Of a DNA stretch of 64,000 bases, positions 1 to 64,000 are shown one piece after another (the stretch's first letter is position 1; every line of letters begins with the position of its first letter). The position numbers and the translations under genes are program-made. This stretch comes from an uncultured Gemmatimonadaceae bacterium. Its GTDB lineage: Bacteria; Gemmatimonadota; Gemmatimonadetes; Gemmatimonadales; Gemmatimonadaceae. Where the stretch lies: assembly GCA_963822945.1 (NCBI GenBank), contig CAWGJO010000024.1, forward strand, positions 64,001-128,000, given 5' to 3'. Below the pieces are notes generated by a model. The model was not told the DNA's origin and ran no database searches. It was given only the letters and a program-made list of their open reading frames with translations.

Positions 1-222
1 TTCGGCCACCTCGGCCATTCCCTCCTCGCTGATCCAGCCCCGGTCGTGCTGCACCATCCACAACGCCGGCAGCAGCGCGGCCATCTTCGTGGGGTATCGC
101 GTGAACAGCGCGTCGAGCTCCTTTCGCCGCTCGCCGGTGAACACCGGCACGTAGGGCGCCGAGTGCAGACCGTGCGACGTATCCGCGGGCGCTTCCGTCC
201 CACCCATCTCTTGCGCGCTCAC
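1..222 (-). CDS. nuoE: NADH-quinone oxidoreductase subunit E, 5' part (runs off window)
   Basis: Own translation from GTG 222 (GAAGGAG SD upstream): ...LFTRYPTKMAALLPALWMVQHDRGWISEEGMAEVAE; follows nuoD. Confidence 0.85.
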   Translation of the reverse strand, partial: MSAQEMGGTEAPADTSHGLHSAPYVPVFTGERRKELDALFTRYPTKMAALLPALWMVQHDRGWISEEGMAEVAE

Positions 223-256
223 CGGCCCGATTCTCCTTCGTATGAATTCTCGCGCG

Positions 257-1570
<1,314 letters not shown>

Positions 1571-1576
1571 GGTGCG

Positions 1577-2282
1577 CTATTCCCCCGCCTTCTCGCCGCT
1601 GTCCAGCCGGCGGCGCATGGCCGCGGGCAGGTCCTCGAAGGCATCCGCCACCGACAGTTCTTCCATGGAGTAACGGGCCTCGGGGTTGGCGGCGAGCGCC
1701 TGGCGGAGCTGCTCGGACCGGCTGAAGCGCCCGCGCAGGGGGAAGTCCTTTCGAAGGGGATAGCCCTCGCGGTAGTCCTCCCACATCAGAATGCGTCGCA
1801 GGTCCGGATGGCCCGCGAAGCGAATGCCGAACATGTCGAAGCACTCGCGCTCCATCCAATCGGCGCTCTTGTAGACCTCGTACACGCTCGGCACCTCCAG
1901 CGAGGCGCCCGCTTCCAATTCGACCTTCAGCCGGAGAAAGCGGCGATAGGCGATCGAGCGCAGATGCCAGACGACTTCGATGGGCTGCTCGCGTATCGCG
2001 GAACTCCACCGCCGTCACGTCGGACAGATATTCGTAGCGCTGCGAGGGCTCGGCGTGGAGCCACCGGACGACGTCGAGCAACCGGTCGTTGGCGACGACC
2101 ACGTTGGTCTCACCGCGCACCACATGGACGCGGCGCACCGCATCGCCGAACTGGTGCACGAGCGCGGCCGCGGACGGATTCGGCTCGCCGCCGGTGAGCG
2201 GCACCTGGCGCGGGGTGACGGGGGCCGGCGCGTCGGCGCCGAGTGCGCTTCCCGCCACGACGGGAGTGAATGGTGTGCTCAC
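1577..2282 (-). CDS. nuoC: NADH-quinone oxidoreductase subunit C (frameshifted near 1980-2010, probably sequencing indel)
   Basis: N-part ...[12 protein letters not shown] in one frame; C-part [27 protein letters not shown]...YPLRKDFPL in ORF 1577..1918. Confidence 0.9.
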
Positions 2283-2903
2283 AGGCCCGACCGCGTCTGG
2301 TGGACCGAGTTCCCGAACGGCTCCGACAGCTCGTCGATGACCGACGGCGGGATGTAGAGCTGGCTCTTGGGATCGGGGTCCATCTCCCTGCGCAATGTCG
2401 GGTCGGCGGCCCGCTCCTTCTTCACCTTTTCCTGCAGGAGCATGATGCCGTAGAGCAGCCCTTCGGGGCGCGGCGGACATCCGGGGACGTAGACGTCCAC
2501 CGGAATGATGGTATCGATGCCCTGGACCACGGCGTAGTTGTCGAACATGCCGCCCGACGACGCACAGGCCCCCATGGAGATGGCCCATTTGGGCTGCGGC
2601 ATCTGCTGCCAGATGCGGCGGAGGATCGGCGCCAACTTGAACGGCACGCGTCCGGCGCAGATGAGCACGTCGGCCTGCCGCGGCGAGAAACTCATGCGCT
2701 CCATGCCGAAGCGCGCCAGATCGAAATCGCTGGCCGCGCGACGCCATGAACTCGATGGCGCAGCACGCGGTGCCGAACGGCATCGGCCACAGCGAATTCG
2801 CGCGGGCCCAATTCACCAGGAAGTCGAGCTTCGTCGCCACCCATCCTTCCTGCGACGACGGGCTGTAGGACACGGTCGACTCAGGGCGCGGGGTCAATCC
2901 CAT
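2279..2903 (-). CDS. nuoB: NADH-quinone oxidoreductase subunit B (one extra base near 2738)
   Basis: [17 protein letters not shown] then [26 protein letters not shown] in the shifted frame. Confidence 0.93.
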
Positions 2904-3298
2904 TGGAGGGCCCCCTTCTTCCAGACGTAGATGAATCCCACGAGGAGGATGGCCATGAACACCAGCATCTCCCCGAGGCCGAAGAACGAAATCTGTCCCG
3001 GGGGGCACACGCCGCCGGTGAGCGGCACCGCGCACGACAACTGTCGGAAGTGCGCGCCCCACGGAATCATGAAGACGGTCTCGATATCGAAGATGATGAA
3101 GAGCACCGCCACCATATAGAACTTGACGGAGAACCGCTCGCGGGCATCGCCCAGTGGGGGGATGCCCGATTCGTATGCGGTCTGCTTTACCGGAGTCGGC
3201 CGCGGGCGCATCGTGAGATGCGACATCACCAACATCGCCACCGCGTTGAAGACGGCGAAGCCGAGCAGGAGCAGGACCGGGAAGTACGTGCGTGCCAT
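2894..3298 (-). CDS. nuoA: NADH-quinone oxidoreductase subunit A
   Basis: [36 protein letters not shown]. Confidence 0.96.
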
Positions 3299-3311
3299 AG
3301 CGCTCCAAACT

Positions 3312-3329
3312 TCGTGAAAACTTTCACTA
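3312..3329. promoter_or_regulatory. Candidate Rex operator upstream of nuoA
   Basis: TCGTGAA-aact-TTCACTA vs Rex consensus TTGTGAA-N4-TTCACAA; lies between promoter and start codon. Confidence 0.65.
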
Positions 3330-3343
3330 ACTCCAGCGCCGAA

Positions 3344-3372
3344 AAGTTATCGACCGTCCGAACAAGGGTCAA
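3344..3372 (-). promoter_or_regulatory. Sigma70-type promoter of nuo operon
   Basis: TTGACC-N17-TAACTT on minus strand. Confidence 0.6.
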
Positions 3373-3400
3373 CCGGATTCCGCGGCATCTTCTTGCATGC

Positions 3401-3429
3401 TTGGCGCATGTTGGGCGGACGGATACATT
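3401..3429 (+). promoter_or_regulatory. Divergent sigma70-type promoter for dcd
   Basis: TTGGCG-N17-TACATT. Confidence 0.4.
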
Positions 3430-3482
3430 CCGGCGCGCGGTGCGTCTCCCATCCCCCCGTCACCTTCTCCCAGAACCCACCG

Positions 3483-4037
3483 ATGAGCATCATGTCCGAC
3501 CGCTGGATCACCCGGATGGCCAAAGAGCACGGAATGATCGAGCCCTTCGAAGACCGCCAGGTTCGCGCCGGCGTCATTTCCTACGGCGTCAGCTCCTACG
3601 GCTACGACATGCGGGTGGCCCGCGAGTTCCGGATCTTCACCAACGTGCTGAGTTCGGTGGTCGATCCGAAGAACTTCGACCCGAACAGCTTCGTGGAATT
3701 CGAGGGCGATATCTGCATCGTGCCCCCGAATTCGTTCGCGCTGGCGCGCTCGGTGGAGTATTTCCGGATTCCGCGCGATATCCTGACGGTAACGGTCGGG
3801 AAATCCACCTATGCGCGCTGCGGCATCATCACAAACGTGACGCCCTTCGAGCCGGAGTGGGAGGGTTTCGTGACGCTGGAGATCTCGAACACCACACCCC
3901 TACCGGCAAAGATATACGCCAACGAGGGGATCGCGCAGGTGCTGTTCTTCAAGGGGGAGGAAGAGCCCGACGTGTCCTACAAGGACAAGAAGGGCAAGTA
4001 TCAGGGGCAGCACGGGGTGACACTGCCGCGGCTCTGA
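3483..4037 (+). CDS. dcd: dCTP deaminase
   Basis: [51 protein letters not shown]. Confidence 0.96.
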
Positions 4038-4049
4038 GCGCGCCACACG

Positions 4050-4239
4050 GGCATCAAGACCGCAGCGTATGAACGGCAGATGATCCGGATGGAACGGATT
4101 CGACGGACTGAGACAGGGGGCCGCTGGCGGAACTCTACCAGCCGGGCCGAGAGTTTCCGCCCAGGTGAAGGCCGATTTCCATATCCGCATCATCCGGCCA
4201 ATCCGGAGCATCTTGTCCGGACCCGCCGGTCTTGATGCC
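4050..4239. repeat. ~190-bp nested inverted-repeat element (MITE/REP-like) between convergent dcd and sdhB
   Basis: Perfect 13-bp terminal IR GGCATCAAGACCG (4050-4062)/CGGTCTTGATGCC (4227-4239), internal imperfect CGGAT-rich IR arms, central stem CTGGCGGAACTCT/AGAGTTTCCGCCCAG (4124-4164). Confidence 0.7.
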
Positions 4240-4256
4240 AGACTGCCCCGTCGGTA

Positions 4257-5026
4257 CTACCCCGCCCCGCCGGCGACCGTCTCGTCGCGCTGCGCCACCA
4301 CGGCGCGCATGTAATCGTGGTTCATGCGCGCAATGAAGTCGATGCTGATCCCCTTGGGGCAGGCCGCCTGGCACTCCCCGAACAGGGTGCAGCCGCCGAA
4401 GTCCTCGAGATCCATCTGGGCCACCATCTTGAGCGCGCGGCGGTAGCGTTCGGGTTGTCCCTGCGGCAGCAGGCCCAGGTGCGAGATCTTGGCCGCGGTG
4501 AACAGCGACGCCGACCCGTTGGGGCAGGCCGCCACGCAGGCCCCGCATCCGATGCAGGCGGCGGCGTCCATGGCCTCGTCGGCCACGTCCTTGGCGATCG
4601 GGAGCGCGTTGGCATCCTGCGGCGCTCCCGTGTTCACGCTCACGAAGCCGCCCGCCTGGATGATGCGGTCGAACGCGCTGCGGTCGACCACCAGGTCCTT
4701 GACCACCTGGAACGCCCGGGCGCGCCAGGGTTCGAGCCACAGCTCGTCGCCGTCCTTGAAGCTCCGCATGTGGAGCTGGCAGGTGGTGGTCATCTTCATC
4801 GGTCCGTGTGCCGATCCGCTGATCATCATGCCGCACATGCCGCAGATGCCCTCGCGGCAATCGTGATCGAACGCGATCGGCTCCTGGCCCTGGGCAATCA
4901 GTCCCTCGTTCACCACGTCGAGCATTTCGAGGAAGGACATGTCGGGGCTGACGTCGGGCGCCGCGTACCGTTCGAAGCGTCCGGCGGCCTTCTCGCTCGG
5001 CTGCCGCCACACGTGGAGGGTGATGT

Positions 5027-5030
<4 letters not shown>
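4257..5030 (-). CDS. sdhB: Succinate dehydrogenase/fumarate reductase iron-sulfur subunit
   Basis: [40 protein letters not shown] start overlaps sdhA stop. Confidence 0.95.
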
Positions 5031-6940
<1,910 letters not shown>

Positions 6941-6942
6941 GG

Positions 6943-7626
6943 CTAGTGCACGATGCCGGCGATGACGCCGAGCGGAACGAGGGTGAAGCCGAGCCAGACG
7001 ACGACGGCTACGACGGCGGCAATGCGCCGGCGCATGGGATGCGCGGATGGATGGGCCACGCCCAGGGTGCGGAGCGAACTCCAGGCGCCGTGAAAGAGGT
7101 GCAGCCCCAGAAACGCCATCGCGACGATGTAGAACGCCGAGACCCACCAGATGCGGAAGCTGGCGACCACGTCGCCGTAGATGTCGTGGCGCCCCGCCGC
7201 ATCGGTGGCGTGGAAGGCGCCGGCCGGATCGATCGCCCCCACGGTGAACTGCAGGATGTGGAAGACGATGAACACGACGAGGAGCACGCCGCCCACCGCA
7301 TGGTGCGCGACGCCAGGCGTGGACACCTGCGCCTCCCGCATCTTGTAGCCCATCGGCCGCGCCGCCTTGGCCCGGCGGGTGAGCTGCCAGGCCATGAGGA
7401 TGTGCAGCAGCACGGCGACGATGAGCACGACGCGCATGGCCCACACCACCTCGGCCAGCGGGCCGTGCAGCATCGCGGCGTACGAGTCGAACTTGTCCTG
7501 GCCGATGAAGACCTGGAGGTTGCCGAGCATGTGGAAGATCACGAAGGCGATGCCGATCAGCCCCGTGACCGCCATGATGATCTTCTTCCCGATCGTGGAC
7601 CGGTACAGATTGACGAACCAGGTCAT
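6943..7626 (-). CDS. sdhC: Succinate dehydrogenase cytochrome b subunit (single-subunit dihaem b558 type)
   Basis: [18 protein letters not shown], haem His pattern; contains a compensating +1/-1 indel pair near 7290-7318. Confidence 0.92.
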
Positions 7627-7665
7627 CGTGTTGGGACGTTCAGGGTGAGAGCTCCGGAATGCGGA

Positions 7666-7702
7666 ATGCGGGAGGCAGGTCGGTGTGCCCTGCTTCCCGC
7701 AT
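7666..7702. terminator. 14-bp stem-loop between mdh and sdhC (terminator or mRNA-stability hairpin)
   Basis: ATGCGGGAGGCAGG / CCTGCTTCCCGCAT, one mismatch. Confidence 0.4.
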
Positions 7703-7714
7703 CCGGGTCTTCGC

Positions 7715-8902
<1,188 letters not shown>

Positions 8903-9922
8903 TCAATCGCCCACCGATCGCACGAGCCGGGAGCGTTCCCTATCCCCGACCTGTGACAGCGCCTTCAGCCCGCCCACCTTCATCTGCAACAGGGCGTGCT
9001 CCTTCGGCTTCTCGGCGAGCGCGCGGCGGAAGAACGGCTCCAGTGGCTCGCCCGCGCGCAGCGGCGTGCGGAGATCCACTTCGTGGTCGCCGAACAGACA
9101 GGTGCGCAGCCGTCCGTCGGCGGTGAGACGCACGCGGTTACACGAGCCGCAGTACGTGTGGGTCATGGGCGTGATTACGCCGATCGAGCCGCGGGCGCCT
9201 TCGAATGCATAGTACGCCGCCGGTCCGTTCCCGCGCGCCGGTCCGGCGCTGGGCGCCAGCGCGCCGAGGGCACGCACGCGGGCCAGCAGCTCATCACTCG
9301 GCACCACGTGTTCCCACGTGAGCTCGCGCATCTCGCCCACCGGCATGAGTTCGATGAACCGCACGTGCCAGGGATGCTCGAAGGTGAGGCGCGCGAAGTC
9401 CTCGATCTCGTCGTCGTTCACGCCTCGCATGACCACGACGTTGATCTTCACCGGGTTCAGGCCGTGCGCCTCCGCGGCCGCGGCAGCGCGCACCGGGTCG
9501 AACCCCAGCTTGCGTCGCGAGATGGCCGCAATGCGGTCGGCCCGAAGGCTGTCGGCGCTGATATTGACCCGATCCAACCCGCTGGCGCGCAACGGCGCCG
9601 CGAGCGCTTCGAGGCGCACTCCGTTGGTGGAGAGCGCGATGTCCTCGATGCCCGGTACCGCCTTCAACTGCGCCACGAGTTCCTGCAGGTCGGGACGAAT
9701 CGTGGGTTCGCCGCCGGTGATTCGCAGGCGCCGGAGCCCGAGCGGCGCCAACTGGCGCACCGCTTCCGCGATCTCCTCGTAGCTCAGAATCTCGGCCTTG
9801 GGCAGCCACTGCAATCCCTCGGCCGGCATGCAGTAGAGACACCGGAAGTTGCAGCGATCGGTCACCGAGATCCGCAGGTACTCGATGCTCCGGCCGAACT
9901 GGTCGCGCAGGGCTTCGCTCAT
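8903..9922 (-). CDS. moaA: GTP 3',8-cyclase (radical SAM)
   Basis: YLRISVTDRCNFRCLYCMP, TGGEP, CGSCNRVRLTADG..C. Confidence 0.96.
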   Translation of the reverse strand: MSEALRDQFGRSIEYLRISVTDRCNFRCLYCMPAEGLQWLPKAEILSYEEIAEAVRQLAPLGLRRLRITGGEPTIRPDLQELVAQLKAVPGIEDIALSTNGVRLEALAAPLRASGLDRVNISADSLRADRIAAISRRKLGFDPVRAAAAAEAHGLNPVKINVVVMRGVNDDEIEDFARLTFEHPWHVRFIELMPVGEMRELTWEHVVPSDELLARVRALGALAPSAGPARGNGPAAYYAFEGARGSIGVITPMTHTYCGSCNRVRLTADGRLRTCLFGDHEVDLRTPLRAGEPLEPFFRRALAEKPKEHALLQMKVGGLKALSQVGDRERSRLVRSVGD

Positions 9923-10374
9923 CGTGCGGGCTCCGGCCTCGGGGTGGGCGGCACATGGCCATTGCCGGCATGCACCCATTCCCGCGCGCCATCGGCGTAT
10001 TGCTCACGCTTCCAGATGGGCACGCGACGCTTGGTCTCCTCGATGATGTAGCGCGACGCCTCGTAGGCGAGCGCCCGATGTGCGTGCGTCGTGGCGATGG
10101 CGATACTCGCCTCCCCGAGCGACAGCGTGCCGAGGCGATGTTCGACGGCCACCCGCACCCCGTCGAACCGGGCGGCGGCGTCGGCCACGATCGTCGCCAG
10201 TTCCCGCTCGGCCATCTCACGGTACGCACTGTACTCGATGCCGGTGACGGCGCGGCCGTCGTTCATCTCGCGCACGGTGCCGACGAAGAGGACGCCCGCC
10301 CCGCACGACGGGTCGGAGATCTCGGCCAGAAGCGCCGCGGGGTCCAGCGGGTGGTCGACGATGCCCGATCGCAT
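9919..10374 (-). CDS. moaE: Molybdopterin synthase catalytic subunit
   Basis: GAGVLFVGTVR, HRLGTL, KRRVPIWKRE. Confidence 0.95.
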   Translation of the reverse strand: MRSGIVDHPLDPAALLAEISDPSCGAGVLFVGTVREMNDGRAVTGIEYSAYREMAERELATIVADAAARFDGVRVAVEHRLGTLSLGEASIAIATTHAHRALAYEASRYIIEETKRRVPIWKREQYADGAREWVHAGNGHVPPTPRPEPAR

Positions 10375-10616
10375 CAGCCACCCGCCACGGGAGGAATGAT
10401 CGCGACCTCGTCGGCGGCGGACACCCGGGTGTCGCGGCCGGCATACCGCTGGTTCACGGCCACCAGCGGGGCGGCGGGCAGCCGGTCGGGGCCGTGGCGC
10501 GCGCGGACCGCGGCCACGAGATCGGCGACGGTCGTCCCTTCCGGGACGTCCACATTGATCTCCGGGGCGCCCACGGCATCGGCGTAGGACGCGAAGAGCA
10601 GCACACGCACGTTCAT
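10374..10616 (-). CDS. moaD: Molybdopterin synthase sulfur carrier subunit
   Basis: VRVLLFA, VAVNQ, C-terminal IIPPVAGG. Confidence 0.95.
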   Translation of the reverse strand: MNVRVLLFASYADAVGAPEINVDVPEGTTVADLVAAVRARHGPDRLPAAPLVAVNQRYAGRDTRVSAADEVAIIPPVAGG

Positions 10617-10704
10617 ACGTCGAATGCTACCGGAGCGAGGAGCGGGGGGAAAGCGGCAATTCCATGCGAACCGTCGAGTCCTCCATGGATGCCCGCAGAC
10701 GGGC

Positions 10705-10737
10705 AAACGAATCGCCCCGGCCAGGAAGCCGGGGCGA
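10705..10737 (-). terminator. Intrinsic terminator of HU gene
   Basis: TCGCCCCGGC-loop-GCCGGGGCGA followed by TTCGTTT on minus strand. Confidence 0.6.
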
Positions 10738-10755
10738 GACTCGGGCCTTCCGCGA

Positions 10756-11100
10756 TCAGGCCTTCGAAGCCTGAATCGGCTCGGGCGAGCTCGATGTCTG
10801 TTCTTCGAGGTCGGCCACGAGGGCGCGTAACTCCTTGGATGGCTTGAACACCGGGACGGGGCGGGCAGACACTTCAACCGGCGAACCGGTGCGCGGATTG
10901 CGCGCCATCCGGGTCTTGCGGTGCCGGATCTTGAAGGTGCCGAACCCGCGTACCTCGATGTTTTTCTGCTCGTGCAGCGCTTCTTTGATCGCTTCCAGGA
11001 AGGCGTCGACGACGCGCGCGCAGTCCTTCTTGGAAATCATTGGCCCGGCAGTCCGGGCAATCTGCGTCGTCACTCGCTCGACCAGATCGGCTTTGGTCAT
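10756..11100 (-). CDS. HU/IHF-family DNA-binding protein
   Basis: MTKADLV, IEVRGFGTF, ARNPRTG, PVFKPSKEL. Confidence 0.95.
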   Translation of the reverse strand: MTKADLVERVTTQIARTAGPMISKKDCARVVDAFLEAIKEALHEQKNIEVRGFGTFKIRHRKTRMARNPRTGSPVEVSARPVPVFKPSKELRALVADLEEQTSSSPEPIQASKA

Positions 11101-11145
11101 TGAAGAGCCTCGGGGTCAGGCGCTCAGAGGCTTGAGCGCTCCCCG

Positions 11146-11175
11146 AACATATGGACGTTAAGCGTTGTGTGTCAA
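11146..11175 (-). promoter_or_regulatory. Sigma70-type promoter of HU gene
   Basis: TTGACA-N18-TATGTT. Confidence 0.55.
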
Positions 11176-12305
11176 GAGTTTGTGGCGTTTCGACGGCTCG
11201 GATCGCGGACCACGTCCAGGAATTGGTTGAACAGGGGCCTGGCATCATGGGGTCCCGGGGCGGCTTCCGGGTGGTACTGGACCGCAAAGATCGGTAACTC
11301 CTTGTGCCGCAAGCCCTCTATGCTGCCGTCGTTGAGATTTACGTGCGTCACCTCGAGATCGGGCGCGCCCGGGATGCCCGATTCGTTTCCCGCCACTGCA
11401 AATCCGTGATTCTGGGAGGTGATCAGCACGTGTCCCGTGGACAACTCCTTCACGGGATGATTTCCACCCCGGTGCCCGTAGGGCATCTTCACCGTCTTGG
11501 CGCCGAAGGTCAGTGCCAGGATCTGGTGTCCGAGGCAGATGCCGAAGATGGGAACACCGGCATTGGCGATTGCTCGCACGGCCGCCGGCGCGTAGTGCAC
11601 CGCAGCCGGGTCGCCCGGGCCGTTGGCCAGGAACACGCCGTCCGGAGCAAGCGCCAGCGCGGTCTCGGCGGATGTTTCCGCCGGAACGACCGTGATCCGG
11701 CAGTCGTGCGCCTCGAACAGGCGGAGGATGTTGCGCTTGATTCCGAAGTCGTACGCCACGATGTGGTGGGAGGCGCGATCGCTTCCCCACGTGTACGACT
11801 CGCGGGTGGTCACACGCGTCGCCAGATCGAGGCCTTCCATCGAGGGGCATGCGTCGAGTGCCGCACGCGCGTCATCGCCTGGTGATTCTCCGGCCCCGAT
11901 GACTCCGCGCATCACGCCCGCCGTTCTCAAGTGGCGAGTGAGCCGCCGCGTGTCAACTTCCGCGAGAATGGGAACTTGGGCTCCGGCCAGCCAGTTGCCG
12001 AGGTCGCCCGACGCCCGCCAGTTGGAAAAGCCGGCCGACAGTTCGCGCACCACGACACCAGCCACCTGGACGCCGGCAGACTCGGGATCCTCTTCGTTCA
12101 CGCCATAGTTCCCGATCATCGGCGCGGTCATCACCACGATCTGGCCCCGGTAGGAGGGATCGGTGAAGACCTCCTGGTAGCCGCTCATGTTGGTGGTGAA
12201 TACGACTTCGGCCACGGTGGGTGGAATCGGACCCCGAAGGGTGCCGTGAAAAAGGGTTCCATCCTCGAGGAGGAGGAACCCTGGCTGGATCTGTGTGCTC
12301 GTCAC
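11172..12305 (-). CDS. carA: Carbamoyl-phosphate synthase small subunit
   Basis: LLLEDGT, GYQEVFTDPSY, NGPGDP, FGICLGHQ, QYHPEA. Confidence 0.96.
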   Translation of the reverse strand: MTSTQIQPGFLLLEDGTLFHGTLRGPIPPTVAEVVFTTNMSGYQEVFTDPSYRGQIVVMTAPMIGNYGVNEEDPESAGVQVAGVVVRELSAGFSNWRASGDLGNWLAGAQVPILAEVDTRRLTRHLRTAGVMRGVIGAGESPGDDARAALDACPSMEGLDLATRVTTRESYTWGSDRASHHIVAYDFGIKRNILRLFEAHDCRITVVPAETSAETALALAPDGVFLANGPGDPAAVHYAPAAVRAIANAGVPIFGICLGHQILALTFGAKTVKMPYGHRGGNHPVKELSTGHVLITSQNHGFAVAGNESGIPGAPDLEVTHVNLNDGSIEGLRHKELPIFAVQYHPEAAPGPHDARPLFNQFLDVVRDPSRRNATNS

Positions 12306-12313
12306 GGTTGGTA

Positions 12314-12721
12314 TCAGGGCTTCTTGGAATCCGGCGGCGGGGTCTTGGTCGCCGGCGACGCCGGCTGCGTGGTGACCGGAGCGGTCGGAAGCGGAACGGC
12401 CTGGGTGCCGCCGGAGGTGGCCGGCGCCTGGTTCGCGGCGGGCGGCGCCTGAAGATTGTCCAGCACCGACTTCGGCTGCGAACTGCGCGACGACGCCAGC
12501 GACAGCATGAAGGCCAGCGCGAGGAACAGCCCGCCACCCCACCACGACGCCTTGGTGAGCAGACTCCCCGTCTGCCGGCTGCCGAACAGTGTGTCGGCGG
12601 AACTGCTCACGCCGCCGAATGTCGCGGCCAGGCCGCCGCCCTGCGCCGCCTGCAGGAGAATGGCTGCCAGCAGAATCACACTATCGAGCAGCAACAGGAA
12701 GAGGAGAATCGAATACAGCAT
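12314..12721 (-). CDS. secG: Preprotein translocase subunit SecG
   Basis: ILLQAAQGGGLAATFGG, LLTKAS, two TM helices, downstream of tpiA. Confidence 0.92.
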   Translation of the reverse strand: MLYSILLFLLLLDSVILLAAILLQAAQGGGLAATFGGVSSSADTLFGSRQTGSLLTKASWWGGGLFLALAFMLSLASSRSSQPKSVLDNLQAPPAANQAPATSGGTQAVPLPTAPVTTQPASPATKTPPPDSKKP

Positions 12722-12812
12722 CTGGGTGCGGTGAACGTTTATTGAGGGCGATGTAAGCTATAAATATCACGATACTTAGCCACTGGCGTCAAGGGCGCCG
12801 GGCGTGTGCATG

Positions 12813-13559
12813 CTAGCCGCTGTTCACGACACCCAGCCAGCTCGCAACGGTGAGGCTCGCCCCGCCCACGAGGAGCCCGTCCACGGCGTCGGCCGCCAGC
12901 AGTGCCGCGGCATTCGTGGGCTTCACGCTCCCCCCGTACAGAATGGGTACCGTCGACGGCGCCCCCTCCCGCTCCAGTTCGGTCCGCAGAACCACGTGCA
13001 CGGCCGAGGCGTCGTCCGGAGTGGCCGTTCGACCGGTGCCGATGGCCCACACCGGTTCATACGCCACGACGATCGTGTCCAACTGCGGGGGCGTGAGTTT
13101 GGCGATGCCGGCGCGCAGTTGGCGAAGCACGACGTGGTCGGTATCGCCGCGTTCGCGCTCGTCGAGTGTCTCCCCGACGCACAGCACCGGCGTGAGATCG
13201 TGGGCGAGGGCCACGGCGCACTTGAGCGCCGTAGCCTCGTCGCGCTCCCCGAACACGTGCCGCCGCTCCGAGTGTCCGACGAGCACGCAGCTGGCTCCCG
13301 CCTCCCGGGCGATCGGGGCCGAGTTCTCGCCCGTGAACGCCCCCGCCTCTTCGCCCGCGATGTTCTGAACGCCGAGTCGGATGTCGGGCCGCTTGGCCCC
13401 GGCTTCGTATGCCGCCGCGAAGGCCAGCGCCGACGGAAAGATCATCACCGTCCGATCGTCACGCGGCGCGTAGGCGGAGAGAAACTCCTCCATGAACGAA
13501 CGCGCCGCGCTGGGCCCGTGGTTCATCTTCCAGTTGGCGGCGAAGATGGGAGTGCGCAT
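12813..13559 (-). CDS. tpiA: Triosephosphate isomerase
   Basis: [29 protein letters not shown]. Confidence 0.98.
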
Positions 13560-14761
13560 CAGGCCGCCGCGTCGTCGAGTGCGGCCACGCCGGGAAGCGT
13601 CTTCCCTTCCAGAAATTCGAGCGAGGCGCCGCCGCCCGTGGACACGTGGCTCATCCGGGACGAGAGCCCCGCTTCCTCCACTGCTGCTGCCGAGTCGCCG
13701 CCGCCCACGATGGTCGTCGTCCCCCTGGCCGTGGCGTCCGCCATCGCCTGCGCCACCGCCCGGGTACCGGCGTCGAAGGGCGGGGTCTCGAACACGCCCA
13801 TCGGCCCGTTCCAGACGACGGTCTTGGCCGTCGCGATGGCGCGGGCGTAGGACTTGGCCGTGTCGGGGCCGATGTCGAGCATCGCTTCGGACGCCGGAAT
13901 GGCGTCGCGCTTCACGGCGTGGGCCTTGCCGGGTTCGTCGATGGACGGGGCGACGGTCGCATCGTGCGGCAGGATGAGGCGGGTGCCCGACCGTTCGATG
14001 AGTGCCCGCGCCATGTCCACGCGGTCGGGCTCGACGAGCGACTTGCCGGTTTCCAACCCCATCGCCTTGAAGAAGGTGCAGGCCATGGCTCCGCCCACGA
14101 GCAGCGCATCCACCTTCGGCAACAGTGCTTCGACCACGTCGATCTTCCCGGAGATCTTGCTGCCGCCGAGCACGGCGACGAATGGGCGTTTGGGCTGTGC
14201 CAGCGCGGTTCCGAGATACTGCAACTCCCGCTCCATCAGCAGCCCGGCTACCGCAGGCTTGAGAAAGCGGGCCACGGCTTCCGTGGAGCTGTGCGCCCGG
14301 TGCGCGCTCCCGAAGGCGTCGTTCACGTAGAAGTCGCCGAGCTCCGCCATCTGGCGGGCCAGCTCCTCGTCGTTCTTCTCCTCGCCCGGCAGGAACCGCG
14401 TGTTCTGCAGCAGCACCACGTCCGCATCCGCATCGCGCGTCGCGGCGATGGCTTCGGGCCCCACCGTGGCATCGACGAACTTCACGCGCCGCGCGGGGAG
14501 CAGTTTGGCGAGGCGGGCGACCACCGGGGCCAGCGAGTACTTCGCATCGACCTTCCCCTTGGGGCGCCCCAGATGCGACAGGAGCACCACGCGCGCGCCG
14601 CGATCGAGGAGGAGTTCGATGGTAGGGAGCGCGGCCCGGATGCGGGTGTCGTCGGTGACCTGACCCTGGTCATCGAGCGGCACGTTGAAGTCCACGCGCA
14701 CGAGCGCGCGACGCCCGCGCACCTGGGAGTCCTGCAGGTCGCGTACCGATTGCTTGGTCAT
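13559..14761 (-). CDS. pgk: Phosphoglycerate kinase
   Basis: [31 protein letters not shown]. Confidence 0.98.
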
Positions 14762-14774
14762 CGGTGGGCGCCCC

Positions 14775-15797
<1,023 letters not shown>

Positions 15798-15803
15798 TCA
15801 GGG

Positions 15804-16535
15804 TCACCGGTCGCCCAGCGCCGGCGCCCGGCCGAATGTCACATAGCTGATGAGCCTTGCCCCCGCGGCATGCAACGCAGCGGCGCAGGCATTGAGCGTC
15901 GCGGCCGTCGTGACCACATCGTCCACCAGCACGACGTGCGACCGCCGCAGTGCGTTCCGTGCGGATTGCGGCACGTGGAACGCGCCTGAAACGTTCACTA
16001 GTCGCTGCTCCGGTGTCAATTGCGTTTGCGTGGCCGTGTGGCGCGTGCGCGTGAGCACGCCCGTCCAGACCGGCTGCATCCAGTGCCCGGCGAGCGCCCG
16101 GGCCAGCCGCTCGCTCTGATTGTACCCGCGTTCGCGGTGCCGCTGCTCGGCCAGCGGGACCGGGATCACCGCGGCGCGCTCTGCCACGACGTCGTCCGGC
16201 CAGTCCAGACGCGCCATCCGCTCGGCCATCCCACGCGCCACCGCGTGCCAGCCGTGGTACTTCAGCGCGTGGACGATGGGTTGCCCCGTGCCCCGGTGCA
16301 CCCAGCAAACCGAACGGACGGCGCGCACGTACGCCGGGAGCAGTTCGCACCAGTGGCAGACGCGGCGCGCTCTGGGATGTCCGCACCGGACGCACCGCGG
16401 CGCGGGAAGCACGGCCAGGCGGGTCCAGCACCGCCCGCACACGAGGCCGGGTTCCCCGTCGTCCAGCAGCCGGTTGCACGCCGCGCATGCCATCGGCACC
16501 AGCAGATCGCGCAGCGCCGCCACGCCCGCGCGCAC
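15804..16535 (-). CDS. comF: ComF-family double zinc ribbon + phosphoribosyltransferase protein (start approximate)
   Basis: CAAC..CGRC..CVRC..CHWC, RGYNQS, LVDDVVTT. Confidence 0.85.
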   Translation of the reverse strand: MRAGVAALRDLLVPMACAACNRLLDDGEPGLVCGRCWTRLAVLPAPRCVRCGHPRARRVCHWCELLPAYVRAVRSVCWVHRGTGQPIVHALKYHGWHAVARGMAERMARLDWPDDVVAERAAVIPVPLAEQRHRERGYNQSERLARALAGHWMQPVWTGVLTRTRHTATQTQLTPEQRLVNVSGAFHVPQSARNALRRSHVVLVDDVVTTAATLNACAAALHAAGARLISYVTFGRAPALGDR

Positions 16536-16543
16536 CTCCGCGG

Positions 16544-17359
16544 TCAGTCTGCCTGGCGGAGCGCCTCCCACATCACGCCCCGGTCGGGCATGATCCCGAA
16601 CCAACGCGCGAACGCGTGCGCCCCCTGCCCCACGAGCATGGTGAGTCCATCGGTGGCGCGAAGGCCCCGCTGCCGAGCGGCGCGCACCAGTGGCGTGCCG
16701 CCGCGGCGGTAGACGAGGTCCACCACCGTGGCTGTGGGGTCGAGCCGCTGGACGGGAAAGGCAAGGGCGTCATCGTACAGGCCGAGCGATGTGGCGTTGA
16801 CCGCGAGCGCGGCACCGGCAAGTGCCTGCTCCGCGGTGGGAACGGCGGTCGCCACCGCGGCGAATCGCTCGGCGAGCGCCTCGGCGCGGGCGGCGGTTCG
16901 ATTGTACAGCCGGACGCGGCAACCTCCCCATCGTTCCATTGCGGCCAGCACCCCGGCGGCGGCCCCCCCGGCGCCGATGAGGCCCACGTCGATGCCGGAA
17001 GGACTCGATCCGAGCAGCGCCGCGACGGCCTCGTCGAATCCGTCGACGTCCGTGTTGTCGCCGACGAGCCTCCCGTCCGAGGTCCAGAACGTGTTCACGG
17101 CCCCGGTTCGTTCTGCGGCGGGCATCCGCACGTCGCAGCGCCGCGCGACGCGCGCCTTGTGCGGAATGGTGACGTTCCCGGCCGCCTGGCCGGCGACGAG
17201 CGCGTCGAGCGTCGCGTCCAGGGCCTCGGGGGTCACGTCGAGCGCCTCGTACCGAAGCGAGATGCCGGCGGCCCGGAGCGCGGCGTTCTGCATGCGGGGC
17301 GAGAGCGAATGGGCGACGGGGTGTCCGACCAGCACCAGGCGGCGCGGCGGCGCGCTCAC
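16544..17359 (-). CDS. aroE: Shikimate dehydrogenase
   Basis: GHPVAHSLSP, NVTIPHK, AVNT, NTDVDG, GAGGAA. Confidence 0.94.
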   Translation of the reverse strand: MSAPPRRLVLVGHPVAHSLSPRMQNAALRAAGISLRYEALDVTPEALDATLDALVAGQAAGNVTIPHKARVARRCDVRMPAAERTGAVNTFWTSDGRLVGDNTDVDGFDEAVAALLGSSPSGIDVGLIGAGGAAAGVLAAMERWGGCRVRLYNRTAARAEALAERFAAVATAVPTAEQALAGAALAVNATSLGLYDDALAFPVQRLDPTATVVDLVYRRGGTPLVRAARQRGLRATDGLTMLVGQGAHAFARWFGIMPDRGVMWEALRQAD

Positions 17360-17832
17360 GCCCCCGGTCCGTCCGGCCGGCGTTCGGCGGCGATGCGCTC
17401 GATCACCAGGCGTACGTCGCGCTCCAGTTCGTCCATCGTGGCGCGGTACACGTCGAGTTCGCCGCCCATGGGATCGTTGATGGGGTGTACGTTCGTGCCG
17501 CGCGACGCGAAGGCGGTGAGCAGGTACGATTTGCCCTCGCCGCCCAACGCCTCGATGCGTTCCAGGTGGTGCGGCCCCATGGCCAGAATGAGGTCGGCGG
17601 TAGACACGAGGTCCCGGCTAAGTTGGCGCGAGCGGTGCGGGTTCAGGTCGAGGCCGCGTTCGAGCCCGACGAGCAGCGCGCCGTCGGAGGCAGAGGCGCC
17701 TTCCCACGCGCTCGTGCCGGCGCTCGACGCCTCGATGTCGGGCAGGCCGCGTTCGATGCAGACCTTGCGCGCGATCGCTTCGGCGAGGGGGCTCCGGCAG
17801 GTGTTGCCGGTACACACGAACAGGACGCGCAT
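17356..17832 (-). CDS. Low-molecular-weight protein tyrosine/arginine phosphatase
   Basis: VLFVCTGNTCRSPLAE, DP motif. Confidence 0.93.
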   Translation of the reverse strand: MRVLFVCTGNTCRSPLAEAIARKVCIERGLPDIEASSAGTSAWEGASASDGALLVGLERGLDLNPHRSRQLSRDLVSTADLILAMGPHHLERIEALGGEGKSYLLTAFASRGTNVHPINDPMGGELDVYRATMDELERDVRLVIERIAAERRPDGPGA

Positions 17833-17835
17833 GCG

Positions 17836-18507
17836 CTACGCGTCTCCGATGAGTGTTGGAACACTCTCACGGAGCACACGCGCCGGGATGGCGCCGGGAC
17901 GAATCACTCGGGGATGACGACCCATGCAATCGACGACGGTAGAGGGGCGCGATGGTGCGAGGCGGCCGCCGTCGAGCACGCGGAGGGCGCCGCGGGCCAC
18001 GGCTTCCGGCCACTGTTCAAGAATCTCCCCTGCGGTCATCGCCGGCGGAACCCCCGGCCGGTTGGCGCTGGTGGACGTGATCGCATCGCCGTGGGCCTGT
18101 ATGAGCCGCGCCAGCGCGGGGTGGCTGGTCCACCGCACCGCCACACCACCCTCGGGCCCGCGCAGCTGCGGGGGCACGCGCCGCTCGCCGCCCGGCAGCA
18201 CCAGCGTGAGCGGGCCGGGCCAGTGGCGCGCCACGAGATTGGCGGCGTAGCTCGGCATGTGCAGGTCGAGACGGGCGAGGGTCTCGCTCCCGTCCACCAG
18301 CAGGAGGAAGGGCTTGCCGGGCGGCCGGCGCTTGAGCGTGATGAGCGCATGCACCGACTCGCGATCGATGGCCCCGCCGAATCCGTAGACGGTTTCCGTG
18401 GGATAGGCGAGCACCCGGCGCCGTTCCATCTGATCGAGCGCCGGCCGCAGCGCCGCTTCGACCTCCTCCGCGGACCAGAACGGATAGCTGAGGACGTCGC
18501 GTCTCAT
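17836..18507 (-). CDS. tsaC: Threonylcarbamoyl-AMP synthase (Sua5/YrdC)
   Basis: YPTETVYG, KRRP..KP, WPGPLTL, STSAN. Confidence 0.92.
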   Translation of the reverse strand: MRRDVLSYPFWSAEEVEAALRPALDQMERRRVLAYPTETVYGFGGAIDRESVHALITLKRRPPGKPFLLLVDGSETLARLDLHMPSYAANLVARHWPGPLTLVLPGGERRVPPQLRGPEGGVAVRWTSHPALARLIQAHGDAITSTSANRPGVPPAMTAGEILEQWPEAVARGALRVLDGGRLAPSRPSTVVDCMGRHPRVIRPGAIPARVLRESVPTLIGDA

Positions 18508-19196
18508 GGCTGCAGGGGAAAGAGCGCCTCCGCCCGGGCGAAATCGGCTTCCTCGGTGATCTTCATGGCGCGCTCCTCGCCGCGCACGATGGTCACCGGA
18601 ATTCCCAGCGTCTCGCACAGGGCCGCGTCGTCGGTGGCATGCAGCTTCCGCGTCCGCGCCTCGCGATGCACGTGCACGATCATCTCGCGCGGAAAGCCCT
18701 GCGGCGTCTGCGCGCGCCAGAGGTGGGTCCGATCCACCGTGCGCACGACATCCAGCTCGGGGCCCACTTCCTTGAGCGTGTCGACCACGGGCAGCGCGGC
18801 GACGGTGGCGCGGCCAGTGTCGACACCGGCGATCACGCGGTCGATGGTCGCCGTATCGACGAACGGGCGAGCTGCGTCGTGAATGAGCACGACCTGCGCT
18901 TCGTCGGCCAGATCGTCGAGCCCGTTGGACACCGATTCGGTGCGCGTGCGCCCGCCGTCGGCCACCAGCAGACGGTCCACGTCGCACTGGAAGATCCAGG
19001 GCGGCGGATCGCCCGCGTACTGTCGCGGCAGCACGCACACCACGGCGACCACGCGCGGATGCGCCATGAACGTCTGCAGCGAATGCAGCAGCATCGGCTT
19101 GCCGGCAATCCACCGGAACTGCTTGAGTTCGCTGCCGCCCACGCGCGTACCGCCGCCCGCGGCCACGATCACCACGCCCACGTTGCGTTCGCTCAT
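18504..19196 (-). CDS. ispD: 2-C-methyl-D-erythritol 4-phosphate cytidylyltransferase
   Basis: AAGGGTR, KQF, IHDAARPF, QTPQGF, TDDA, KIT. Confidence 0.94.
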   Translation of the reverse strand: MSERNVGVVIVAAGGGTRVGGSELKQFRWIAGKPMLLHSLQTFMAHPRVVAVVCVLPRQYAGDPPPWIFQCDVDRLLVADGGRTRTESVSNGLDDLADEAQVVLIHDAARPFVDTATIDRVIAGVDTGRATVAALPVVDTLKEVGPELDVVRTVDRTHLWRAQTPQGFPREMIVHVHREARTRKLHATDDAALCETLGIPVTIVRGEERAMKITEEADFARAEALFPLQP

Positions 19197-20590
19197 GGGA
19201 ACAGCCTGCCGAATAGGTCCTGCACGGTGCGCACGCCGACAGTCTGGACCTTCGCGTTGCGCCGCTTGGGCACTCCCCGCTCGGCAAGATACACGCGCGC
19301 GACGCCCTGGTTGGCCGCCTCGGCAATGCGCCGCTCGGCCTGCGACACGGGGCGCACCTCGCCCCCGAGCCCGACCTCGCCAAGAAAGAGGACATCGGGC
19401 GGCAGCGCCACATCCTGCACGCTCGACGCCAGCGCGGCGGCCACTGCGAGATCGCCGGCCGGCTCCTGCAGTCGCATGCCCCCGACCACGTTCACGAACA
19501 CGTCGAGCTGCGCGAACGAGAGACCGGCGCGCTTGTCGAGCACGGCGAGCAGGAGGGCCAGCCGGCGTCCGTCGAGGCCGGTGCTCACCCGCTGCGGCGT
19601 GCCGAAGCCGGCCCGGGTGGCGAGGGCCTGGATCTCGAGCAGCATGGGGCGCGACCCTTCGAGCAGCGCGGTGAGGGCGCTGCCCGACGCCGATGCGTTG
19701 CGGTCGCCGAGGAACAGTTCCGACGGATTGGCCACCGGCTCCAGCCCCTGCTCCGTCATGCGAAACACGCCGATCTCGTCCACGCTCCCGAACCGGTTCT
19801 TCGTGGCCCGGAGCACGCGATGGTCGAGCGTTGCGTCGCCCTCGAAGTAGAGCACGGTGTCCACGATGTGTTCGAGGGTCTTGGGCCCCGCGATGCCGCC
19901 GCCCTTGGTCACATGCCCCACCACCATCACCGCCGTGCCGCTCTCCTTGGCGAACCGCATGAGGCGGGCCGCGCACTCTCTCACCTGGCCCACGTTGCCG
20001 GGGGCGCCCTCGAGATCGGCGGTGAACAGCGTCTGGATGGAGTCCACGACGAGCAGCGCCGGCCGTCGCTCGGCGGCGGTTGCGATCACGGTTTCCAGGT
20101 TGGTCTCGGCAAGCAACGGCACCTCCGCCGCCGCGCCGCCAAGCCGATCGGCGCGCAGCTTCACCTGCAACGGCGATTCCTCACCGGACGCGTACAGCGT
20201 GGCGCGGCCCGGCGCTTCGAGCCGGGCCGCGACCTGCAGCAGCAGCGTGGACTTGCCGATGCCCGGTTCCCCGCCCACCAGCACCATCGATCCGGGCACG
20301 AGCCCGCCGCCGAGGACGAAGTCGAATTCGTCGAGCTGGGTGGGCCACCGCTCCGTTGCCCCGCCCTTCACCTCGCGGAGCCGGGGCGCCGCCGCCACGC
20401 TGCCACCTTCCCCGAGTGCCGAGGCACCCCGGATGCGGCGCTGGGCGGCGGATCGGGGCGCCGTCTTGAAGCCCACGGGTTCCTCGACGAGGGTGTTCCA
20501 CTCGCCGCACCCGTCGCAGCGGCCGGCCCACTTGGCATGCTCGGCCCCGCATTCGGTGCACCGATACACCGTTTTGGCTTTGGGACTCAC
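19193..20590 (-). CDS. radA: DNA repair protein RadA/Sms
   Basis: CTECG..W.GRC..C, GEPGIGKST, KNRFG, GEVGLGGE. Confidence 0.97.
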   Translation of the reverse strand: MSPKAKTVYRCTECGAEHAKWAGRCDGCGEWNTLVEEPVGFKTAPRSAAQRRIRGASALGEGGSVAAAPRLREVKGGATERWPTQLDEFDFVLGGGLVPGSMVLVGGEPGIGKSTLLLQVAARLEAPGRATLYASGEESPLQVKLRADRLGGAAAEVPLLAETNLETVIATAAERRPALLVVDSIQTLFTADLEGAPGNVGQVRECAARLMRFAKESGTAVMVVGHVTKGGGIAGPKTLEHIVDTVLYFEGDATLDHRVLRATKNRFGSVDEIGVFRMTEQGLEPVANPSELFLGDRNASASGSALTALLEGSRPMLLEIQALATRAGFGTPQRVSTGLDGRRLALLLAVLDKRAGLSFAQLDVFVNVVGGMRLQEPAGDLAVAAALASSVQDVALPPDVLFLGEVGLGGEVRPVSQAERRIAEAANQGVARVYLAERGVPKRRNAKVQTVGVRTVQDLFGRLFP

Positions 20591-21993
20591 GAGCCCGTGG
20601 CGCGCTGCGTGTAGTTCTCGAACCGCGTGTAGTGCTTGTGGAAATACAGGTTCACGATGCCCGTGGGGCCGTTGCGCTGTTTGCCCACGATGATCTCCGC
20701 CTTGCCTTCGAGCGAATTGCCGTCCTTGTCCGTCGGACCGTCGTAGAACTCCTGCCGGTACAGGAACATGATAAGGTCGGCGTCCTGCTCGATGGCACCG
20801 GATTCACGCAGATCGGACAATTGTGGCCGCTTGTTCTCGCCGGTCCGGAGCTCGGGCGCGCGCGACAACTGCGAGAGCGCGACCACCGGCACCGACAACT
20901 CCTTGGCCAGCGCCTTGAGGCCGCGCGAGATCTGACTCACTTCCTGCTGCCGGCTCTCGGCGTTGGCCGGTCCGGTCATCAGCTGCAGGTAGTCGACGAT
21001 CACGAGCCCGACGTTGGCGTCCACCTTCAGGCGCCGCGCCTTGGAGCGCATTTCGAGCAGCGAGAGCCCCGGCGTGTCGTCGATCCAAATGGGCGCGGAG
21101 CTGAGAATGCCGGCGGCGCGCGCGAGGCGCGGCAGATCGTCGTCGCGGAGGGTGGCCTTCCGGAGGCGCTGCGCATCCACGCGGGCCTCGCTGGTGAGCA
21201 GGCGCTGCACGAGCGCCTCCTTGCTCATTTCCAGCGAGAAGAAGGCGACCGGCAGGTTGTGCTCGATGGCGGCGTGCTGGGCGATGTTCAGGGTCAGCGC
21301 GGTCTTTCCCATGGACGGCCGGGCGGCAACGATGATCAGGTCGGCGGGCTGGAAGCCCGACGTGATCTCGTCGAGGTCGGTGAAGCCGCTGGCCACGCCG
21401 GTGATCGTCTTTCCGCCGCGCTGAAGCGCTTCGATGCGCTCCATGGCGGGCCACATCAGCTCCTTGATGCGCGTGAACCCTTCGTTCTGCCGCTGCTGGC
21501 TCACCTGGAAGATGCGCGACTCGGCGACGTCGAGCAGTTCGGCCGCCGAGTGCTGTCCGGCAAAGGCGTCGGTGACGATGCCCGTGGACACCTGGATCAG
21601 CGACCGGAGGAGCGCCTTCTCGCGGACGATCTTGGCGTGGTACTCGACGTTGGCCGCGGTGGGGACGGCATCGACGAGAAACCCGATGTACTCCTTGCCG
21701 CCGGCGGCGTCGAGTTCTCCGCGTCGGCCGAGTTGCTCGGACAGCGTCAGCGGATCGACCACCGACCCCTGTTGGGCCACGGCCGCCATGGCGCGGAAGA
21801 TGCGCCGGTTGCGCTCGGAGTAGAACATCGAGTCGTCCAGCGTCTCCAGGGCGCGCAGAATCGCGTCCTGGTCCATGAGCATGGCGGAGAGGACGGCTAC
21901 TTCGGCGTCTTCCGAGTACGGCGGTTGCCGGTCACGGAAGACGTCACCCACGAGCGCGGGCGGCGTCGAGTATTCGGCGGGCAAGCTGGACAT
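20587..21993 (-). CDS. dnaB: Replicative DNA helicase
   Basis: AARPSMGKT, FSLEM, VDYLQLM, LSQLSR, DLRESGAIEQDAD, KQRNGP; no intein. Confidence 0.98.
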   Translation of the reverse strand: MSSLPAEYSTPPALVGDVFRDRQPPYSEDAEVAVLSAMLMDQDAILRALETLDDSMFYSERNRRIFRAMAAVAQQGSVVDPLTLSEQLGRRGELDAAGGKEYIGFLVDAVPTAANVEYHAKIVREKALLRSLIQVSTGIVTDAFAGQHSAAELLDVAESRIFQVSQQRQNEGFTRIKELMWPAMERIEALQRGGKTITGVASGFTDLDEITSGFQPADLIIVAARPSMGKTALTLNIAQHAAIEHNLPVAFFSLEMSKEALVQRLLTSEARVDAQRLRKATLRDDDLPRLARAAGILSSAPIWIDDTPGLSLLEMRSKARRLKVDANVGLVIVDYLQLMTGPANAESRQQEVSQISRGLKALAKELSVPVVALSQLSRAPELRTGENKRPQLSDLRESGAIEQDADLIMFLYRQEFYDGPTDKDGNSLEGKAEIIVGKQRNGPTGIVNLYFHKHYTRFENYTQRATGS

Positions 21994-22874
21994 CTTCCCA
22001 GGTAGGACGCTTCCAAGAGGGGTTTCGGAGCAACGCGGCGGGGTGATACGTGACGATCAGCGGCACGCCGTAGTATCGATGAACCTGTCCCCGAAGCTTG
22101 CCGATTGTAAGCTTGGTTTCAAGGAGCGTCTGGGCGGCGAACAGTCCCATGGCCAGAATGACCTTGGGGCGGATGAGTTCGATCTGCCGGATGAGATAGG
22201 GGCTGCACGCCTTCACTTCGTCGGGCAGCGGGTTGCGATTCCCCGGCGGGCGGTGCTTGAGCACGTTGCCGATGAACACGTCCTCGCGCTTGAGGTCGAT
22301 GGCGGCGAGGATCTTGGTGAGGAGCTGGCCGGCCTGCCCCACGAACGGACGCCCCGTCTCGTCTTCCTTGGCGCCGGGCGCTTCGCCGACGCACATGAAA
22401 TCCGCGTCGGGATTTCCCTCGCCGGGCACGGGGTTCGCGGCGCCCTTGTGCAGCGTGCACTTGGTGCACGCCGCGACGGCGGCGGCGATCTCGTCGAGCG
22501 TGTTGAACCGGGGCTGGTCGCCGCCGAACAGGTCGCGCGAGGCCGTGCCGACGACGAGCCCGTCGGGGGCGGTGCCCGTGGGGGCGGGAGCGGCCGGTTT
22601 CCGCTCACGCTTCGGTGGCGCGGGTTCAGGCGGCGGTTCGGGTGCAGGCGGAGCCGGCGCGGGGGGCTCGGCTTGCCCGCGCGCCGGCCTGGTGGCGGCG
22701 GCGTCCGGCGCCGCGCCCGCATCCTGCAACGCACGCCGCCAATCGGCCGGCCGCCGACGCGGCGCCCAGCACGCGCATCGCGTCTTCCACCGACAGGCCG
22801 TCGAGCACGAGCTCCGACTCTCCGAGTTCGCGGCGCTGCTCGAGATAGCGCCGCAGCTGCTCCCTAGCGTCCAT
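21944..22874 (-). CDS. Uracil-DNA glycosylase family 4 (frameshift in N-terminal linker near 22730-22750)
   Basis: CTKC, GEAPG, GRPFVG, NVLKHRPPGNR, TYHPAALLR; N-terminus [13 protein letters not shown] in another frame. Confidence 0.88.
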
Positions 22875-24085
22875 GCAACATGCCCTCCACGTGGTCGAGA
22901 ATAGCATCGGCCACGGCGGGCTTCAGCATCAATTCGAGGCGGGTCTCACCTCCATCGCGATCGAGCAGCGTCACCCGGTTGGTGTCCACCCCGAACCCGG
23001 CGCCCGGTTCGGTCGCGTCGTTGACGACGATCAGGTCGAGTCCCTTCGCCTCGAGTTTGGCACGCGCATGCGCCACGGGGTCGTCGGTTTCGAGCGCGAA
23101 TCCCACGACGACCGTTCCCGGCCGGCGGGCATCGCGTGTGGAGGCGAGGATGTCGACGGTGAACGCCAGGTCGAGCGTGGGGGGCTGCGCGCCCTTCTTG
23201 ATCTTGGACGTCGTCGCTCGCACCGGCGTGAAGTCGGCGGGGGCGGCGGCCATGATCAGCACGTCGGCGTTGGGCAACGCGGCGCGCACGGCCTCGGCCA
23301 TCTGCGCCGTGGTCTCGACCGCCGTATGCCTCGGGCCTACCGGCGGCGCCACCGCGAGCGGGCCGGCAATCGAGATCCACCTCGGCCCCACGCCGCCAGG
23401 CGGCGGCGGCGAGCGCCACCCCCATCTTGCCGCTGCTGTGGTTGGAGATGAAGCGGACCGGATCGATCGGTTCGCGCGTCGGACCCGCCGATACGACCAC
23501 GCGGCGTCCGGCCAGCGGCCCACCGGGCTCGAGCAGCCGTCCGACGTGGGCGAAGATCGTTTCCGGCTCCGGCATGCGTCCGGGGCCGCTGCCTTCACCG
23601 GCGGCCAGCAGCCCTTCATCGGGTGGGAGAATCCGGTAGCCCAGTTCGGACAGGTGCTGGACGTTGCGCTGTGTCTGGGGGTGCGCCCACATCCGGTCGT
23701 TCATGGCTGGCACGAGGAGCACGGGACAACTGGCGGCGAGCAGGCAGGCGGTAAGCAGGTCGTCGGCCTGCCCGGTGGCCGCCCGCGCCATGAAGTCGGC
23801 GGTGGCCGGAGCCACCACGAGGACATCGGCGGCGCGCGCCAGCGTGATGTGCTCCAGGGCGTGGCCCGGGTCGAAGAGCCCGGCGTGTACCGACCGGCCG
23901 GTGAGCGCTTCGAAGGTGATCGGTCCCACGAACTCGGTGGCCGCGCGGGTCATGACGACCTCGACGTCGGCGCCCGCTTTCGTGAGCAGGCGCGCCAACC
24001 AGGCAGACTTGTAGCTGGCGATTCCGCCGGTGACACCGAGCAGAACGCGACGCGACGCGTAGGGCCGAGTGGGCGCGAGACTCAT
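22864..24085 (-). CDS. coaBC: Phosphopantothenoylcysteine decarboxylase/ligase (frameshift near 23375)
   Basis: [37 protein letters not shown] then [14 protein letters not shown] in second frame. Confidence 0.93.
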
Positions 24086-24130
24086 GCGACTCGAGACGAG
24101 GGCGGGCGTGGGCCCGCGGCGAATCGCAGG

Positions 24131-24340
24131 CTACTCGCCGCGGGGGCGCGGCACGACGCGGTAGTTCAGATCGCCGCTCGCCAGTTCTTCCATGGCGCGC
24201 GTGGTCAGCTTCTTCTCACCCATCGCCGACCGGTCGCGCGGGAACTCGTTGAGCACGCGCGCATACTTGGCCGCGACGAGCACGCCGAGGTACTTGTTGG
24301 CCGCGTGCTGGGCGATCTCCCTGGGGGTAAACACTCGCAT
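24131..24340 (-). CDS. rpoZ: RNA polymerase omega subunit
   Basis: NKYLGVLVAAKYAR, KLTTRAMEEL; gmk-rpoZ-coaBC synteny. Confidence 0.88.
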   Translation of the reverse strand: MRVFTPREIAQHAANKYLGVLVAAKYARVLNEFPRDRSAMGEKKLTTRAMEELASGDLNYRVVPRPRGE

Positions 24341-24351
24341 GGTTCGTTCCG

Positions 24352-24993
24352 TCAGAGGGTATGATTTTCGATCTCACGTTCCAGCCGGTCGATCAGCTGC
24401 GTCACCTGGTGTCGCAGGTTGGCCACCCGATCGCGACTGGCTACTTCGGCATCGATGATCGACGACACGAGGCCCACCGCTTCCTCGAGCGCGTCGTTCA
24501 CCACCACGTACTGATACTCGTCCACGGCCTGCAGTTCCTGCAGCGCCGACTGCAACCGCGCCACCACCTGGGCGCCGCTCTCGGTGTCCCGGTCGCGCAG
24601 CCGGTGCAACAGCACCTCACCCGACGGGGGCAGCACGAACACGCTCACCGATTGCGGGAAGGCGCGCCGGAACTGCAGCGCCCCCTGCACGTCGATGTCC
24701 ATGATGACGTGCCGTCCCGAGTCCAACACCCGATCCACTTCGGCCTGCAACGTACCATACAGGTTGCCGTGCACCTCGGCCGATTCCGCGAATTCCCCGC
24801 GTTCCTGCCGTTCGATGAAGTCGCGACGGGTGAGAAAATAGTAGTCCCGACCGTCCCGCTCCGCCCCACGCGGACTTCGCGTGGTACACGACACCGAATA
24901 TCCGACATCCGTTCGCCGAGCCAACAGCGCCCGGGCGATGGTGGTCTTTCCGCCACCCGAAGGCGCCGACAGAATCACCGGGAACGGATTCAT
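24352..24993 (-). CDS. gmk: Guanylate kinase
   Basis: SAPSGGGKTT, SCTTRSPR, GRDYYF, HGNLYGT, DIDVQG. Confidence 0.96.
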   Translation of the reverse strand: MNPFPVILSAPSGGGKTTIARALLARRTDVGYSVSCTTRSPRGAERDGRDYYFLTRRDFIERQERGEFAESAEVHGNLYGTLQAEVDRVLDSGRHVIMDIDVQGALQFRRAFPQSVSVFVLPPSGEVLLHRLRDRDTESGAQVVARLQSALQELQAVDEYQYVVVNDALEEAVGLVSSIIDAEVASRDRVANLRHQVTQLIDRLEREIENHTL

Positions 24994-25871
24994 TCGAGAT
25001 TCTCAACCTGTTCGCGAATCCGCTCCAACTCTTCCTTGATCACGACGACGTCGGCCACCACGGTGGCGTCGTTCGCCTTGCTGCCCGTCGTATTCGCTTC
25101 GCGCAACATCTCCTGCAGCAGGAATCCCAACCGCTTGCCCACCCCGTCGGTTCCCGCGCTCCCGATCGTGTCGCGGAAGGCCGCGATGTGGGCCCGGAAC
25201 CGCGACAACTCCTCACTCACGTCGAGCCGGTCGGCCAGGATCGCGATCTCCTGCTCCAGCCGCCCCTCGTCCAGCGCCACTCCGCCCGCGATCTCCTGCA
25301 CCGAGACCCGCAGCCGGTCGCGCTGTTCCACCAGTCGCTGCGGCGCCCGGTGGGCGATGCGATCCAACGCCGCCTCCACACTCGCCACCCGCTCATCGAG
25401 GTAGGCCACCAACCGCCCGCCCTCGGCTTCACGCATTTCGGTGAGCGCGGCCAGTGCGGCGTCCACCACCTTCACCAACTCGTCCGCCGTACCGCCTGCC
25501 GTCGGATCGCCACCACTCGTCACGATCACGTCGGGCAGGCGAAGGATTGCCGCCAGGTCCAGCGCATCCGGCGCGATGCCGAACCGCTGCTGCAACTCGC
25601 GCAACCGCGTGACGTACTGGCCGAACCGTTCCTCGTCGATGCCGGCCCCGGACTCCGCGGCCGACTCGAATCGCGCGGACACCGTGACCGCCCCGCGGCC
25701 GATCCCGCGCCGCAACGCTTCGCGAACCTCCGCTTCCCAACGCCCCAGCGCCGACGGAAGTTTGATCGATGGGTTGAAGAAACGGTGGTTGACTGAGCGC
25801 ACCTCGATGGTGACTCGCGCTCCTCCAACCACCCCTTCCGCGGTCCCGAACCCCGTCATGCTCCGTATCAT
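24990..25871 (-). CDS. yicC: YicC/YloC-family endoribonuclease
   Basis: MIRSMTGFG, RSVNHRF, DVSEELSRF, LLQEMLREANTTGSK, REQVENLE. Confidence 0.95.
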   Translation of the reverse strand: MIRSMTGFGTAEGVVGGARVTIEVRSVNHRFFNPSIKLPSALGRWEAEVREALRRGIGRGAVTVSARFESAAESGAGIDEERFGQYVTRLRELQQRFGIAPDALDLAAILRLPDVIVTSGGDPTAGGTADELVKVVDAALAALTEMREAEGGRLVAYLDERVASVEAALDRIAHRAPQRLVEQRDRLRVSVQEIAGGVALDEGRLEQEIAILADRLDVSEELSRFRAHIAAFRDTIGSAGTDGVGKRLGFLLQEMLREANTTGSKANDATVVADVVVIKEELERIREQVENLE

Positions 25872-25883
25872 GGGCAGACTTGT

Positions 25884-25912
25884 AAGTTACGGAACCACAA
25901 CAACCTTGTCAA
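25884..25912 (-). promoter_or_regulatory. Strong sigma70-type promoter of the yicC-gmk-rpoZ operon
   Basis: TTGACA-N17-TAACTT, -10 ends 12 nt before the ATG. Confidence 0.7.
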
Positions 25913-27816
25913 TTCCAGAACTCCCAGCGAACACCGTAGATCGAGGTCTGCCGCGGCATCAGGAAGCCAGGCACCTGCATGTACTGCGCGCCAAGTGCAT
26001 TGGAGAACTGGTAGGAGATGACCGCGCGCTCGATCCGGATCTCCAGCTGGGCCCCGATGGACCGGTATCCCGGCATCCGGACCACGCTGGCGTTCGCCTC
26101 CGGAAAGTACGTGGCCGAACGATACTCGTGGGTGAGGCCGAAGAAGATGTGGAAGCTGTTGTCGGGGAACCGGTTGAGCAGCGAACTGCTCACGTAGAGT
26201 TGGGCGCGGGTCTGGTACTGCGGCCGGTACAGGCCGGTGGAATCGTCCCATCGCAGCGCATAGGCATCGGCGTGAACGGCCTTCCACAGACGTCCCTGCA
26301 CCGAGGCGAATCTGGCCGTGGCCGACCGTCCCGACGCCACCACCAGGGAATCGTCGACGAGCGTGGGTGCAACGAGCCGAGTGGCACCGCGGGTGATCAG
26401 CCCACCGTCCACCCATAGATCGTGCACCCGGAAGCCGGCTTCGAACCGGGCATATCCCGGGCTCAGTGCGCCGCCGGGAACGCGAGCGTCGCGTGAGGTA
26501 CCCATCGCCGCCGACAGCCGCAGGAAGCGGAGGGGCGCGAACACCGCGCTTGCTTCGCTTCGCGACGTGGAATCGATCCCCTTCCCTTCGGCGTAGGCCG
26601 ACACCCCCAGGCGCCACCAGTCGTAGCTGGCGCGGAGGCTTGGCACCAAGAGTCCGCGGGCCGGCCGGGGCTTCCCGGACGCGGCGCCGCTGTCGGGCGC
26701 CGGGTGGTCGAATGCGGCGAAGTACCGGGCCGTGCCGCTCAGACGAACCCCGCCTTCGGTGAGCCCGCCGGCGAGCACGTACTGGGCCCTGGATACCGCG
26801 GTGTCGCCGGGCGCTGTGGAGTCGGTGCTCGCGATCGCGCCCCCCGAGCCGCCGGAGTAGATGTATCGCGTGGTGGCGGCCGTTCCCTGAACCCAGGGTC
26901 CGCGGTCGGGATCCCCGTAGCCGATGCGCACGTAGGCGTCGCGGCGCGTCCCCTGCAGCCGCGGCACCGAGTCGCCGGTGTAGGGATCGATGATCACCCC
27001 GCGGTGCGAGCCCACCTGAAGCAGGAACGCGTCGACGCTGAACTTGCCGCGCGCCCACCCCAGGCGCCCCATGAGCGACAGCTGGTCGCTGGTTGCGCCG
27101 CCGCGGGTCGGGGCGGTGCCGTATTCCTGCACGCCGAACTGCAGCGCCTCGCCGTGCGCGAACCGTCGTCCGAAGTACCCGCGGTACAGGTTGGTCTGGT
27201 AATCGCCGGAGGTGATGTCGGTGCGCGTATACGGCGTGGTCCGGTCGACGCGCCAGGAATTGAGGTAGACGCGAATTTCGGAGGGGGAGCGCTCCACGGT
27301 CACGGCCTCGATGGGCCAGAGCGGAATCTGGGCGTAGTCCAGGGCCCCGCCGGTGTGTGGATCGAGCGAGGAATACTCCAAGCCGTCCAGGAACACCCGA
27401 ACGCGAGCCGCGTCGCCGAGGTACGTGGCGGTATTCGGGGCGGCCATCCAGCCGGTGCTGAACTGTGTCGCGCCCGGGATACGGGCCAGCAGATCGCCTA
27501 CCGTCCGGGCGCCGTAGGCGAAGATCTCCGTGCTATCCAGGTGATAGCTGCCCGACGAGTCGGCCACCGTGGGCTGCTCCGCATGCGCGAGCGGCGCCTT
27601 GATGGTGTCGCGCGGCACCGGCTTCTTGGCGGTATCGCCCGGCAACGGTACGAGGCCGCCGGTCGTGTCCCGCCTGGCCAGCGAGTCGCGCGGAGGAATC
27701 GTGTCGCGTCGCGTGACGGTGTCGCGCCCCTGGGCGAGGACCGTGCACGGCAAAACGGCCCCGACCAGGAGGCCGAGGCCGGCACACCGAAGTCCGCGTC
27801 GCCAGGAATCCGTCAG
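25909..27816 (-). CDS. Outer-membrane beta-barrel protein with TonB-receptor-like plug domain (putative porin); start uncertain
   Basis: Signal-like hydrophobic stretch ending VLA-Q, plug-like LLARIPG..VRVFLDG..IEAVTVER, amphipathic strands, C-terminal YGVRWEFWN; fusion to pepA in the ORF track is an artefact of the pepA frameshift. Confidence 0.7.
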   Translation of the reverse strand: MTDSWRRGLRCAGLGLLVGAVLPCTVLAQGRDTVTRRDTIPPRDSLARRDTTGGLVPLPGDTAKKPVPRDTIKAPLAHAEQPTVADSSGSYHLDSTEIFAYGARTVGDLLARIPGATQFSTGWMAAPNTATYLGDAARVRVFLDGLEYSSLDPHTGGALDYAQIPLWPIEAVTVERSPSEIRVYLNSWRVDRTTPYTRTDITSGDYQTNLYRGYFGRRFAHGEALQFGVQEYGTAPTRGGATSDQLSLMGRLGWARGKFSVDAFLLQVGSHRGVIIDPYTGDSVPRLQGTRRDAYVRIGYGDPDRGPWVQGTAATTRYIYSGGSGGAIASTDSTAPGDTAVSRAQYVLAGGLTEGGVRLSGTARYFAAFDHPAPDSGAASGKPRPARGLLVPSLRASYDWWRLGVSAYAEGKGIDSTSRSEASAVFAPLRFLRLSAAMGTSRDARVPGGALSPGYARFEAGFRVHDLWVDGGLITRGATRLVAPTLVDDSLVVASGRSATARFASVQGRLWKAVHADAYALRWDDSTGLYRPQYQTRAQLYVSSSLLNRFPDNSFHIFFGLTHEYRSATYFPEANASVVRMPGYRSIGAQLEIRIERAVISYQFSNALGAQYMQVPGFLMPRQTSIYGVRWEFWN

Positions 27817-29292
27817 CGCGCCCGCCCTCGTACGAGTTCCACGAAGATGCCGACCGGCACGCCCGTGGGGCCCGCCGGTATGATGCCCAGGTCGGTCTCG
27901 CTGTACGCTGTGCCGGCGACGTCGAGGTGCACCCAGGGATACGACTCGGCGAATTCTGCCAGGAAGAGCGCGGCCGTGATGGTGCCCGCCGCGCGCCCGC
28001 CCACGTTCTTGATGTCCGCCACCTCGGACTTGATGAGCGCCTTGTACTCGTCCCAGATCGGCAGACGCCATCCGCGCTGGCCCGATCGCGTCGCCGGCGT
28101 CCAGCACCTCCTGCACCAGCGCGTCGTCGCTGCCCAACACGGCGGTGGCCGTGTGCCCCAACGCGATGACGCAGGCGCCGGTGAGCGTGGCCGCGTCCAC
28201 CACCGCCGCGGGATCGTATCGACGAGCGTACGAGAGCACATCGGCCAGCACGAGGCGCCCTTCGGCGTCGGTGTTGATGACCTCGATGTACTTGCCGAGG
28301 TGGCTCTTCACCACGTCGCCCGGTTTGACCGCCGTGCCCGAAGGCATGTTGGTGGTCGACCCGACGAGCCCGACGACGTTCACCTTGAGGCCCAGACGCC
28401 CGATGGTCTCCATGGCGCCCAGCACGCCGGCGGCGCCGCACATGTCGTACTTCATCCACTCCATGCTGGCCGACGGCTTGATGGAGATGCCGCCCGAATC
28501 GAAGCACAATCCCTTGCCGACGAGCGCGACGGGCTTGGCCTTCGCCGCGCCCTTTCGGTAGTCGAGCACGATGAGCTTGGGATCCTGGGGTGTGCCCTGC
28601 GCGACGGCCAGGAACGAACCCATGCCCTCCTTCTCCATCTCGGCGCGACCCAGGACGGTGCACTGCATGCCGTGCCGCGTGGCGATGTCGCGCGCCGTGT
28701 CGGCCAGAAACTCCGGCGTGCACAGATTGCCCGGCATCATGCCCAGCGTGCGGGCCAGCGACTGCCCGGCGCCGATGGCCGTGCCCACCTCCACTCCGCG
28801 CTGGACCGCGGCGGCGTCGGTCGCGACCACCACGGCGCTGCTCACCGGTGCCCGCCGTTCGTCCTCGGGAGGCGGCGTCTTCACGTCCTCGTATCGCCAC
28901 GACCCGTCGATCAGTCCGACGGTGACCGCTTCGGCTTCCACCGCATCGAGCGATCCGGCATGAAACGCCAGCGAGCCGGTGCCGATCTTCCCGGCCTGCC
29001 GGGCCGCCAGCGTGGCCGCGCGCCGCAACGCATCGGTGCGACGCGCGACCTTGCCCATTCCGACCAGGAGCACGCGCCGGACGCCGGACGCCGAACCGCC
29101 GAGAAAGAGCAGTTCGTCGCGCCCGCCGCGGAAATCACGCGCCGCGAGGGCGCGTCCCAGCGCACCGGCCGTCGCCGCGTCGGCCCCCGCCAACTCGGCG
29201 GTGAGCCCCGCTCCCGCCGGAAGCGCGATGGCAAGGAGTGGTGTGTCCAGCTTCGCGAAATCCGGAGGTGCCACCGTGATCGGAATCGTCAT
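27813..29292 (-). CDS. pepA: Leucyl aminopeptidase M17 (frameshift near 28085)
   Basis: [34 protein letters not shown]-part [14 protein letters not shown] in ORF 27813..28241. Confidence 0.93.
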
Positions 29293-29334
29293 GAATCTCT
29301 GGGCTAGAGGGGCCGCGCGCGGCGCGCGAATCGA

Positions 29335-30584
29335 TCAGCTGTCCATTCCCTTGATGATCTGGTCGCCGAACGCCGAGGTCGAGATCTCGCGTGGCGCCGG
29401 GCATCTGGCGGGCCAGGTCGTAGGTCACGTGCTTGGACGCGATTGCGTTCTCGAGCCCCTGCACGATCAGCTTTCCGGCCTCGTCCCACCCCATGTACTC
29501 CAGCATCATGACGCCGGACAGGATCACGCTCCCCGGGTTGATCTTGTCGAGGTTGGCGTACTTGGGCGCGGTGCCGTGCGTGGCTTCGAATACCGCCACG
29601 CCATCGCCAACGTTCCCGCCCGGGGCGATCCCGAGCCCGCCCACCTGGGCGGCCGCCGCGTCGGAGAGGTAGTCACCGTTCAGGTTCGGGGTCGCGAGCA
29701 CCGAGTACTCGTTCGGACGCAGGAGCAGTTGCTGGAACATCGAATCGGCGATGCGATCCTTGATCACCACGGCATCGGCGCGGGCCGAACTCCCAGCCTT
29801 GCCCAGATCGGACTCGGCCACGCACTGGTCGCCGAAATCGGCGCGAGCCACCTCGTAGCCCCAGTCGCGGAAGGCGCCTTCGGTGAACTTCATGATGTTG
29901 CCCTTATGCACCATGGTCACCGACGGCAGGTTGTGCTTGAGCGCGTACTGGATGGCCATGCGGACCAGCCGCTTGGAGCCGAATTCCGACATCGGCTTGA
30001 TGCCGATGGCCGACTGGTCGCGGATGTTCTTGCCCAGTTCCTTGTTGATGAACTGGATGAGCTTCTCCGCCTCCGGCGAGCCGGCCTTCCATTCGATGCC
30101 CGCGTACACGTCCTCGGTGTTCTCGCGGAACACGACGATGTTGAGCAAGCCCGGCTGCTTCATCGGGCTGCCGCACGCCCTCGAAGTACCGCACCGGGCG
30201 AATGCAGGCGTACAGGTCGAGCATCTGGCGCAACGCCACGTTCAGCGAGCGGATGCCGCCGCCGATCGGCGTCGTGAGCGGTCCCTTGATGGAAACCCGG
30301 AACTCGCGCAACGCCTCGACGGTCTCCTCGGGCAGCCATTCCTTGCAGAGGGTGAAGGCCTTCTCACCCGCGAACACCTCCATCCACGAGATCTTTCGCT
30401 TGCCCTTGTAGGCCTTGGCCACGGCCGCGTCGAACACGCGCACCGAAGCGCGCCAGATGTCGGCGCCGGTGCCGTCCCCTTCGATGAACGGGACGATCGG
30501 ATGGTCGGGGACCTTCAACTCCCCGTTCTCGTACTGGATGCGGTCCCCGTGCTCGGGGACCTTCGCGTATTTATACGTCGCCAT
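29335..30584 (-). CDS. icd: Isocitrate dehydrogenase, NADP-type homodimeric (frameshifts near 30170 and 29390)
   Basis: [60 protein letters not shown]. Confidence 0.94.
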
Positions 30585-30709
30585 TGGGGGCGCCTATAGA
30601 AAACGGTGAAACCGCATGAGGATGAGCGTGGCGAAAGCTACAGAGCGGGCGGGACGCCGGGCAACCGCTCGACGGTGACATTCGTGTGATTTTCCAGGCG
30701 CGCGCGGCG

Positions 30710-31970
30710 TCAGGACCCGGTGCTCGCTCCATCGCCGAGGGCGTCGGCGGGCACCGGCACGAGCGGCGAACGCACCCGCGGTGCCTGCCAGCCGAACATC
30801 TGCTGGAGCGCGGCGCCGCACACGCGCCCCTGGCAGGCTCCCATTCCGGCACGCGTCGCCAGCTTGGCCTGACGGGCTCCCCACTCCGGCTGGAGATCGC
30901 CGCGCCGCACGTCTTCGCAGCGGCAGATCACCGTCGTCGCGTCGACGCGCTCGCTCAACTCGCGTCGGGGCGCGAACGCCGCGCTCATGCGTCGCGCGAA
31001 TGCACGGCCGGCCGCTCCACGTCGAGCGCGAGGCGCCGGAGCCACCGCCGGCCGCCACCGCACCGGCGATGGCTCCCTCGGTCAGGGCGGCGTCCTCGCC
31101 CGCGACGCCGGTGCATTCCCCGGCCGCGTACACGCCCGCCACGGACGTGCGCTGCCCGCCGTCGACCACGAGCGCGCCCCCGACGACGTCGCACCCCATC
31201 GACAACCCGACCTCCACGTTCGGGATGAGCCCGCACGCCGTCGCCAGGATGTCGCAGTCCAACGTCCACCGCCGGCGCCCGTCGGTCATCGTCACCCGTT
31301 CGAGGCGGTCGCCGCCCTCGGCTCGCTCGATCCAGGTACCAGTGCGCAGCGGCGTTCCACGGAAGGCCGAGCGGTAGGAGACAGCCGCGGCGAGCTTGGC
31401 GGGCGACCGCCAGAGCGACGCGGCGAAGGCCACCAACCGGCGCCGGTCTGCCTGTTCGCACACGGCCAGCAGCTCGGCGCCCGAGGCGGCCACGGTGGCC
31501 GCCACCGGGAAGAGGAGCGGCCCGGTGCCGGCGATCACCACGCGCTTGCCATGCACGCCGAGGCCGCTCTTGATCAGTGCCTGGAGCCCGCCCACGCCGA
31601 ACACGTTGGGAAGTGTCCAGCCGGGGAACGGCAGGAAGAGTTCGCGCGCCCCGGTGGCCAGCACGACCGCGCGGGCGCGGAGTTCGATCGGCCCCCGGGG
31701 GCCAACGAGCGACAGCACGCCCGGTTCCGCCGTCGCAACGGCGGTGTTCGGGAGATACTCGGCCCCGCACGCGCGGAATCGCGCCAGCCAGTCACGCCCA
31801 CGGTCGGGAAGTTGCGTGGACTCCTGATTGCGCCAGATCTGGCCGCCGAGGTGCGCGGACTGGTCCACGACGACAACGCTTGCCCCGGCCTGGGCGGCGT
31901 GCACGGCGGCGGCAAGCCCGGCCGGACCTGCCCCGATCACGGCCACGTCGGCTTCACGACGGTCAGCCAA
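30710..31970 (-). CDS. FAD/NAD(P)-binding oxidoreductase, D-hydroxyproline dehydrogenase alpha-type subunit (HcnB/OoxA-like; frameshift near 31030)
   Basis: IGAGPAG, ATGARELFLPFPGWTLP, YAAGE; C-terminal ICRCEDV..RAGMGACQGRVC in ORF 30710..31063. Confidence 0.82.
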
Positions 31971-32223
31971 CGTCCCGGCTCTCCGTGGTGATCGACATGC
32001 CCGGCGTGCAGGTGACCAGACAGGAGCGCTGGTGGGGCTGTCCGTCGATCGTCACGCGGCACTCGTAGCAGATGCCCATGCCGCATACCGGCCCGCGAGG
32101 CTCGCCCTGCACCGAGGTCCGGAAGCCGGAGATGCCGCAGGTGAGCAACGCCACCGCCACCGAGGTTGCCGCCGGCACGGTGTGCGGCCGCCCATCGATG
32201 GTGATCGGAATCCCGCTGCTCAC
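31963..32223 (-). CDS. 2Fe-2S protein, dehydrogenase gamma-type subunit (HcnA-like)
   Basis: ITIDG, CGMGICYECRVTIDG..RSC. Confidence 0.85.
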   Translation of the reverse strand: MSSGIPITIDGRPHTVPAATSVAVALLTCGISGFRTSVQGEPRGPVCGMGICYECRVTIDGQPHQRSCLVTCTPGMSITTESRDVG

Positions 32224-33362
32224 GCGACCTCCAAAGGCGGCATCGGCCTCTCGGGACGAAAGGGCGCGGCGTCCAATGGGGCGGCGCGGCCCACGATGCC
32301 GGCCGCGATGATCGCCGCCGTGCCGGTGGCGGTGGTGATGCCGAGCCCCTCGTGTCCGGCGGCCACCCAGAGGCCCGGCGTCTCCGGCCAGGCACCGATG
32401 AGAGGAAGCTTGTCGGGAGTCGCCGGGCGAAAGCCGGTCCATGTGCGGATGGCCAGGCAACTCGCAAGGGCCGGCACGAATTCCACGGCGCGCGCCACCA
32501 TATCCCGCACGATCGCCCGATTGATGGTGGCGTCGCGGCCCACGAGCTCACGTGACGAACCGATGAGCACCTGGCCGGTGGCGCGCGGCTGCAGGTTGAA
32601 GGCGGTGGAGGCGCCGGCCATGCTGTGCGCGCTGTGCAGATACCCGAGTTCCACCAACTGACTCCGCACGAGTCCCGGATACCGGTCGGTGATCACGAGG
32701 TGCCCCTTGCGCGGCACGACGTTGAGTCCCGGCACGAGCGCGGGGGCATCGACGCCGGTGGCGACGACCACCGCGCCGGTGCTGATCGTCTCCGGCGACC
32801 CGCCGGCCGCCAGAGTCACGGAGCCGGTGCCGATGTGCGTCACCGACGCGCCGACCCTGACGGTCGCCCCGCGTTCCACCGCGGCGTCGAGCAGCCACCG
32901 CGCGGCGTTCGGCGGGTAGAGCACGCGGTCGTCGGGCACGAACAGCGCGCCGGCGAGTCCGCGGCGCAGCCGAGGCTCCGCCCGTGCAAGCGCCGCTTCG
33001 TCCAACACGTCGGCCCGCACCCCCACGCGTTCGCACAGCGCGCGCTTCTCACGCACGGCGTTCATCTCGTCGTCGTTGGCCGCGATCCAGAGCGTGCCCG
33101 GGCGCTCGTCCTCGCAAGCGAGGGGCAGCGTCGGCGCCAGCGCCGTCCAGAGCTGGCGCGACAGCACGGTGAGCGCGAGCTGCGCCGGCGAGTCGTCCAT
33201 GACGACGATGTGGCCCATGCCGGCGGCCGTGGCTCCGGCGCCGGGAAAGTCGGACTCGCATACCAGCACCCGCAGGCGCTCGCGCGCCAGCGCGTGTGCG
33301 CACGCCGCTCCGACGATGCCCGCCCCGACGACCACCACGTCGGGACGCACGGACGGGTTCAT
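32220..33362 (-). CDS. FAD-dependent D-amino-acid-oxidase-family protein, probable D-hydroxyproline dehydrogenase catalytic subunit
   Basis: VVGAGIVG, ATAAGMGH, PRKGHL, WTGFRPATPD, GHEGLGITTA; operon context. Confidence 0.82.
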   Translation of the reverse strand: MNPSVRPDVVVVGAGIVGAACAHALARERLRVLVCESDFPGAGATAAGMGHIVVMDDSPAQLALTVLSRQLWTALAPTLPLACEDERPGTLWIAANDDEMNAVREKRALCERVGVRADVLDEAALARAEPRLRRGLAGALFVPDDRVLYPPNAARWLLDAAVERGATVRVGASVTHIGTGSVTLAAGGSPETISTGAVVVATGVDAPALVPGLNVVPRKGHLVITDRYPGLVRSQLVELGYLHSAHSMAGASTAFNLQPRATGQVLIGSSRELVGRDATINRAIVRDMVARAVEFVPALASCLAIRTWTGFRPATPDKLPLIGAWPETPGLWVAAGHEGLGITTATGTAAIIAAGIVGRAAPLDAAPFRPERPMPPLEVA

Positions 33363-34319
33363 CCGCCCTGCCAGCCGAACCGGAACGGATCGGCAGGGTC
33401 GAAGAACAGCGTGGCGCGTCCCGTGATGAACGCGCGTCCCCGAATGTGCGGCAGGAGCTGTCCGTCGATCTCCTCGAGCCAGCCGGTGAACGTGCTTCCC
33501 GTGATGCTCTCCTGCGTCCACCGTTCGCCCGCCCCGAGCGCGCCGGCGGCGTGCAGCACCGCGAGCTTGGCCGACGTGCCGGTGCCGCAGGGCGAGCGGT
33601 CGTACGCGGCGCCCGGACAGAGCACGAAGTTGCGGCTATCGGCGCCCGCCACCGTCGGGGGCCCGAACAGCTCGATATGATCGATCTCCGCCCCGTCCGC
33701 GCCCGTGATGCCCTGTTCGCCGCAGCGCGTCGCGGACCCGCATGGTCCAACGGGTGAGTTCCGGGACGTTCTCGGCGGTAAGGGGCGGCCCATCGTGGGC
33801 AACGAGGAAGAACCAGTTCCCGCCCCAGGCGACGTCGCCGCGTACGACGCCGACGTCCGGCACGTCCACGGCCACACCAGCGGCGTACCGGTAGGCGGGC
33901 ACGTTGGTGATCGTGACGGCGCCGTCGTCTTCGAGCCGGGCTCGCACCGTGCCCACGGGCGTGTCGAGATGCACCACGCCCGGCCCGATCCGCCCCAGGT
34001 GCTGCAGCGTTCTGACGACGCCGATGGTGCCGTGCCCACACATGCCCAGGTAGCCGACATCGTTGAAGAACACGACGCCGGCGGCGGAGTCCGCGGCCAC
34101 CGGCGGCGTCAGCAGGGCCCCGACGATGGCGTCGTGCCCATGCGGTTCGAGCACCACGCCGCGCCGGAGGTGGTCGGCGCGGCGGCGCATGTCGTCGCGC
34201 CGCTCGGCCATCGTGCTGCCGGCGGGGGTCGGCCATCCGCCGATGACGACGCGGGTGGGCTCGCCCTCGGTGTGTGAATCGACGACGTCGATCTCGATGA
34301 CGGGCCCCTGCGACGTCAT
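33359..34319 (-). CDS. Proline racemase family, probable 4-hydroxyproline 2-epimerase (frameshift near 33722)
   Basis: DSHTEGEPTR, LGMCGHG and DRSPCGTG catalytic Cys pair, AWGGNWF. Confidence 0.87.
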
Positions 34320-35221
34320 GCGCGTGGTTGGGGAATGGCGCCCAGCCGTTCGCGAATCAGCGCCAGGGCCGCGGCGCGCTCCTCACCGACCAGTGCGAGG
34401 CGCGGGGGACGAACCCGCTCGCTTCCCTGCCCGACCTCCTGCTGCACGAGCTTGATCAACTGCACGAACTTGGGCACCGTGTCGAGGCGCAGCAGCGGGA
34501 GGAACCAGTGGTAGAGTTCGCGGGCCTCCGCGGCGCGGCCCGCGGTGGCGAGTTCGAACACCCGCACCGATTCATCGGGGAGGGCGTTGACGAGTCCGGC
34601 AATCCAGCCGACGGCGCCCGCCGCGATGCCCTCGACGATGGCGTCGTCGAGGCCGACGAAGACATTGAACCGTTCGCCGTGGCGCTGCACGATCTCGCTC
34701 ACCCGGCGAATGTCCCCGCTCGACTCCTTGACCGCCACCAGGTTCTCATGCCGGGCCAGTTCGCCGAGCTGGGCCGGCGTGATGTCGGTGCCGTACGCGA
34801 TCGGATTGTTGTACAACATGCACGACAGCGGGGTCGCGTCGATGACGGCGCTCAGATGGGCGAGGGTCTCGCGCGCGTCGCCCCGATAGACGTAGGGCGG
34901 CAGCACCATGAGGCCGTCACACCCGATGCGCGCGGCCTCGCGCGCCAGCGCCACGGCATCGGCGGTGGAGAGCGTTCCGATGCCGGCGACGAGGGGCACG
35001 CGCCCGGCCGTCGCCTTCCGGCAGGTGGCCAGCACCTCGAGCTTTTCCGGCGCGCTGAGGGTGGCGCCCTCACCCAGGGACCCGAGCGGGACGATGCCGC
35101 GGACGCCGTGGTCGACGAGCCAGGATACGTGCTGCGCGAGAAAGGCGTGGTCCACCGTGAGATCGTCGCGGAACGGGGTCGTGATCGCGGTGAACACCCC
35201 CGCCCAGTCGTGCCGCTTCAT
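34316..35221 (-). CDS. DapA-family protein, probable Delta1-pyrroline-4-hydroxy-2-carboxylate deaminase
   Basis: GSLGE, LYNNP, VKESSGD, GWIAGLVN, FVQLIKL. Confidence 0.82.
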   Translation of the reverse strand: MKRHDWAGVFTAITTPFRDDLTVDHAFLAQHVSWLVDHGVRGIVPLGSLGEGATLSAPEKLEVLATCRKATAGRVPLVAGIGTLSTADAVALAREAARIGCDGLMVLPPYVYRGDARETLAHLSAVIDATPLSCMLYNNPIAYGTDITPAQLGELARHENLVAVKESSGDIRRVSEIVQRHGERFNVFVGLDDAIVEGIAAGAVGWIAGLVNALPDESVRVFELATAGRAAEARELYHWFLPLLRLDTVPKFVQLIKLVQQEVGQGSERVRPPRLALVGEERAAALALIRERLGAIPQPRA

Positions 35222-35230
35222 GTCGTGCCC

Positions 35231-36679
35231 TCAGGAATTGATTTGAACGGTCTTGATTTCGGTATAGAACTCGCGGGCCGCCGGCCCCTGTTCGCGACTG
35301 CCCGAGCTGGACCCGCGCATGCCGCCGAAGGGCGCGTGCGGATCGACGCCGGTGGTGTCGCCGTTGACGCGCACGAGGCCGACGTCGATGCGGCGGATGT
35401 AACGCAGCGCGCTCGGAATATCCTTGGTGAACAGCGAAGCGCTGAGCCCGTAGGCCGAGTCGTTGGCCAGCGCGAGCGCATGCTCGAGATCGTCGGCGGT
35501 CAGCCAGGCGAGCACCGGCCCGAACAGTTCCTGCTGCGCCACCGGCGCATCGGGCGAGACGCCACGGACGATGGTCGGCGCCACGAAATACCCGTGCGCA
35601 AACTGGTCGGATCCAGGCACCGGCACCGGGACGATCTGTTCCCCGCCGGCCGCCGCCAGGGCGCGATTGATCGACTGCTGCGAGCGCTCGGTGATCACCG
35701 GGCCGACCGCCGCCCGGGGATCGGTAACCGGACCGAGGGGCAGCCCGGCCACCTGCTCCCGAAGCTTGGCGAGGAAGGCGGTCTCGACCTCCCGCGCCAC
35801 GATCACTCGGCTGGTGGCCGTGCACTTCTGTCCGGCGAATCGCATGGCGCCGGCGGCGGTGAGCGAGGCGGCCTGCGCCAGGTCGGCGTCGGGCAGGACG
35901 ATGGCCACGTTCTTTCCGCCCATCTCGGTCTGATACCGGATATTCCGGCGGGACGCGGCGGCGGCGACCTGCGCGCCGACGGCAACCGACCCCGTGAAGC
36001 TGACCCCGCGCACGGCGGGCGCGTCGAGGAGAACCGGGCCGAGCGCGGCGCCGGATCCGAGCACCACGTTGAACACGCCGGGAGGAAGCCCCGCGGCATG
36101 CGCGCTCTCGGCGAGCAGGGTCGCCACGTGCGCGGATCCCTCGGCTGGCTTGAGCACGACCGTGTTGCCGAACGCCAGCGCGGGCGCTGCCTTCCAGAGC
36201 GGGATCGCGGCCGGGAAGTTCCAGGGGGTGATGAGCAGGACCACGCCGAGCGGTTCACGCAGCGAGAACTGCAGCGCGGCGGCCGTCTGCGCCGGAATGA
36301 CGTCGCCCATGTTGCGCACGGCTTCGCCGGCGTAGTAGCGGAGGATGGCCGTGCAGCGCGCCGCTTCGCCCCGCGCTTCGCCGATCGGCTTCCCCACCTC
36401 GCGGGTCATCGCCTGGGCCAGGTCTTCCTGCCGCTCCGCCATCACGGTCGCCCACTTGTACAGGTGCTCGGCACGCGCCGGGCCCGAGAGCGCGCGCCAG
36501 CCGGCCAGGGCGTGGTCGGCCGCCGTCACGGCGGCCGTGGCATCGTCGGGGGTTCCCCCGGGCACCTGGGCTACGACGTCGCGGGTGTCGGATGGATTGA
36601 GATCGGCGATCCATTCGTCGCCGGTGCCGGGCGTCCAGACGCCCCCGATGTAGTGCGAGAGTTTCAGGGTCGATGTCAT
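35231..36679 (-). CDS. Aldehyde dehydrogenase, probable 2-ketoglutarate semialdehyde dehydrogenase
   Basis: ITPWNFP, FTGS, EMGGKN, GQKCTA, ELFGP; operon context. Confidence 0.85.
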   Translation of the reverse strand: MTSTLKLSHYIGGVWTPGTGDEWIADLNPSDTRDVVAQVPGGTPDDATAAVTAADHALAGWRALSGPARAEHLYKWATVMAERQEDLAQAMTREVGKPIGEARGEAARCTAILRYYAGEAVRNMGDVIPAQTAAALQFSLREPLGVVLLITPWNFPAAIPLWKAAPALAFGNTVVLKPAEGSAHVATLLAESAHAAGLPPGVFNVVLGSGAALGPVLLDAPAVRGVSFTGSVAVGAQVAAAASRRNIRYQTEMGGKNVAIVLPDADLAQAASLTAAGAMRFAGQKCTATSRVIVAREVETAFLAKLREQVAGLPLGPVTDPRAAVGPVITERSQQSINRALAAAGGEQIVPVPVPGSDQFAHGYFVAPTIVRGVSPDAPVAQQELFGPVLAWLTADDLEHALALANDSAYGLSASLFTKDIPSALRYIRRIDVGLVRVNGDTTGVDPHAPFGGMRGSSSGSREQGPAAREFYTEIKTVQINS

Positions 36680-37443
36680 GATGTCTTCGGGCGGCGGCGC
36701 GCCGGCGTCCGGGTGGGCGGCGGCGCGTCTTGATGTTGAGCGTTCAGGAAAGCGAGCAGTGCCTGGCCGGCCCCGAGAATGTGCTGGCGGAGCCTGGCCG
36801 CGGCTCGTTTGACATTGCGCCGGCGAACGGCGGCGATGATCTCCCGGTGCTCGGTGATGGCGCGCTGCTCGCCGTGGGTGAGGGCGAGCTGCATGCGCGA
36901 ATAGCGGTCGGTGTGCTGATGCAGCCGGTGCACGATGCCCATCGTCACGGGGCGATCGGCCGGCGCGTAGAGCGTGGAGTGAAACTTCCAGTTGAGTCCA
37001 CCCCACCCGGCGACCTGTCCGCGTTTGAGCGACGCATCATAGGTATCGAGGACTTCCTCGGCGCGGGCGACCTGCTCCTCGGTCATGTGCGGCATGGCCC
37101 GCTGCAGGAGATCGGTCTCGATGTCGGCCCGCAGTTCGTAGAGTTCCTCGATCTCGGCGAGGGACAGCGTGGAGACGATGGCCCCGCGGTGCGGATTGAA
37201 CGTGACCAGCCCCTCCGCCTCGAGCAGCCTCAGCGCCTCGCGCACCGGAATGCGACTGACGCCCAACTGGTCGGCGATCGCGTCCTGGCGCAGCGGTTCT
37301 CCGGCCGGATAGCCGCCGCGCAGGATCCGCTCGCGGATGGCGTCGCGTGTGAGGCTGGTGACCGTCTGCCGTTCGATGGGGAGATCTTCGGCCCCGGCCG
37401 CGGCAGCGGGAGCCTGGGGACGTCTGGAAGCGCGCCTCGGCAT
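36676..37443 (-). CDS. GntR/FCD transcriptional regulator
   Basis: LGVSRIPVREALRLLEAEGLV wHTH; FH...EH...H FCD motif. Confidence 0.93.
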   Translation of the reverse strand: MPRRASRRPQAPAAAAGAEDLPIERQTVTSLTRDAIRERILRGGYPAGEPLRQDAIADQLGVSRIPVREALRLLEAEGLVTFNPHRGAIVSTLSLAEIEELYELRADIETDLLQRAMPHMTEEQVARAEEVLDTYDASLKRGQVAGWGGLNWKFHSTLYAPADRPVTMGIVHRLHQHTDRYSRMQLALTHGEQRAITEHREIIAAVRRRNVKRAAARLRQHILGAGQALLAFLNAQHQDAPPPTRTPARRRPKTS

Positions 37444-37526
37444 GAGCGAACGTCGATGGAGACTCGGGGCCAGGCGGTGACGCGGTCGCGTCGACCCGAC
37501 CGGGGGGAATTGGGCCCGACGATAAG

Positions 37527-37536
37527 TTGGATACAA
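37527..37536. promoter_or_regulatory. Candidate GntR operator
   Basis: Near-palindrome TTGGATACAA in an AT-rich patch ~85 bp upstream of the GntR start. Confidence 0.4.
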
Positions 37537-37656
37537 TATGCATGATGGACCGGGCCGCCGGAACTGCCCGATCGCCGCCTCGCGACGCCCCTGACGCCGC
37601 CCCCCTCTCCACCAGACGGCCCGACCACGTATTTTCACCTGTCGGCACCGGGCCCC

Positions 37657-38220
37657 GTGCTGGGCCGTGGCGCCGACGAGCACCGTGACATCTTCACCGA
37701 GGGCAATGCCTTGCTTCTTTCGCTGCTGCTGGCCGTCTCCGTGCTTCAGGGCCCGAACCTCTCGTCCGCTCAAGCGGGCACGATCGTACGGGCCGTGGCC
37801 GACTACCTCATCCCGCCAAGCCGCCCCGTCGGCACGCACGGCGTCGTAGGCCGCACCGTCGTGTTCGACCGCGTGCAGAGCACCAAAGCGTTCAAACCCC
37901 TGGTGGGACGACTTGAGGAGCGGGACATGGCGCTCACCCTGCCCTCGCTGGTCCTGCCGCGGGACAAGGCCGTGGTCTGCAAAGCCGGCAAGCGCGACTG
38001 CACGATCACCCGCGACGCCATCTACATCGCGATCGACCGCGTGGCGCGCGGCCGGAACTCCGGGGAGTACCACGTGGTCGCGACCCTGCTGTACGGCGAG
38101 CCGCGTCCCGGCGGCGGCAGCGAACTCAAGGGCGGCACCTATCGCCTCACCGTCGCCCTGCAGGGCAAGAAGTGGAAGCACTGGGAGGTCATCCACTCCG
38201 TGCCGAAGCCGGGTATCTAG
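37657..38220 (+). CDS. Hypothetical exported protein (true start may be TTG 37711)
   Basis: Hydrophobic LLLSLLLAVSV N-terminus, GC3-biased codons, fills the gap between GntR and pfk. Confidence 0.6.
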   Translation: MLGRGADEHRDIFTEGNALLLSLLLAVSVLQGPNLSSAQAGTIVRAVADYLIPPSRPVGTHGVVGRTVVFDRVQSTKAFKPLVGRLEERDMALTLPSLVLPRDKAVVCKAGKRDCTITRDAIYIAIDRVARGRNSGEYHVVATLLYGEPRPGGGSELKGGTYRLTVALQGKKWKHWEVIHSVPKPGI

Positions 38221-38231
38221 CCGGGTGCATC

Positions 38232-38258
38232 CCGCCGCCCGCGCGGGACGGGCGGCGG
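38232..38258 (+). terminator. GC-rich stem-loop after hypothetical gene
   Basis: CCGCCGCCCG-loop-CGGGCGGCGG. Confidence 0.35.
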
Positions 38259-38391
38259 CCGGGCGGGCACAAAGATGTTGTTGTGCCCGTGGTTCGGCAC
38301 GCGCGCGCCCCGCCTCTCGCCGTCGACCTTGTTAGAGTTCGGATGAAACCGAAGCACGAGACGCGTCATCCGAACGAGATAGGGGACCACG

Positions 38392-39582
38392 ATGCCGAGT
38401 TCGCAGCGCACGATTGCAATTCTCACCGGCGGCGGCGATGTGCCCGGTCTGAATCCGGCCATCCGCGCGATCACCATCCGCGCGCTGCGGGACGGACATC
38501 GGGTGATCGGCATCCGGCACGGGTGGGCGGGGCTCGTGGACTACGTGCCCGACGCGCAGGCCGACAACAGCGAACACGTGCAGGTGCTCACCGAGGCGAT
38601 CGTGAACCGCGCCGGCCGCACCGGCGGCACGTTTCTCCACACCTCGCGCGCCCGGCCCAGCCATCTGCCCCGCGAGCGCGTGCCTGCGCATCTGAGCGGC
38701 TACGATGCGCCGATCAACGACGTCACCAAGGACGTGCTCCGGCATCTGGAGCACATCGGCGTGGACGTGCTCATTCCCATCGGCGGGGACGACACCCTCA
38801 GCTACGCCAAGCGGCTGCACGACGAGGGGGTGAACGTCGTCGCGATCCCGAAGACGATGGACAACGACGTGCACGGCACCGACTACTGCATCGGATTCAG
38901 CACCTGCGTGACCCGCACCATCGAGCTCACGCACCGCCTGCGCACGTCAGCCGGGTCGCACGAGCGGTTCCTCGTGATCGAGGTGTTCGGCCGGTACGCC
39001 GGCTTCACGGCGCTGCTCCCGACGATGGCGGGCGCGGCGGACCGCTGCGTGATCCCGGAACATCCGGTGGACATCGACCGGCTGGCCGAACTCCTCACGC
39101 GGGACCGCAACCGGAACCCGAGCCGCTATGCCGTGGTGCTCGTTTCCGAAGGCGCCCGCCTGGACACGCACGGCGACATGACCTTCGCGAGCGAGGAGGC
39201 GGACATGTTCGGCCACCGCAAGCTCGGGGGCATCGGCGACCAGGTGGGATCGGCGCTCAAGGCCGCGTCGGCACGGTACAACAACGGCCGCCGGATCGAG
39301 GTCGTGAGCCAGCGGCTCGGCTATCTCGTGCGCTCCGGCGAGCCGGACGCGCTCGATTCGATCGTGCCGATGGCGTTCGGCAATCTGGCCATCGATCTGA
39401 TCATGAAGAAGCAGTACGGCCGGCTGGTGAGCATCCACCGCGGGTTCTACGACAGCGTGCCGATGGCGAGCGTGACGTCGGCAAAGAAGGTCGTGACCGT
39501 GCCGAAGTACTACGACACGGACCGCCTGCGCCCCATCTACAACTTCGACGGGGCGCCGCTGTTCATCATGACGAGCGACTGA
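38392..39582 (+). CDS. pfkA: 6-phosphofructokinase (PfkA family), probably PPi-dependent
   Basis: LTGGGDVPGLN, GGTFLHTSR, GGDDT, PKTMDND, LGYLVRSG. Confidence 0.9.
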   Translation: MPSSQRTIAILTGGGDVPGLNPAIRAITIRALRDGHRVIGIRHGWAGLVDYVPDAQADNSEHVQVLTEAIVNRAGRTGGTFLHTSRARPSHLPRERVPAHLSGYDAPINDVTKDVLRHLEHIGVDVLIPIGGDDTLSYAKRLHDEGVNVVAIPKTMDNDVHGTDYCIGFSTCVTRTIELTHRLRTSAGSHERFLVIEVFGRYAGFTALLPTMAGAADRCVIPEHPVDIDRLAELLTRDRNRNPSRYAVVLVSEGARLDTHGDMTFASEEADMFGHRKLGGIGDQVGSALKAASARYNNGRRIEVVSQRLGYLVRSGEPDALDSIVPMAFGNLAIDLIMKKQYGRLVSIHRGFYDSVPMASVTSAKKVVTVPKYYDTDRLRPIYNFDGAPLFIMTSD

Positions 39583-39592
39583 CCGCCGCCCG

Positions 39593-40024
39593 CTACGGCT
39601 TGACCCCCTGGTGGTTCACGGCCCACACATAGGCGGCCACGTCCCGCGCGGCCTGATCGCTGATGCCGTTGGGTCGCGCCAGCATGGCGGTGGCCGGCAC
39701 TCCCTTCTCGATCACGCGCAGGATCTCGGCGTACGTCCCGCCCTTGGCGGCGAGCCACGGCTTGCCCTTCTTGTCGAGCGGCGGCGCGATGGCCGAGCCC
39801 TGCAACTGAAGCCCGTGGCAGGCCAGGCAACCGCCCTGCCCGTGGAAGACGGCCCGTCCGGCATCGATGGCCTTGGTCGTGACGTCGCTGCCGTCCGTGC
39901 CGGTCGTGTCGGGGCGCACGGCGGCCGTATCGACGGGCGCACGGCGGTGCGTCGTGGCGCCCACGCTCGCCACGAGGGCGACGGCGATTGCGGCTCGCTG
40001 GAGCATTCGGAATTCGCGCATCAT
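39593..40024 (-). CDS. Exported monohaem c-type cytochrome
   Basis: Signal peptide, CLACH, distal Met (TAM). Confidence 0.85.
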   Translation of the reverse strand: MMREFRMLQRAAIAVALVASVGATTHRRAPVDTAAVRPDTTGTDGSDVTTKAIDAGRAVFHGQGGCLACHGLQLQGSAIAPPLDKKGKPWLAAKGGTYAEILRVIEKGVPATAMLARPNGISDQAARDVAAYVWAVNHQGVKP

Positions 40025-40953
40025 TGGGATCCTCCCTGTGGAGTGCCGGCCGAGCCAGGCGCGGGGTGCGCCGGCACGGGAGTGAGTTTGACCATCTCGG
40101 CGTGGAACGCACGCCACTGCGCGGCGTCGAGCAGCGCGACGCCGGCTGCGAATCCGTTGTCCGGCGGTCCCGCCATGGCCACGCGCGCGAAGGTCTCGAC
40201 GCTCGTACGCCAGCCGGGCGTCTGGGCCAGCACCTGGGCGGCGCGCTGCGCATTCCCGACCAGCCGTCGCCGCAGCATCGCCGGTCTACTGGAATCGGCG
40301 GGCGACGGGAGCGCGACGGCGCCCGGCGCCGAGAACTCGGCCGCCATGTGGAGCATGACGGTGGGCACCGCCACCTTGTTCGGCGCCCGCGGGCCCTCGG
40401 ACAGGTGATACTTGGCGTCCACCTTGGCGATCTCGGCAGCGATGTCGTCGTGATGGTCGAAGTGGCCCAGCGACTGCACGTAGTGGGCGACCGCAAAGCG
40501 GTCGGCGGGCGGGAGGGCATCGAAGGCGGCCATCCCGGTGCCTTTGATTCCGTCGGTGAGCGTGGTGTAGATGTCGGCGATCGTGTAGCCCACGGTCCAA
40601 CCCTTTGGGCTGGTGAGATTGCGCGGACGTGGGGTGAGCGCCACGGCTGCGGCGCCGTCTCCCTTGCCGGCGGCGCCATGGCAGACCACGCAGTCCGTGT
40701 TGAAGAGTTGCTTGCCCTGGGCCAAGGCCTGCGGCGTGACCGTGAAGAGCTGTTTGAGGTCGAGGCCGGGAGCCGGCTTCCCGATGACCGTCGGGAAGAT
40801 CGTGGGATCGGAGTCGGCACGTGTCGGCGGCTGGTACTTCAGTCGCGGTGCTTCACGTCCCTGCAGCACCGTGTTGCCGCCGGCGATGACCAGGCCGAGC
40901 GTGATGAGCGCGCTCCCGACCACCATCGCGATGCGTTTGGATTGATAAGGCAT
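40021..40953 (-). CDS. Membrane-anchored monohaem c-type cytochrome with extra C-terminal domain
   Basis: N-terminal TM, CVVCH, PRPRNLT, GIKGTGMAAF. Confidence 0.85.
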   Translation of the reverse strand: MPYQSKRIAMVVGSALITLGLVIAGGNTVLQGREAPRLKYQPPTRADSDPTIFPTVIGKPAPGLDLKQLFTVTPQALAQGKQLFNTDCVVCHGAAGKGDGAAAVALTPRPRNLTSPKGWTVGYTIADIYTTLTDGIKGTGMAAFDALPPADRFAVAHYVQSLGHFDHHDDIAAEIAKVDAKYHLSEGPRAPNKVAVPTVMLHMAAEFSAPGAVALPSPADSSRPAMLRRRLVGNAQRAAQVLAQTPGWRTSVETFARVAMAGPPDNGFAAGVALLDAAQWRAFHAEMVKLTPVPAHPAPGSAGTPQGGSQ

Positions 40954-40966
40954 ACGGGGGGTCCTC

Positions 40967-42112
40967 TCAGCGCAGGTGAAACTTGAGGCCGTCGGCCAGG
41001 AACGGATCGCCAACGGGCATGTGCTCTCCCATCCGCATGGCGCGGACCACCACCAGCAGTCCGGCGGCCAGGAAGAAGAGGGCGAAGGACGCCTCGGGCC
41101 AACCCAGGTGCAGGCCTGCGCCCTGAATGGGTGAGATCAGCCAGAACACGTCCACGAATTCCATGAACAGCACCCACAGCGACACCCAGCGGAGCCGCCG
41201 CCAGTTCTGCTTGTCCTTGCGCGACATCAGCGCCAGGAACGGCACGAAGAAGTGTCCGATGCCGAGCAGGATGAACACGGACTCCATGGATCCGACCGTG
41301 CGCTGCTGGAACCAGAACACCTCTTCCGGGAGATTCGCATACCACTGCAGCAGGTACTGCGAGAACGCGATGTAGCCCCAGAAGATCGTGAATCCGAACA
41401 GCAGGCCGCCGAGGTTGTAGAGGTGATCGGCGGTCACGCCGGGGAGCCGGTCGCGCCGGTAGAGATAGATGACGACGAGCGACGTCGCGGCGATGGCCGA
41501 GGTGACCGCGCCGGCGAACAGGTAGACGCCGAAGATGTCGCTGTACCAGCCCGCTTCGAGGCTCGAGACCCAGTCGAAGGCGAACGCGGTGAGCGTGAGC
41601 GCGAGCAGGATCATGAAGATCGGCGAGTAGCGCCGGAGGCGAATCGTCGCCGTGGGGTCGCGGGTCTCGTCCTGCCGGACGGACCCGCCCACCAGGATGC
41701 GATACGACCAGACCCACAGCGCCACGCAGACGGCGAGACGCGCGATGAAGAACGGGTAGTTGAGCCACGACGTCTTGAGCGCGATGGCGGGGTTGGCCGC
41801 GGCGCCCGGCTGCGTCCAGGAGAAGCTGACGGGCAGCGAGAAGAGCGCGATCAGCGCCACGGGCACCAGCCACGGCGTCAGCGCGGCGATGCGTTCGGGG
41901 GCTCGGCGCAGCGGCACGCTCCACGTGGCGCCGGTCAGGTGCTGCAGCGCCACGATGAACAGCGCCCCGAGCGCCATGCACACCATGACGACGAACCAGA
42001 GGAGCCAGTTGGCCCAGAAGCGCGACGCGCCGTCCACCAGGTACGTGGTCACGACCCCGACGCCGCCGACGGCCAACGCGGCCCACAGGACGCTCATTCC
42101 TCGTTTGCTCAC
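40967..42112 (-). CDS. actF: Alternative complex III subunit F
   Basis: Polytopic membrane protein: LRRAPE, WLNYPFF, DWVSSL..WYSDIFG, QYLLQWYANLPEE. Confidence 0.88.
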   Translation of the reverse strand: MSKRGMSVLWAALAVGGVGVVTTYLVDGASRFWANWLLWFVVMVCMALGALFIVALQHLTGATWSVPLRRAPERIAALTPWLVPVALIALFSLPVSFSWTQPGAAANPAIALKTSWLNYPFFIARLAVCVALWVWSYRILVGGSVRQDETRDPTATIRLRRYSPIFMILLALTLTAFAFDWVSSLEAGWYSDIFGVYLFAGAVTSAIAATSLVVIYLYRRDRLPGVTADHLYNLGGLLFGFTIFWGYIAFSQYLLQWYANLPEEVFWFQQRTVGSMESVFILLGIGHFFVPFLALMSRKDKQNWRRLRWVSLWVLFMEFVDVFWLISPIQGAGLHLGWPEASFALFFLAAGLLVVVRAMRMGEHMPVGDPFLADGLKFHLR

Positions 42113-43239
42113 TTCACGTCCTCCGCGGTGGCGTTCTGCGACCGTTGCAGGGCCCGGATGTAGCGGACGATCGCCCAGCGGTCGTCCTGCGAGATGTCGG
42201 CTGCGTAGCCCGGCATGGTGCGAATGCCCTGCGAGATGACCCAGTAGAGGAACCCGTCCGCCGCCTCGCGCATGGGCGCCGACTGCAGATCGACCGGCTG
42301 GGCCTGGTAGGTGCTGTCGAGCCACGCCTTGCCCGTGCCGAGCCGGTCGTGGCAGACGGCGCAGTGGAGATCGAACATGTGCCGCCCGCGAGCCAGCACC
42401 CGCGCCGACACGGGAAGCGGGTTGGCGAGTTCCTTTCCGGCTTCCTCCGGCGTCGTGGCGAGAATGGGCATGTAGCCGCGCGCCACGGTTCCGTCCGGCG
42501 GCCGCTGCATGCCGCGCCCATTGGCGAAGAACGGATCGGCCGCCTGCGCGTCGAGCTTGGGCTGCACTTCCATGTGCACCATCGGCGGAATCGTGGGATA
42601 CGTCCGCGTGGCCCACGCCATGCCGTAACCCGCGAGGAGACACACGGCGACGATGCCCACGGTGGCGCGCACCCACGCTCCGAGGCCGGCGCGCACGCGC
42701 TCCGGTTCCGGAATGACTTCCAGCGCCTCGCCGCCCGCGCCGCGCAGTGCGGCCTTGGCGGCCTCGACGTCAAGGCGTCCCCGCACCGGCATCAGCACGA
42801 GCGCGAATCGATCGCGCGTGATGGATGCGAGCGCCTCGGTGTCGAGGATCGGGTTGCCGAAGAACGGCAGCTTGTTGAACACGAACAGCATTCCGAAGGC
42901 GGCGGTGAACGTCGAGATCAGAATCGTCGCCTCCACCATCACGAGCACCCACCCCGGCCAGCCGTTCATCGGCTTGCCTGCCGTGCGCAGCGGATAACTC
43001 ACCGTGCTCGTCCACCATTCGAACGTGAACGCGGAGACGCACGCCAGGGTGCCCATGAGGAAGACGAGCACGCCGAGCTTGGACTTGGGCAGCTCCAGGG
43101 CCTCGTCGATGCCGTGCACCGGGTACGGCGTGTACGCCTCGAGGTGGGTGAACCCGCTCGCCTTCACCTCGGGAATCGCGGCCAGCAGCGCGTCCGCGTC
43201 GCGGAACAGTCCGAGGACGCCGAACACCGAATCAGACAT
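42109..43239 (-). CDS. actDE: Alternative complex III fused ActD (DUF3341) - ActE (monohaem cytochrome c)
   Basis: EAYTPYPVHGID..YPL..GKP (ActD) followed in frame by MEVQPK..FFANGRGMQRPPDGTVARG..CAVCH..MPGY (ActE). Confidence 0.85.
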   Translation of the reverse strand: MSDSVFGVLGLFRDADALLAAIPEVKASGFTHLEAYTPYPVHGIDEALELPKSKLGVLVFLMGTLACVSAFTFEWWTSTVSYPLRTAGKPMNGWPGWVLVMVEATILISTFTAAFGMLFVFNKLPFFGNPILDTEALASITRDRFALVLMPVRGRLDVEAAKAALRGAGGEALEVIPEPERVRAGLGAWVRATVGIVAVCLLAGYGMAWATRTYPTIPPMVHMEVQPKLDAQAADPFFANGRGMQRPPDGTVARGYMPILATTPEEAGKELANPLPVSARVLARGRHMFDLHCAVCHDRLGTGKAWLDSTYQAQPVDLQSAPMREAADGFLYWVISQGIRTMPGYAADISQDDRWAIVRYIRALQRSQNATAEDVK

Positions 43240-44617
43240 GGTCGGCCTCCAGTCGCTGCTTCTGGTAGTACACGATGTCGGGCTTCACTTCCCACGCCGC
43301 AATGATGGGCAGCTTGCGCAGGAACAGGAGCAGCAGCGTAAGGAAGAGGCCGATGGAGCCCAGCAGAATCGCGAAGTCGATGGGCGTCGGGAGGTAGCTG
43401 CCCCACGACGACGGCAGATAGTCGCGGTGCAGCGACAGGATGATGATGGTGTACCGCTCCATCCACATGCCCAGCGTCACGCCGGCCGACACCAGCACCA
43501 TCATCGGCACCGACCGCCGGAACTTCGGGAACCAGAGCAGCTGCGGGAGAATGCAATTGAGGGTGATGGTCAGCCAGCCCGCCCACCACTGATCGCCGAA
43601 CACGTAGTTCGCGAAGATGTACTTCACATAGGGGTCGGCGCTGTACCAGGCCGTGAACCCCTCCATCAGGTAGGCGTAGGCCATGACGCACGACAGGAAC
43701 AGGACCATCCGGTTGAGGAGGTCCATGTGCCGCGGCGTCACGTAGTGTTCGAGGTGCATGGCGGTGCGCACGAACGCGAACACCAGCACGACGCCGGCAA
43801 AGCCCGAGAAGGCGGCCCCGACCACGAAGTACGGCGGGAAGATCGTCATGTGCCAGCCGGGCACCATCGACGACGCGAAGTCCATCGAGACGATGCTGTG
43901 CACGCTGAGCGCGAGCACCGTGGTGAGGCCGGCGAGCAGCAGATAGGCCCGCTCGTACTGCAGCCAGTGGACCGCATTGCCCACCCATCCCAGGCTCAGC
44001 AGCCGGAAGACGGCCCGCTTCACCTTGCTCTTCGCCGTCGAGCGCAGCGTGGCCAGGTCGGGGATCAGCCCGAGGTACCAGAACATCAGCGACACGCTGA
44101 AGTACGTGAGCACCGCGAACACGTCCCAGATCAGCGGCGACCGGAAGTTGACCCACATGCCGCGCTGGTTCGGATACGGGATCAGCCAGTACGGCAGCCA
44201 GGGGCGGCCGACGTGGATGGCCGGGAAGATCATCGCGCACATGAACGCGAACACCGTGGTCGCCTCGGCGATGCGGCTGATGGCATTGCGCCACCGCTGG
44301 CGGAACAGATAGAGAATCACCGAGATCAGCGTGCCGGCGTGCCCGATACCGACCCAGAACACGAAGTTGATGATCAGGAATCCCCAGACCACCGGCACGT
44401 TGTTGCCCATCACGCCGATGCCCGTGTAGAGCATGTAGCCGATGGCCGAGAAGCCGACCAGCGCCACCAGACTGGTGATCGTGATGGCGACGTACCACGA
44501 GCGTGGCGGCGCCTTCTCGCTCCACGTGCGAACGGTGTCGTCGAGGCCGCCGAGCGAGACGTCGCCTTCGACGAGGGGCGCGATGCGCAGCGCGGCGGGA
44601 AGCGTGGCGTCAGTCAT
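43232..44617 (-). CDS. actC: Alternative complex III subunit C (NrfD family)
   Basis: NFVFWVGIGHAGTLIS, HVGRPW, NFRSPLIWD, SVHSIVSMDF, PPYFVVGA, MWMER. Confidence 0.93.
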   Translation of the reverse strand: MTDATLPAALRIAPLVEGDVSLGGLDDTVRTWSEKAPPRSWYVAITITSLVALVGFSAIGYMLYTGIGVMGNNVPVVWGFLIINFVFWVGIGHAGTLISVILYLFRQRWRNAISRIAEATTVFAFMCAMIFPAIHVGRPWLPYWLIPYPNQRGMWVNFRSPLIWDVFAVLTYFSVSLMFWYLGLIPDLATLRSTAKSKVKRAVFRLLSLGWVGNAVHWLQYERAYLLLAGLTTVLALSVHSIVSMDFASSMVPGWHMTIFPPYFVVGAAFSGFAGVVLVFAFVRTAMHLEHYVTPRHMDLLNRMVLFLSCVMAYAYLMEGFTAWYSADPYVKYIFANYVFGDQWWAGWLTITLNCILPQLLWFPKFRRSVPMMVLVSAGVTLGMWMERYTIIILSLHRDYLPSSWGSYLPTPIDFAILLGSIGLFLTLLLLFLRKLPIIAAWEVKPDIVYYQKQRLEADHV

Positions 44618-47572
44618 CGACCCGCCCCGCGGGCACGCCCGCCGGATTCTTCAATTCCGCCATGTAGGTGATCGCGGGACGCGTGCCCAACTCGCGGAGC
44701 ACTTTGAAGCCGCGGTCGCTCTGCGAGAGCTTCGCCACCCGGCTATTCAGGTCCTTGAGGTCGCCGAACACGATGGCATTGGCCGGGCACGCCGCCGCGC
44801 AGGCGGGGGTGATGTCCCCGTCGGCCACCGGCCGTCCCTCGTCCTTGGCCACCTGGACGCCGTTCCGGATGCGCTGCACGCAGAAGGTGCACTTCTCCAT
44901 CACGCCCCGCGGCCGCACGGTGACTTCGGGATTGAATGCGAGATCCAATGGATCCGTCATCGAACTCGTCAGGTCGAAGAAGTTGAACCGGCGCACCATG
45001 TACGGGCAGTTGGCCGCGCAGTAGCGCACGCCGATACAGCGGTTGTACATCTGCTCGTTGAGGCCGTCGTCGCTGTGCACGGTGGCGGCCACCGGACAGA
45101 CCGGCTCGCACGGCGCGTCGTCGCATTGCTGGCAGAGCATCGGCTCGTGCGCCACCTGCGGATTGTCCTCGGGGCCCACGTAGTACACGTCGTTGCGGAG
45201 CCAGTGCATGATCCGCCCGCGCGCTACCTGCTCGGGACCGACCACGGGGATGTTGTTCTCCGACTGGCAGGCGATCTGACATCCGCCGCATCCGACGCAG
45301 GACGAGAGATCGATGACCATGGCCCACTTGTGGTTGGGCCACTCCTGGTCCTTGTTGAGGGTGGCCAGGGCCTTCTCGTCCATGATCGGTTCGGCCTGCT
45401 TGGCGTAGTCGGCCAGCGACCAGAGGCGCACGATCTCGCGGTCGTGCAGCGAGAATTCCAGTTGGCTGCGGACCAGCGGCTGCTGCCCGCCGGTCTTCAC
45501 CAGGCGAACGTCCGCTCGCCGGAAGGGCGTCGACCCGTCGTCGGCGACGAGCGGGAAGAGGTTGACGCCCCGCCCTTCGGCCACCCCGCCGGCGCGTCCG
45601 AAGCCGAGCGCGGCGAAGACGGCTCCCGCCGCCTGCCCCGGCTGTACGAGCACGGGCAGCGTCACGGTCGCGCGAACCCGCCGTGACGGCGACGAGATCG
45701 CCGTCCGAGAGATTTCGCTGCTTCGCGTCGGCCCCCGACATTGCCAGGTAGTTGCCCCAGCTCACCTTGGTCACCGGTTCCGGCAGTTCCTGCAGCCAGC
45801 CGATGTTGGCATAACGGCCGTCCCAGAGGCGGATGTCGGGGGCCATCAGCAGTTCGACACCGGTGGACGCCGCGGCGCCGGCAACCTGCCGGGCGGCGTC
45901 GGCCACCGCGTCCACGCGGAGCGTCCGGGGTGAGCGCGGCGCCGCGGTCGCGGCGGAGCACGCCGTCATGCACCGCCGTCACCCAGAACTTCTGGAAGCT
46001 CGCCAGCGTGCCTTTCGGGTAGACTTTCGTTTCCCAGCGCATCATCAGATAGGCGCGGTAGTCGGTGGTCACCCGGCCCCCCAGCGCCTTGGCCCAGCGG
46101 AGAAGGATCTCGTCGCCCTGGCGCGTGTCGTACAGCGGCCGGATCAGCGGCTGCTGGACGCTCAACAGATCGAGCGACGGCTCGAAGTCGTTCCAGCTCT
46201 CGAGCCAATGATTGACGGGCAGCACGGCGTCGCAGCGGCCGGCGGTCTCATCGGCCTGCAGCCCGAGGCGGATCTTCAGCGGCACCTTCTCGAGCGCGGC
46301 ATCGAACGCGCGGCCGTCGGACATCGCATAGGTCGGATTGACGTCCCAGAGGATGGCCGCCGCGTACGTGCCCGATGCGAGATCGTGCGTGAGCTGCGCC
46401 ATCTCAGCCGGCGTCGCCAGGGCCGGCGTCTCGACGGCGAACGTCGCATCCACCGTATGTCCCTCGGCGCCGAGCATCGTGTTGAGCAGCGCCACCGCGG
46501 CGTGCGCTTCGACCGGCAGCGACGGACCGGCAAGCACGAGGCTCTGCGGGCCCGCCGCAGCGAGGTCGTCCACGAGCGCGGTGAGGGCGGCGGCATCGAC
46601 GCCGTAGCGTTTCGCCACGGCCGGGATGGCGAACGGTGCGAGCACGGCGGCGGGCAAGCCGGCCGGAAGGGCGCGTCCGTGCCTGGTGTGCAGCGCGTTG
46701 GCGACCGCGAAGGCGATGGGCGCCGCCCCGGAGGGCCGGACCGGCATGCGCACGTCCGCCTTGCTCCCGGTGAGGCTCATGCCGCTCTCGATCGCGTACA
46801 GGCGGTTCATGGGGTCGCCGGGCTTGGCCGGGCGGCGATTCTTCGCAAATCCCGCAATCGAGGCGACCGCGTTCCCCATCGTCCCGAGGAAGTCGGCGTC
46901 GAACGCCGCGATCACCGTGGCCCGCTCCACGCGATAGCGCGGCGTGACGGACGGCTCGTAGAGGGACGCGACCGTCCGGTCGGCGAGGGCGAGCGCCGGT
47001 TCCCACGCGACGTGCCGGAGCCCGGGGAGCACACGCCGGAGATCCGCGATCACGGCCTGTCGCGTCGGTGAGATCACGGCCGGCGTGAGGAGAAGCACGG
47101 GCTTGCCGCCGGACGCGGCGGCCTTGAGGGCGGGTACGATCCTGGCATCCGCCGCATCCCAGGTGGCCGGCTTCCCGGCCACCAGAGGAGCGCGCAGGCG
47201 TTCGGGATCGTAAAGGTCGAGGATCTCCGCCTGCGCCCGGATCGACGTCTTGCCCTGGAACACCGGGTGTTCGTCGTTGCCGTCAATGTGGATGGGCCGC
47301 CCCTCGCGCGCCTTCACGAGCACGCCGTACGCCACCAGCCCCTCCTGATAGGTGCTGGCGTAGTGGTTGGCCACGCCGGGGATGACGTCGTCCGGCTTCC
47401 TGGTATACGGCACGATCGTGTCCGCCGGCGGCGCCTCGCATGCGGCGGTGGCGGCCAGTGCCGCCGACGCGCCCACGAGTCCCAGAAACCGACGGCGCGA
47501 CACCAGGTCGCCCGCAGCGGGGGGTGTCGGCGGCTGACGAAGGTCCGCTTCGGTTACGCGTCGGTCAGCCAT
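44610..47572 (-). CDS. actB: Alternative complex III subunit B (molybdopterin-oxidoreductase-like + Fe-S domain; frameshifts near 45935 and 45675)
   Basis: Tat motif SRRRFLG, EGRPIHIDGN, LYDPER, WLESWND, WLQELPEP; Fe-S CVGCGGCQIAC, CQQCDDAPCEPVC, CIGVRYCAANC, CTFC. Confidence 0.9.
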
Positions 47573-47750
47573 GGCGCTTCACCGAGTGGGGCGCGGGCTG
47601 GACGCGGCGCGCGGGGGCCTTAAGTCCCCGGGAAACGCGCGACGCCGTTCCCCGCGGCAGGATTCGCCGGAGCACCGACGCGCTCAGCATCAGCGCTCCG
47701 AAGGCGGCGGCCATCTGCGCGAGCGTCTGGCGACGACTCTGTACCTGCAT
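47565..47750 (-). CDS. Small (61 aa) membrane/Tat-like protein between actA and actB
   Basis: AGGAG SD, MQVQSRRQTLAQMAAAFGALMLSASVLRR, stop overlaps actB start. Confidence 0.6.
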   Translation of the reverse strand: MQVQSRRQTLAQMAAAFGALMLSASVLRRILPRGTASRVSRGLKAPARRVQPAPHSVKRHG

Positions 47751-47770
47751 CTCGTGGCTCCTGAGTCCGT

Positions 47771-48394
47771 TCATCGGTGGCATGCCGTGCAGTCCGTGGG
47801 GCCGCGCAGCGCCGACGAATCCGGCGGCAGATACGGGCCCGGATTCCGGTGGCAGTCCAGGCACTTGCCCATGCGCATGTTCATCACGCGGGACACCACG
47901 TCCATCGTCTGGACGGCCCCGTGGCACGTCTGGCACTCGATGCCGACGTTCACGTGCGACCGGTGATCGAAGTACACGTGATCGGGAAGGTGATAGACCC
48001 GCTTCCACGTCATCGCGGTATCCGTGGCCAATCGCGCCACGACTTGTGTGTTGATATAGGTGCTGTCGGCCATGGTGATGAACCGGTGACAGTTCATGCA
48101 CGTCTGGACAGCGGGGATGGTGGCGTGCCGGCTGCGGTCCGCATTCGTGTGGCAGTACTCGCAGGGAATGCGGTTCAGCCCCGAGTGCACGCGGTGGGAG
48201 AATGGGATGGGTTGCACCGGCGCGTAGCCAAGGGCAAACCGCGCGGGCTCGGCGGCCCAGCCGACGACCAGCATCGTCGCGATGGCCAGCACCGCTCCCA
48301 ATGGAAACACGACACGCCAGAAACGATCACGCGGATGCACCCGCAGCCCCCGAAGCAAAGCGTCAGCCAATCGCTCCACCATTGACTGCGTCAT
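47771..48394 (-). CDS. actA: Alternative complex III subunit A (pentahaem cytochrome c)
   Basis: TM helix, QPIPFSH, five CxxCH (CEYCH, CMNCH, CQTCH, CLDCH, CTACH). Confidence 0.92.
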   Translation of the reverse strand: MTQSMVERLADALLRGLRVHPRDRFWRVVFPLGAVLAIATMLVVGWAAEPARFALGYAPVQPIPFSHRVHSGLNRIPCEYCHTNADRSRHATIPAVQTCMNCHRFITMADSTYINTQVVARLATDTAMTWKRVYHLPDHVYFDHRSHVNVGIECQTCHGAVQTMDVVSRVMNMRMGKCLDCHRNPGPYLPPDSSALRGPTDCTACHR

Positions 48395-48470
48395 TGCGAG
48401 GCCTCTGAGGAGGGAAACGGGTGGGGGGGCCGCCCGTGCAATGTCGCGAGCCAATTGATTGACACGTCAT

Positions 48471-48488
48471 TTGTAGACGCGTTCACAC
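48471..48488. promoter_or_regulatory. Candidate Rex-like operator upstream of act operon
   Basis: TTGTAGA-cgcg-TTCACAC, three mismatches to TTGTGAA-N4-TTCACAA. Confidence 0.4.
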
Positions 48489-48704
48489 TATGCCACCGCG
48501 ACGCACGCGTGCGCCGTCGGAGATTCACCGCGTCACTGTCAGGTGGTGCCTGACGGTATCGTCAGGGGTCTTGCGCGCTGCGGAATCACCACGAGTCGTC
48601 TCGGCTTTCCCGCGCCGGATGTACGAAGACCCGCCGCGCGGCGCGACGGGTCTCCTATGGGTAAACGCTGATATGGGCCGCCGGGCGCCGGGCGGCCACG
48701 CCGG

Positions 48705-49061
48705 TCAGTCTACCGGCTCGGCGTGGTCGAGGCGCCAACGGGCCGGTGTGCCGCATTCGGTGCACGCGGCGTGTCCGTCGCCGTACAACACCAGGTCGGT
48801 CTCGCGATCGCAGGCCGGACAGGTCGCCCGCACGGTACGGAGTCCGTCCACCGGCAGCCCGTTGCGCACGATCCGCGCGACCATCGCATCGGGGCCCACG
48901 GCCCCGAGCGGGCAGAGGGCCCCGGTGCACTGGTCGCCCACCTCGAGACACACGACCTCGGAATCCAGCAGCGTCGCCTGCCCGTCGTGCTCCGGCGCGT
49001 CGGTGATGACGAGATTCACTTCGCGCTCGCAGGCGTTGCAGAACAGCCGGTGGCTCTTCAT
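48705..49061 (-). CDS. Cys-rich hypothetical metal-binding protein
   Basis: GAGGAGGG SD; CNAC, C-x6-C-x4-C, CPAC, CTEC; last gene of the rnf operon. Confidence 0.7.
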   Translation of the reverse strand: MKSHRLFCNACEREVNLVITDAPEHDGQATLLDSEVVCLEVGDQCTGALCPLGAVGPDAMVARIVRNGLPVDGLRTVRATCPACDRETDLVLYGDGHAACTECGTPARWRLDHAEPVD

Positions 49062-49071
49062 ACCGCCCTCC

Positions 49072-50067
49072 TCAGGTCAACGGAATCGCTTCGGCTCCAG
49101 GGATCATGCGGCGGGCCAACGTGGTGGCGGCGGCGTGCGACAACCCGAACCCGGAGGTCGACGCCGCGTCGGCGTCGATGGCCCGGTCGCCGAGAATGGT
49201 GAGACTGTGGATCGGCGTCAGGCGCGGCGCCGCGGTGACGGGGTCCATCAGGTGGTGATACCGATGGCCGCGCCAGCGGAAGAAGCGCTCGTAGTCGCCC
49301 GAGGTCGTCACGGCGCGGTCCGCCACGTCGAGGGTCGCCGACAGTGCCGAGAGGTCGCGTGGATTGCGGATGCCCACCTTCCACGGCTCGCCCTCCGGCG
49401 AATGGCCGAGCGCGTACAGATCGCCACCAACGGTGACGATGGCATGCGCGATCCCGCGATCGCGCAGGGCGGCGGTGGCGCGATCGATGCCGTAGCCCTT
49501 GGCGATCGCTCCCAGGTCGAGATGGATGTCGCGGTCGTCGTAGCGCAACGCCGGCGCGCCATGGAAGGTCGCGAGGTCCACCTTGCGCCAGAATCCGCGA
49601 TTGGCGAGCCGCTTGACCTGCGTGGCCGGCGGCGGTTCGTGGCGGTGCAGCACGTCCCAGAGTTCCGACACCTCGCCCGCCGCCGGATCGAACCGGCCGT
49701 CGCTGGCCGACGCCCAATCGAGGGCCCGCCGCACGACGAGCGCCGTCTCCGGTCGGATGGTGACGCCTTCACGGGCCGCGCCGAGGTTGGCCCGCCCGAT
49801 GTCGGAGGTCGCGGTGAACCGGGTCATCGTGCGCTCGACCCATCGCAGCTCGGCGATCGCCGCGTCGATGGCGGCTTCGGCGCGGTGCACGTCGCCGTGG
49901 GCGACCTGGATCTCGGCGATGGTGCCCATCACCGGAATGGTCCGCTTGGTGGTTGCGATGCGGCGCCGGAAGGCGATGGGCAGCGAGAGCCCGACGAACA
50001 TACCGGTGCCGATGGTCAGGAATTCGCGCCGACCCAGCTTCGAGCGCGACTCGGGGTCAAGAGGCAT
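49072..50067 (-). CDS. apbE: FAD:protein FMN transferase with Tat signal
   Basis: GRREFL, VMGT, DLGAIAKGY, GGD, TTSGDYE, YHHLMDP, ADAAST. Confidence 0.93.
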   Translation of the reverse strand: MPLDPESRSKLGRREFLTIGTGMFVGLSLPIAFRRRIATTKRTIPVMGTIAEIQVAHGDVHRAEAAIDAAIAELRWVERTMTRFTATSDIGRANLGAAREGVTIRPETALVVRRALDWASASDGRFDPAAGEVSELWDVLHRHEPPPATQVKRLANRGFWRKVDLATFHGAPALRYDDRDIHLDLGAIAKGYGIDRATAALRDRGIAHAIVTVGGDLYALGHSPEGEPWKVGIRNPRDLSALSATLDVADRAVTTSGDYERFFRWRGHRYHHLMDPVTAAPRLTPIHSLTILGDRAIDADAASTSGFGLSHAAATTLARRMIPGAEAIPLT

Positions 50068-50206
50068 GATGATCTCCTTCGTTCCAGCGCTCGCACGAGC
50101 CGCCGGTACAACCTGTGCAGTGGCCGGTGCAGCTGCGATGCGGAACCAGGCCGTAGAGGGCGAACAGGGCCGCCCCGATCACGATGGCGATGATGGTCCC
50201 TGTCAT
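50057..50206 (-). CDS. 49-aa single-TM, four-Cys protein (NqrM-like or FeoB-associated-like)
   Basis: MTGTIIAIVIGAALFALYGLVPHRSCTGHCTGCTGGSCER; ATGA overlap with rnfA stop and overlap with apbE start. Confidence 0.7.
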   Translation of the reverse strand: MTGTIIAIVIGAALFALYGLVPHRSCTGHCTGCTGGSCERWNEGDHHAS

Positions 50207-50781
50207 CCCGCAGTCCCCATGCCGGCGAATCCCATGAACGCCATCGACAGGCACGACGCGATCACGAGCACGAGTCCCATGCGGCGCGCCACCATCGGGA
50301 TGTCGGAGAGCTCCATGCGCTCCCGGATGGACGCCATGAGCGCGAGGGCCAGGGTGAGGCCGGCCCCGGCGCCGAGCGCGAACACCAGCCCCTCGGCCAG
50401 CGTGTAGCCCCGGCTGGTCTGGAAGAGCGCGAGCCCCAGAATGGCGCAGTTGGTGGTGATCAGCGGCAGGTAGATGCCGAGCTGCCGGAAGAGCACGGGG
50501 AGGTACTTCTTGACACCCATCTCCACGATCTGCACGACCGACGCGATGACGACGATGAACGCGATCGTGCGAAGATACGGCGTGCGGGCGAGCACGAAGG
50601 TGTTCAGAACCCACACGCTGACCGCTGTGAGAATGAGCACGAAGGTGTTGGCGAGGCCCAACCGCCACGCCGTCTCGACCTTGCCGGTGACCCCGAAAAA
50701 GGAGCACAGGCCCAGGAACATCACGAGCGTGAAGTTGTTGACCAACATCGTCGAGATGAAGATCCACGAGAGATTACTCAT
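50203..50781 (-). CDS. rnfA: Rnf complex subunit A
   Basis: LVNNF..FLGLC, VQIVEM, LGIYLPLITTNCAILG, MAFMGFAG. Confidence 0.93.
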   Translation of the reverse strand: MSNLSWIFISTMLVNNFTLVMFLGLCSFFGVTGKVETAWRLGLANTFVLILTAVSVWVLNTFVLARTPYLRTIAFIVVIASVVQIVEMGVKKYLPVLFRQLGIYLPLITTNCAILGLALFQTSRGYTLAEGLVFALGAGAGLTLALALMASIRERMELSDIPMVARRMGLVLVIASCLSMAFMGFAGMGTAG

Positions 50782-51488
50782 GCGAGGGCCCTCCGTGCCC
50801 GGCGCTTGCGCAGCTCCATGACGTAGGCCACTCCCAGCAGGGCGATCCCGAGGGCGAGGAACCCGCCCGGCGGCAGCATCATGAACACCCAGGGTTCGAA
50901 GCGCGGTCCGAACAACGGATAGCCGAGGATGCTCCCGTTCCCCAGGACCTCGCGAATCGTGCTCAGCAGGGCCAGCGCCAGCGTGAAGCCCATGCCCATG
51001 CCGAATCCGTCGGCCAGGGCCCGGCGCACCGGCACCTTGGCCGCGAACGCCTCGGCGCGGCCCAGCAGCAGGCAGTTGGCGACGATGAGCGGAATGAACG
51101 GGCCCAGCGCTTTGCGAATGTCGGGCACCACGGCCGCCAGGATCATGTCGGCGAGCGTCACGAACGTCGCGATGATCAGGATGTACGACGTGATCCGCAC
51201 CTCGTGCGCGATGTACTTGCGGAACAACGACACGAACAGCCCGGAGCCGACGAGAACGAACGTCGTCGCCAGCCCCATCGCGAGGCCGTTGGCCAGCACG
51301 TTCGTGACCGCCATCGTCGGGCACATGCCGAGGAGCTGCACGAGCACGGGGTTCTCGCGGCCGATGCCCCGCCAGATGTCGGCGAGCACGGTGGCCGGCG
51401 GCGGCGCGCCCGGGACGAACTCTACGGCGCCCAGAAACCCCGGCGGGGGCGGCGCCTCCGCTGGTTCGCCGACTGGAACGGACGTCAC
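50778..51488 (-). CDS. rnfE: Rnf complex subunit E
   Basis: ENPVLVQLLGMCP, FIPLIVANC..LGRAEAFA, IREVLG, LPPGGF. Confidence 0.93.
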   Translation of the reverse strand: MTSVPVGEPAEAPPPPGFLGAVEFVPGAPPPATVLADIWRGIGRENPVLVQLLGMCPTMAVTNVLANGLAMGLATTFVLVGSGLFVSLFRKYIAHEVRITSYILIIATFVTLADMILAAVVPDIRKALGPFIPLIVANCLLLGRAEAFAAKVPVRRALADGFGMGMGFTLALALLSTIREVLGNGSILGYPLFGPRFEPWVFMMLPPGGFLALGIALLGVAYVMELRKRRARRALA

Positions 51489-52159
51489 GGTTGGCCTCCA
51501 CGATCGTAGGCTTGAAGCAGCGGGCGCCACTTGGCGATCGCATTGTTGATGATGCGAATCACGGCGCGCGACGAGATCGTCGCGCCGGAGATGGTCTGGA
51601 CCTGGCTCGGGTCGTTGCCGGAGCGCGTCTTCACGCCGGTCAGCGGCGCGACACGACCGGCGAACTGGTCGCCGAACGCGGTGTCGGTCTCGATTCGCTG
51701 GCCGAGCCCCGGGGTCTCCTGCTGGTCCAGCACCTTGTAGCCGGTGAGCGTCCCGGTCGCGGGATCGAAGCCGATCATCAGCGTGATCAGTTCCTGGAAC
51801 CCCGGCTCCGCGGCGGTCACCGCCACGCCGAGCTCCCGGCCACCGGCGTCGAAGCCGACGAACGCCTTCTGGGCGGCCTGCTTGTCCACGCCCTCGGGCG
51901 GCGTCTTCGACAGCGCCTTGCCCACCAGGTACAGCGTGTCCCACCGGGCGGGGGCTTTGAGCACCTCGCTCACTGCGCCGGCCTCCTGCTCGGCGGCGTG
52001 CCTCTGGACGGCCGGGAGCGTGAGGTTGTACACGGTGACGATGAGCCACCCGGCGGCCGCGCCGGCGATGCCGAGCGTGGCGAGCAGCTTCCACGCCGGC
52101 GTGCTCTTCTGTTCCGCCGGCGGCGGCGGCGGGACGTGGCAGTGCGGCGCGGCCGTCAT
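51485..52159 (-). CDS. rnfG: Rnf complex subunit G
   Basis: N-terminal TM, QETPGLG, flavinylation motif ISGATISS. Confidence 0.9.
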   Translation of the reverse strand: MTAAPHCHVPPPPPAEQKSTPAWKLLATLGIAGAAAGWLIVTVYNLTLPAVQRHAAEQEAGAVSEVLKAPARWDTLYLVGKALSKTPPEGVDKQAAQKAFVGFDAGGRELGVAVTAAEPGFQELITLMIGFDPATGTLTGYKVLDQQETPGLGQRIETDTAFGDQFAGRVAPLTGVKTRSGNDPSQVQTISGATISSRAVIRIINNAIAKWRPLLQAYDRGGQP

Positions 52160-53160
52160 GACGCGGTCCTCGCGGCGGTACCGAACACTCTCGGCTGCGT
52201 GGCGCGGTTGATGAACGGCACCAGCGCGTTCATGAACAGGATGGCGTACATCACGCCCTCCGGCAGCCCGCCCCAGACGCGAATCACGACCACCAGAATG
52301 CCGATGCCGGCTCCGAACACCCAGCGCCCCAGGTTGGTGACCGGCGAGGTGACCATGTCGGTGGCCATGTACACGGCGCCGAGCATGAGACCGCCCGAGA
52401 ACACCATGAACATCGCCCCCGGCCATTGCGGCCTGATGGCGTGCAGAATCGCGCTGAACACCGCCACCGTGAGGATGATGCTCACGGGAATCCGCCAGTT
52501 GAGATAGTTGCGCACGGCCAGGTACGCGCCGCACGCCAGGATCACGAGCGCCGCCGTCTCGCCCACCGACCCGCCGGTGGTGCCGAGGATCAGGTGCATG
52601 AGCGAGGTGCCCTTCCCCTCGAACTTCAGCAGTCCGAGCGGCGTCGCCGACGTCACAGCGTTGACCGCGGGATGGAGGAAGGGCGCGACGAAGAGATCGC
52701 CCTTGAGCGTGAAGAAGCCGCCACCCGCCGTGGGCCAGGTGGTGATGGCCACCGGGAAGGCCCCCTGCAGGAAGGCGCGGCCCACCAGCGCCGGATTGAA
52801 GACGTTCTGTCCGAGCCCGCCCCACACCGCCTTCCCGAATCCGATGCCGAACGCGCCGCCGACGAACACCATCCAGAGGGGCATTCCGGCGGGGAGCGTG
52901 AGCCCGAGCAGCAGACCCGTGATCGCGGCCGATCCATCGGCCAGCGACCCGCCCTTGCCGAACGCGCGTTCCGCCGCCACCGATCCGAGCACCGCCGCGG
53001 CGATGACGAGCAGCGCGCTGATGCCGAAGAACCACGCCGACGCTGCAATCACGGGAACCAGGCTGCCGACCACGTTCCACATGATGCGCGGGGTCGAGTC
53101 CGCGGGCTTGAGGTGCGGCGACGCGGTGACGATCAGCCGCGGGACGGTCGGGGCGCTCAT
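52156..53160 (-). CDS. rnfD: Rnf complex subunit D
   Basis: SPH, DGSAAITGLLL, GGLGQNVFNPAL, TSATPL, GET, MATDMVTSP. Confidence 0.94.
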   Translation of the reverse strand: MSAPTVPRLIVTASPHLKPADSTPRIMWNVVGSLVPVIAASAWFFGISALLVIAAAVLGSVAAERAFGKGGSLADGSAAITGLLLGLTLPAGMPLWMVFVGGAFGIGFGKAVWGGLGQNVFNPALVGRAFLQGAFPVAITTWPTAGGGFFTLKGDLFVAPFLHPAVNAVTSATPLGLLKFEGKGTSLMHLILGTTGGSVGETAALVILACGAYLAVRNYLNWRIPVSIILTVAVFSAILHAIRPQWPGAMFMVFSGGLMLGAVYMATDMVTSPVTNLGRWVFGAGIGILVVVIRVWGGLPEGVMYAILFMNALVPFINRATQPRVFGTAARTAS

Positions 53161-54491
53161 TGGAGGGTCGCGAGTTGGCGCCGGAGCGCGGCCTTGCTCG
53201 CCTGGAAGAGCTGGGCGAGCGGAATGTTCGACGGACAGACGTAGGCGCAGGAGCCGCACAGCATGCAGTCGGACAGGTGCATGGCCGCCATGTCCTCGTA
53301 ACGCCGAACCTGCGCCAGCTCACCGAGCGTCGACGGGTTCAGGAACACGGGGCATGCTTCGAGGCAGCGTCCGCAGTGGATGCAGGCCCAGCTCTGCTCG
53401 TTGCGCGTCTCGTCGCGCGCGAGCACCACGACGCCCGTGGTGCCCTTCACCACCGGCGCGTCGAGATTCGCCTGGGCCTGCCCCATCATCGGCCCGCCGA
53501 TGATCACCTCGGCCGCGTCGGCCGTCACGCCGTCGCAGAAGGCCAGCAGATCGCGCAGCTTGGTGCCGACGGGAACGATCAGATTCGCGGGGCGACGCAG
53601 CCCGTGACCGGAGACGGTCACGATCCGTTCCACCAGCGGCAGGCCGGTCTCGAAGACCTCGGCAATGGCGGCCACCGACCCGACGTTCTGCACCACCACG
53701 CCCACCGTCACCGGCAGCTTGCCCGACGGCACCTCGAAGCCGGTCACGGCCTTGATCAGCATCTTCTCGGCGCCCTGCGGGTACTTGACGGTAAGCGGCA
53801 GGATCTCGACGTCCAGGTCGGCGGGCACGGCCGCGAGCATCGCGGCCACGGCGTCCGGCTTGTTGCGTTCGATGCCGACCACGCACTTGGTGACGCCGAG
53901 CGAGCGCATCATCACGCGGATGCCGAACATGACCCGGGGCGCGTATTCGACCATGGTCCGGTGGTCGGACGTCAGGTAGGGCTCGCATTCGGCGCCGTTG
54001 ATGATCAGCGTGTGAACGGTGGCGTCCTTGGGCGGCGCCAGCTTCACGTGCGTGGGAAATGCCGCGCCGCCCAGCCCCACCACGCCGGCGCTCTGAACGG
54101 CACGGACCACCTCGTCGGTGGAGAGCCCTTCCCAGCGCGGAACCATGCGCGGCCGCGGGATGTGCGGAGCGTACCGGTCCACCTTGATCCGCACGGCCTC
54201 GGCCATGGAACCGTCGGGGTGCGGCCACCATCCGATGTCCACCACCGTCCCGGCGGCCGAGGCATGAATGGGCACCGACATGAACCCGTCGGCCTGGCCC
54301 ACCGGATCGCCGCGTTCCACATGATCGCCCACCTTGACGCACAGCGTGGCGGGCTTGCCCGCATGCTGCCGCAGCGGGAGTACCACCTCGTCGGGGTACG
54401 GCATGCGGCGAATGGGCAGTTGATTGGTGAGCCCCTTCTCTTCCGGCGGGTGAACGCCGTGCCGGAATCCCAGCGAAATCGCCATCGTCAA
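53157..54491 (-). CDS. rnfC: Rnf complex subunit C
   Basis: GVHP, GLGGAAFPTHVK, NGAECEPYLT, YPQGAEK, GGPMMG, CIHCGRC, CMLCGSC. Confidence 0.95.
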   Translation of the reverse strand: MTMAISLGFRHGVHPPEEKGLTNQLPIRRMPYPDEVVLPLRQHAGKPATLCVKVGDHVERGDPVGQADGFMSVPIHASAAGTVVDIGWWPHPDGSMAEAVRIKVDRYAPHIPRPRMVPRWEGLSTDEVVRAVQSAGVVGLGGAAFPTHVKLAPPKDATVHTLIINGAECEPYLTSDHRTMVEYAPRVMFGIRVMMRSLGVTKCVVGIERNKPDAVAAMLAAVPADLDVEILPLTVKYPQGAEKMLIKAVTGFEVPSGKLPVTVGVVVQNVGSVAAIAEVFETGLPLVERIVTVSGHGLRRPANLIVPVGTKLRDLLAFCDGVTADAAEVIIGGPMMGQAQANLDAPVVKGTTGVVVLARDETRNEQSWACIHCGRCLEACPVFLNPSTLGELAQVRRYEDMAAMHLSDCMLCGSCAYVCPSNIPLAQLFQASKAALRRQLATLQ

Positions 54492-54492
54492 C

Positions 54493-57400
54493 TCAGTTGA
54501 ACTTCGCGCCGCGCTTCACCCATTTCTCCAGATCCTTCTCCTTGGGGTTGAGCGGCGTGCCGGGGTGGATGATCGACACCGGGCAGCGCTCGGCCGCAGT
54601 GACGAGTTGCTGATACGTGCCGGCACTCGCGTCCTTCACGTAGGCCTGCTTGTCCGCGTTGTACGCGAACATGCGCTTGTTGAGATTGGTGCATTCGTTG
54701 CAGGTCGTGCAGCGCACCGAGTCGATGTAGGCTTCGAGCGCCAGTTCCCCGTCGTCGTCGTCTTCCACGGCCACGGTGGCCGTACCCGCCGCCACCGGCG
54801 CCGTGGGGGCCGAGGCCGTGGCGGGTTCCGCCGCGGGAGCGGGCGCAGGCGGCGGCGGTGCGGCGTCGACCGGCGCGGGGGCCGCAGCGACCGCGCTCCC
54901 CGCTCCGTTGCCGTTGCTCACCACCGCCGGCAGCGACGCCAGCAGTTCGCCGATTGCCGACCCGCCGCCGTGCCGCATCAGCCCTTCGGCCAGGCGGCGG
55001 GCGATCTGCGGCGGATAGCTGGCTTTGAGTTCGTCGATCCTGGCCTCGTATTCGGCGCGTACCGCCGACAGCCTCTGTTCGAACTCGGCGGCCAACGCAT
55101 CGGCCACCGCGTCGTGCACGGTCTGCGGGATCTCGAGACCGGCCAACTGCTTCAGCTGCGACCAGAAGTGCAGCCGCTCCTCGGCCAGGATCACCATCTC
55201 GGCGGAGACGCCGAGGCGGCGGAGCGTCCGGTCCTTGGCGACGGCCAGGATGTACGGCGTGTGGCCGTCGCGCTCCTCCACCGGGAGGGCGACGAATTCC
55301 GCAAACGGCAGCATGTCGTCGGTCCATGCGTCCGGCGGGAGTTCGGTGAAGTGCTGCTTGAACCGCGTCTCGGTGGCGGCCCAGTCGGCGATCGTGAGCG
55401 GCAGGTCGAGCGTCTGCTCCGCGCCCTCGTCGTCGAGGTACTTCATGGTGTAGGTCGGCCACGTCTCGTCGATGGACGGATTGCCGTCGAGCGTCAGGCA
55501 GTCGGCGAATGCGCCGCCGGCGTCCGGATCGTAGGTCAGGAACGGGAAGGCGCGGCTCTCCAGCGCCAGCCGCGCCGCCTGCTGCGACCAGTCGTCGGCG
55601 AGGCCGTGCTCCACGGGGCACGGCGTGTAGATATTGAACACCGCGGGCCGGCGCTTGTGCAGTCCCTTGAGCACGCCCGCCACGAGATGCGACGCCGAAG
55701 CCTGCGACGACTGGTGCACGTACGCGCCGCGATGGGCGATGGCGAGGAGCGCCAATTCCTTGCGCACTTCGCTCTTGCCGTGCTGCGCCTTGCCGTACGC
55801 CGTCATGTCGGCCACCTGCCCGGTGTAGCCCGAGGTGCAGGCCTGGCCGCCGGTGTTCGAATACACCTGCGTGTCGAGCACCACCACCTTGATCGGCTTC
55901 CCGGAGGCGAGCAGCCGAGAGAGGTTCTGGAATCCGATGTCGAGCATCGCGCCGTCGCCGCCCATCGCGAGGATCGGCGGGCAGAGGGCGAATTCGTCAT
56001 CGGTGAACTGCTTCCACGTGAGCGACCGCAGCGCGGGTTCGTGCGCCGCCGCGTCGTACGTGCCGCCGGCGAGCAGCTCGGCGCGCCGCACCGCGGCCGT
56101 GTCGTCGGCCATCTTGCGCATCTGCGCTTCGAACACGCCGATCGCGATCGACGGCGCGTCCTGGAACAGGTGGTTGGCCCACGGGAACGGATACGGATTG
56201 TACGGCCAGGTGCTCGCCCACACCGACGAGCAGCCGGTGCTGTTGGCCATGCCCATGCGGCGCACGCCCCTCGCCGCTCGGCCCCTCGACATAACGCCAC
56301 CTGAGATCGCGCAACGCGTGGAGCGAGTCGTTGATCCGGGCCAGCCGCTCGTGCTTGGCGGCGTCCACCGGCACGCTCACCGCGGCACCCGCCTTGGCGG
56401 CCGCATCGAGATCGGCCCCCGAGGCGAGCAGCTCGCGCGCCTGCGCGTCGAGGGTCTCGATGAGTCCGTCGAGCTTGGCCACCTGCGCGGCCACGCGCGG
56501 CTGCATGGACGCGTGGATGGAGGAGACGATCAGATGGACGGCCGTCTTCTCCCCGCACCCCATGCAGGCCCCGTCGCCGCCCACCATCGAGCGGTAGTTC
56601 TGCTTCCGCAGGAGCAGCGACGACAGCACCCCGATCCCCTCGTCCACGTCCGAGACGTTGACGAACCGGTCGGCGGTATCGGGCAGTTGCTCCCACAGCG
56701 TCCAGTTCCTGCGCAGCCGTTCGAGCGCCGGCTCGTCCTGCTTGATCGTCACCAGCGCGCCGTCGGGACAGGCCGCGACACAGAGGTTGCAGCCCTTGCA
56801 CGCTTCCGGATTGACGGTGATCGAGAGCAGCCCGCCGCCGCCCTTTTCCCGCGCTTCGACGGCGTCGAAGAACGGCTTGGTGCGCGCCAGCGGGAACGCT
56901 GCCAGGCGCTCCTGGATGATCGCGAACTCGCGGTCGGTCTCGGCGCGGCGGTCGGGCTCCCAGCCCATCTTGTCGGCCACCGTCGTGTAGCCGGCGGCGA
57001 ACGCCGCGGGCACGGAAAGCGATGCGTCCTTGGTGAGTTGCCGGTGCGTCTCGCGTGCCCAGTGCTTCGTGATCGGGCGCAACCGGTCGAACGTCACGCC
57101 GTTGCTCGACACGTCCATGGCCGTGGACAGCAGGTCCTCCTCGCTGTTCACGAGACCGGGGATGGCCGAGTCGGGGCACTGCGTCCAGCACTGGGCGCAC
57201 CCGGTGCACTTCTCGGCGACGAACTCCGGGACTTCCAGGCGCACACCGCTCATGTCGCGCACGGCGCCCGTGGCGGCCGGCATCGCGCTGATCGCGGCGA
57301 ACGGATCGGCAATCCCGTCCTGGCCCAGGGCGCACAGCGTGCACACCTGCTCCCAGAACCGGCCCGGGTTGCCGACGCCCTGCTCGGCCGCCGGCACGTC

Positions 57401-59572
57401 GAGCAGCGACGGAATGTGCGGCACCGTGCCGGCCTCTTCGTGCGTCTCGATCTCGACCGCCTTCACGGGCAGCACCTGATCGAAGCCGCGGCGGATCACG
57501 CGGAGGTTGTCCTCCACCACGGTCGCGCCGCGGTGGCCGAACTTCTTCTGGAACTGCTTGCGGACGCCCTCGAATACCTTCGCTTCGGACGACCCCTCGG
57601 CCGCGATCAGGCTCGACGTGCGGAAGAAGGCACCGAGGAACGCCGCCCCCTGCATGCGATACCGCATCTCGACGTCGGAGGCCTCTTCGCGCGCGATCGC
57701 GAAGGCATCGAGCACGAACAGTTTGATGTGCCGCTCGATGATCGACGACCGGACGCGCGTGGGCAGCGTGCCCCAGAACTCGTCGGGCGGGAGGTCGCTC
57801 TGGATCACGAACACGCCGCCGTCGGCCAATCCGGCCAGCGGATCGCTGTGGCGGAACACGTTCGGGTCGGGCGACAGCACCACGTCCACGTGCTTGAGTT
57901 CGCAGTTGAGCAGAATGGGGTCGTGGGCCAGCACGGCGTAGAACGTGGTGGGCTGCCCCTTCTTCTCCGAGCCGTATTTCGGGTTGGCCTTGATCTGAAG
58001 CCCGAACAACTCGAACGCCGTCATCGCCAGGTTCTTACCCATGGTGATGGCGCCCCACCCGCCCACGGAGTGAATGCGCACCGCGGTCGAGCCCTTGGGC
58101 AGCAGGTTGGGTACGGTCGCCGGCGCGAGCGCCATCTCTGCCAGGTGCGGGTACGCGTCGACCAGCTTCTCCTGCCAGATCTGGAGCTTGGGAATGCGCG
58201 TGCCTTCGCGTACGAACTCGACGCCCAGGTAGAACTGGCGCCGCTGGGCTCCCTCCGGCAGCATGTTGTTCACCGCCGCCACGAGGTCCCCGGGCTGCAG
58301 GTCGCGGCTTCCGAGACCGAAGCATCCGGAGTAGAAGTCGGGCACCTGCTCGGAGTGGAGCGCCGGAATGCCGGCGTGCGGCGCATGAGCGCCGTGCGCG
58401 CGCCCGTTCTCCACGGCCTTGGCCATGGCGGCGCGGATCTCGCGCAGCATCGGCGGATCCACGGCCAGGGGCTGGTCGAGCCGCTCCAGGACCACGACGC
58501 CGCGCTTGCCCGCCAGGAGGCCGGCCACGAGATCGGCCGGGAATGGACGGAACATCGTGAGATTGAGGACGCCGACCTTGAGACCGCGCGCCTCACGCAG
58601 ATAGTCGGCCACCGCCATCGCATTCGGAACGACGGAGCCCTGCCCCACGATCGCCCATTCGGCGTCGTCCAGCCGGTACCCGCTGGCCCGCGCGTAGCGG
58701 CGGCCGGTGAGCGCGGCGTATTCGTCGAACGCCTGGTCGGCGAGCGTCACGATATGGTCGAAGTAGAACGGGCGCTGGGCGGCCACGCCCTGGGCGTAGC
58801 TGTCCTGGTTCTGCACCACGCCGAGCATCGCCGGATAGTCCAGGTCGAACATTTCCGGAATGCGGCGCCGGATCTCGCCGAACACCATGCGTTGGGCCGG
58901 CGTGGGGGACTCGATGCGGTCCGACGGATCGCCGAGGTAGGCCTTGACCAGCGCCGGCTCGGGAATCCGCGCGCTCTCGATCACGTGGCTGGTGAGAAAG
59001 CCGTCCTGCGCGCAGATGCCCGGATTGAGCGACAGCTCGGCGATCCGGTGCGCGACGAGATTCAGGTCGGCCGCTTCCTGCACGTCCTTGGCGAACATCT
59101 GGAAGAAGCCGGTATCGTCCACGGCATGGTAGTCGTCGTGGCCGGCGTGCACGTTGAGCGCGTGCTTGGTCATCGCCCGCGCAGCGACGTTGAGCACGTA
59201 GGTCAGCCGCTTGCCGACCGCGGCGTACAACGACTCGTGCATGTAGGCGATGCCCTGCCCGCTCGAGAAGTTGGTGGCGCGGAGTCCGGACATCGACATT
59301 CCGGCCGTGACCGCCGCGGCCGCGTGTTCCCCTTCAGGCTCGAAGAACAGCAGGCGCCGGCCGTTCACGTTCTCCTTGCCCTCTGCCACCGCCGCCGCCC
59401 AGCCTTCCCCCATCTGCGTGGAGGGAGTGATCGGGTACGCGCCCGCCGCTTCGCCGGCCGCCGTTTCCATGGCCACCACCGCCGCGCTGCCATCCAGCGC
59501 GCGCGGGATGCCGGGGTACGGCGGCGAAGTCGTCTCGCCCGACGTGGGCTTGCCCTTGGTCCAGAGTTTCAT
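54493..59572 (-). CDS. Large (~1690 aa) pyruvate:ferredoxin oxidoreductase-like protein with C-terminal ferredoxin domain (one extra base near 56259)
   Basis: YPITP, VAAR, QDGFLTSH, CTGCAQCWTQCP/CKGCNLCVAACP, ACMGCGE, NSTGCSS, GGDG..YSNTGGQ, C-terminal CTTCNEC..CP. Confidence 0.9.
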
Positions 59573-60423
59573 GCTGCCTCGCTCCCGACGGTCTCCGGCA
59601 CGCGAGCGAACTGCGCACCGTTCAGCCAGACGATTGCGCCGGTCGGGCACCGCTCGATAGCGCGATGCTCGGCCTGCGTGATGCGTTCGTAGTCCACCAC
59701 CGCCACGCCGCTGTCGATGCTGATCAATCCTTCCGCGGCGTCCAGCACGCACTTCCCGCACGCCGTGCAGGCCACGCGGCACTGCTCCAGCGCGTCATCC
59801 CCGTTGATCAGGTTCCGGCACTGCACCAGCAGGTGCGCATCCAGCGGCAGGATCGTGAACAGCCCCTTGGGACAGGCGTCCACGCAGTCACCGCACGCGG
59901 TGCAACGGGCGAGGTCCACCACCGGCAGGCCCGTGTCGCTCATCTGAATGGCGTCGAAGGTGCACGACACCGCGCAGTCGGCGAGACCCAGGCATCCCCA
60001 GGCGCATCCCTTGGCGCCGCCGGCCACCGACGCGGCCGCGGCGCACGTGGGAAGCCCGCGGTACTCGGCCTGGCTCACGGCCACGTCGGTGCCGCCGGCG
60101 CAGAGCAACCGCGCCACGCGGCGCGAGGCGTTGCCCGCATCCACGCCGAGGAAGTCGGCGATCTGCTTGTGCACCGAGTCGCTGGCCACCGTGCACTCCG
60201 ATGGCGCGATCTTGCCGTCCACGGCGCCCTCGGCGAACGCCCGGCAGCCGGGATGCCCGCAGGCGCCGCAATTGGCGTTGGGGAGCATCTGCGAGACGAT
60301 CTCGATGCGGGGATCCTCCCACACCCAGAGTTGCTTGTTGGCGAGGGCGATGAAGACGCCGAACACCAATCCGACCCCACCCAGGACCATGATCGCATGG
60401 AGGGTCACCGTCAGCGCGCTCAC
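59569..60423 (-). CDS. rnfB: Rnf complex subunit B
   Basis: N-terminal TM, LPNANCGACGHPGC, CAWGCLGLADC, CTACGDCVDACP, CTACGKC. Confidence 0.92.
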   Translation of the reverse strand: MSALTVTLHAIMVLGGVGLVFGVFIALANKQLWVWEDPRIEIVSQMLPNANCGACGHPGCRAFAEGAVDGKIAPSECTVASDSVHKQIADFLGVDAGNASRRVARLLCAGGTDVAVSQAEYRGLPTCAAAASVAGGAKGCAWGCLGLADCAVSCTFDAIQMSDTGLPVVDLARCTACGDCVDACPKGLFTILPLDAHLLVQCRNLINGDDALEQCRVACTACGKCVLDAAEGLISIDSGVAVVDYERITQAEHRAIERCPTGAIVWLNGAQFARVPETVGSEAA

Positions 60424-60424
60424 G

Positions 60425-61429
60425 TTACGCCTTCCCCTGCAGGCCGGATTCGGTGAGCAGCCACGACGCGATGCGCTCGACCGCATCGGACGCCCCGACC
60501 GCCGGGGCGCCGGCGCCGGCCGGCGTGGGCACGGCGAACGGCGTGCGGGCGATGTCGGCCAGCAGCTTCAGGTCCTCGCCCATCTGAAAGGCGCTCAGCC
60601 CGCGGACGGCGCGCTTCGGCGCCTCCGGCAGGTGCTGCACGGTGAGCCGCTGCCAGGGTTCGCGTCCGGCGAGCGGATCGTGCATGAACGTCGCCGAGCC
60701 CTCGGGCATCATGGCGGCGATCGCCGGTCCATCGAAGGCCGCCGCCCGGTCGAGGCCGGATCCGTCGGTGGTCTGGAGCACGAAGGCGCCGGGCGTGATG
60801 CACCGCGCCAGCGGAGCCGGCGCGCTCGGTCCGCGCACCACGAGCACCAACTTCTCGCGCCCGTCGGCGAAGTCGGTCAGCGCGCCGGCGTGTACGTCCG
60901 CCCCGTCCACCTCGATCACCAACGGCGGGGCGAACCGCCGCTCGGTCTTCGTCCAGCGGTGGAACTCCACGGGGTCGAGGAGGCGGTCGTGGTCGGCGGC
61001 CACGTACCGGCCGCCGCGCGCCAACTCCGTCAGCATCACGGCGCCGAACGCCAGGCCCGCCGCGCTCAACGCCGCATCCACCACGCTCGCCAGCCGCCCA
61101 CCCGGCGGCACGTCGGCAACGAACAGGTCGTTGCCGCGCGCCGCCACGCCTCGAAGCACGTCGGCGGCGCGATGGAGGGCCGCCACCGCGGCATCGTCCA
61201 CGCGGCGGGCCTTCGGGAAGAGGGCAGCGAACGCGGCCGCGTCCACGCGTCCGTCGGCGAATTCGCCGAGTGCCGACCGTGCGCCGGCGGCCGCCACTTC
61301 GGTCGTGGCGGCCCGGGCCGCGAGAAAGTCCTCGGCCTGGGCCAGCGCGCCATCCACCAGCGTGCGAAATTCGGCAATCGGCTGCGCCAGCGCCGTGAGC
61401 GCCTGGGCCGTGCGGGGATCAGACGGCAT
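60425..61429 (-). CDS. Hypothetical protein: degenerate paralogue of the PFOR TPP-binding (beta) domain
   Basis: Collinear by-eye alignment to the downstream PFOR C-terminal region; no GDG..N motif, only one Cys. Confidence 0.75.
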   Translation of the reverse strand: MPSDPRTAQALTALAQPIAEFRTLVDGALAQAEDFLAARAATTEVAAAGARSALGEFADGRVDAAAFAALFPKARRVDDAAVAALHRAADVLRGVAARGNDLFVADVPPGGRLASVVDAALSAAGLAFGAVMLTELARGGRYVAADHDRLLDPVEFHRWTKTERRFAPPLVIEVDGADVHAGALTDFADGREKLVLVVRGPSAPAPLARCITPGAFVLQTTDGSGLDRAAAFDGPAIAAMMPEGSATFMHDPLAGREPWQRLTVQHLPEAPKRAVRGLSAFQMGEDLKLLADIARTPFAVPTPAGAGAPAVGASDAVERIASWLLTESGLQGKA

Positions 61430-62375
61430 AACGGTCGAGCTCCGCGTCGATGAGGGCCACCCGCTCCGCGGCCGTGCGCGGCGGTACGCGCCGCGTCTCC
61501 TCGTAGCGGGGTTTGGAATCGTCCCGGAAGAACACGCCGAGATTCACGCGGTCGGTGTCGCCGGCCATGCGCCGGGCAGCGTCGAGGTCGTGCACGTCGT
61601 GCCCCACCTGGTTCTGATAGAGCTTCGCCAACTCGGGCACTACGACGCCGTCGTCGTGCACGAGCATGTTGATGTTCGATGGATCCTGCACCGCCTTCAG
61701 ATAGATGGCGCTGGAGTAAATCGGGCAGCGCTGCAGGATGCGCACGAAGCTGAGTCCCCGATGCTGCCGCGCCGCGCGAAGTGTCGCGTACAGGTGGGCG
61801 GGCACCCACTCGGCCGTCTGGGCGACGAACGAGGCGTTGGTGACGCCGAGCGCCACCTGCAATGGGTTCAGCGCCGGAAGCCAGCTGCCACGCGGCTGCG
61901 TATTGCTGGGAAATCCCTGCGGCGTGGTGGGCGACGTCTGCTGCTTGGTGAGTCCGTAGATGCCGTTGTCCAGCAGCAGCACGGTCAGATCGAGATTGTA
62001 GCGCAGCGCGTGCACCCAGTGGCCGGCGCCGATCGAGGTGCAATCGCCGTCGCCCATCACCACGAAGATGTTGAGGTCGGGACGCTGCAGCCGGATGCCC
62101 GTGGCCACGGGCAGCGCGCGGCCGTGGATGCCGTGGAAGCCGTAGGTCTTCAGATAATGCGGGAACCGGCTCGAGCATCCGATGCCGGACACGAACACCG
62201 TGTTCTCCGGCGTCAGCTGCTCGGCGGCCAGCAGCCGCTCGACCGCCGTGAGGATCGAGTGGTCGCCGCAGCCGGGACACCAGCGGGCACGCGCCCCTTC
62301 GTAGTCGTTGATCTCGTACTCGTAGTCTTCCGCGTTCAGTTCGAGCACGGGAAGATGACAGTGGGTCATCGTCAT
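61419..62375 (-). CDS. korB: 2-oxoacid:ferredoxin oxidoreductase beta subunit (KorB-like)
   Basis: WCPGCGD, SGIGCS, HGIHGR, GDGD, DNGIYGLTK.Q.SPTT, QRCP. Confidence 0.92.
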   Translation of the reverse strand: MTMTHCHLPVLELNAEDYEYEINDYEGARARWCPGCGDHSILTAVERLLAAEQLTPENTVFVSGIGCSSRFPHYLKTYGFHGIHGRALPVATGIRLQRPDLNIFVVMGDGDCTSIGAGHWVHALRYNLDLTVLLLDNGIYGLTKQQTSPTTPQGFPSNTQPRGSWLPALNPLQVALGVTNASFVAQTAEWVPAHLYATLRAARQHRGLSFVRILQRCPIYSSAIYLKAVQDPSNINMLVHDDGVVVPELAKLYQNQVGHDVHDLDAARRMAGDTDRVNLGVFFRDDSKPRYEETRRVPPRTAAERVALIDAELDRYAV

Positions 62376-64000
62376 GAGGCGCGTCCTCCGCGCGGCATGT
62401 GGCCGCGGATGGCGTCGGCGATCGCGCCGGGACGCAGTGGCTCGCCCGGTACGCGTGTCCAGCAGTCGACGTCCACGAGCGTCGCGTTGCGCAGCAGGAT
62501 GCTGAGCTGCCCGCGCCGCCGGTTCTCTTCGGTGATGTACGGATCGCCGGGTTCGTCGCTGTAGTTGATCTCCACCGTCATCACCTTCTTGAAGCGGCGG
62601 AAGATGTCGCGGAGCCCCGGTTCGAGCGGGGAGAGGAATCGCAGGTGCAGCGACGAGACCTTGAGGCCTTCGGCGCGCGCGCGATCCACGGCTTCCTCGA
62701 TCGCACCCTTCGTGCTCCCCCAGCCGACGATGAGCAGGTCGCCCTTCGCATCGCCGTACACCGCCGGCGGCTGCAGCAGGCTCTGCAGTACGGCGAGCTT
62801 GCGGCTCCGCATCGACGACGAACGTTGATGCACGCCCGAGCTGTACGCCACCTTGCTGCCCTCGTCGTGCGAGAGCCCGGTGACGGTGTGCATGCCGCCG
62901 GCCTGGCCGGGCACCACCCGGGTGGAGAGCCCCGTCTCCGGATTCCACTGGTAGGGTTTGTGTCCGTCGGGCACCGGGCTCAGGTCCACCGGTTCGGCGA
63001 ACCAGCGCTCGTCGGGCTTGGGCCGTTTGAACGGCGTCACGCCCGTGGCCAGGTTGGCATCGGAGAGGACCATCACCACCGCGCGGAACGTCTCGGCAAT
63101 GCGGCGCGCCGTGATCATCACGTGGAAGCACTCCTCGATCGTCGCCGGCGCGATGATGACGTGCGGAGCGTCGCCCGTCTGGCCGTAGAGCGCGGCCAGC
63201 AGATCCGACTGTTCGACCTTGGTCGGCAGTCCCGTGCTCGGCCCGCCGCGCTGGACCTCGACCACCACCAGCGGCATCTCGGTCATGATCGCCAGGCCGA
63301 GAAATTCCGTCTTGAGCGCGAGTCCCGGCCCCGACGTGATCGTGAAGGCGACCTTGCCCGAATACGACGCGCCGATGGCGACGCCGGCGGCGGCAATCTC
63401 GTCCTCGGCCTGATGCACGATCCCGCCGAAGCGCTCGAACACCTCGCTCAGGTAGTGCGACACCGACGTCGCCGGCGTGATCGGATACATCGCGCACATC
63501 TCCATGCCGGCGGCAATCGCGCCGAGGCCGATCGCCTCGTTGCCGTTCATCACGACGAGCGCGTCATCCGACGGCGCGGGGGCGACCTCGATCCGCAGAT
63601 CGAGATGCTCCTCGGCCCAGGCGTATCCGAGTTTCAGGAGGGCGACGTTCTTTTCGTAGACCTCCTCGCTTTTCTTGCGGAAGGTGTAGGCGATCTGGTC
63701 GCGGATGCGGTCCATGTCGCGATCGTAGACGTACGCCAACAGCCCGAGCGCGAACATGTTCTTGCCCTTGCGTGGATTGTCCACCACGGTCAGGCACTGC
63801 TCCTCCATCGGGACGGGGATGATCCGGTAGTCGCGCGTGGACAACTCCTTCATGGCCTGTTCCCACGCCGCCCGGATCTCCGGGTCCTCGTCGGTCGCCC
63901 ACTTGTTCTCCACCAGCAGCACGGCATCCGGGGCGAGCGCGTCGAGGCGATGCCGGGCCAGCAGCACCTGCTCGTTGAACGCCACGGCGAGTTGCGTCGC
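62372..64000 (-). CDS. korA: 2-oxoacid:ferredoxin oxidoreductase alpha subunit (KorA-like), 5' end outside window
   Basis: GNEAI, YPITPAT, QAEDEIAA, TSGPGL.LK, QRGGPSTGLPT, GWGST. Confidence 0.92.
   Translation of the reverse strand, partial: ATQLAVAFNEQVLLARHRLDALAPDAVLLVENKWATDEDPEIRAAWEQAMKELSTRDYRIIPVPMEEQCLTVVDNPRKGKNMFALGLLAYVYDRDMDRIRDQIAYTFRKKSEEVYEKNVALLKLGYAWAEEHLDLRIEVAPAPSDDALVVMNGNEAIGLGAIAAGMEMCAMYPITPATSVSHYLSEVFERFGGIVHQAEDEIAAAGVAIGASYSGKVAFTITSGPGLALKTEFLGLAIMTEMPLVVVEVQRGGPSTGLPTKVEQSDLLAALYGQTGDAPHVIIAPATIEECFHVMITARRIAETFRAVVMVLSDANLATGVTPFKRPKPDERWFAEPVDLSPVPDGHKPYQWNPETGLSTRVVPGQAGGMHTVTGLSHDEGSKVAYSSGVHQRSSSMRSRKLAVLQSLLQPPAVYGDAKGDLLIVGWGSTKGAIEEAVDRARAEGLKVSSLHLRFLSPLEPGLRDIFRRFKKVMTVEINYSDEPGDPYITEENRRRGQLSILLRNATLVDVDCWTRVPGEPLRPGAIADAIRGHMPRGGRAS

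Follow-up and report, generated by a model that had tools for sequence, protein, structure and literature searches.

Described rnf loci and the present operon

The closest described loci come from two symbionts. In the Solemya velum symbiont, the rnf2 operon has the order rnfBCDGEA, rnfB2 is separated from rnfC2, as here, by pyruvate:ferredoxin oxidoreductase genes, and one sentence of that report proposes pyruvate as the Rnf electron donor (Dmytrenko et al. 2014, PMC4287430). The passages on rnf2 make no mention of korAB, a pseudo-subunit or a fused ferredoxin; compared by its description rather than by sequence, the rnf2 enzyme would be the same long pyruvate:ferredoxin oxidoreductase (POR) as that reported below. 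For the Escarpia laminata symbiont, Rubin-Blum et al. (2019, PMC6315080) describe rnf clusters that lie together with por genes and are transcribed along with them. Table S1 of that paper gives, with expression values, an 'rTCA cycle cluster 2' in the order sucD, sucC, por, rnfB, por-like, korB, korA, nuoF*, interpreted there as an ordinary PFOR with ferredoxin recycling. Co-location of por/korAB with rnf is therefore already in print (PMC4287430; PMC6315080 supplement), and the novelty of the present operon is lower than first supposed. Descriptions of the tethered ferredoxin or of pseudo-subunits were not found in the literature.

The window analysed here is a 64,000-nt stretch of a Gemmatimonadota genome. 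It contains a 13-gene operon, korA-korB-hyp-rnfB-por-rnfC-D-G-E-A-microORF-apbE-Cys ORF, entirely on the minus strand (Table 1). From korA to the Cys ORF, the junctions measure -4, -11, +4, -4, +7, -4, -4, -4, -4, -4, -11 and +10 nt. The gene set, order, strand and overlapping or ≤10-nt junctions given in an earlier note on this DNA were thus confirmed for all 13 genes, and the complex I and ACIII that it ascribed to the organism are both encoded within the window. Reading past position 64,000, we located the korA start codon 270 nt beyond the window end and found no further subunit upstream of korA, where a 149-codon ORF without a Pfam match and a tRNA-Leu are situated. The same note had regarded rnfB as displaced from its usual position; this does not hold, since rnfBCDGEA, with rnfB first, is an order already given in passages of PMC3534657, PMC5317091 and PMC4014512. 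The unusual feature of the order is the insertion of por between rnfB and rnfC.

Table 1. Features of the operon, in window coordinates.
Feature	Description	Position	Strand	Basis
korA	2-oxoacid:ferredoxin oxidoreductase alpha subunit, domains III-I-II, 632 aa	62372..64000, continues past window	-	TIGR03710
korB	beta subunit, TPP domain, one proximal 4Fe-4S site, 318 aa	61419..62375	-	PF02775, motifs
hyp	334 aa, cofactor-less paralog of long POR domain VI, probable KorAB adaptor	60425..61429	-	profile and fold match
rnfB	N-terminal hydrophobic helix, FeS domain, polyferredoxin part, 20 Cys	59569..60420	-	PF04060, Fer4, PRK07118
por	long, pyruvate:ferredoxin-oxidoreductase type, 1692 aa in relatives	54493..59572	-	broken by extra base at 56261
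POR linker	Ala/Pro-rich, coiled-coil tail to ferredoxin domain	54736..54933, approximate limits	-	composition, low conservation
POR ferredoxin domain	tethered, single-cluster (CxxCxxC...CP), C-terminal	54493..54735	-	PF13370, E 1.7e-8
rnfC	442 aa	53157..54485	-	TIGR01945, Cys motifs
rnfD	334 aa	52156..53160	-	TIGR01946, TSATP motif
rnfG	224 aa	51485..52159	-	PF04205, TIGR01947 at the line, SGAT motif
rnfE	236 aa	50778..51488	-	PRK12405, two Cys motifs
rnfA	192 aa	50203..50781	-	PF02508, two Cys motifs
microORF	49-aa peptide, hydrophobic N-terminus and four Cys	50057..50206	-	homologs in 6 other loci
apbE	flavin transferase, RRxFL motif near N-terminus	49072..50067	-	PF02424
Cys ORF	118 aa, Cys-rich, zinc-ribbon-like	48705..49061	-	sub-threshold zinc-ribbon matches only

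Rnf subunits, oxidoreductases and pseudo-subunit

Family scans detected all six Rnf subunit genes (RnfABCDGE), in agreement with the full complex claimed previously. RnfC (529.4 bits on TIGR01945, cut-off 245.95), RnfD (299.9 bits on TIGR01946, cut-off 207.05) and RnfE (224.9 bits on PRK12405, cut-off 184) exceeded the cut-offs, and RnfG lay at the line on TIGR01947 (101.8 bits, cut-off 102) and over the cut-off of PF04205. RnfA (214.9 bits on TIGR01943, cut-off 229.3; over the PF02508 cut-off) and RnfB (65.3 bits on TIGR01944, cut-off 68.7; PF04060, Fer4 and PRK07118 matches) fell just below, and the best matches of both are Rnf rather than Nqr families. TSATP in RnfD and SGAT in RnfG we take to be flavinylation threonine motifs, the two Cys motifs each in RnfA and RnfE to be paired cysteines, and the two CxxCxxCxxxCP motifs of RnfC to be 4Fe-4S motifs; every operon copy examined encodes an RnfB with 19-22 Cys. 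Judged against the cofactor motif assignments given in PMC12174285, the set across D, G, A, E, C and B is complete. ApbE scores 237.4 bits on PF02424. One homolog of the microORF passes PF12669 (FeoB-associated Cys-rich), for which the window's own copy has an E of 1.6, and six homologs gave no match to the NqrM family (DUF539) at E≤5. From its anatomy and its position beside apbE, the microORF product is possibly an Fe-S maturation factor analogous to NqrM, as the latter is described in PMC12174285. Homologs of the Cys ORF occur in some, not all, related operons.

KorA scores 539.9 bits on TIGR03710 (cut-off 482.75), and KorB, which matches PF02775 and reaches 233.9 bits on TIGR02177, just below the cut-off of 261.9, with that family or a close one as best match, carries WCPGCG, GCSSR and GDGD. 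The pair has the two-subunit layout (alpha III-I-II, beta with TPP motif, no domain V), and the section of PMC13768988 on these enzymes likewise gives domain V as missing from two-subunit OFORs. CxxCxxC is absent from the 82 KorA and 116 KorB sequences. The best solved relative of KorA is the M. marinus OGOR (6n2n_A, E 2e-84), and OGOR residues 43-46 (alpha) and 63 (beta) of 6N2N align with the PAEI loop and the GCSSR arginine of KorAB. These residues are involved in substrate specificity, as Chen et al. are said to have reported in 2019. PAEI is found in 75/82 KorA and GCSSR in 112/116 KorB, and sucCD lies within three KOR-only operons (see below); 2-oxoglutarate is the most likely substrate. 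Unlike the window operon, M. marinus OGOR comes with no pseudo-subunit or Rnf link in the passages that describe it.

The frame of por in the window is split by one extra base at 56261; the gene encodes one enzyme, catalytically intact as judged by its residues. TPP-site and three-cluster ligands are kept in 109-111 of 111 aligned POR rows at each of 19 positions, and the equivalents of T49, R132 and N1239 are retained. TIGR02176, scanned separately on the two frame pieces, gave 299.2 (N-terminal part) and 96.5 bits, the sum lying far below the equivalog cut-off of 911 bits, which was not reached. Pyruvate is the most likely substrate.

The earlier note saw no free ferredoxin in this part of the operon. 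A ferredoxin domain, the sole PF13370 match in the genome, is in fact fused to the POR C-terminus, and contig C37 of the same genome carries the gene for a small stand-alone ferredoxin, so that the absence of a free ferredoxin is unusable as an argument for direct wiring. The four Cys of the fused domain are conserved in 111/111 POR rows, and its tree length is the shortest among the ten segments compared. The linker, of 46-92 residues (median 62; 32% Ala, 16% Pro), is the least conserved POR segment.

The product of hyp has no match in Pfam or NCBIfam. Its profile matches long POR residues 1149-1366 (probability 67%, E 5.2e-5), and its AF2 model (pLDDT 87.7) has PFOR 6cin_A 806-1170 as best fold match (Z 8.3, near the tool's stated background; rmsd 6.6, 194 aligned). 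Compared with an active OFOR beta subunit or domain VI, it fails on the GDG motif, the Mg-binding Asn loop and the proximal-cluster Cys: the Asp position is variable (D in 90/150), the DTQVYSNTGGQ loop is deleted and no Cys column is conserved, the maximum being 32% of 150 rows. Collectively, these data support the pseudo-subunit identity proposed for hyp, that is, a cofactor-less paralog of the POR TPP domain, with moderate homology. Its partner is probably KorAB. In favour of an assembled module, korB precedes hyp in 89/89 loci, and four clusters of 457-479-aa hyp proteins bear the same ferredoxin tail. Branch rates of hyp and KorA covary (rho 0.46, 95% 0.28-0.62) about as those of known partners do (KorA-KorB 0.54, two POR halves 0.47; median of 45 pairs 0.11), a measure that may also reflect linkage, and no such signal was seen between the ferredoxin tail and RnfB (-0.04) or between hyp and POR domain VI (0.11).

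Conservation and sister operons

Loss of the gene order in other genomes, which the earlier note named as evidence against its proposal, was not observed. The korA-to-rnfC order is kept across the class, in 58/58 loci spanning it, each with exactly one ferredoxin tail; these loci are kin, not independent cases. Overlaps are base-exact (korB>hyp, -11 in 86/90 loci; rnfB>por, -4 in 75/85). Among 301 genomes of the phylum, hyp (E≤1e-30) was found in 52 and RnfC over the cut-off in 52, all of the same class, with 51 in common and the two mismatches being contig ends inside por; no Rnf other than that of this operon turned up in the class genomes sampled.

Sister forms occur in Acidobacteriota, Bacteroidota and Gammaproteobacteria. 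In 20 gammaproteobacterial regions fetched, nine are of a POR-only type, with a live POR plus ferredoxin and rnf and without korAB or hyp. Another nine are of a KOR-only type, korAB-[820-875-aa hyp homolog]+ferredoxin-rnfB-dead POR, in which the dead POR (1240-1600 aa) lacks YPITP, the SNTGGQ loop and the ferredoxin and has two CxxCxxCxxxC motifs. From these two layouts it follows that the ferredoxin switches between carriers, that the pseudo-subunit goes with KorAB and that the POR body persists even where it is not catalytic. RnfC clusters by operon type, not by host, and in two genomes that hold both types these fall on separate branches. The comparisons support a functional link between this Rnf and both oxidoreductases. 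Of the direct wiring to RnfB once suggested, the functional link stands; the carrier is more likely the POR-tethered ferredoxin.

Proposed module, alternatives and comparison with known systems

We propose that these genes specify an Rnf-based module for 2-oxoacid:NAD+ oxidoreduction. An assembled module in which a ferredoxin arm swings and hyp serves as adaptor for KorAB has, in our estimate, a probability of about 0.55. The long POR and KorAB would oxidise pyruvate and 2-oxoglutarate, respectively. The single ferredoxin leashed to POR would swing between the enzyme Fe-S clusters and RnfB, and Rnf would pump H+ or Na+ as it hands the electrons on to NAD+. The structural partner of Rnf may be the POR body. 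KorAB, itself lacking distal clusters, may be attached by hyp and so brought within reach of the same arm. The likeliest use would be extra energy conservation at low oxygen in a respiring host, replacing PDH and OGDH; as E1 genes of the PDH and OGDH types also occur, the module is one route among others. The sequences themselves show the gene content and order, the conserved cofactor residues, the fusion, the ancestry of hyp and the distribution patterns, whereas substrates, physical assembly, arm partners, direction and coupling ion are what we infer. A further step, a widespread and so far undescribed membrane-docked 2-oxoacid:NAD+ oxidoreductase supercomplex holding two different TPP enzymes on Rnf via pseudo-enzyme scaffolds, with one ferredoxin arm outside the soluble pool, is tentative and falls well short of even odds.

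The alternative that survives best, though doubtful, is a co-regulated pathway without assembly, in which the tethered ferredoxin diffuses ordinarily, KorAB uses free ferredoxin, hyp does no more than lend KorAB stability or protection against oxygen, and the operon reflects joint expression and horizontal transfer. The free ferredoxin on C37 could serve KorAB, the long POR plus ferredoxin of L170 and L171 has no rnf or kor genes in the fetched flanks, and about 15 kb of unrelated genes separate por from rnfC in G279; also against the module, L184 has korAB and a three-ferredoxin pseudo-subunit without rnf, and L111 retains hyp though korAB is largely missing. The supplement of PMC6315080 reads the co-location as ferredoxin recycling. 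An unassembled pathway nevertheless leaves unexplained why nine KOR-only loci keep a dead two-cluster POR between rnfB and rnfC, and why a single ferredoxin shifts between POR and pseudo-subunit.

A reverse run, in which the ion gradient drives electrons from NADH to ferredoxin via Rnf and POR/KOR carboxylate as pyruvate/2-oxoglutarate synthases, is unlikely; it concerns direction only, in an anaplerotic or reverse-TCA-type role, and is compatible with assembly. Rnf and OFORs are described as reversible in parts of PMC12174285 and PMC12337175, an autotrophic symbiont produces transcripts of the KOR-only sister cluster, which bears its rTCA label there (PMC6315080), and genome G000 encodes the large subunit of a NiFe hydrogenase. 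The complex I, ACIII, succinate dehydrogenase and E1 dehydrogenases of G000, however, are the kit of a respiring heterotroph, and ATP citrate lyase was not found in a search without a working positive control.

Less probable still is a rigid wire, with KorB, POR domain V and RnfB clusters at tunnelling distance and the ferredoxin tail as an export branch. Dead PORs do retain exactly the two domain-V cluster motifs, and the N-terminal part of POR covaries weakly with RnfB (0.25, 95% 0.06-0.45), but the long variable linker and highly conserved ferredoxin domain suit a mobile internal carrier, and every complete operon examined has one tail. That por is a frameshifted pseudogene in a decaying operon is very improbable: although the extra base does split the frame, the close relatives L033 and L034 and one contig from each of two RNA runs are without it, POR being 1692 aa in the relatives, and comparable breaks occur in unrelated genes of the assembly, actB among them.

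If the assembled module exists, the leashed carrier would give oxygen-respiring or microaerobic bacteria an extra coupling site on pyruvate/2-oxoglutarate oxidation, or could alternatively drive carboxylation, without low-potential electrons leaking to the cytoplasm. A cultured carrier, Gemmatirosa kalamazoonensis (L113), makes the module testable. The supercomplex, if real, would be an ion-pumping counterpart of the PDH/OGDH complexes, the ferredoxin arm replacing the lipoyl arm.

With one-subunit PFOR (D. africanus 1B0P, M. thermoacetica 6CIN; NifJ, TIGR02176), POR shares the domain order I-II-III-V-VI, YPITP, the catalytic Glu, Arg, GDG, Asn and 12 cluster Cys; it differs in being about 500 residues longer, with helical inserts, coiled-coil tail, linker and fourth cluster domain. 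The domain-composition section of a 2026 review gives no form like it, and PFORs are described there as having weak partner specificity in vitro, a point that counts against the assembled module (PMC13768988). The E. laminata cluster has the order of our KOR-only operons (PMC6315080), in which por is dead and the por-like protein bears the ferredoxin, whereas in the window operon POR is live and carries the tail, and the pseudo-subunit is trimmed to 334 aa; 'por' and 'por-like' genes of sister clusters may thus encode dead scaffolds, a trap for annotation. Canonical Rnf, as described in parts of PMC9588780 (C. tetanomorphum 7ZC6) and PMC12174285, has the same six subunits, flavin/Fe-binding motifs and ApbE, and an RnfB with a mobile domain and polyferredoxin part. 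Canonical Rnfs, however, draw their electrons from soluble cytoplasmic ferredoxins, whereas the present operon itself supplies the genes for the donor enzymes and for a tethered ferredoxin.

Gene content of the operon and its tethered ferredoxin

The operon of closely packed minus-strand genes described in the earlier note was recovered: 13 genes run from korA to a Cys-rich open reading frame, their junctions ranging from -11 to +10 nt. Family scans named KorA, KorB, RnfB, the PFOR-type protein (POR), RnfC, D, G, E, A and ApbE, and no family exceeded the Pfam or NCBIfam cut-off for the 334-aa Hyp, the 49-aa peptide or the 118-aa Cys protein. Homolog labels placed the host in Gemmatimonadota, and KorAB, POR and Rnf are each single-copy in its genome (G000, 88% complete). 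The sequence beyond the window end, where a look for further subunits had been proposed, holds none upstream of korA; a 149-codon frame lacking a Pfam hit and a tRNA-Leu lie there. The position of rnfB, taken earlier as a departure from the usual order, is not unusual, rnfBCDGEA being described in the available portions of PMC3534657, PMC5317091 and PMC4014512. A promoter and terminator scan of the operon stayed at chance level. Contigs of RNA runs X1 and X16 span 30/30 and 23/30 bins of the operon, respectively, and, deriving from mixed relatives, can show neither a single transcript nor a level of expression; runs with a small share were left out. In three related loci (L117, L127 and L129) the Cys-rich, zinc-ribbon-like gene is doubled, with one long and one short copy adjacent.

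In the window, por is split into two frames. Its close relatives L033 and L034 have one base fewer at the break and encode a single 1692-aa protein, the extra base is absent from one contig each of X1 and X16, and actB and other unrelated genes of the assembly show similar breaks; the split was therefore treated as an assembly error. Among 111 aligned POR homologs, 109-111 rows retain the YPITP Thr, the catalytic Glu, Arg, GDG, Asn and 12 cluster Cys, and the enzyme therefore looks intact as judged by its residues. The C-terminus consists of a coiled-coil tail, an Ala/Pro linker of 46-92 residues and a ferredoxin domain (PF13370), whose four Cys are invariant in the same alignment and whose tree length is the shortest among ten segments compared. 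Thus the operon, in which no free ferredoxin gene had been seen, does hold a ferredoxin, fused to POR. A small free ferredoxin is also encoded elsewhere in G000; its frame runs on, probably owing to another assembly slip. No flavodoxin was found in the 88% complete genome. A single-sequence AF2 model of POR 990-1692 was set aside (pLDDT 38.4), and a 98-codon "free" tail in genome G549 was rejected as a free ferredoxin: it abuts the pseudo-subunit, and korA of the same locus is also in pieces.

Positions of the operon, its neighbours and other features discussed (G000, genome of the window; L, related loci)
Feature	Source	Positions	Strand	Remark
Start of complex I operon, succinate dehydrogenase genes, malate dehydrogenase	window	1-8902	-	
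Isocitrate dehydrogenase family gene	window	29138-30241		
FAD oxidoreductase, proline racemase family, DHDPS family and aldehyde dehydrogenase genes	window	32223-37036	-	clustered
ACIII operon	window	40021-48454	-	directly downstream of rnf operon; complete-looking; cytochrome c, actB in two frames, NrfD-type actC, ActD, extra cytochrome c
Operon, korA to Cys-rich frame	window	48705 to 270 nt past window end (korA start)	-	
apbE	window	49072-50067	-	protein starts with RRxFL twin-arginine-like motif
Extra base in por	window	56261		
NiFe hydrogenase large subunit	G000, contig C26	21604-23154	+	
Free ferredoxin	G000, contig C37	~19300-19560	+	C-x7-C-x3-CP and CxxCxxCxxxCP motifs
Second korAB-like pair or korB-like gene	L069	994-2591		upstream of operon
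Second korAB-like pair or korB-like gene	L134	45-671		upstream of operon
Pseudo-subunit with three tandem linker-ferredoxin copies	L184	7137-10070	+	beside korAB; no rnf gene in 20-kb locus

The pseudo-subunit and conservation of the gene order

The Hyp profile aligned to long-POR residues 1149-1366, family-specific insert included (probability 67%, E 5.2e-5). The best structural match of its AF2 model (pLDDT 87.7) was PFOR 6cin_A 806-1170 (Z 8.3, rmsd 6.6, 194 aligned); further TPP domains ranked below it. Each result is moderate alone, and the two are mutually consistent in pointing to the TPP domain of POR. In the alignment Hyp has lost the Mg-binding loop, varies at the Asp of GDG and shows no conserved Cys column; by its sequence it is therefore a predicted pseudo-enzyme, in keeping with the pseudo-subunit originally proposed. 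It had no match in Pfam, NCBIfam, PDB sequences or the ESM Atlas, and Foldseek returned nothing at E<=0.001, the top hit being PFOR at E 0.011. A weak match on contig C21 of G000 was dropped, as inspection showed no matching gene there. Four sequence clusters (457-479 aa) fuse Hyp to the tail and ferredoxin of POR; a metagenome scan with such a protein as query returned 8 loci, none encoding it. Complex prediction for POR 990-1550 with Hyp 1-330 scored 0.01 (mark 0.32, controls not folded), and the score speaks neither for nor against contact.

Matches to hyp were found in 53 of 301 genomes of the phylum, 52 of them at E<=1e-30; the denominators include four unpublished genomes (G057, G182, G157 and G097), all negative, on which nothing else depends. 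RnfC, the marker for co-occurrence, exceeded its cut-off in 65 of the 301, 52 in the window's class; the other 13 all belong to a single family of a different class, whose seven fetched loci carry a stand-alone rnfCDGEA. The two are common to 51 genomes, and both mismatches are contigs ending inside por. A scan of genomes yielded 265 confirmed hyp relatives, the best 80 of which are mostly from Gemmatimonadota with several from Acidobacteriota; hyp occurs in two of 201 Acidobacteriota genomes, one of these being the centre itself. korB precedes hyp in 89/89 loci, and korB-hyp-rnfB-por is found in 30/30 short loci. Among the loci spanning korA to rnfC (59 flagged, minus L097, which lacks korA), 58/58 retain the order and have one ferredoxin tail each, so the gene order is conserved in other genomes. 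Gemmatirosa kalamazoonensis (L113) carries the complete operon. These locus counts are descriptive because the genomes are kin. Exceptions are G279, with ~15 kb between por and rnfC, and L111, in which korAB is largely missing.

Related operon architectures

The tail also occurs in 23 of 401 genomes of the class labelled Gammaproteobacteria, from which 20 regions were fetched for 30 matches listed. Nine encode a POR with its catalytic residues and ferredoxin beside rnf, without korAB or hyp (POR-only), like Persicobacter (L114); in L114 and L178, rnfB does not precede por but comes after rnfA and an FNR-like gene. Nine others (KOR-only) read korA-korB-pseudo-subunit (820-875 aa) plus ferredoxin-rnfB-dead POR, the last lacking YPITP, the SNTGGQ loop and the tail and keeping two cluster motifs; in L183 a short frame of its own encodes the tail. 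KOR-only loci L179, L191 and L192 carry sucC and sucD between the dead por and rnfC, and an extra RnfC/NuoF-like gene (~410-420 aa) precedes korA in L183, L191, L192, L193 and L196. A further region stops behind the pseudo-subunit, and another has korAB beside a pseudo-subunit with three ferredoxins and lacks rnf. Since the Hyp profile matches most of these pseudo-subunits (E 3e-9 to 4e-4), Hyp represents a trimmed version of such proteins. In three metagenome loci, a pseudo-subunit occurs together with a live POR and its tail (with a stop between the two in L173), rnfB and another POR-like gene; two others have POR plus ferredoxin, with neither rnf nor kor in their flanks. In the RnfC tree (41 rows), each architecture is set apart by a single branch (support 100/99, 95/79 and 100/99), and two genomes have both gammaproteobacterial types, with an outgroup too narrow to bear on their joint origin.

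Assembly, direction and relation to known systems

Three regularities run through these loci: one leashed ferredoxin per operon whatever its carrier, a pseudo-subunit wherever KorAB occurs, and a POR body beside rnfB/rnfC even if dead. They are most simply explained by an assembly: the POR body would serve as scaffold on Rnf, Hyp would bring KorAB to it and the ferredoxin arm would shuttle electrons to RnfB; we favour this swinging-arm module at a probability of about 0.55. By sequence comparison KorAB lacks the distal clusters, so a carrier must reach it directly; two-subunit OFORs are described as lacking domain V in section 3 of PMC13768988. In branch-rate covariation across 50 loci, where branches are only partly independent and linkage may play a part, Hyp-KorA (0.46) ranked third of 45 pairs, behind two known partnerships, which points to KorA as a candidate partner of Hyp, and Hyp-RnfB (0.12), Hyp-POR domain VI (0.11) and tail-RnfB (-0.04) gave no signal. 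A stable, ferredoxin-insulated supercomplex seems doubtful. The free ferredoxin in G000, the stand-alone POR-ferredoxin loci and the split operon of G279 speak against assembly. That the proteins form a co-regulated, unassembled pathway is rather unlikely. A rigid wire is very improbable.

The direction of the swinging-arm module is a separate matter. Because the organism has complex I, ACIII and succinate dehydrogenase, oxidative operation is likelier, and reverse use is improbable. ATP citrate lyase had no match in G000, but neither had any control, so that this negative carries no information. Four E1 dehydrogenase genes exceeded the cut-off in G000, which we take from their sequences to be PDH E1-alpha, SucA and two fused E1s. 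The cluster with the proline racemase family gene resembles one for hydroxyproline catabolism, which would yield 2-oxoglutarate. The adjacent ACIII operon was not taken to be functionally linked, since actC was absent from all other loci examined, many of which stop short of rnfA or shortly past it. Two more ActB-like genes are present on G000 contigs C9 and C17.

The operon is real and conserved, and is so far known from sequence. The open-access literature searched contained no account of the tether, of the pseudo-subunits or of an Rnf from Gemmatimonadota, nor do the available parts of a November 2026 PFOR review (PMC13768988) describe a PFOR with fused ferredoxin or inside an rnf operon. 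As far as that literature shows, the operon is built of known parts, with a tethered ferredoxin and a pseudo-subunit that are undescribed. In a Solemya symbiont, PFOR genes lie between rnfB2 and rnfC2 (PMC4287430, available portion). For a tubeworm symbiont, rnf and por are stated to be co-transcribed (PMC6315080 Text S1, in the part available), and Table S1 of that paper lists sucD, sucC, por, rnfB, por-like, korB, korA and nuoF* with expression values; the extra RnfC/NuoF-like gene of the KOR-only loci matches this nuoF*.

Follow-up and report, generated by a model that had tools for sequence, protein, structure and literature searches.

A cofactor-less relative of PFOR domain VI encoded between korAB and rnfB in an uncultured Gemmatimonadaceae bacterium and its possible role as an adaptor

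PFOR and the two-subunit OFORs are the closest described systems to the protein considered here, which is encoded by a gene termed hyp in an operon for KorAB, a long PFOR, and the Rnf complex. In PFOR, domains I and II help to build the dimer interface, as does domain VI, and two-subunit OFORs are without domain V and possess a pocket into which an external ferredoxin fits, as described in PMC5020499. For the Riftia symbiont, PMC11636981 reports that a 'PFOR-like' gene and korAB both decrease under sulfide limitation. Passages of PMC6315080, PMC3368242, and PMC11267869 contain nothing on a protein of the hyp type. In the full-text literature searched, the scope of which excluded most subscription journals, no description of a protein like hyp or of a pseudo-subunit of PFOR was found, and neither a pseudo-enzyme subunit derived from a 2-oxoacid:ferredoxin oxidoreductase nor an Rnf accessory subunit of this kind was encountered. 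To our knowledge, no such accessory pseudo-enzyme subunit is known for Rnf. The Allochromatium genes Alvin_0804-0807 were considered as a possible instance of this operon and rejected on look-up.

The window, i.e., the whole stretch of 64,000 nucleotides that was analysed, carries a tightly coupled operon with the gene order korA-korB-hyp-rnfB-PFOR-rnfC, followed by further rnf genes (Table 1), and its closest named loci are found in Gemmatimonadota MAGs. The stop codon of korB lies within the first four codons of hyp, the two genes overlapping by 11 nt, and the GTG start codon of rnfB follows 1 nt after the stop codon of hyp. This agrees with the earlier note, in which hyp had been described as an intact frame coupled to both neighbours. 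KorAB is without a ferredoxin domain of its own. The ORFs downstream of rnfC (rnfD-G-E-A and the apbE-like gene) were named by inspection. A membrane peptide of about 48 aa with a CxxxCxxCxxxxC tail is encoded between rnfA and the apbE-like gene (50057-50200), and a Cys-rich ORF of 118 aa follows the apbE-like gene (48705-49061); both are unannotated. An ORF for a multiheme cytochrome c with several CxxCH motifs lies downstream on the same strand (47771-48454), where another respiratory operon may begin. At two other loci, a second, divergent korAB pair (35-45% identity) is located just upstream of the operon (L025:994-2591 and L050:537-2671).

The PFOR gene of the window is divided into two frames by a one-base frameshift near position 56260 (56259-56261). 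The extra base is the only gap relative to locus L001 over 13.6 kb at 96% identity, and contigs from three of four public runs are without it, one of these contigs being a 213-base piece that is otherwise identical. Because the base is absent from L001 and from the contigs of three public runs, the frameshift is probably an assembly error, and the intact 1692-aa PFOR of the 96%-identical locus L001 was used for all PFOR comparisons. Contigs from RNA runs of relatives span the operon; such contigs cannot demonstrate transcription.

Table 1. Positions of hyp, its segments, and the neighbouring genes in the window
Feature	Positions	Strand	Evidence
hyp, cofactor-less relative of PFOR domain VI, 334 aa	60425..61429	-	profile search, AlphaFold model, hhalign, dN/dS
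hyp residues 53-70, conserved ELGxFAxGRIDxxRF motif, candidate docking site	61220..61273	-	alignment conservation
hyp residues 130-171, helical insert specific to the long-PFOR subfamily	60917..61042	-	strongest sequence match to PFOR
hyp residues 174-178, VDGAD, remnant of the GDG motif	60896..60910	-	hhalign and family alignment
hyp residues 193-220, strand, short Pro-rich linker, strand with invariant Gln219	60770..60853	-	alignment
hyp residues 247-268, FxHDP...RL hairpin, similar to YDP...CL of PFOR	60626..60691	-	hhalign/HMM alignment
hyp residues 313-328, conserved C-terminal helix (LAxWLL) on a variable Ala/Pro linker	60446..60493	-	model and conservation
korA, 2-oxoacid:acceptor oxidoreductase alpha subunit; start beyond the window edge	62372..64000	-	TIGR03710, 494.5 bits (cutoff 482.75)
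korB, beta subunit with its own cluster and GDG motifs	61419..62375	-	Pfam/NCBIfam
rnfB, membrane-anchored polyferredoxin	59569..60423	-	Pfam/NCBIfam
Long PFOR, all catalytic motifs, C-terminal tethered Fer4_13 ferredoxin; split by one extra base	54493..59572	-	Pfam and locus L001
rnfC, first of the downstream rnfC-D-G-E-A and apbE-like genes (to about 49072)	53157..54491	-	TIGR01945, 529 bits

hyp is remotely homologous to domain VI of the long PFOR encoded in the same operon, as had been claimed in the earlier note from an alignment by eye with the TPP domain of this PFOR. Profiles of 146 hyp-family sequences, from which the sequence P0178 had been removed, and of 133 long-PFOR domain-VI sequences were aligned by hhalign over 267 colinear columns (hyp 7-297) with a probability of 79.5 and an E-value of 1.5e-5. 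A second pair of alignments, likewise without P0178, gave a probability of 82.3 and an E-value of 1e-5 over hyp 119-271. The controls gave E-values of 0.066 for the reversed profile, 0.012 for the N-terminal half of PFOR, 0.35 for canonical PFOR domain VI (5 sequences), and 0.14 for another long PFOR type (3 sequences). With a hhalign probability of about 80%, the similarity is weak in absolute terms; shallower alignments gave a probability of 17%, and in global mode the comparison of hyp with PFOR domain VI was insignificant.

Scans with the hyp profile point to the same partner. Among 20,029 six-frame segments of its own genome, the frame of the PFOR C-terminal part ranked second (E 0.0053; next match 0.74), and in 301 genomes of the phylum 13 of 16 second matches fell within a long PFOR, the other three being pieces of split hyp genes. 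The PFOR of this operon scored 13.5 bits against the HMM and KorB -2.6 bits. By BLASTP, the only notable match with the C-terminal part of PFOR was the first segment of the earlier note, a gapless stretch of 42 aa with 36% identity (pairwise E 0.002), which is by itself weak and near noise, and nothing was found with the N-terminal part. The hyp query matched no family in Pfam and NCBIfam at E<=1, including PF02775, TIGR02177, and TIGR02176, a PDB sequence search with both profiles returned no match, and the ESM Atlas gave no usable match (best 0.77). Segments 1-4 of the six that had been aligned by eye appear in the same register in the hhalign alignment. Segments 5 and 6 were not recovered by hhalign, but the matching helix order of the two AlphaFold models supports them, as do HMM alignments with P0178 and with a longer relative. 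The invariant Gln219 of hyp aligns with an invariant Gln of PFOR.

A hhalign match of 99.9% was rejected as evidence; it was caused by P0178, a single sequence that carries a coil and ferredoxin tail of the PFOR type. P0178 may be a deletion product or an assembly chimera, because its source is a single 3.7-kb contig and its tail is over its length closest to active PFORs, and it was given little weight. The KorB-hyp fusion P0395 was rejected as a Rosetta-stone fusion, since it is a sequencing artefact with an off-frame junction and a second off-frame stretch.

The segments of domain VI that hold the cofactors are missing from hyp. The protein starts after the CxGC motif of domain VI, and the GCS cysteine segment (41 residues), the YSNTGGQ loop (35 residues), and the PCP cysteine loop fall into gaps of the hhalign alignment. 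A short Pro-rich linker stands in place of the YSNTGGQ loop, and the PCP loop is deleted together with the helix that precedes the FxHDP hairpin. All four cysteine ligands of the proximal [4Fe-4S] cluster (CxGC, GCS, PC) are absent, their segments lying outside the protein or in gaps, and a single cysteine (C210) remains in the 334 residues. Among 270 hyp-family sequences, none contains YSNT, FSNT, or NTGG, and CxxC occurs only once, in the tail of P0178; the motifs GGDG, YSNTGGQ, TGCS, and PCPxEH are kept in 120 of 120 long PFORs. VDGAD lies over GGDG in the alignment, with its DG paired with the DG of the motif. At this site, 62 of 145 hyp-family sequences have VDG, 83 have the Asp, and 139 have the second Gly, and the first Gly is not among the six commonest residues at the aligned position. 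The reading in the earlier note that GGDG is degraded to VDGAD, that the YSNTGGQ loop is absent, and that the cluster ligands are lost was thus borne out at each of these sites.

Since the thiamine-binding loop and the cluster cysteines are missing, hyp should bind neither TPP nor a [4Fe-4S] cluster, and residual binding of a metal or phosphate may be retained because the Asp of the motif persists in 83 of the 145 sequences. With these sites lost across the family, hyp does not qualify as a working domain VI and is classed, on sequence criteria, as a pseudo-enzyme. Homology to PFOR domain VI and loss of the sites, taken together, are very probable.

The AlphaFold model of hyp (pLDDT 93.3, pTM 0.85) contains the PP-domain alpha/beta fold of ThDP enzymes. 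Its top matches are domain VI of PFOR, beta chains of OFORs, and further ThDP enzymes, with scores that are moderate. In a Foldseek search among 350,542 chains, all 13 of the best rows listed were PFORs (E 0.003-0.04) and no match reached E 0.001; a model of a true domain VI, used as positive control, gave 1e-14. The top three matches among 48,161 representatives were 6CIN, a PFOR (Z 8.0, rmsd 4.6 over 165 residues, chain positions 807-1170), and two OFOR beta chains, and a second structural look returned seven PFOR entries with Z 7.5-8.1 over PFOR 806-1171. Residues 1-295 of the model align to PFOR 806-1170, i.e., domain VI. The structural matches had TM-scores of 0.23-0.27, best Z of 8.0-8.1, and rmsd of 4.6-7.6, with 165-196 aligned residues, a level that the tool grades as possibly a common arrangement. 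Helices and strands occur in the same order in the AlphaFold models of hyp and of PFOR domain VI. Profiles and predicted structures both have PFOR domain VI as the best match, as had been anticipated, with structural scores that stay moderate (Z about 8).

A profile search of 1.84 billion representatives yielded 497 clusters at 50% identity (E<=0.001), with lengths of mostly 320-370 aa among the 150 clusters listed. hyp occurs in 52 of 301 genomes of the phylum Gemmatimonadota, in 2 of 201 Acidobacteriota genomes, and in one gammaproteobacterial bin, the only carrier among 301 genomes of its class. Fifty-nine loci were tallied, 56 of them with hyp. Where the flank was long enough, korB is located directly upstream (53/53), rnfB downstream (55/55), and the PFOR next (51/51), so the linkage to this PFOR type is tight. 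In the phylum sample, 51 of 53 genomes with this long PFOR type also have hyp. One of the two exceptions is cut by a contig end; in the other, G136 (one contig), the PFOR lies outside any rnf or kor context, without hyp, and is without the C-terminal helix and the ferredoxin. This stand-alone PFOR (L041:7111-11580) has 1489 aa, belongs to the same subtype at 66% identity, and is also without the linker. L044, L066, and L067 encode long PFORs of another type (about 1580-1620 aa, 34-35% identity), in genomes without hyp or rnf neighbours. In two loci from Vicinamibacteria (L015:14789-16822 and L031:14776-16872), the PFORs keep GGDG and the cluster cysteines and have GHSDT in place of YSNT, with a deletion of 19 residues in L015; these operon PFORs are possibly on the way to losing or changing their activity.

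dN/dS values of hyp against 8 related loci, calculated by a simple counting method on sequences of high GC, were 0.04-0.25, which indicates purifying selection rather than neutral drift; by the same method, korB had 0.04-0.11, PFOR domain VI 0.07-0.21, and rnfC up to 0.10. The best-kept parts besides the core are the 53-70 motif, for which conservation across 145 sequences reaches 80% or more in 8 of 18 columns, and the C-terminal helix with its variable linker; this helix corresponds to the one that precedes the ferredoxin tether in PFOR. Conservation is also high in the helix that follows the GDG site, and the polar residues R164, D178, D189, Q219, and H250 are near-invariant. The overlap with the korB stop is the simplest explanation for the conserved N-terminal MPSD, the count of which is not independent because 44 hyp starts (2 duplicates) were picked by a pattern demanding MPSD. 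Altogether, there is strong support for hyp as a folded protein under selection that derives from domain VI of the subfamily of long PFORs linked to Rnf.

Besides the type found in the window, with korAB, hyp, and an active PFOR with a tethered ferredoxin, two operon types were found via weak matches in Acidobacteriota and Gammaproteobacteria. Type A starts with rnfB, followed by an active long PFOR with the tether (G618, G669, G595, G573, G762, and G589 contig 124) and, in the 5 loci that extend far enough, by rnfC. In all six of these gammaproteobacterial loci, which cover 6 of 9 weakly matching gammaproteobacterial genomes, neither korAB nor a gene in the third position was found within 1.6-9.5 kb upstream, two of the six having under 2.5 kb upstream. 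An ORF resembling LysR-type regulators, named by inspection, is located upstream on the opposite strand in two of these loci (L093, L095, L097, L098, L099, and L101). Type B (n=4; L076, L078, L080, and L100) consists of korA-korB, a gene for a long dead PFOR-like protein that carries a tethered ferredoxin, rnfB, another dead PFOR that has no tether, and rnfC. The frames of its third-slot genes comprise 867 (G481), 1290 (G405), 1295 (G338), and 831 residues (G589 contig 44). The fifth-slot proteins keep CxxCxxC motifs of domain V, two in three loci and one in G481, and may serve as an electron wire. A third-slot gene was present with korAB and absent without it in the loci examined, and each operon examined has one tethered ferredoxin, either on the third-slot protein or on the PFOR, the latter being the case where hyp occurs. 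The distribution in these few independent lineages (6 and 4 loci) suggests that hyp tracks KorAB rather than the PFOR.

The third-slot proteins share the LGxF...ID motif and the operon position with hyp, and the 53-70 motif is common to these longer pseudo-PFORs and was not seen in active PFOR. Against the hyp profile they scored 28.7, 26.5, and 17.9 bits, and 29.7 bits in a separate run, values above the 13.5 bits of the PFOR of this operon. Because active gammaproteobacterial PFORs also reach 19-27 bits, the lineages are distinguished by the tree and not by the score alone. In a tree of 23 rows, hyp and the third-slot proteins were split from all fifth-slot proteins with a support of 98/97, a tree joining hyp with active PFORs was rejected (p-AU 0.0135), and the same split was obtained, with a support of 90, in a quick tree built from other rows. 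The tree is moderate evidence because its branches are long, and 4 of the 23 rows are of biased composition. Of the statement that hyp is a copy of the neighbouring PFOR, the relationship to its domain VI stands, while hyp would not be a recent copy of this neighbour: with moderate support, hyp appears to be a member of an old paralogous third-slot lineage. It would be the most reduced member, the longer ones (frames of 831-1295 residues) keeping the tethered ferredoxin.

Given that the third-slot protein co-occurs with korAB and that a single tethered ferredoxin is encoded per operon, a role of this protein in connecting KorAB to the module is the simplest reading. hyp may thus be an adaptor that brings KorAB to the tethered ferredoxin of the PFOR and to RnfB, a reading taken from the gene distribution to which we assign a probability of roughly 0.55. 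Of the options named in the earlier note, such a bridge of PFOR, KorAB, and RnfB fits the distribution best, and we infer every binding step in it. hyp would be made one-to-one with KorB, would hold KorAB, perhaps via the 53-70 motif, and would use its C-terminal helix and surfaces inherited from domain VI to dock on the PFOR. The conservation of the 53-70 motif and of this helix agrees with such a role. The swinging ferredoxin of the PFOR would then serve both KorAB and the PFOR and exchange electrons with RnfB in either direction. In type B, the third-slot protein itself would bring the ferredoxin to KorAB; in the window type, it would have shrunk to an adaptor that places KorAB next to the PFOR ferredoxin and RnfB. 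In the presumably heterotrophic Gemmatimonadota, the likely direction would be 2-oxoacid oxidation driving ion pumping by Rnf, with reverse flow being possible.

hyp could alternatively be a private subunit of KorAB, a pseudo-beta protein that replaces one KorB or caps the heterodimer and changes its oligomeric state or regulation while leaving the PFOR untouched. The PP-domain fold common to hyp and KorB, with OFOR beta chains among the structural matches, the 11-nt overlap with korB, the presence of hyp only where korAB is present, and the well-conserved helix after the GDG site are consistent with this. hyp retains, however, the long-PFOR inserts and the C-terminal helix, which are absent from KorB, the hyp profile scores KorB far below the PFOR (-2.6 versus 13.5 bits), and the access of KorAB to the sole tethered ferredoxin would be left unexplained, which makes this reading unlikely. 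A hyp that binds only transiently and acts outside the working electron-transfer complex, in assembly, as an oxygen shield, or in allosteric regulation, is improbable to the same degree. In the PFOR of D. africanus, domain VII has an oxygen-shielding role. This domain is an extra arm over the other subunit (PMC5020499), a precedent for such a role, with which the lack of cofactor sites and the faster evolution of hyp (dN/dS up to 0.25) compared to korB (0.11) and rnfC (0.10) are compatible; a chaperone or regulator would also fit the translational coupling to korB. However, the long PFOR also occurs without hyp, and the longer hyp orthologues carry a tethered ferredoxin, which suggests a permanent place in the electron path.

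The proposal in the earlier note that hyp replaces one half of the PFOR homodimer, giving a PFOR-hyp heterodimer with one active site that would be independent of KorAB, is disfavoured and more doubtful than the two preceding readings, because, where korAB is absent, this PFOR type accompanies Rnf without hyp and because hyp has no domains I and II. The descent of hyp from domain VI, itself an interface domain of the dimer, its presence in 51 of the 53 phylum-sample genomes with this PFOR type, and the two dead PFOR paralogues that stand side by side in the four type B operons, as in a heterodimer, speak for it. Domains I and II are also interface domains according to PMC5020499, which describes the same for domain VI, active PFORs of the same type are without hyp in the 6 gammaproteobacterial rnf loci, as is the same-type PFOR of G136, and the coupling of hyp is to korB. 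It is very improbable that hyp has acquired, on the old fold, a new catalytic or ligand-binding function that needs no cofactor, for which the near-invariant R164, D178, D189, Q219, and H250 might speak, since R164, Q219, and the HDP motif match positions that are conserved in PFOR or in the dead paralogues, suggesting structural roles, and no family or solved-structure match names another activity.

If the adaptor reading is true, low-potential electrons would be channelled from two enzymes of central metabolism to Rnf without a soluble ferredoxin, which would bear on low-oxygen energy conservation in uncultured soil and sediment bacteria. At somewhat less than even odds, the operon would specify a membrane-attached supercomplex that has not been described so far, with a PFOR-derived pseudo-enzyme holding together two 2-oxoacid:ferredoxin oxidoreductases that use a single tethered ferredoxin in common and deliver electrons straight to Rnf. 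The reduction series of about 1290, 850, and 334 residues would then reflect a PFOR duplicate that lost catalysis, then whole domains, and then the ferredoxin, with a docking role left. A large unannotated family (497 clusters) gains a testable role, and its longer relatives are similar enough to be annotated as PFOR or ferredoxin and can thereby mislead metabolic reconstructions.

Among known proteins, domain VI of the PFORs from Moorella thermoacetica (6CIN/6CIO/6CIQ) and Desulfovibrio africanus (1B0P/2C3Y/7PLM) provides the best structural matches of the hyp model, with strands and helices in the same order. In contrast to this domain, to which its identity is 8-14%, hyp is a stand-alone protein of 334 aa without the TPP loop, the cluster cysteines, and domains I-V, and it has the helical inserts of long PFORs, which canonical PFOR profiles do not match (E 0.35). 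The OFOR beta subunits (KorB/PorB; 9BT4 chain D, 8YS5 chain C, 5B48 chain B, and the oxalate oxidoreductase 5C4I) are free-standing domain-VI chains of about the size of hyp (Z 5.1-6.7). They bind TPP, Mg, and a [4Fe-4S] cluster, whereas hyp has no match to PF02775 or TIGR02177 and is encoded beside an intact korB. The long Rnf-linked PFOR (Fer4_13 tether, about 1650-1720 aa) and the dead third-slot paralogues (G481, G405, G338, and G589) have the inserts and the C-terminal helix in common with hyp, which compared to them is reduced to the domain-VI core with the ferredoxin tail gone. As for the Rnf complex (RnfABCDGE) fed by soluble ferredoxin, a complete rnf set with a long RnfB is likewise present in the operon of the window, which, in contrast, itself encodes the donor enzymes, a tethered ferredoxin, and the pseudo-enzyme.
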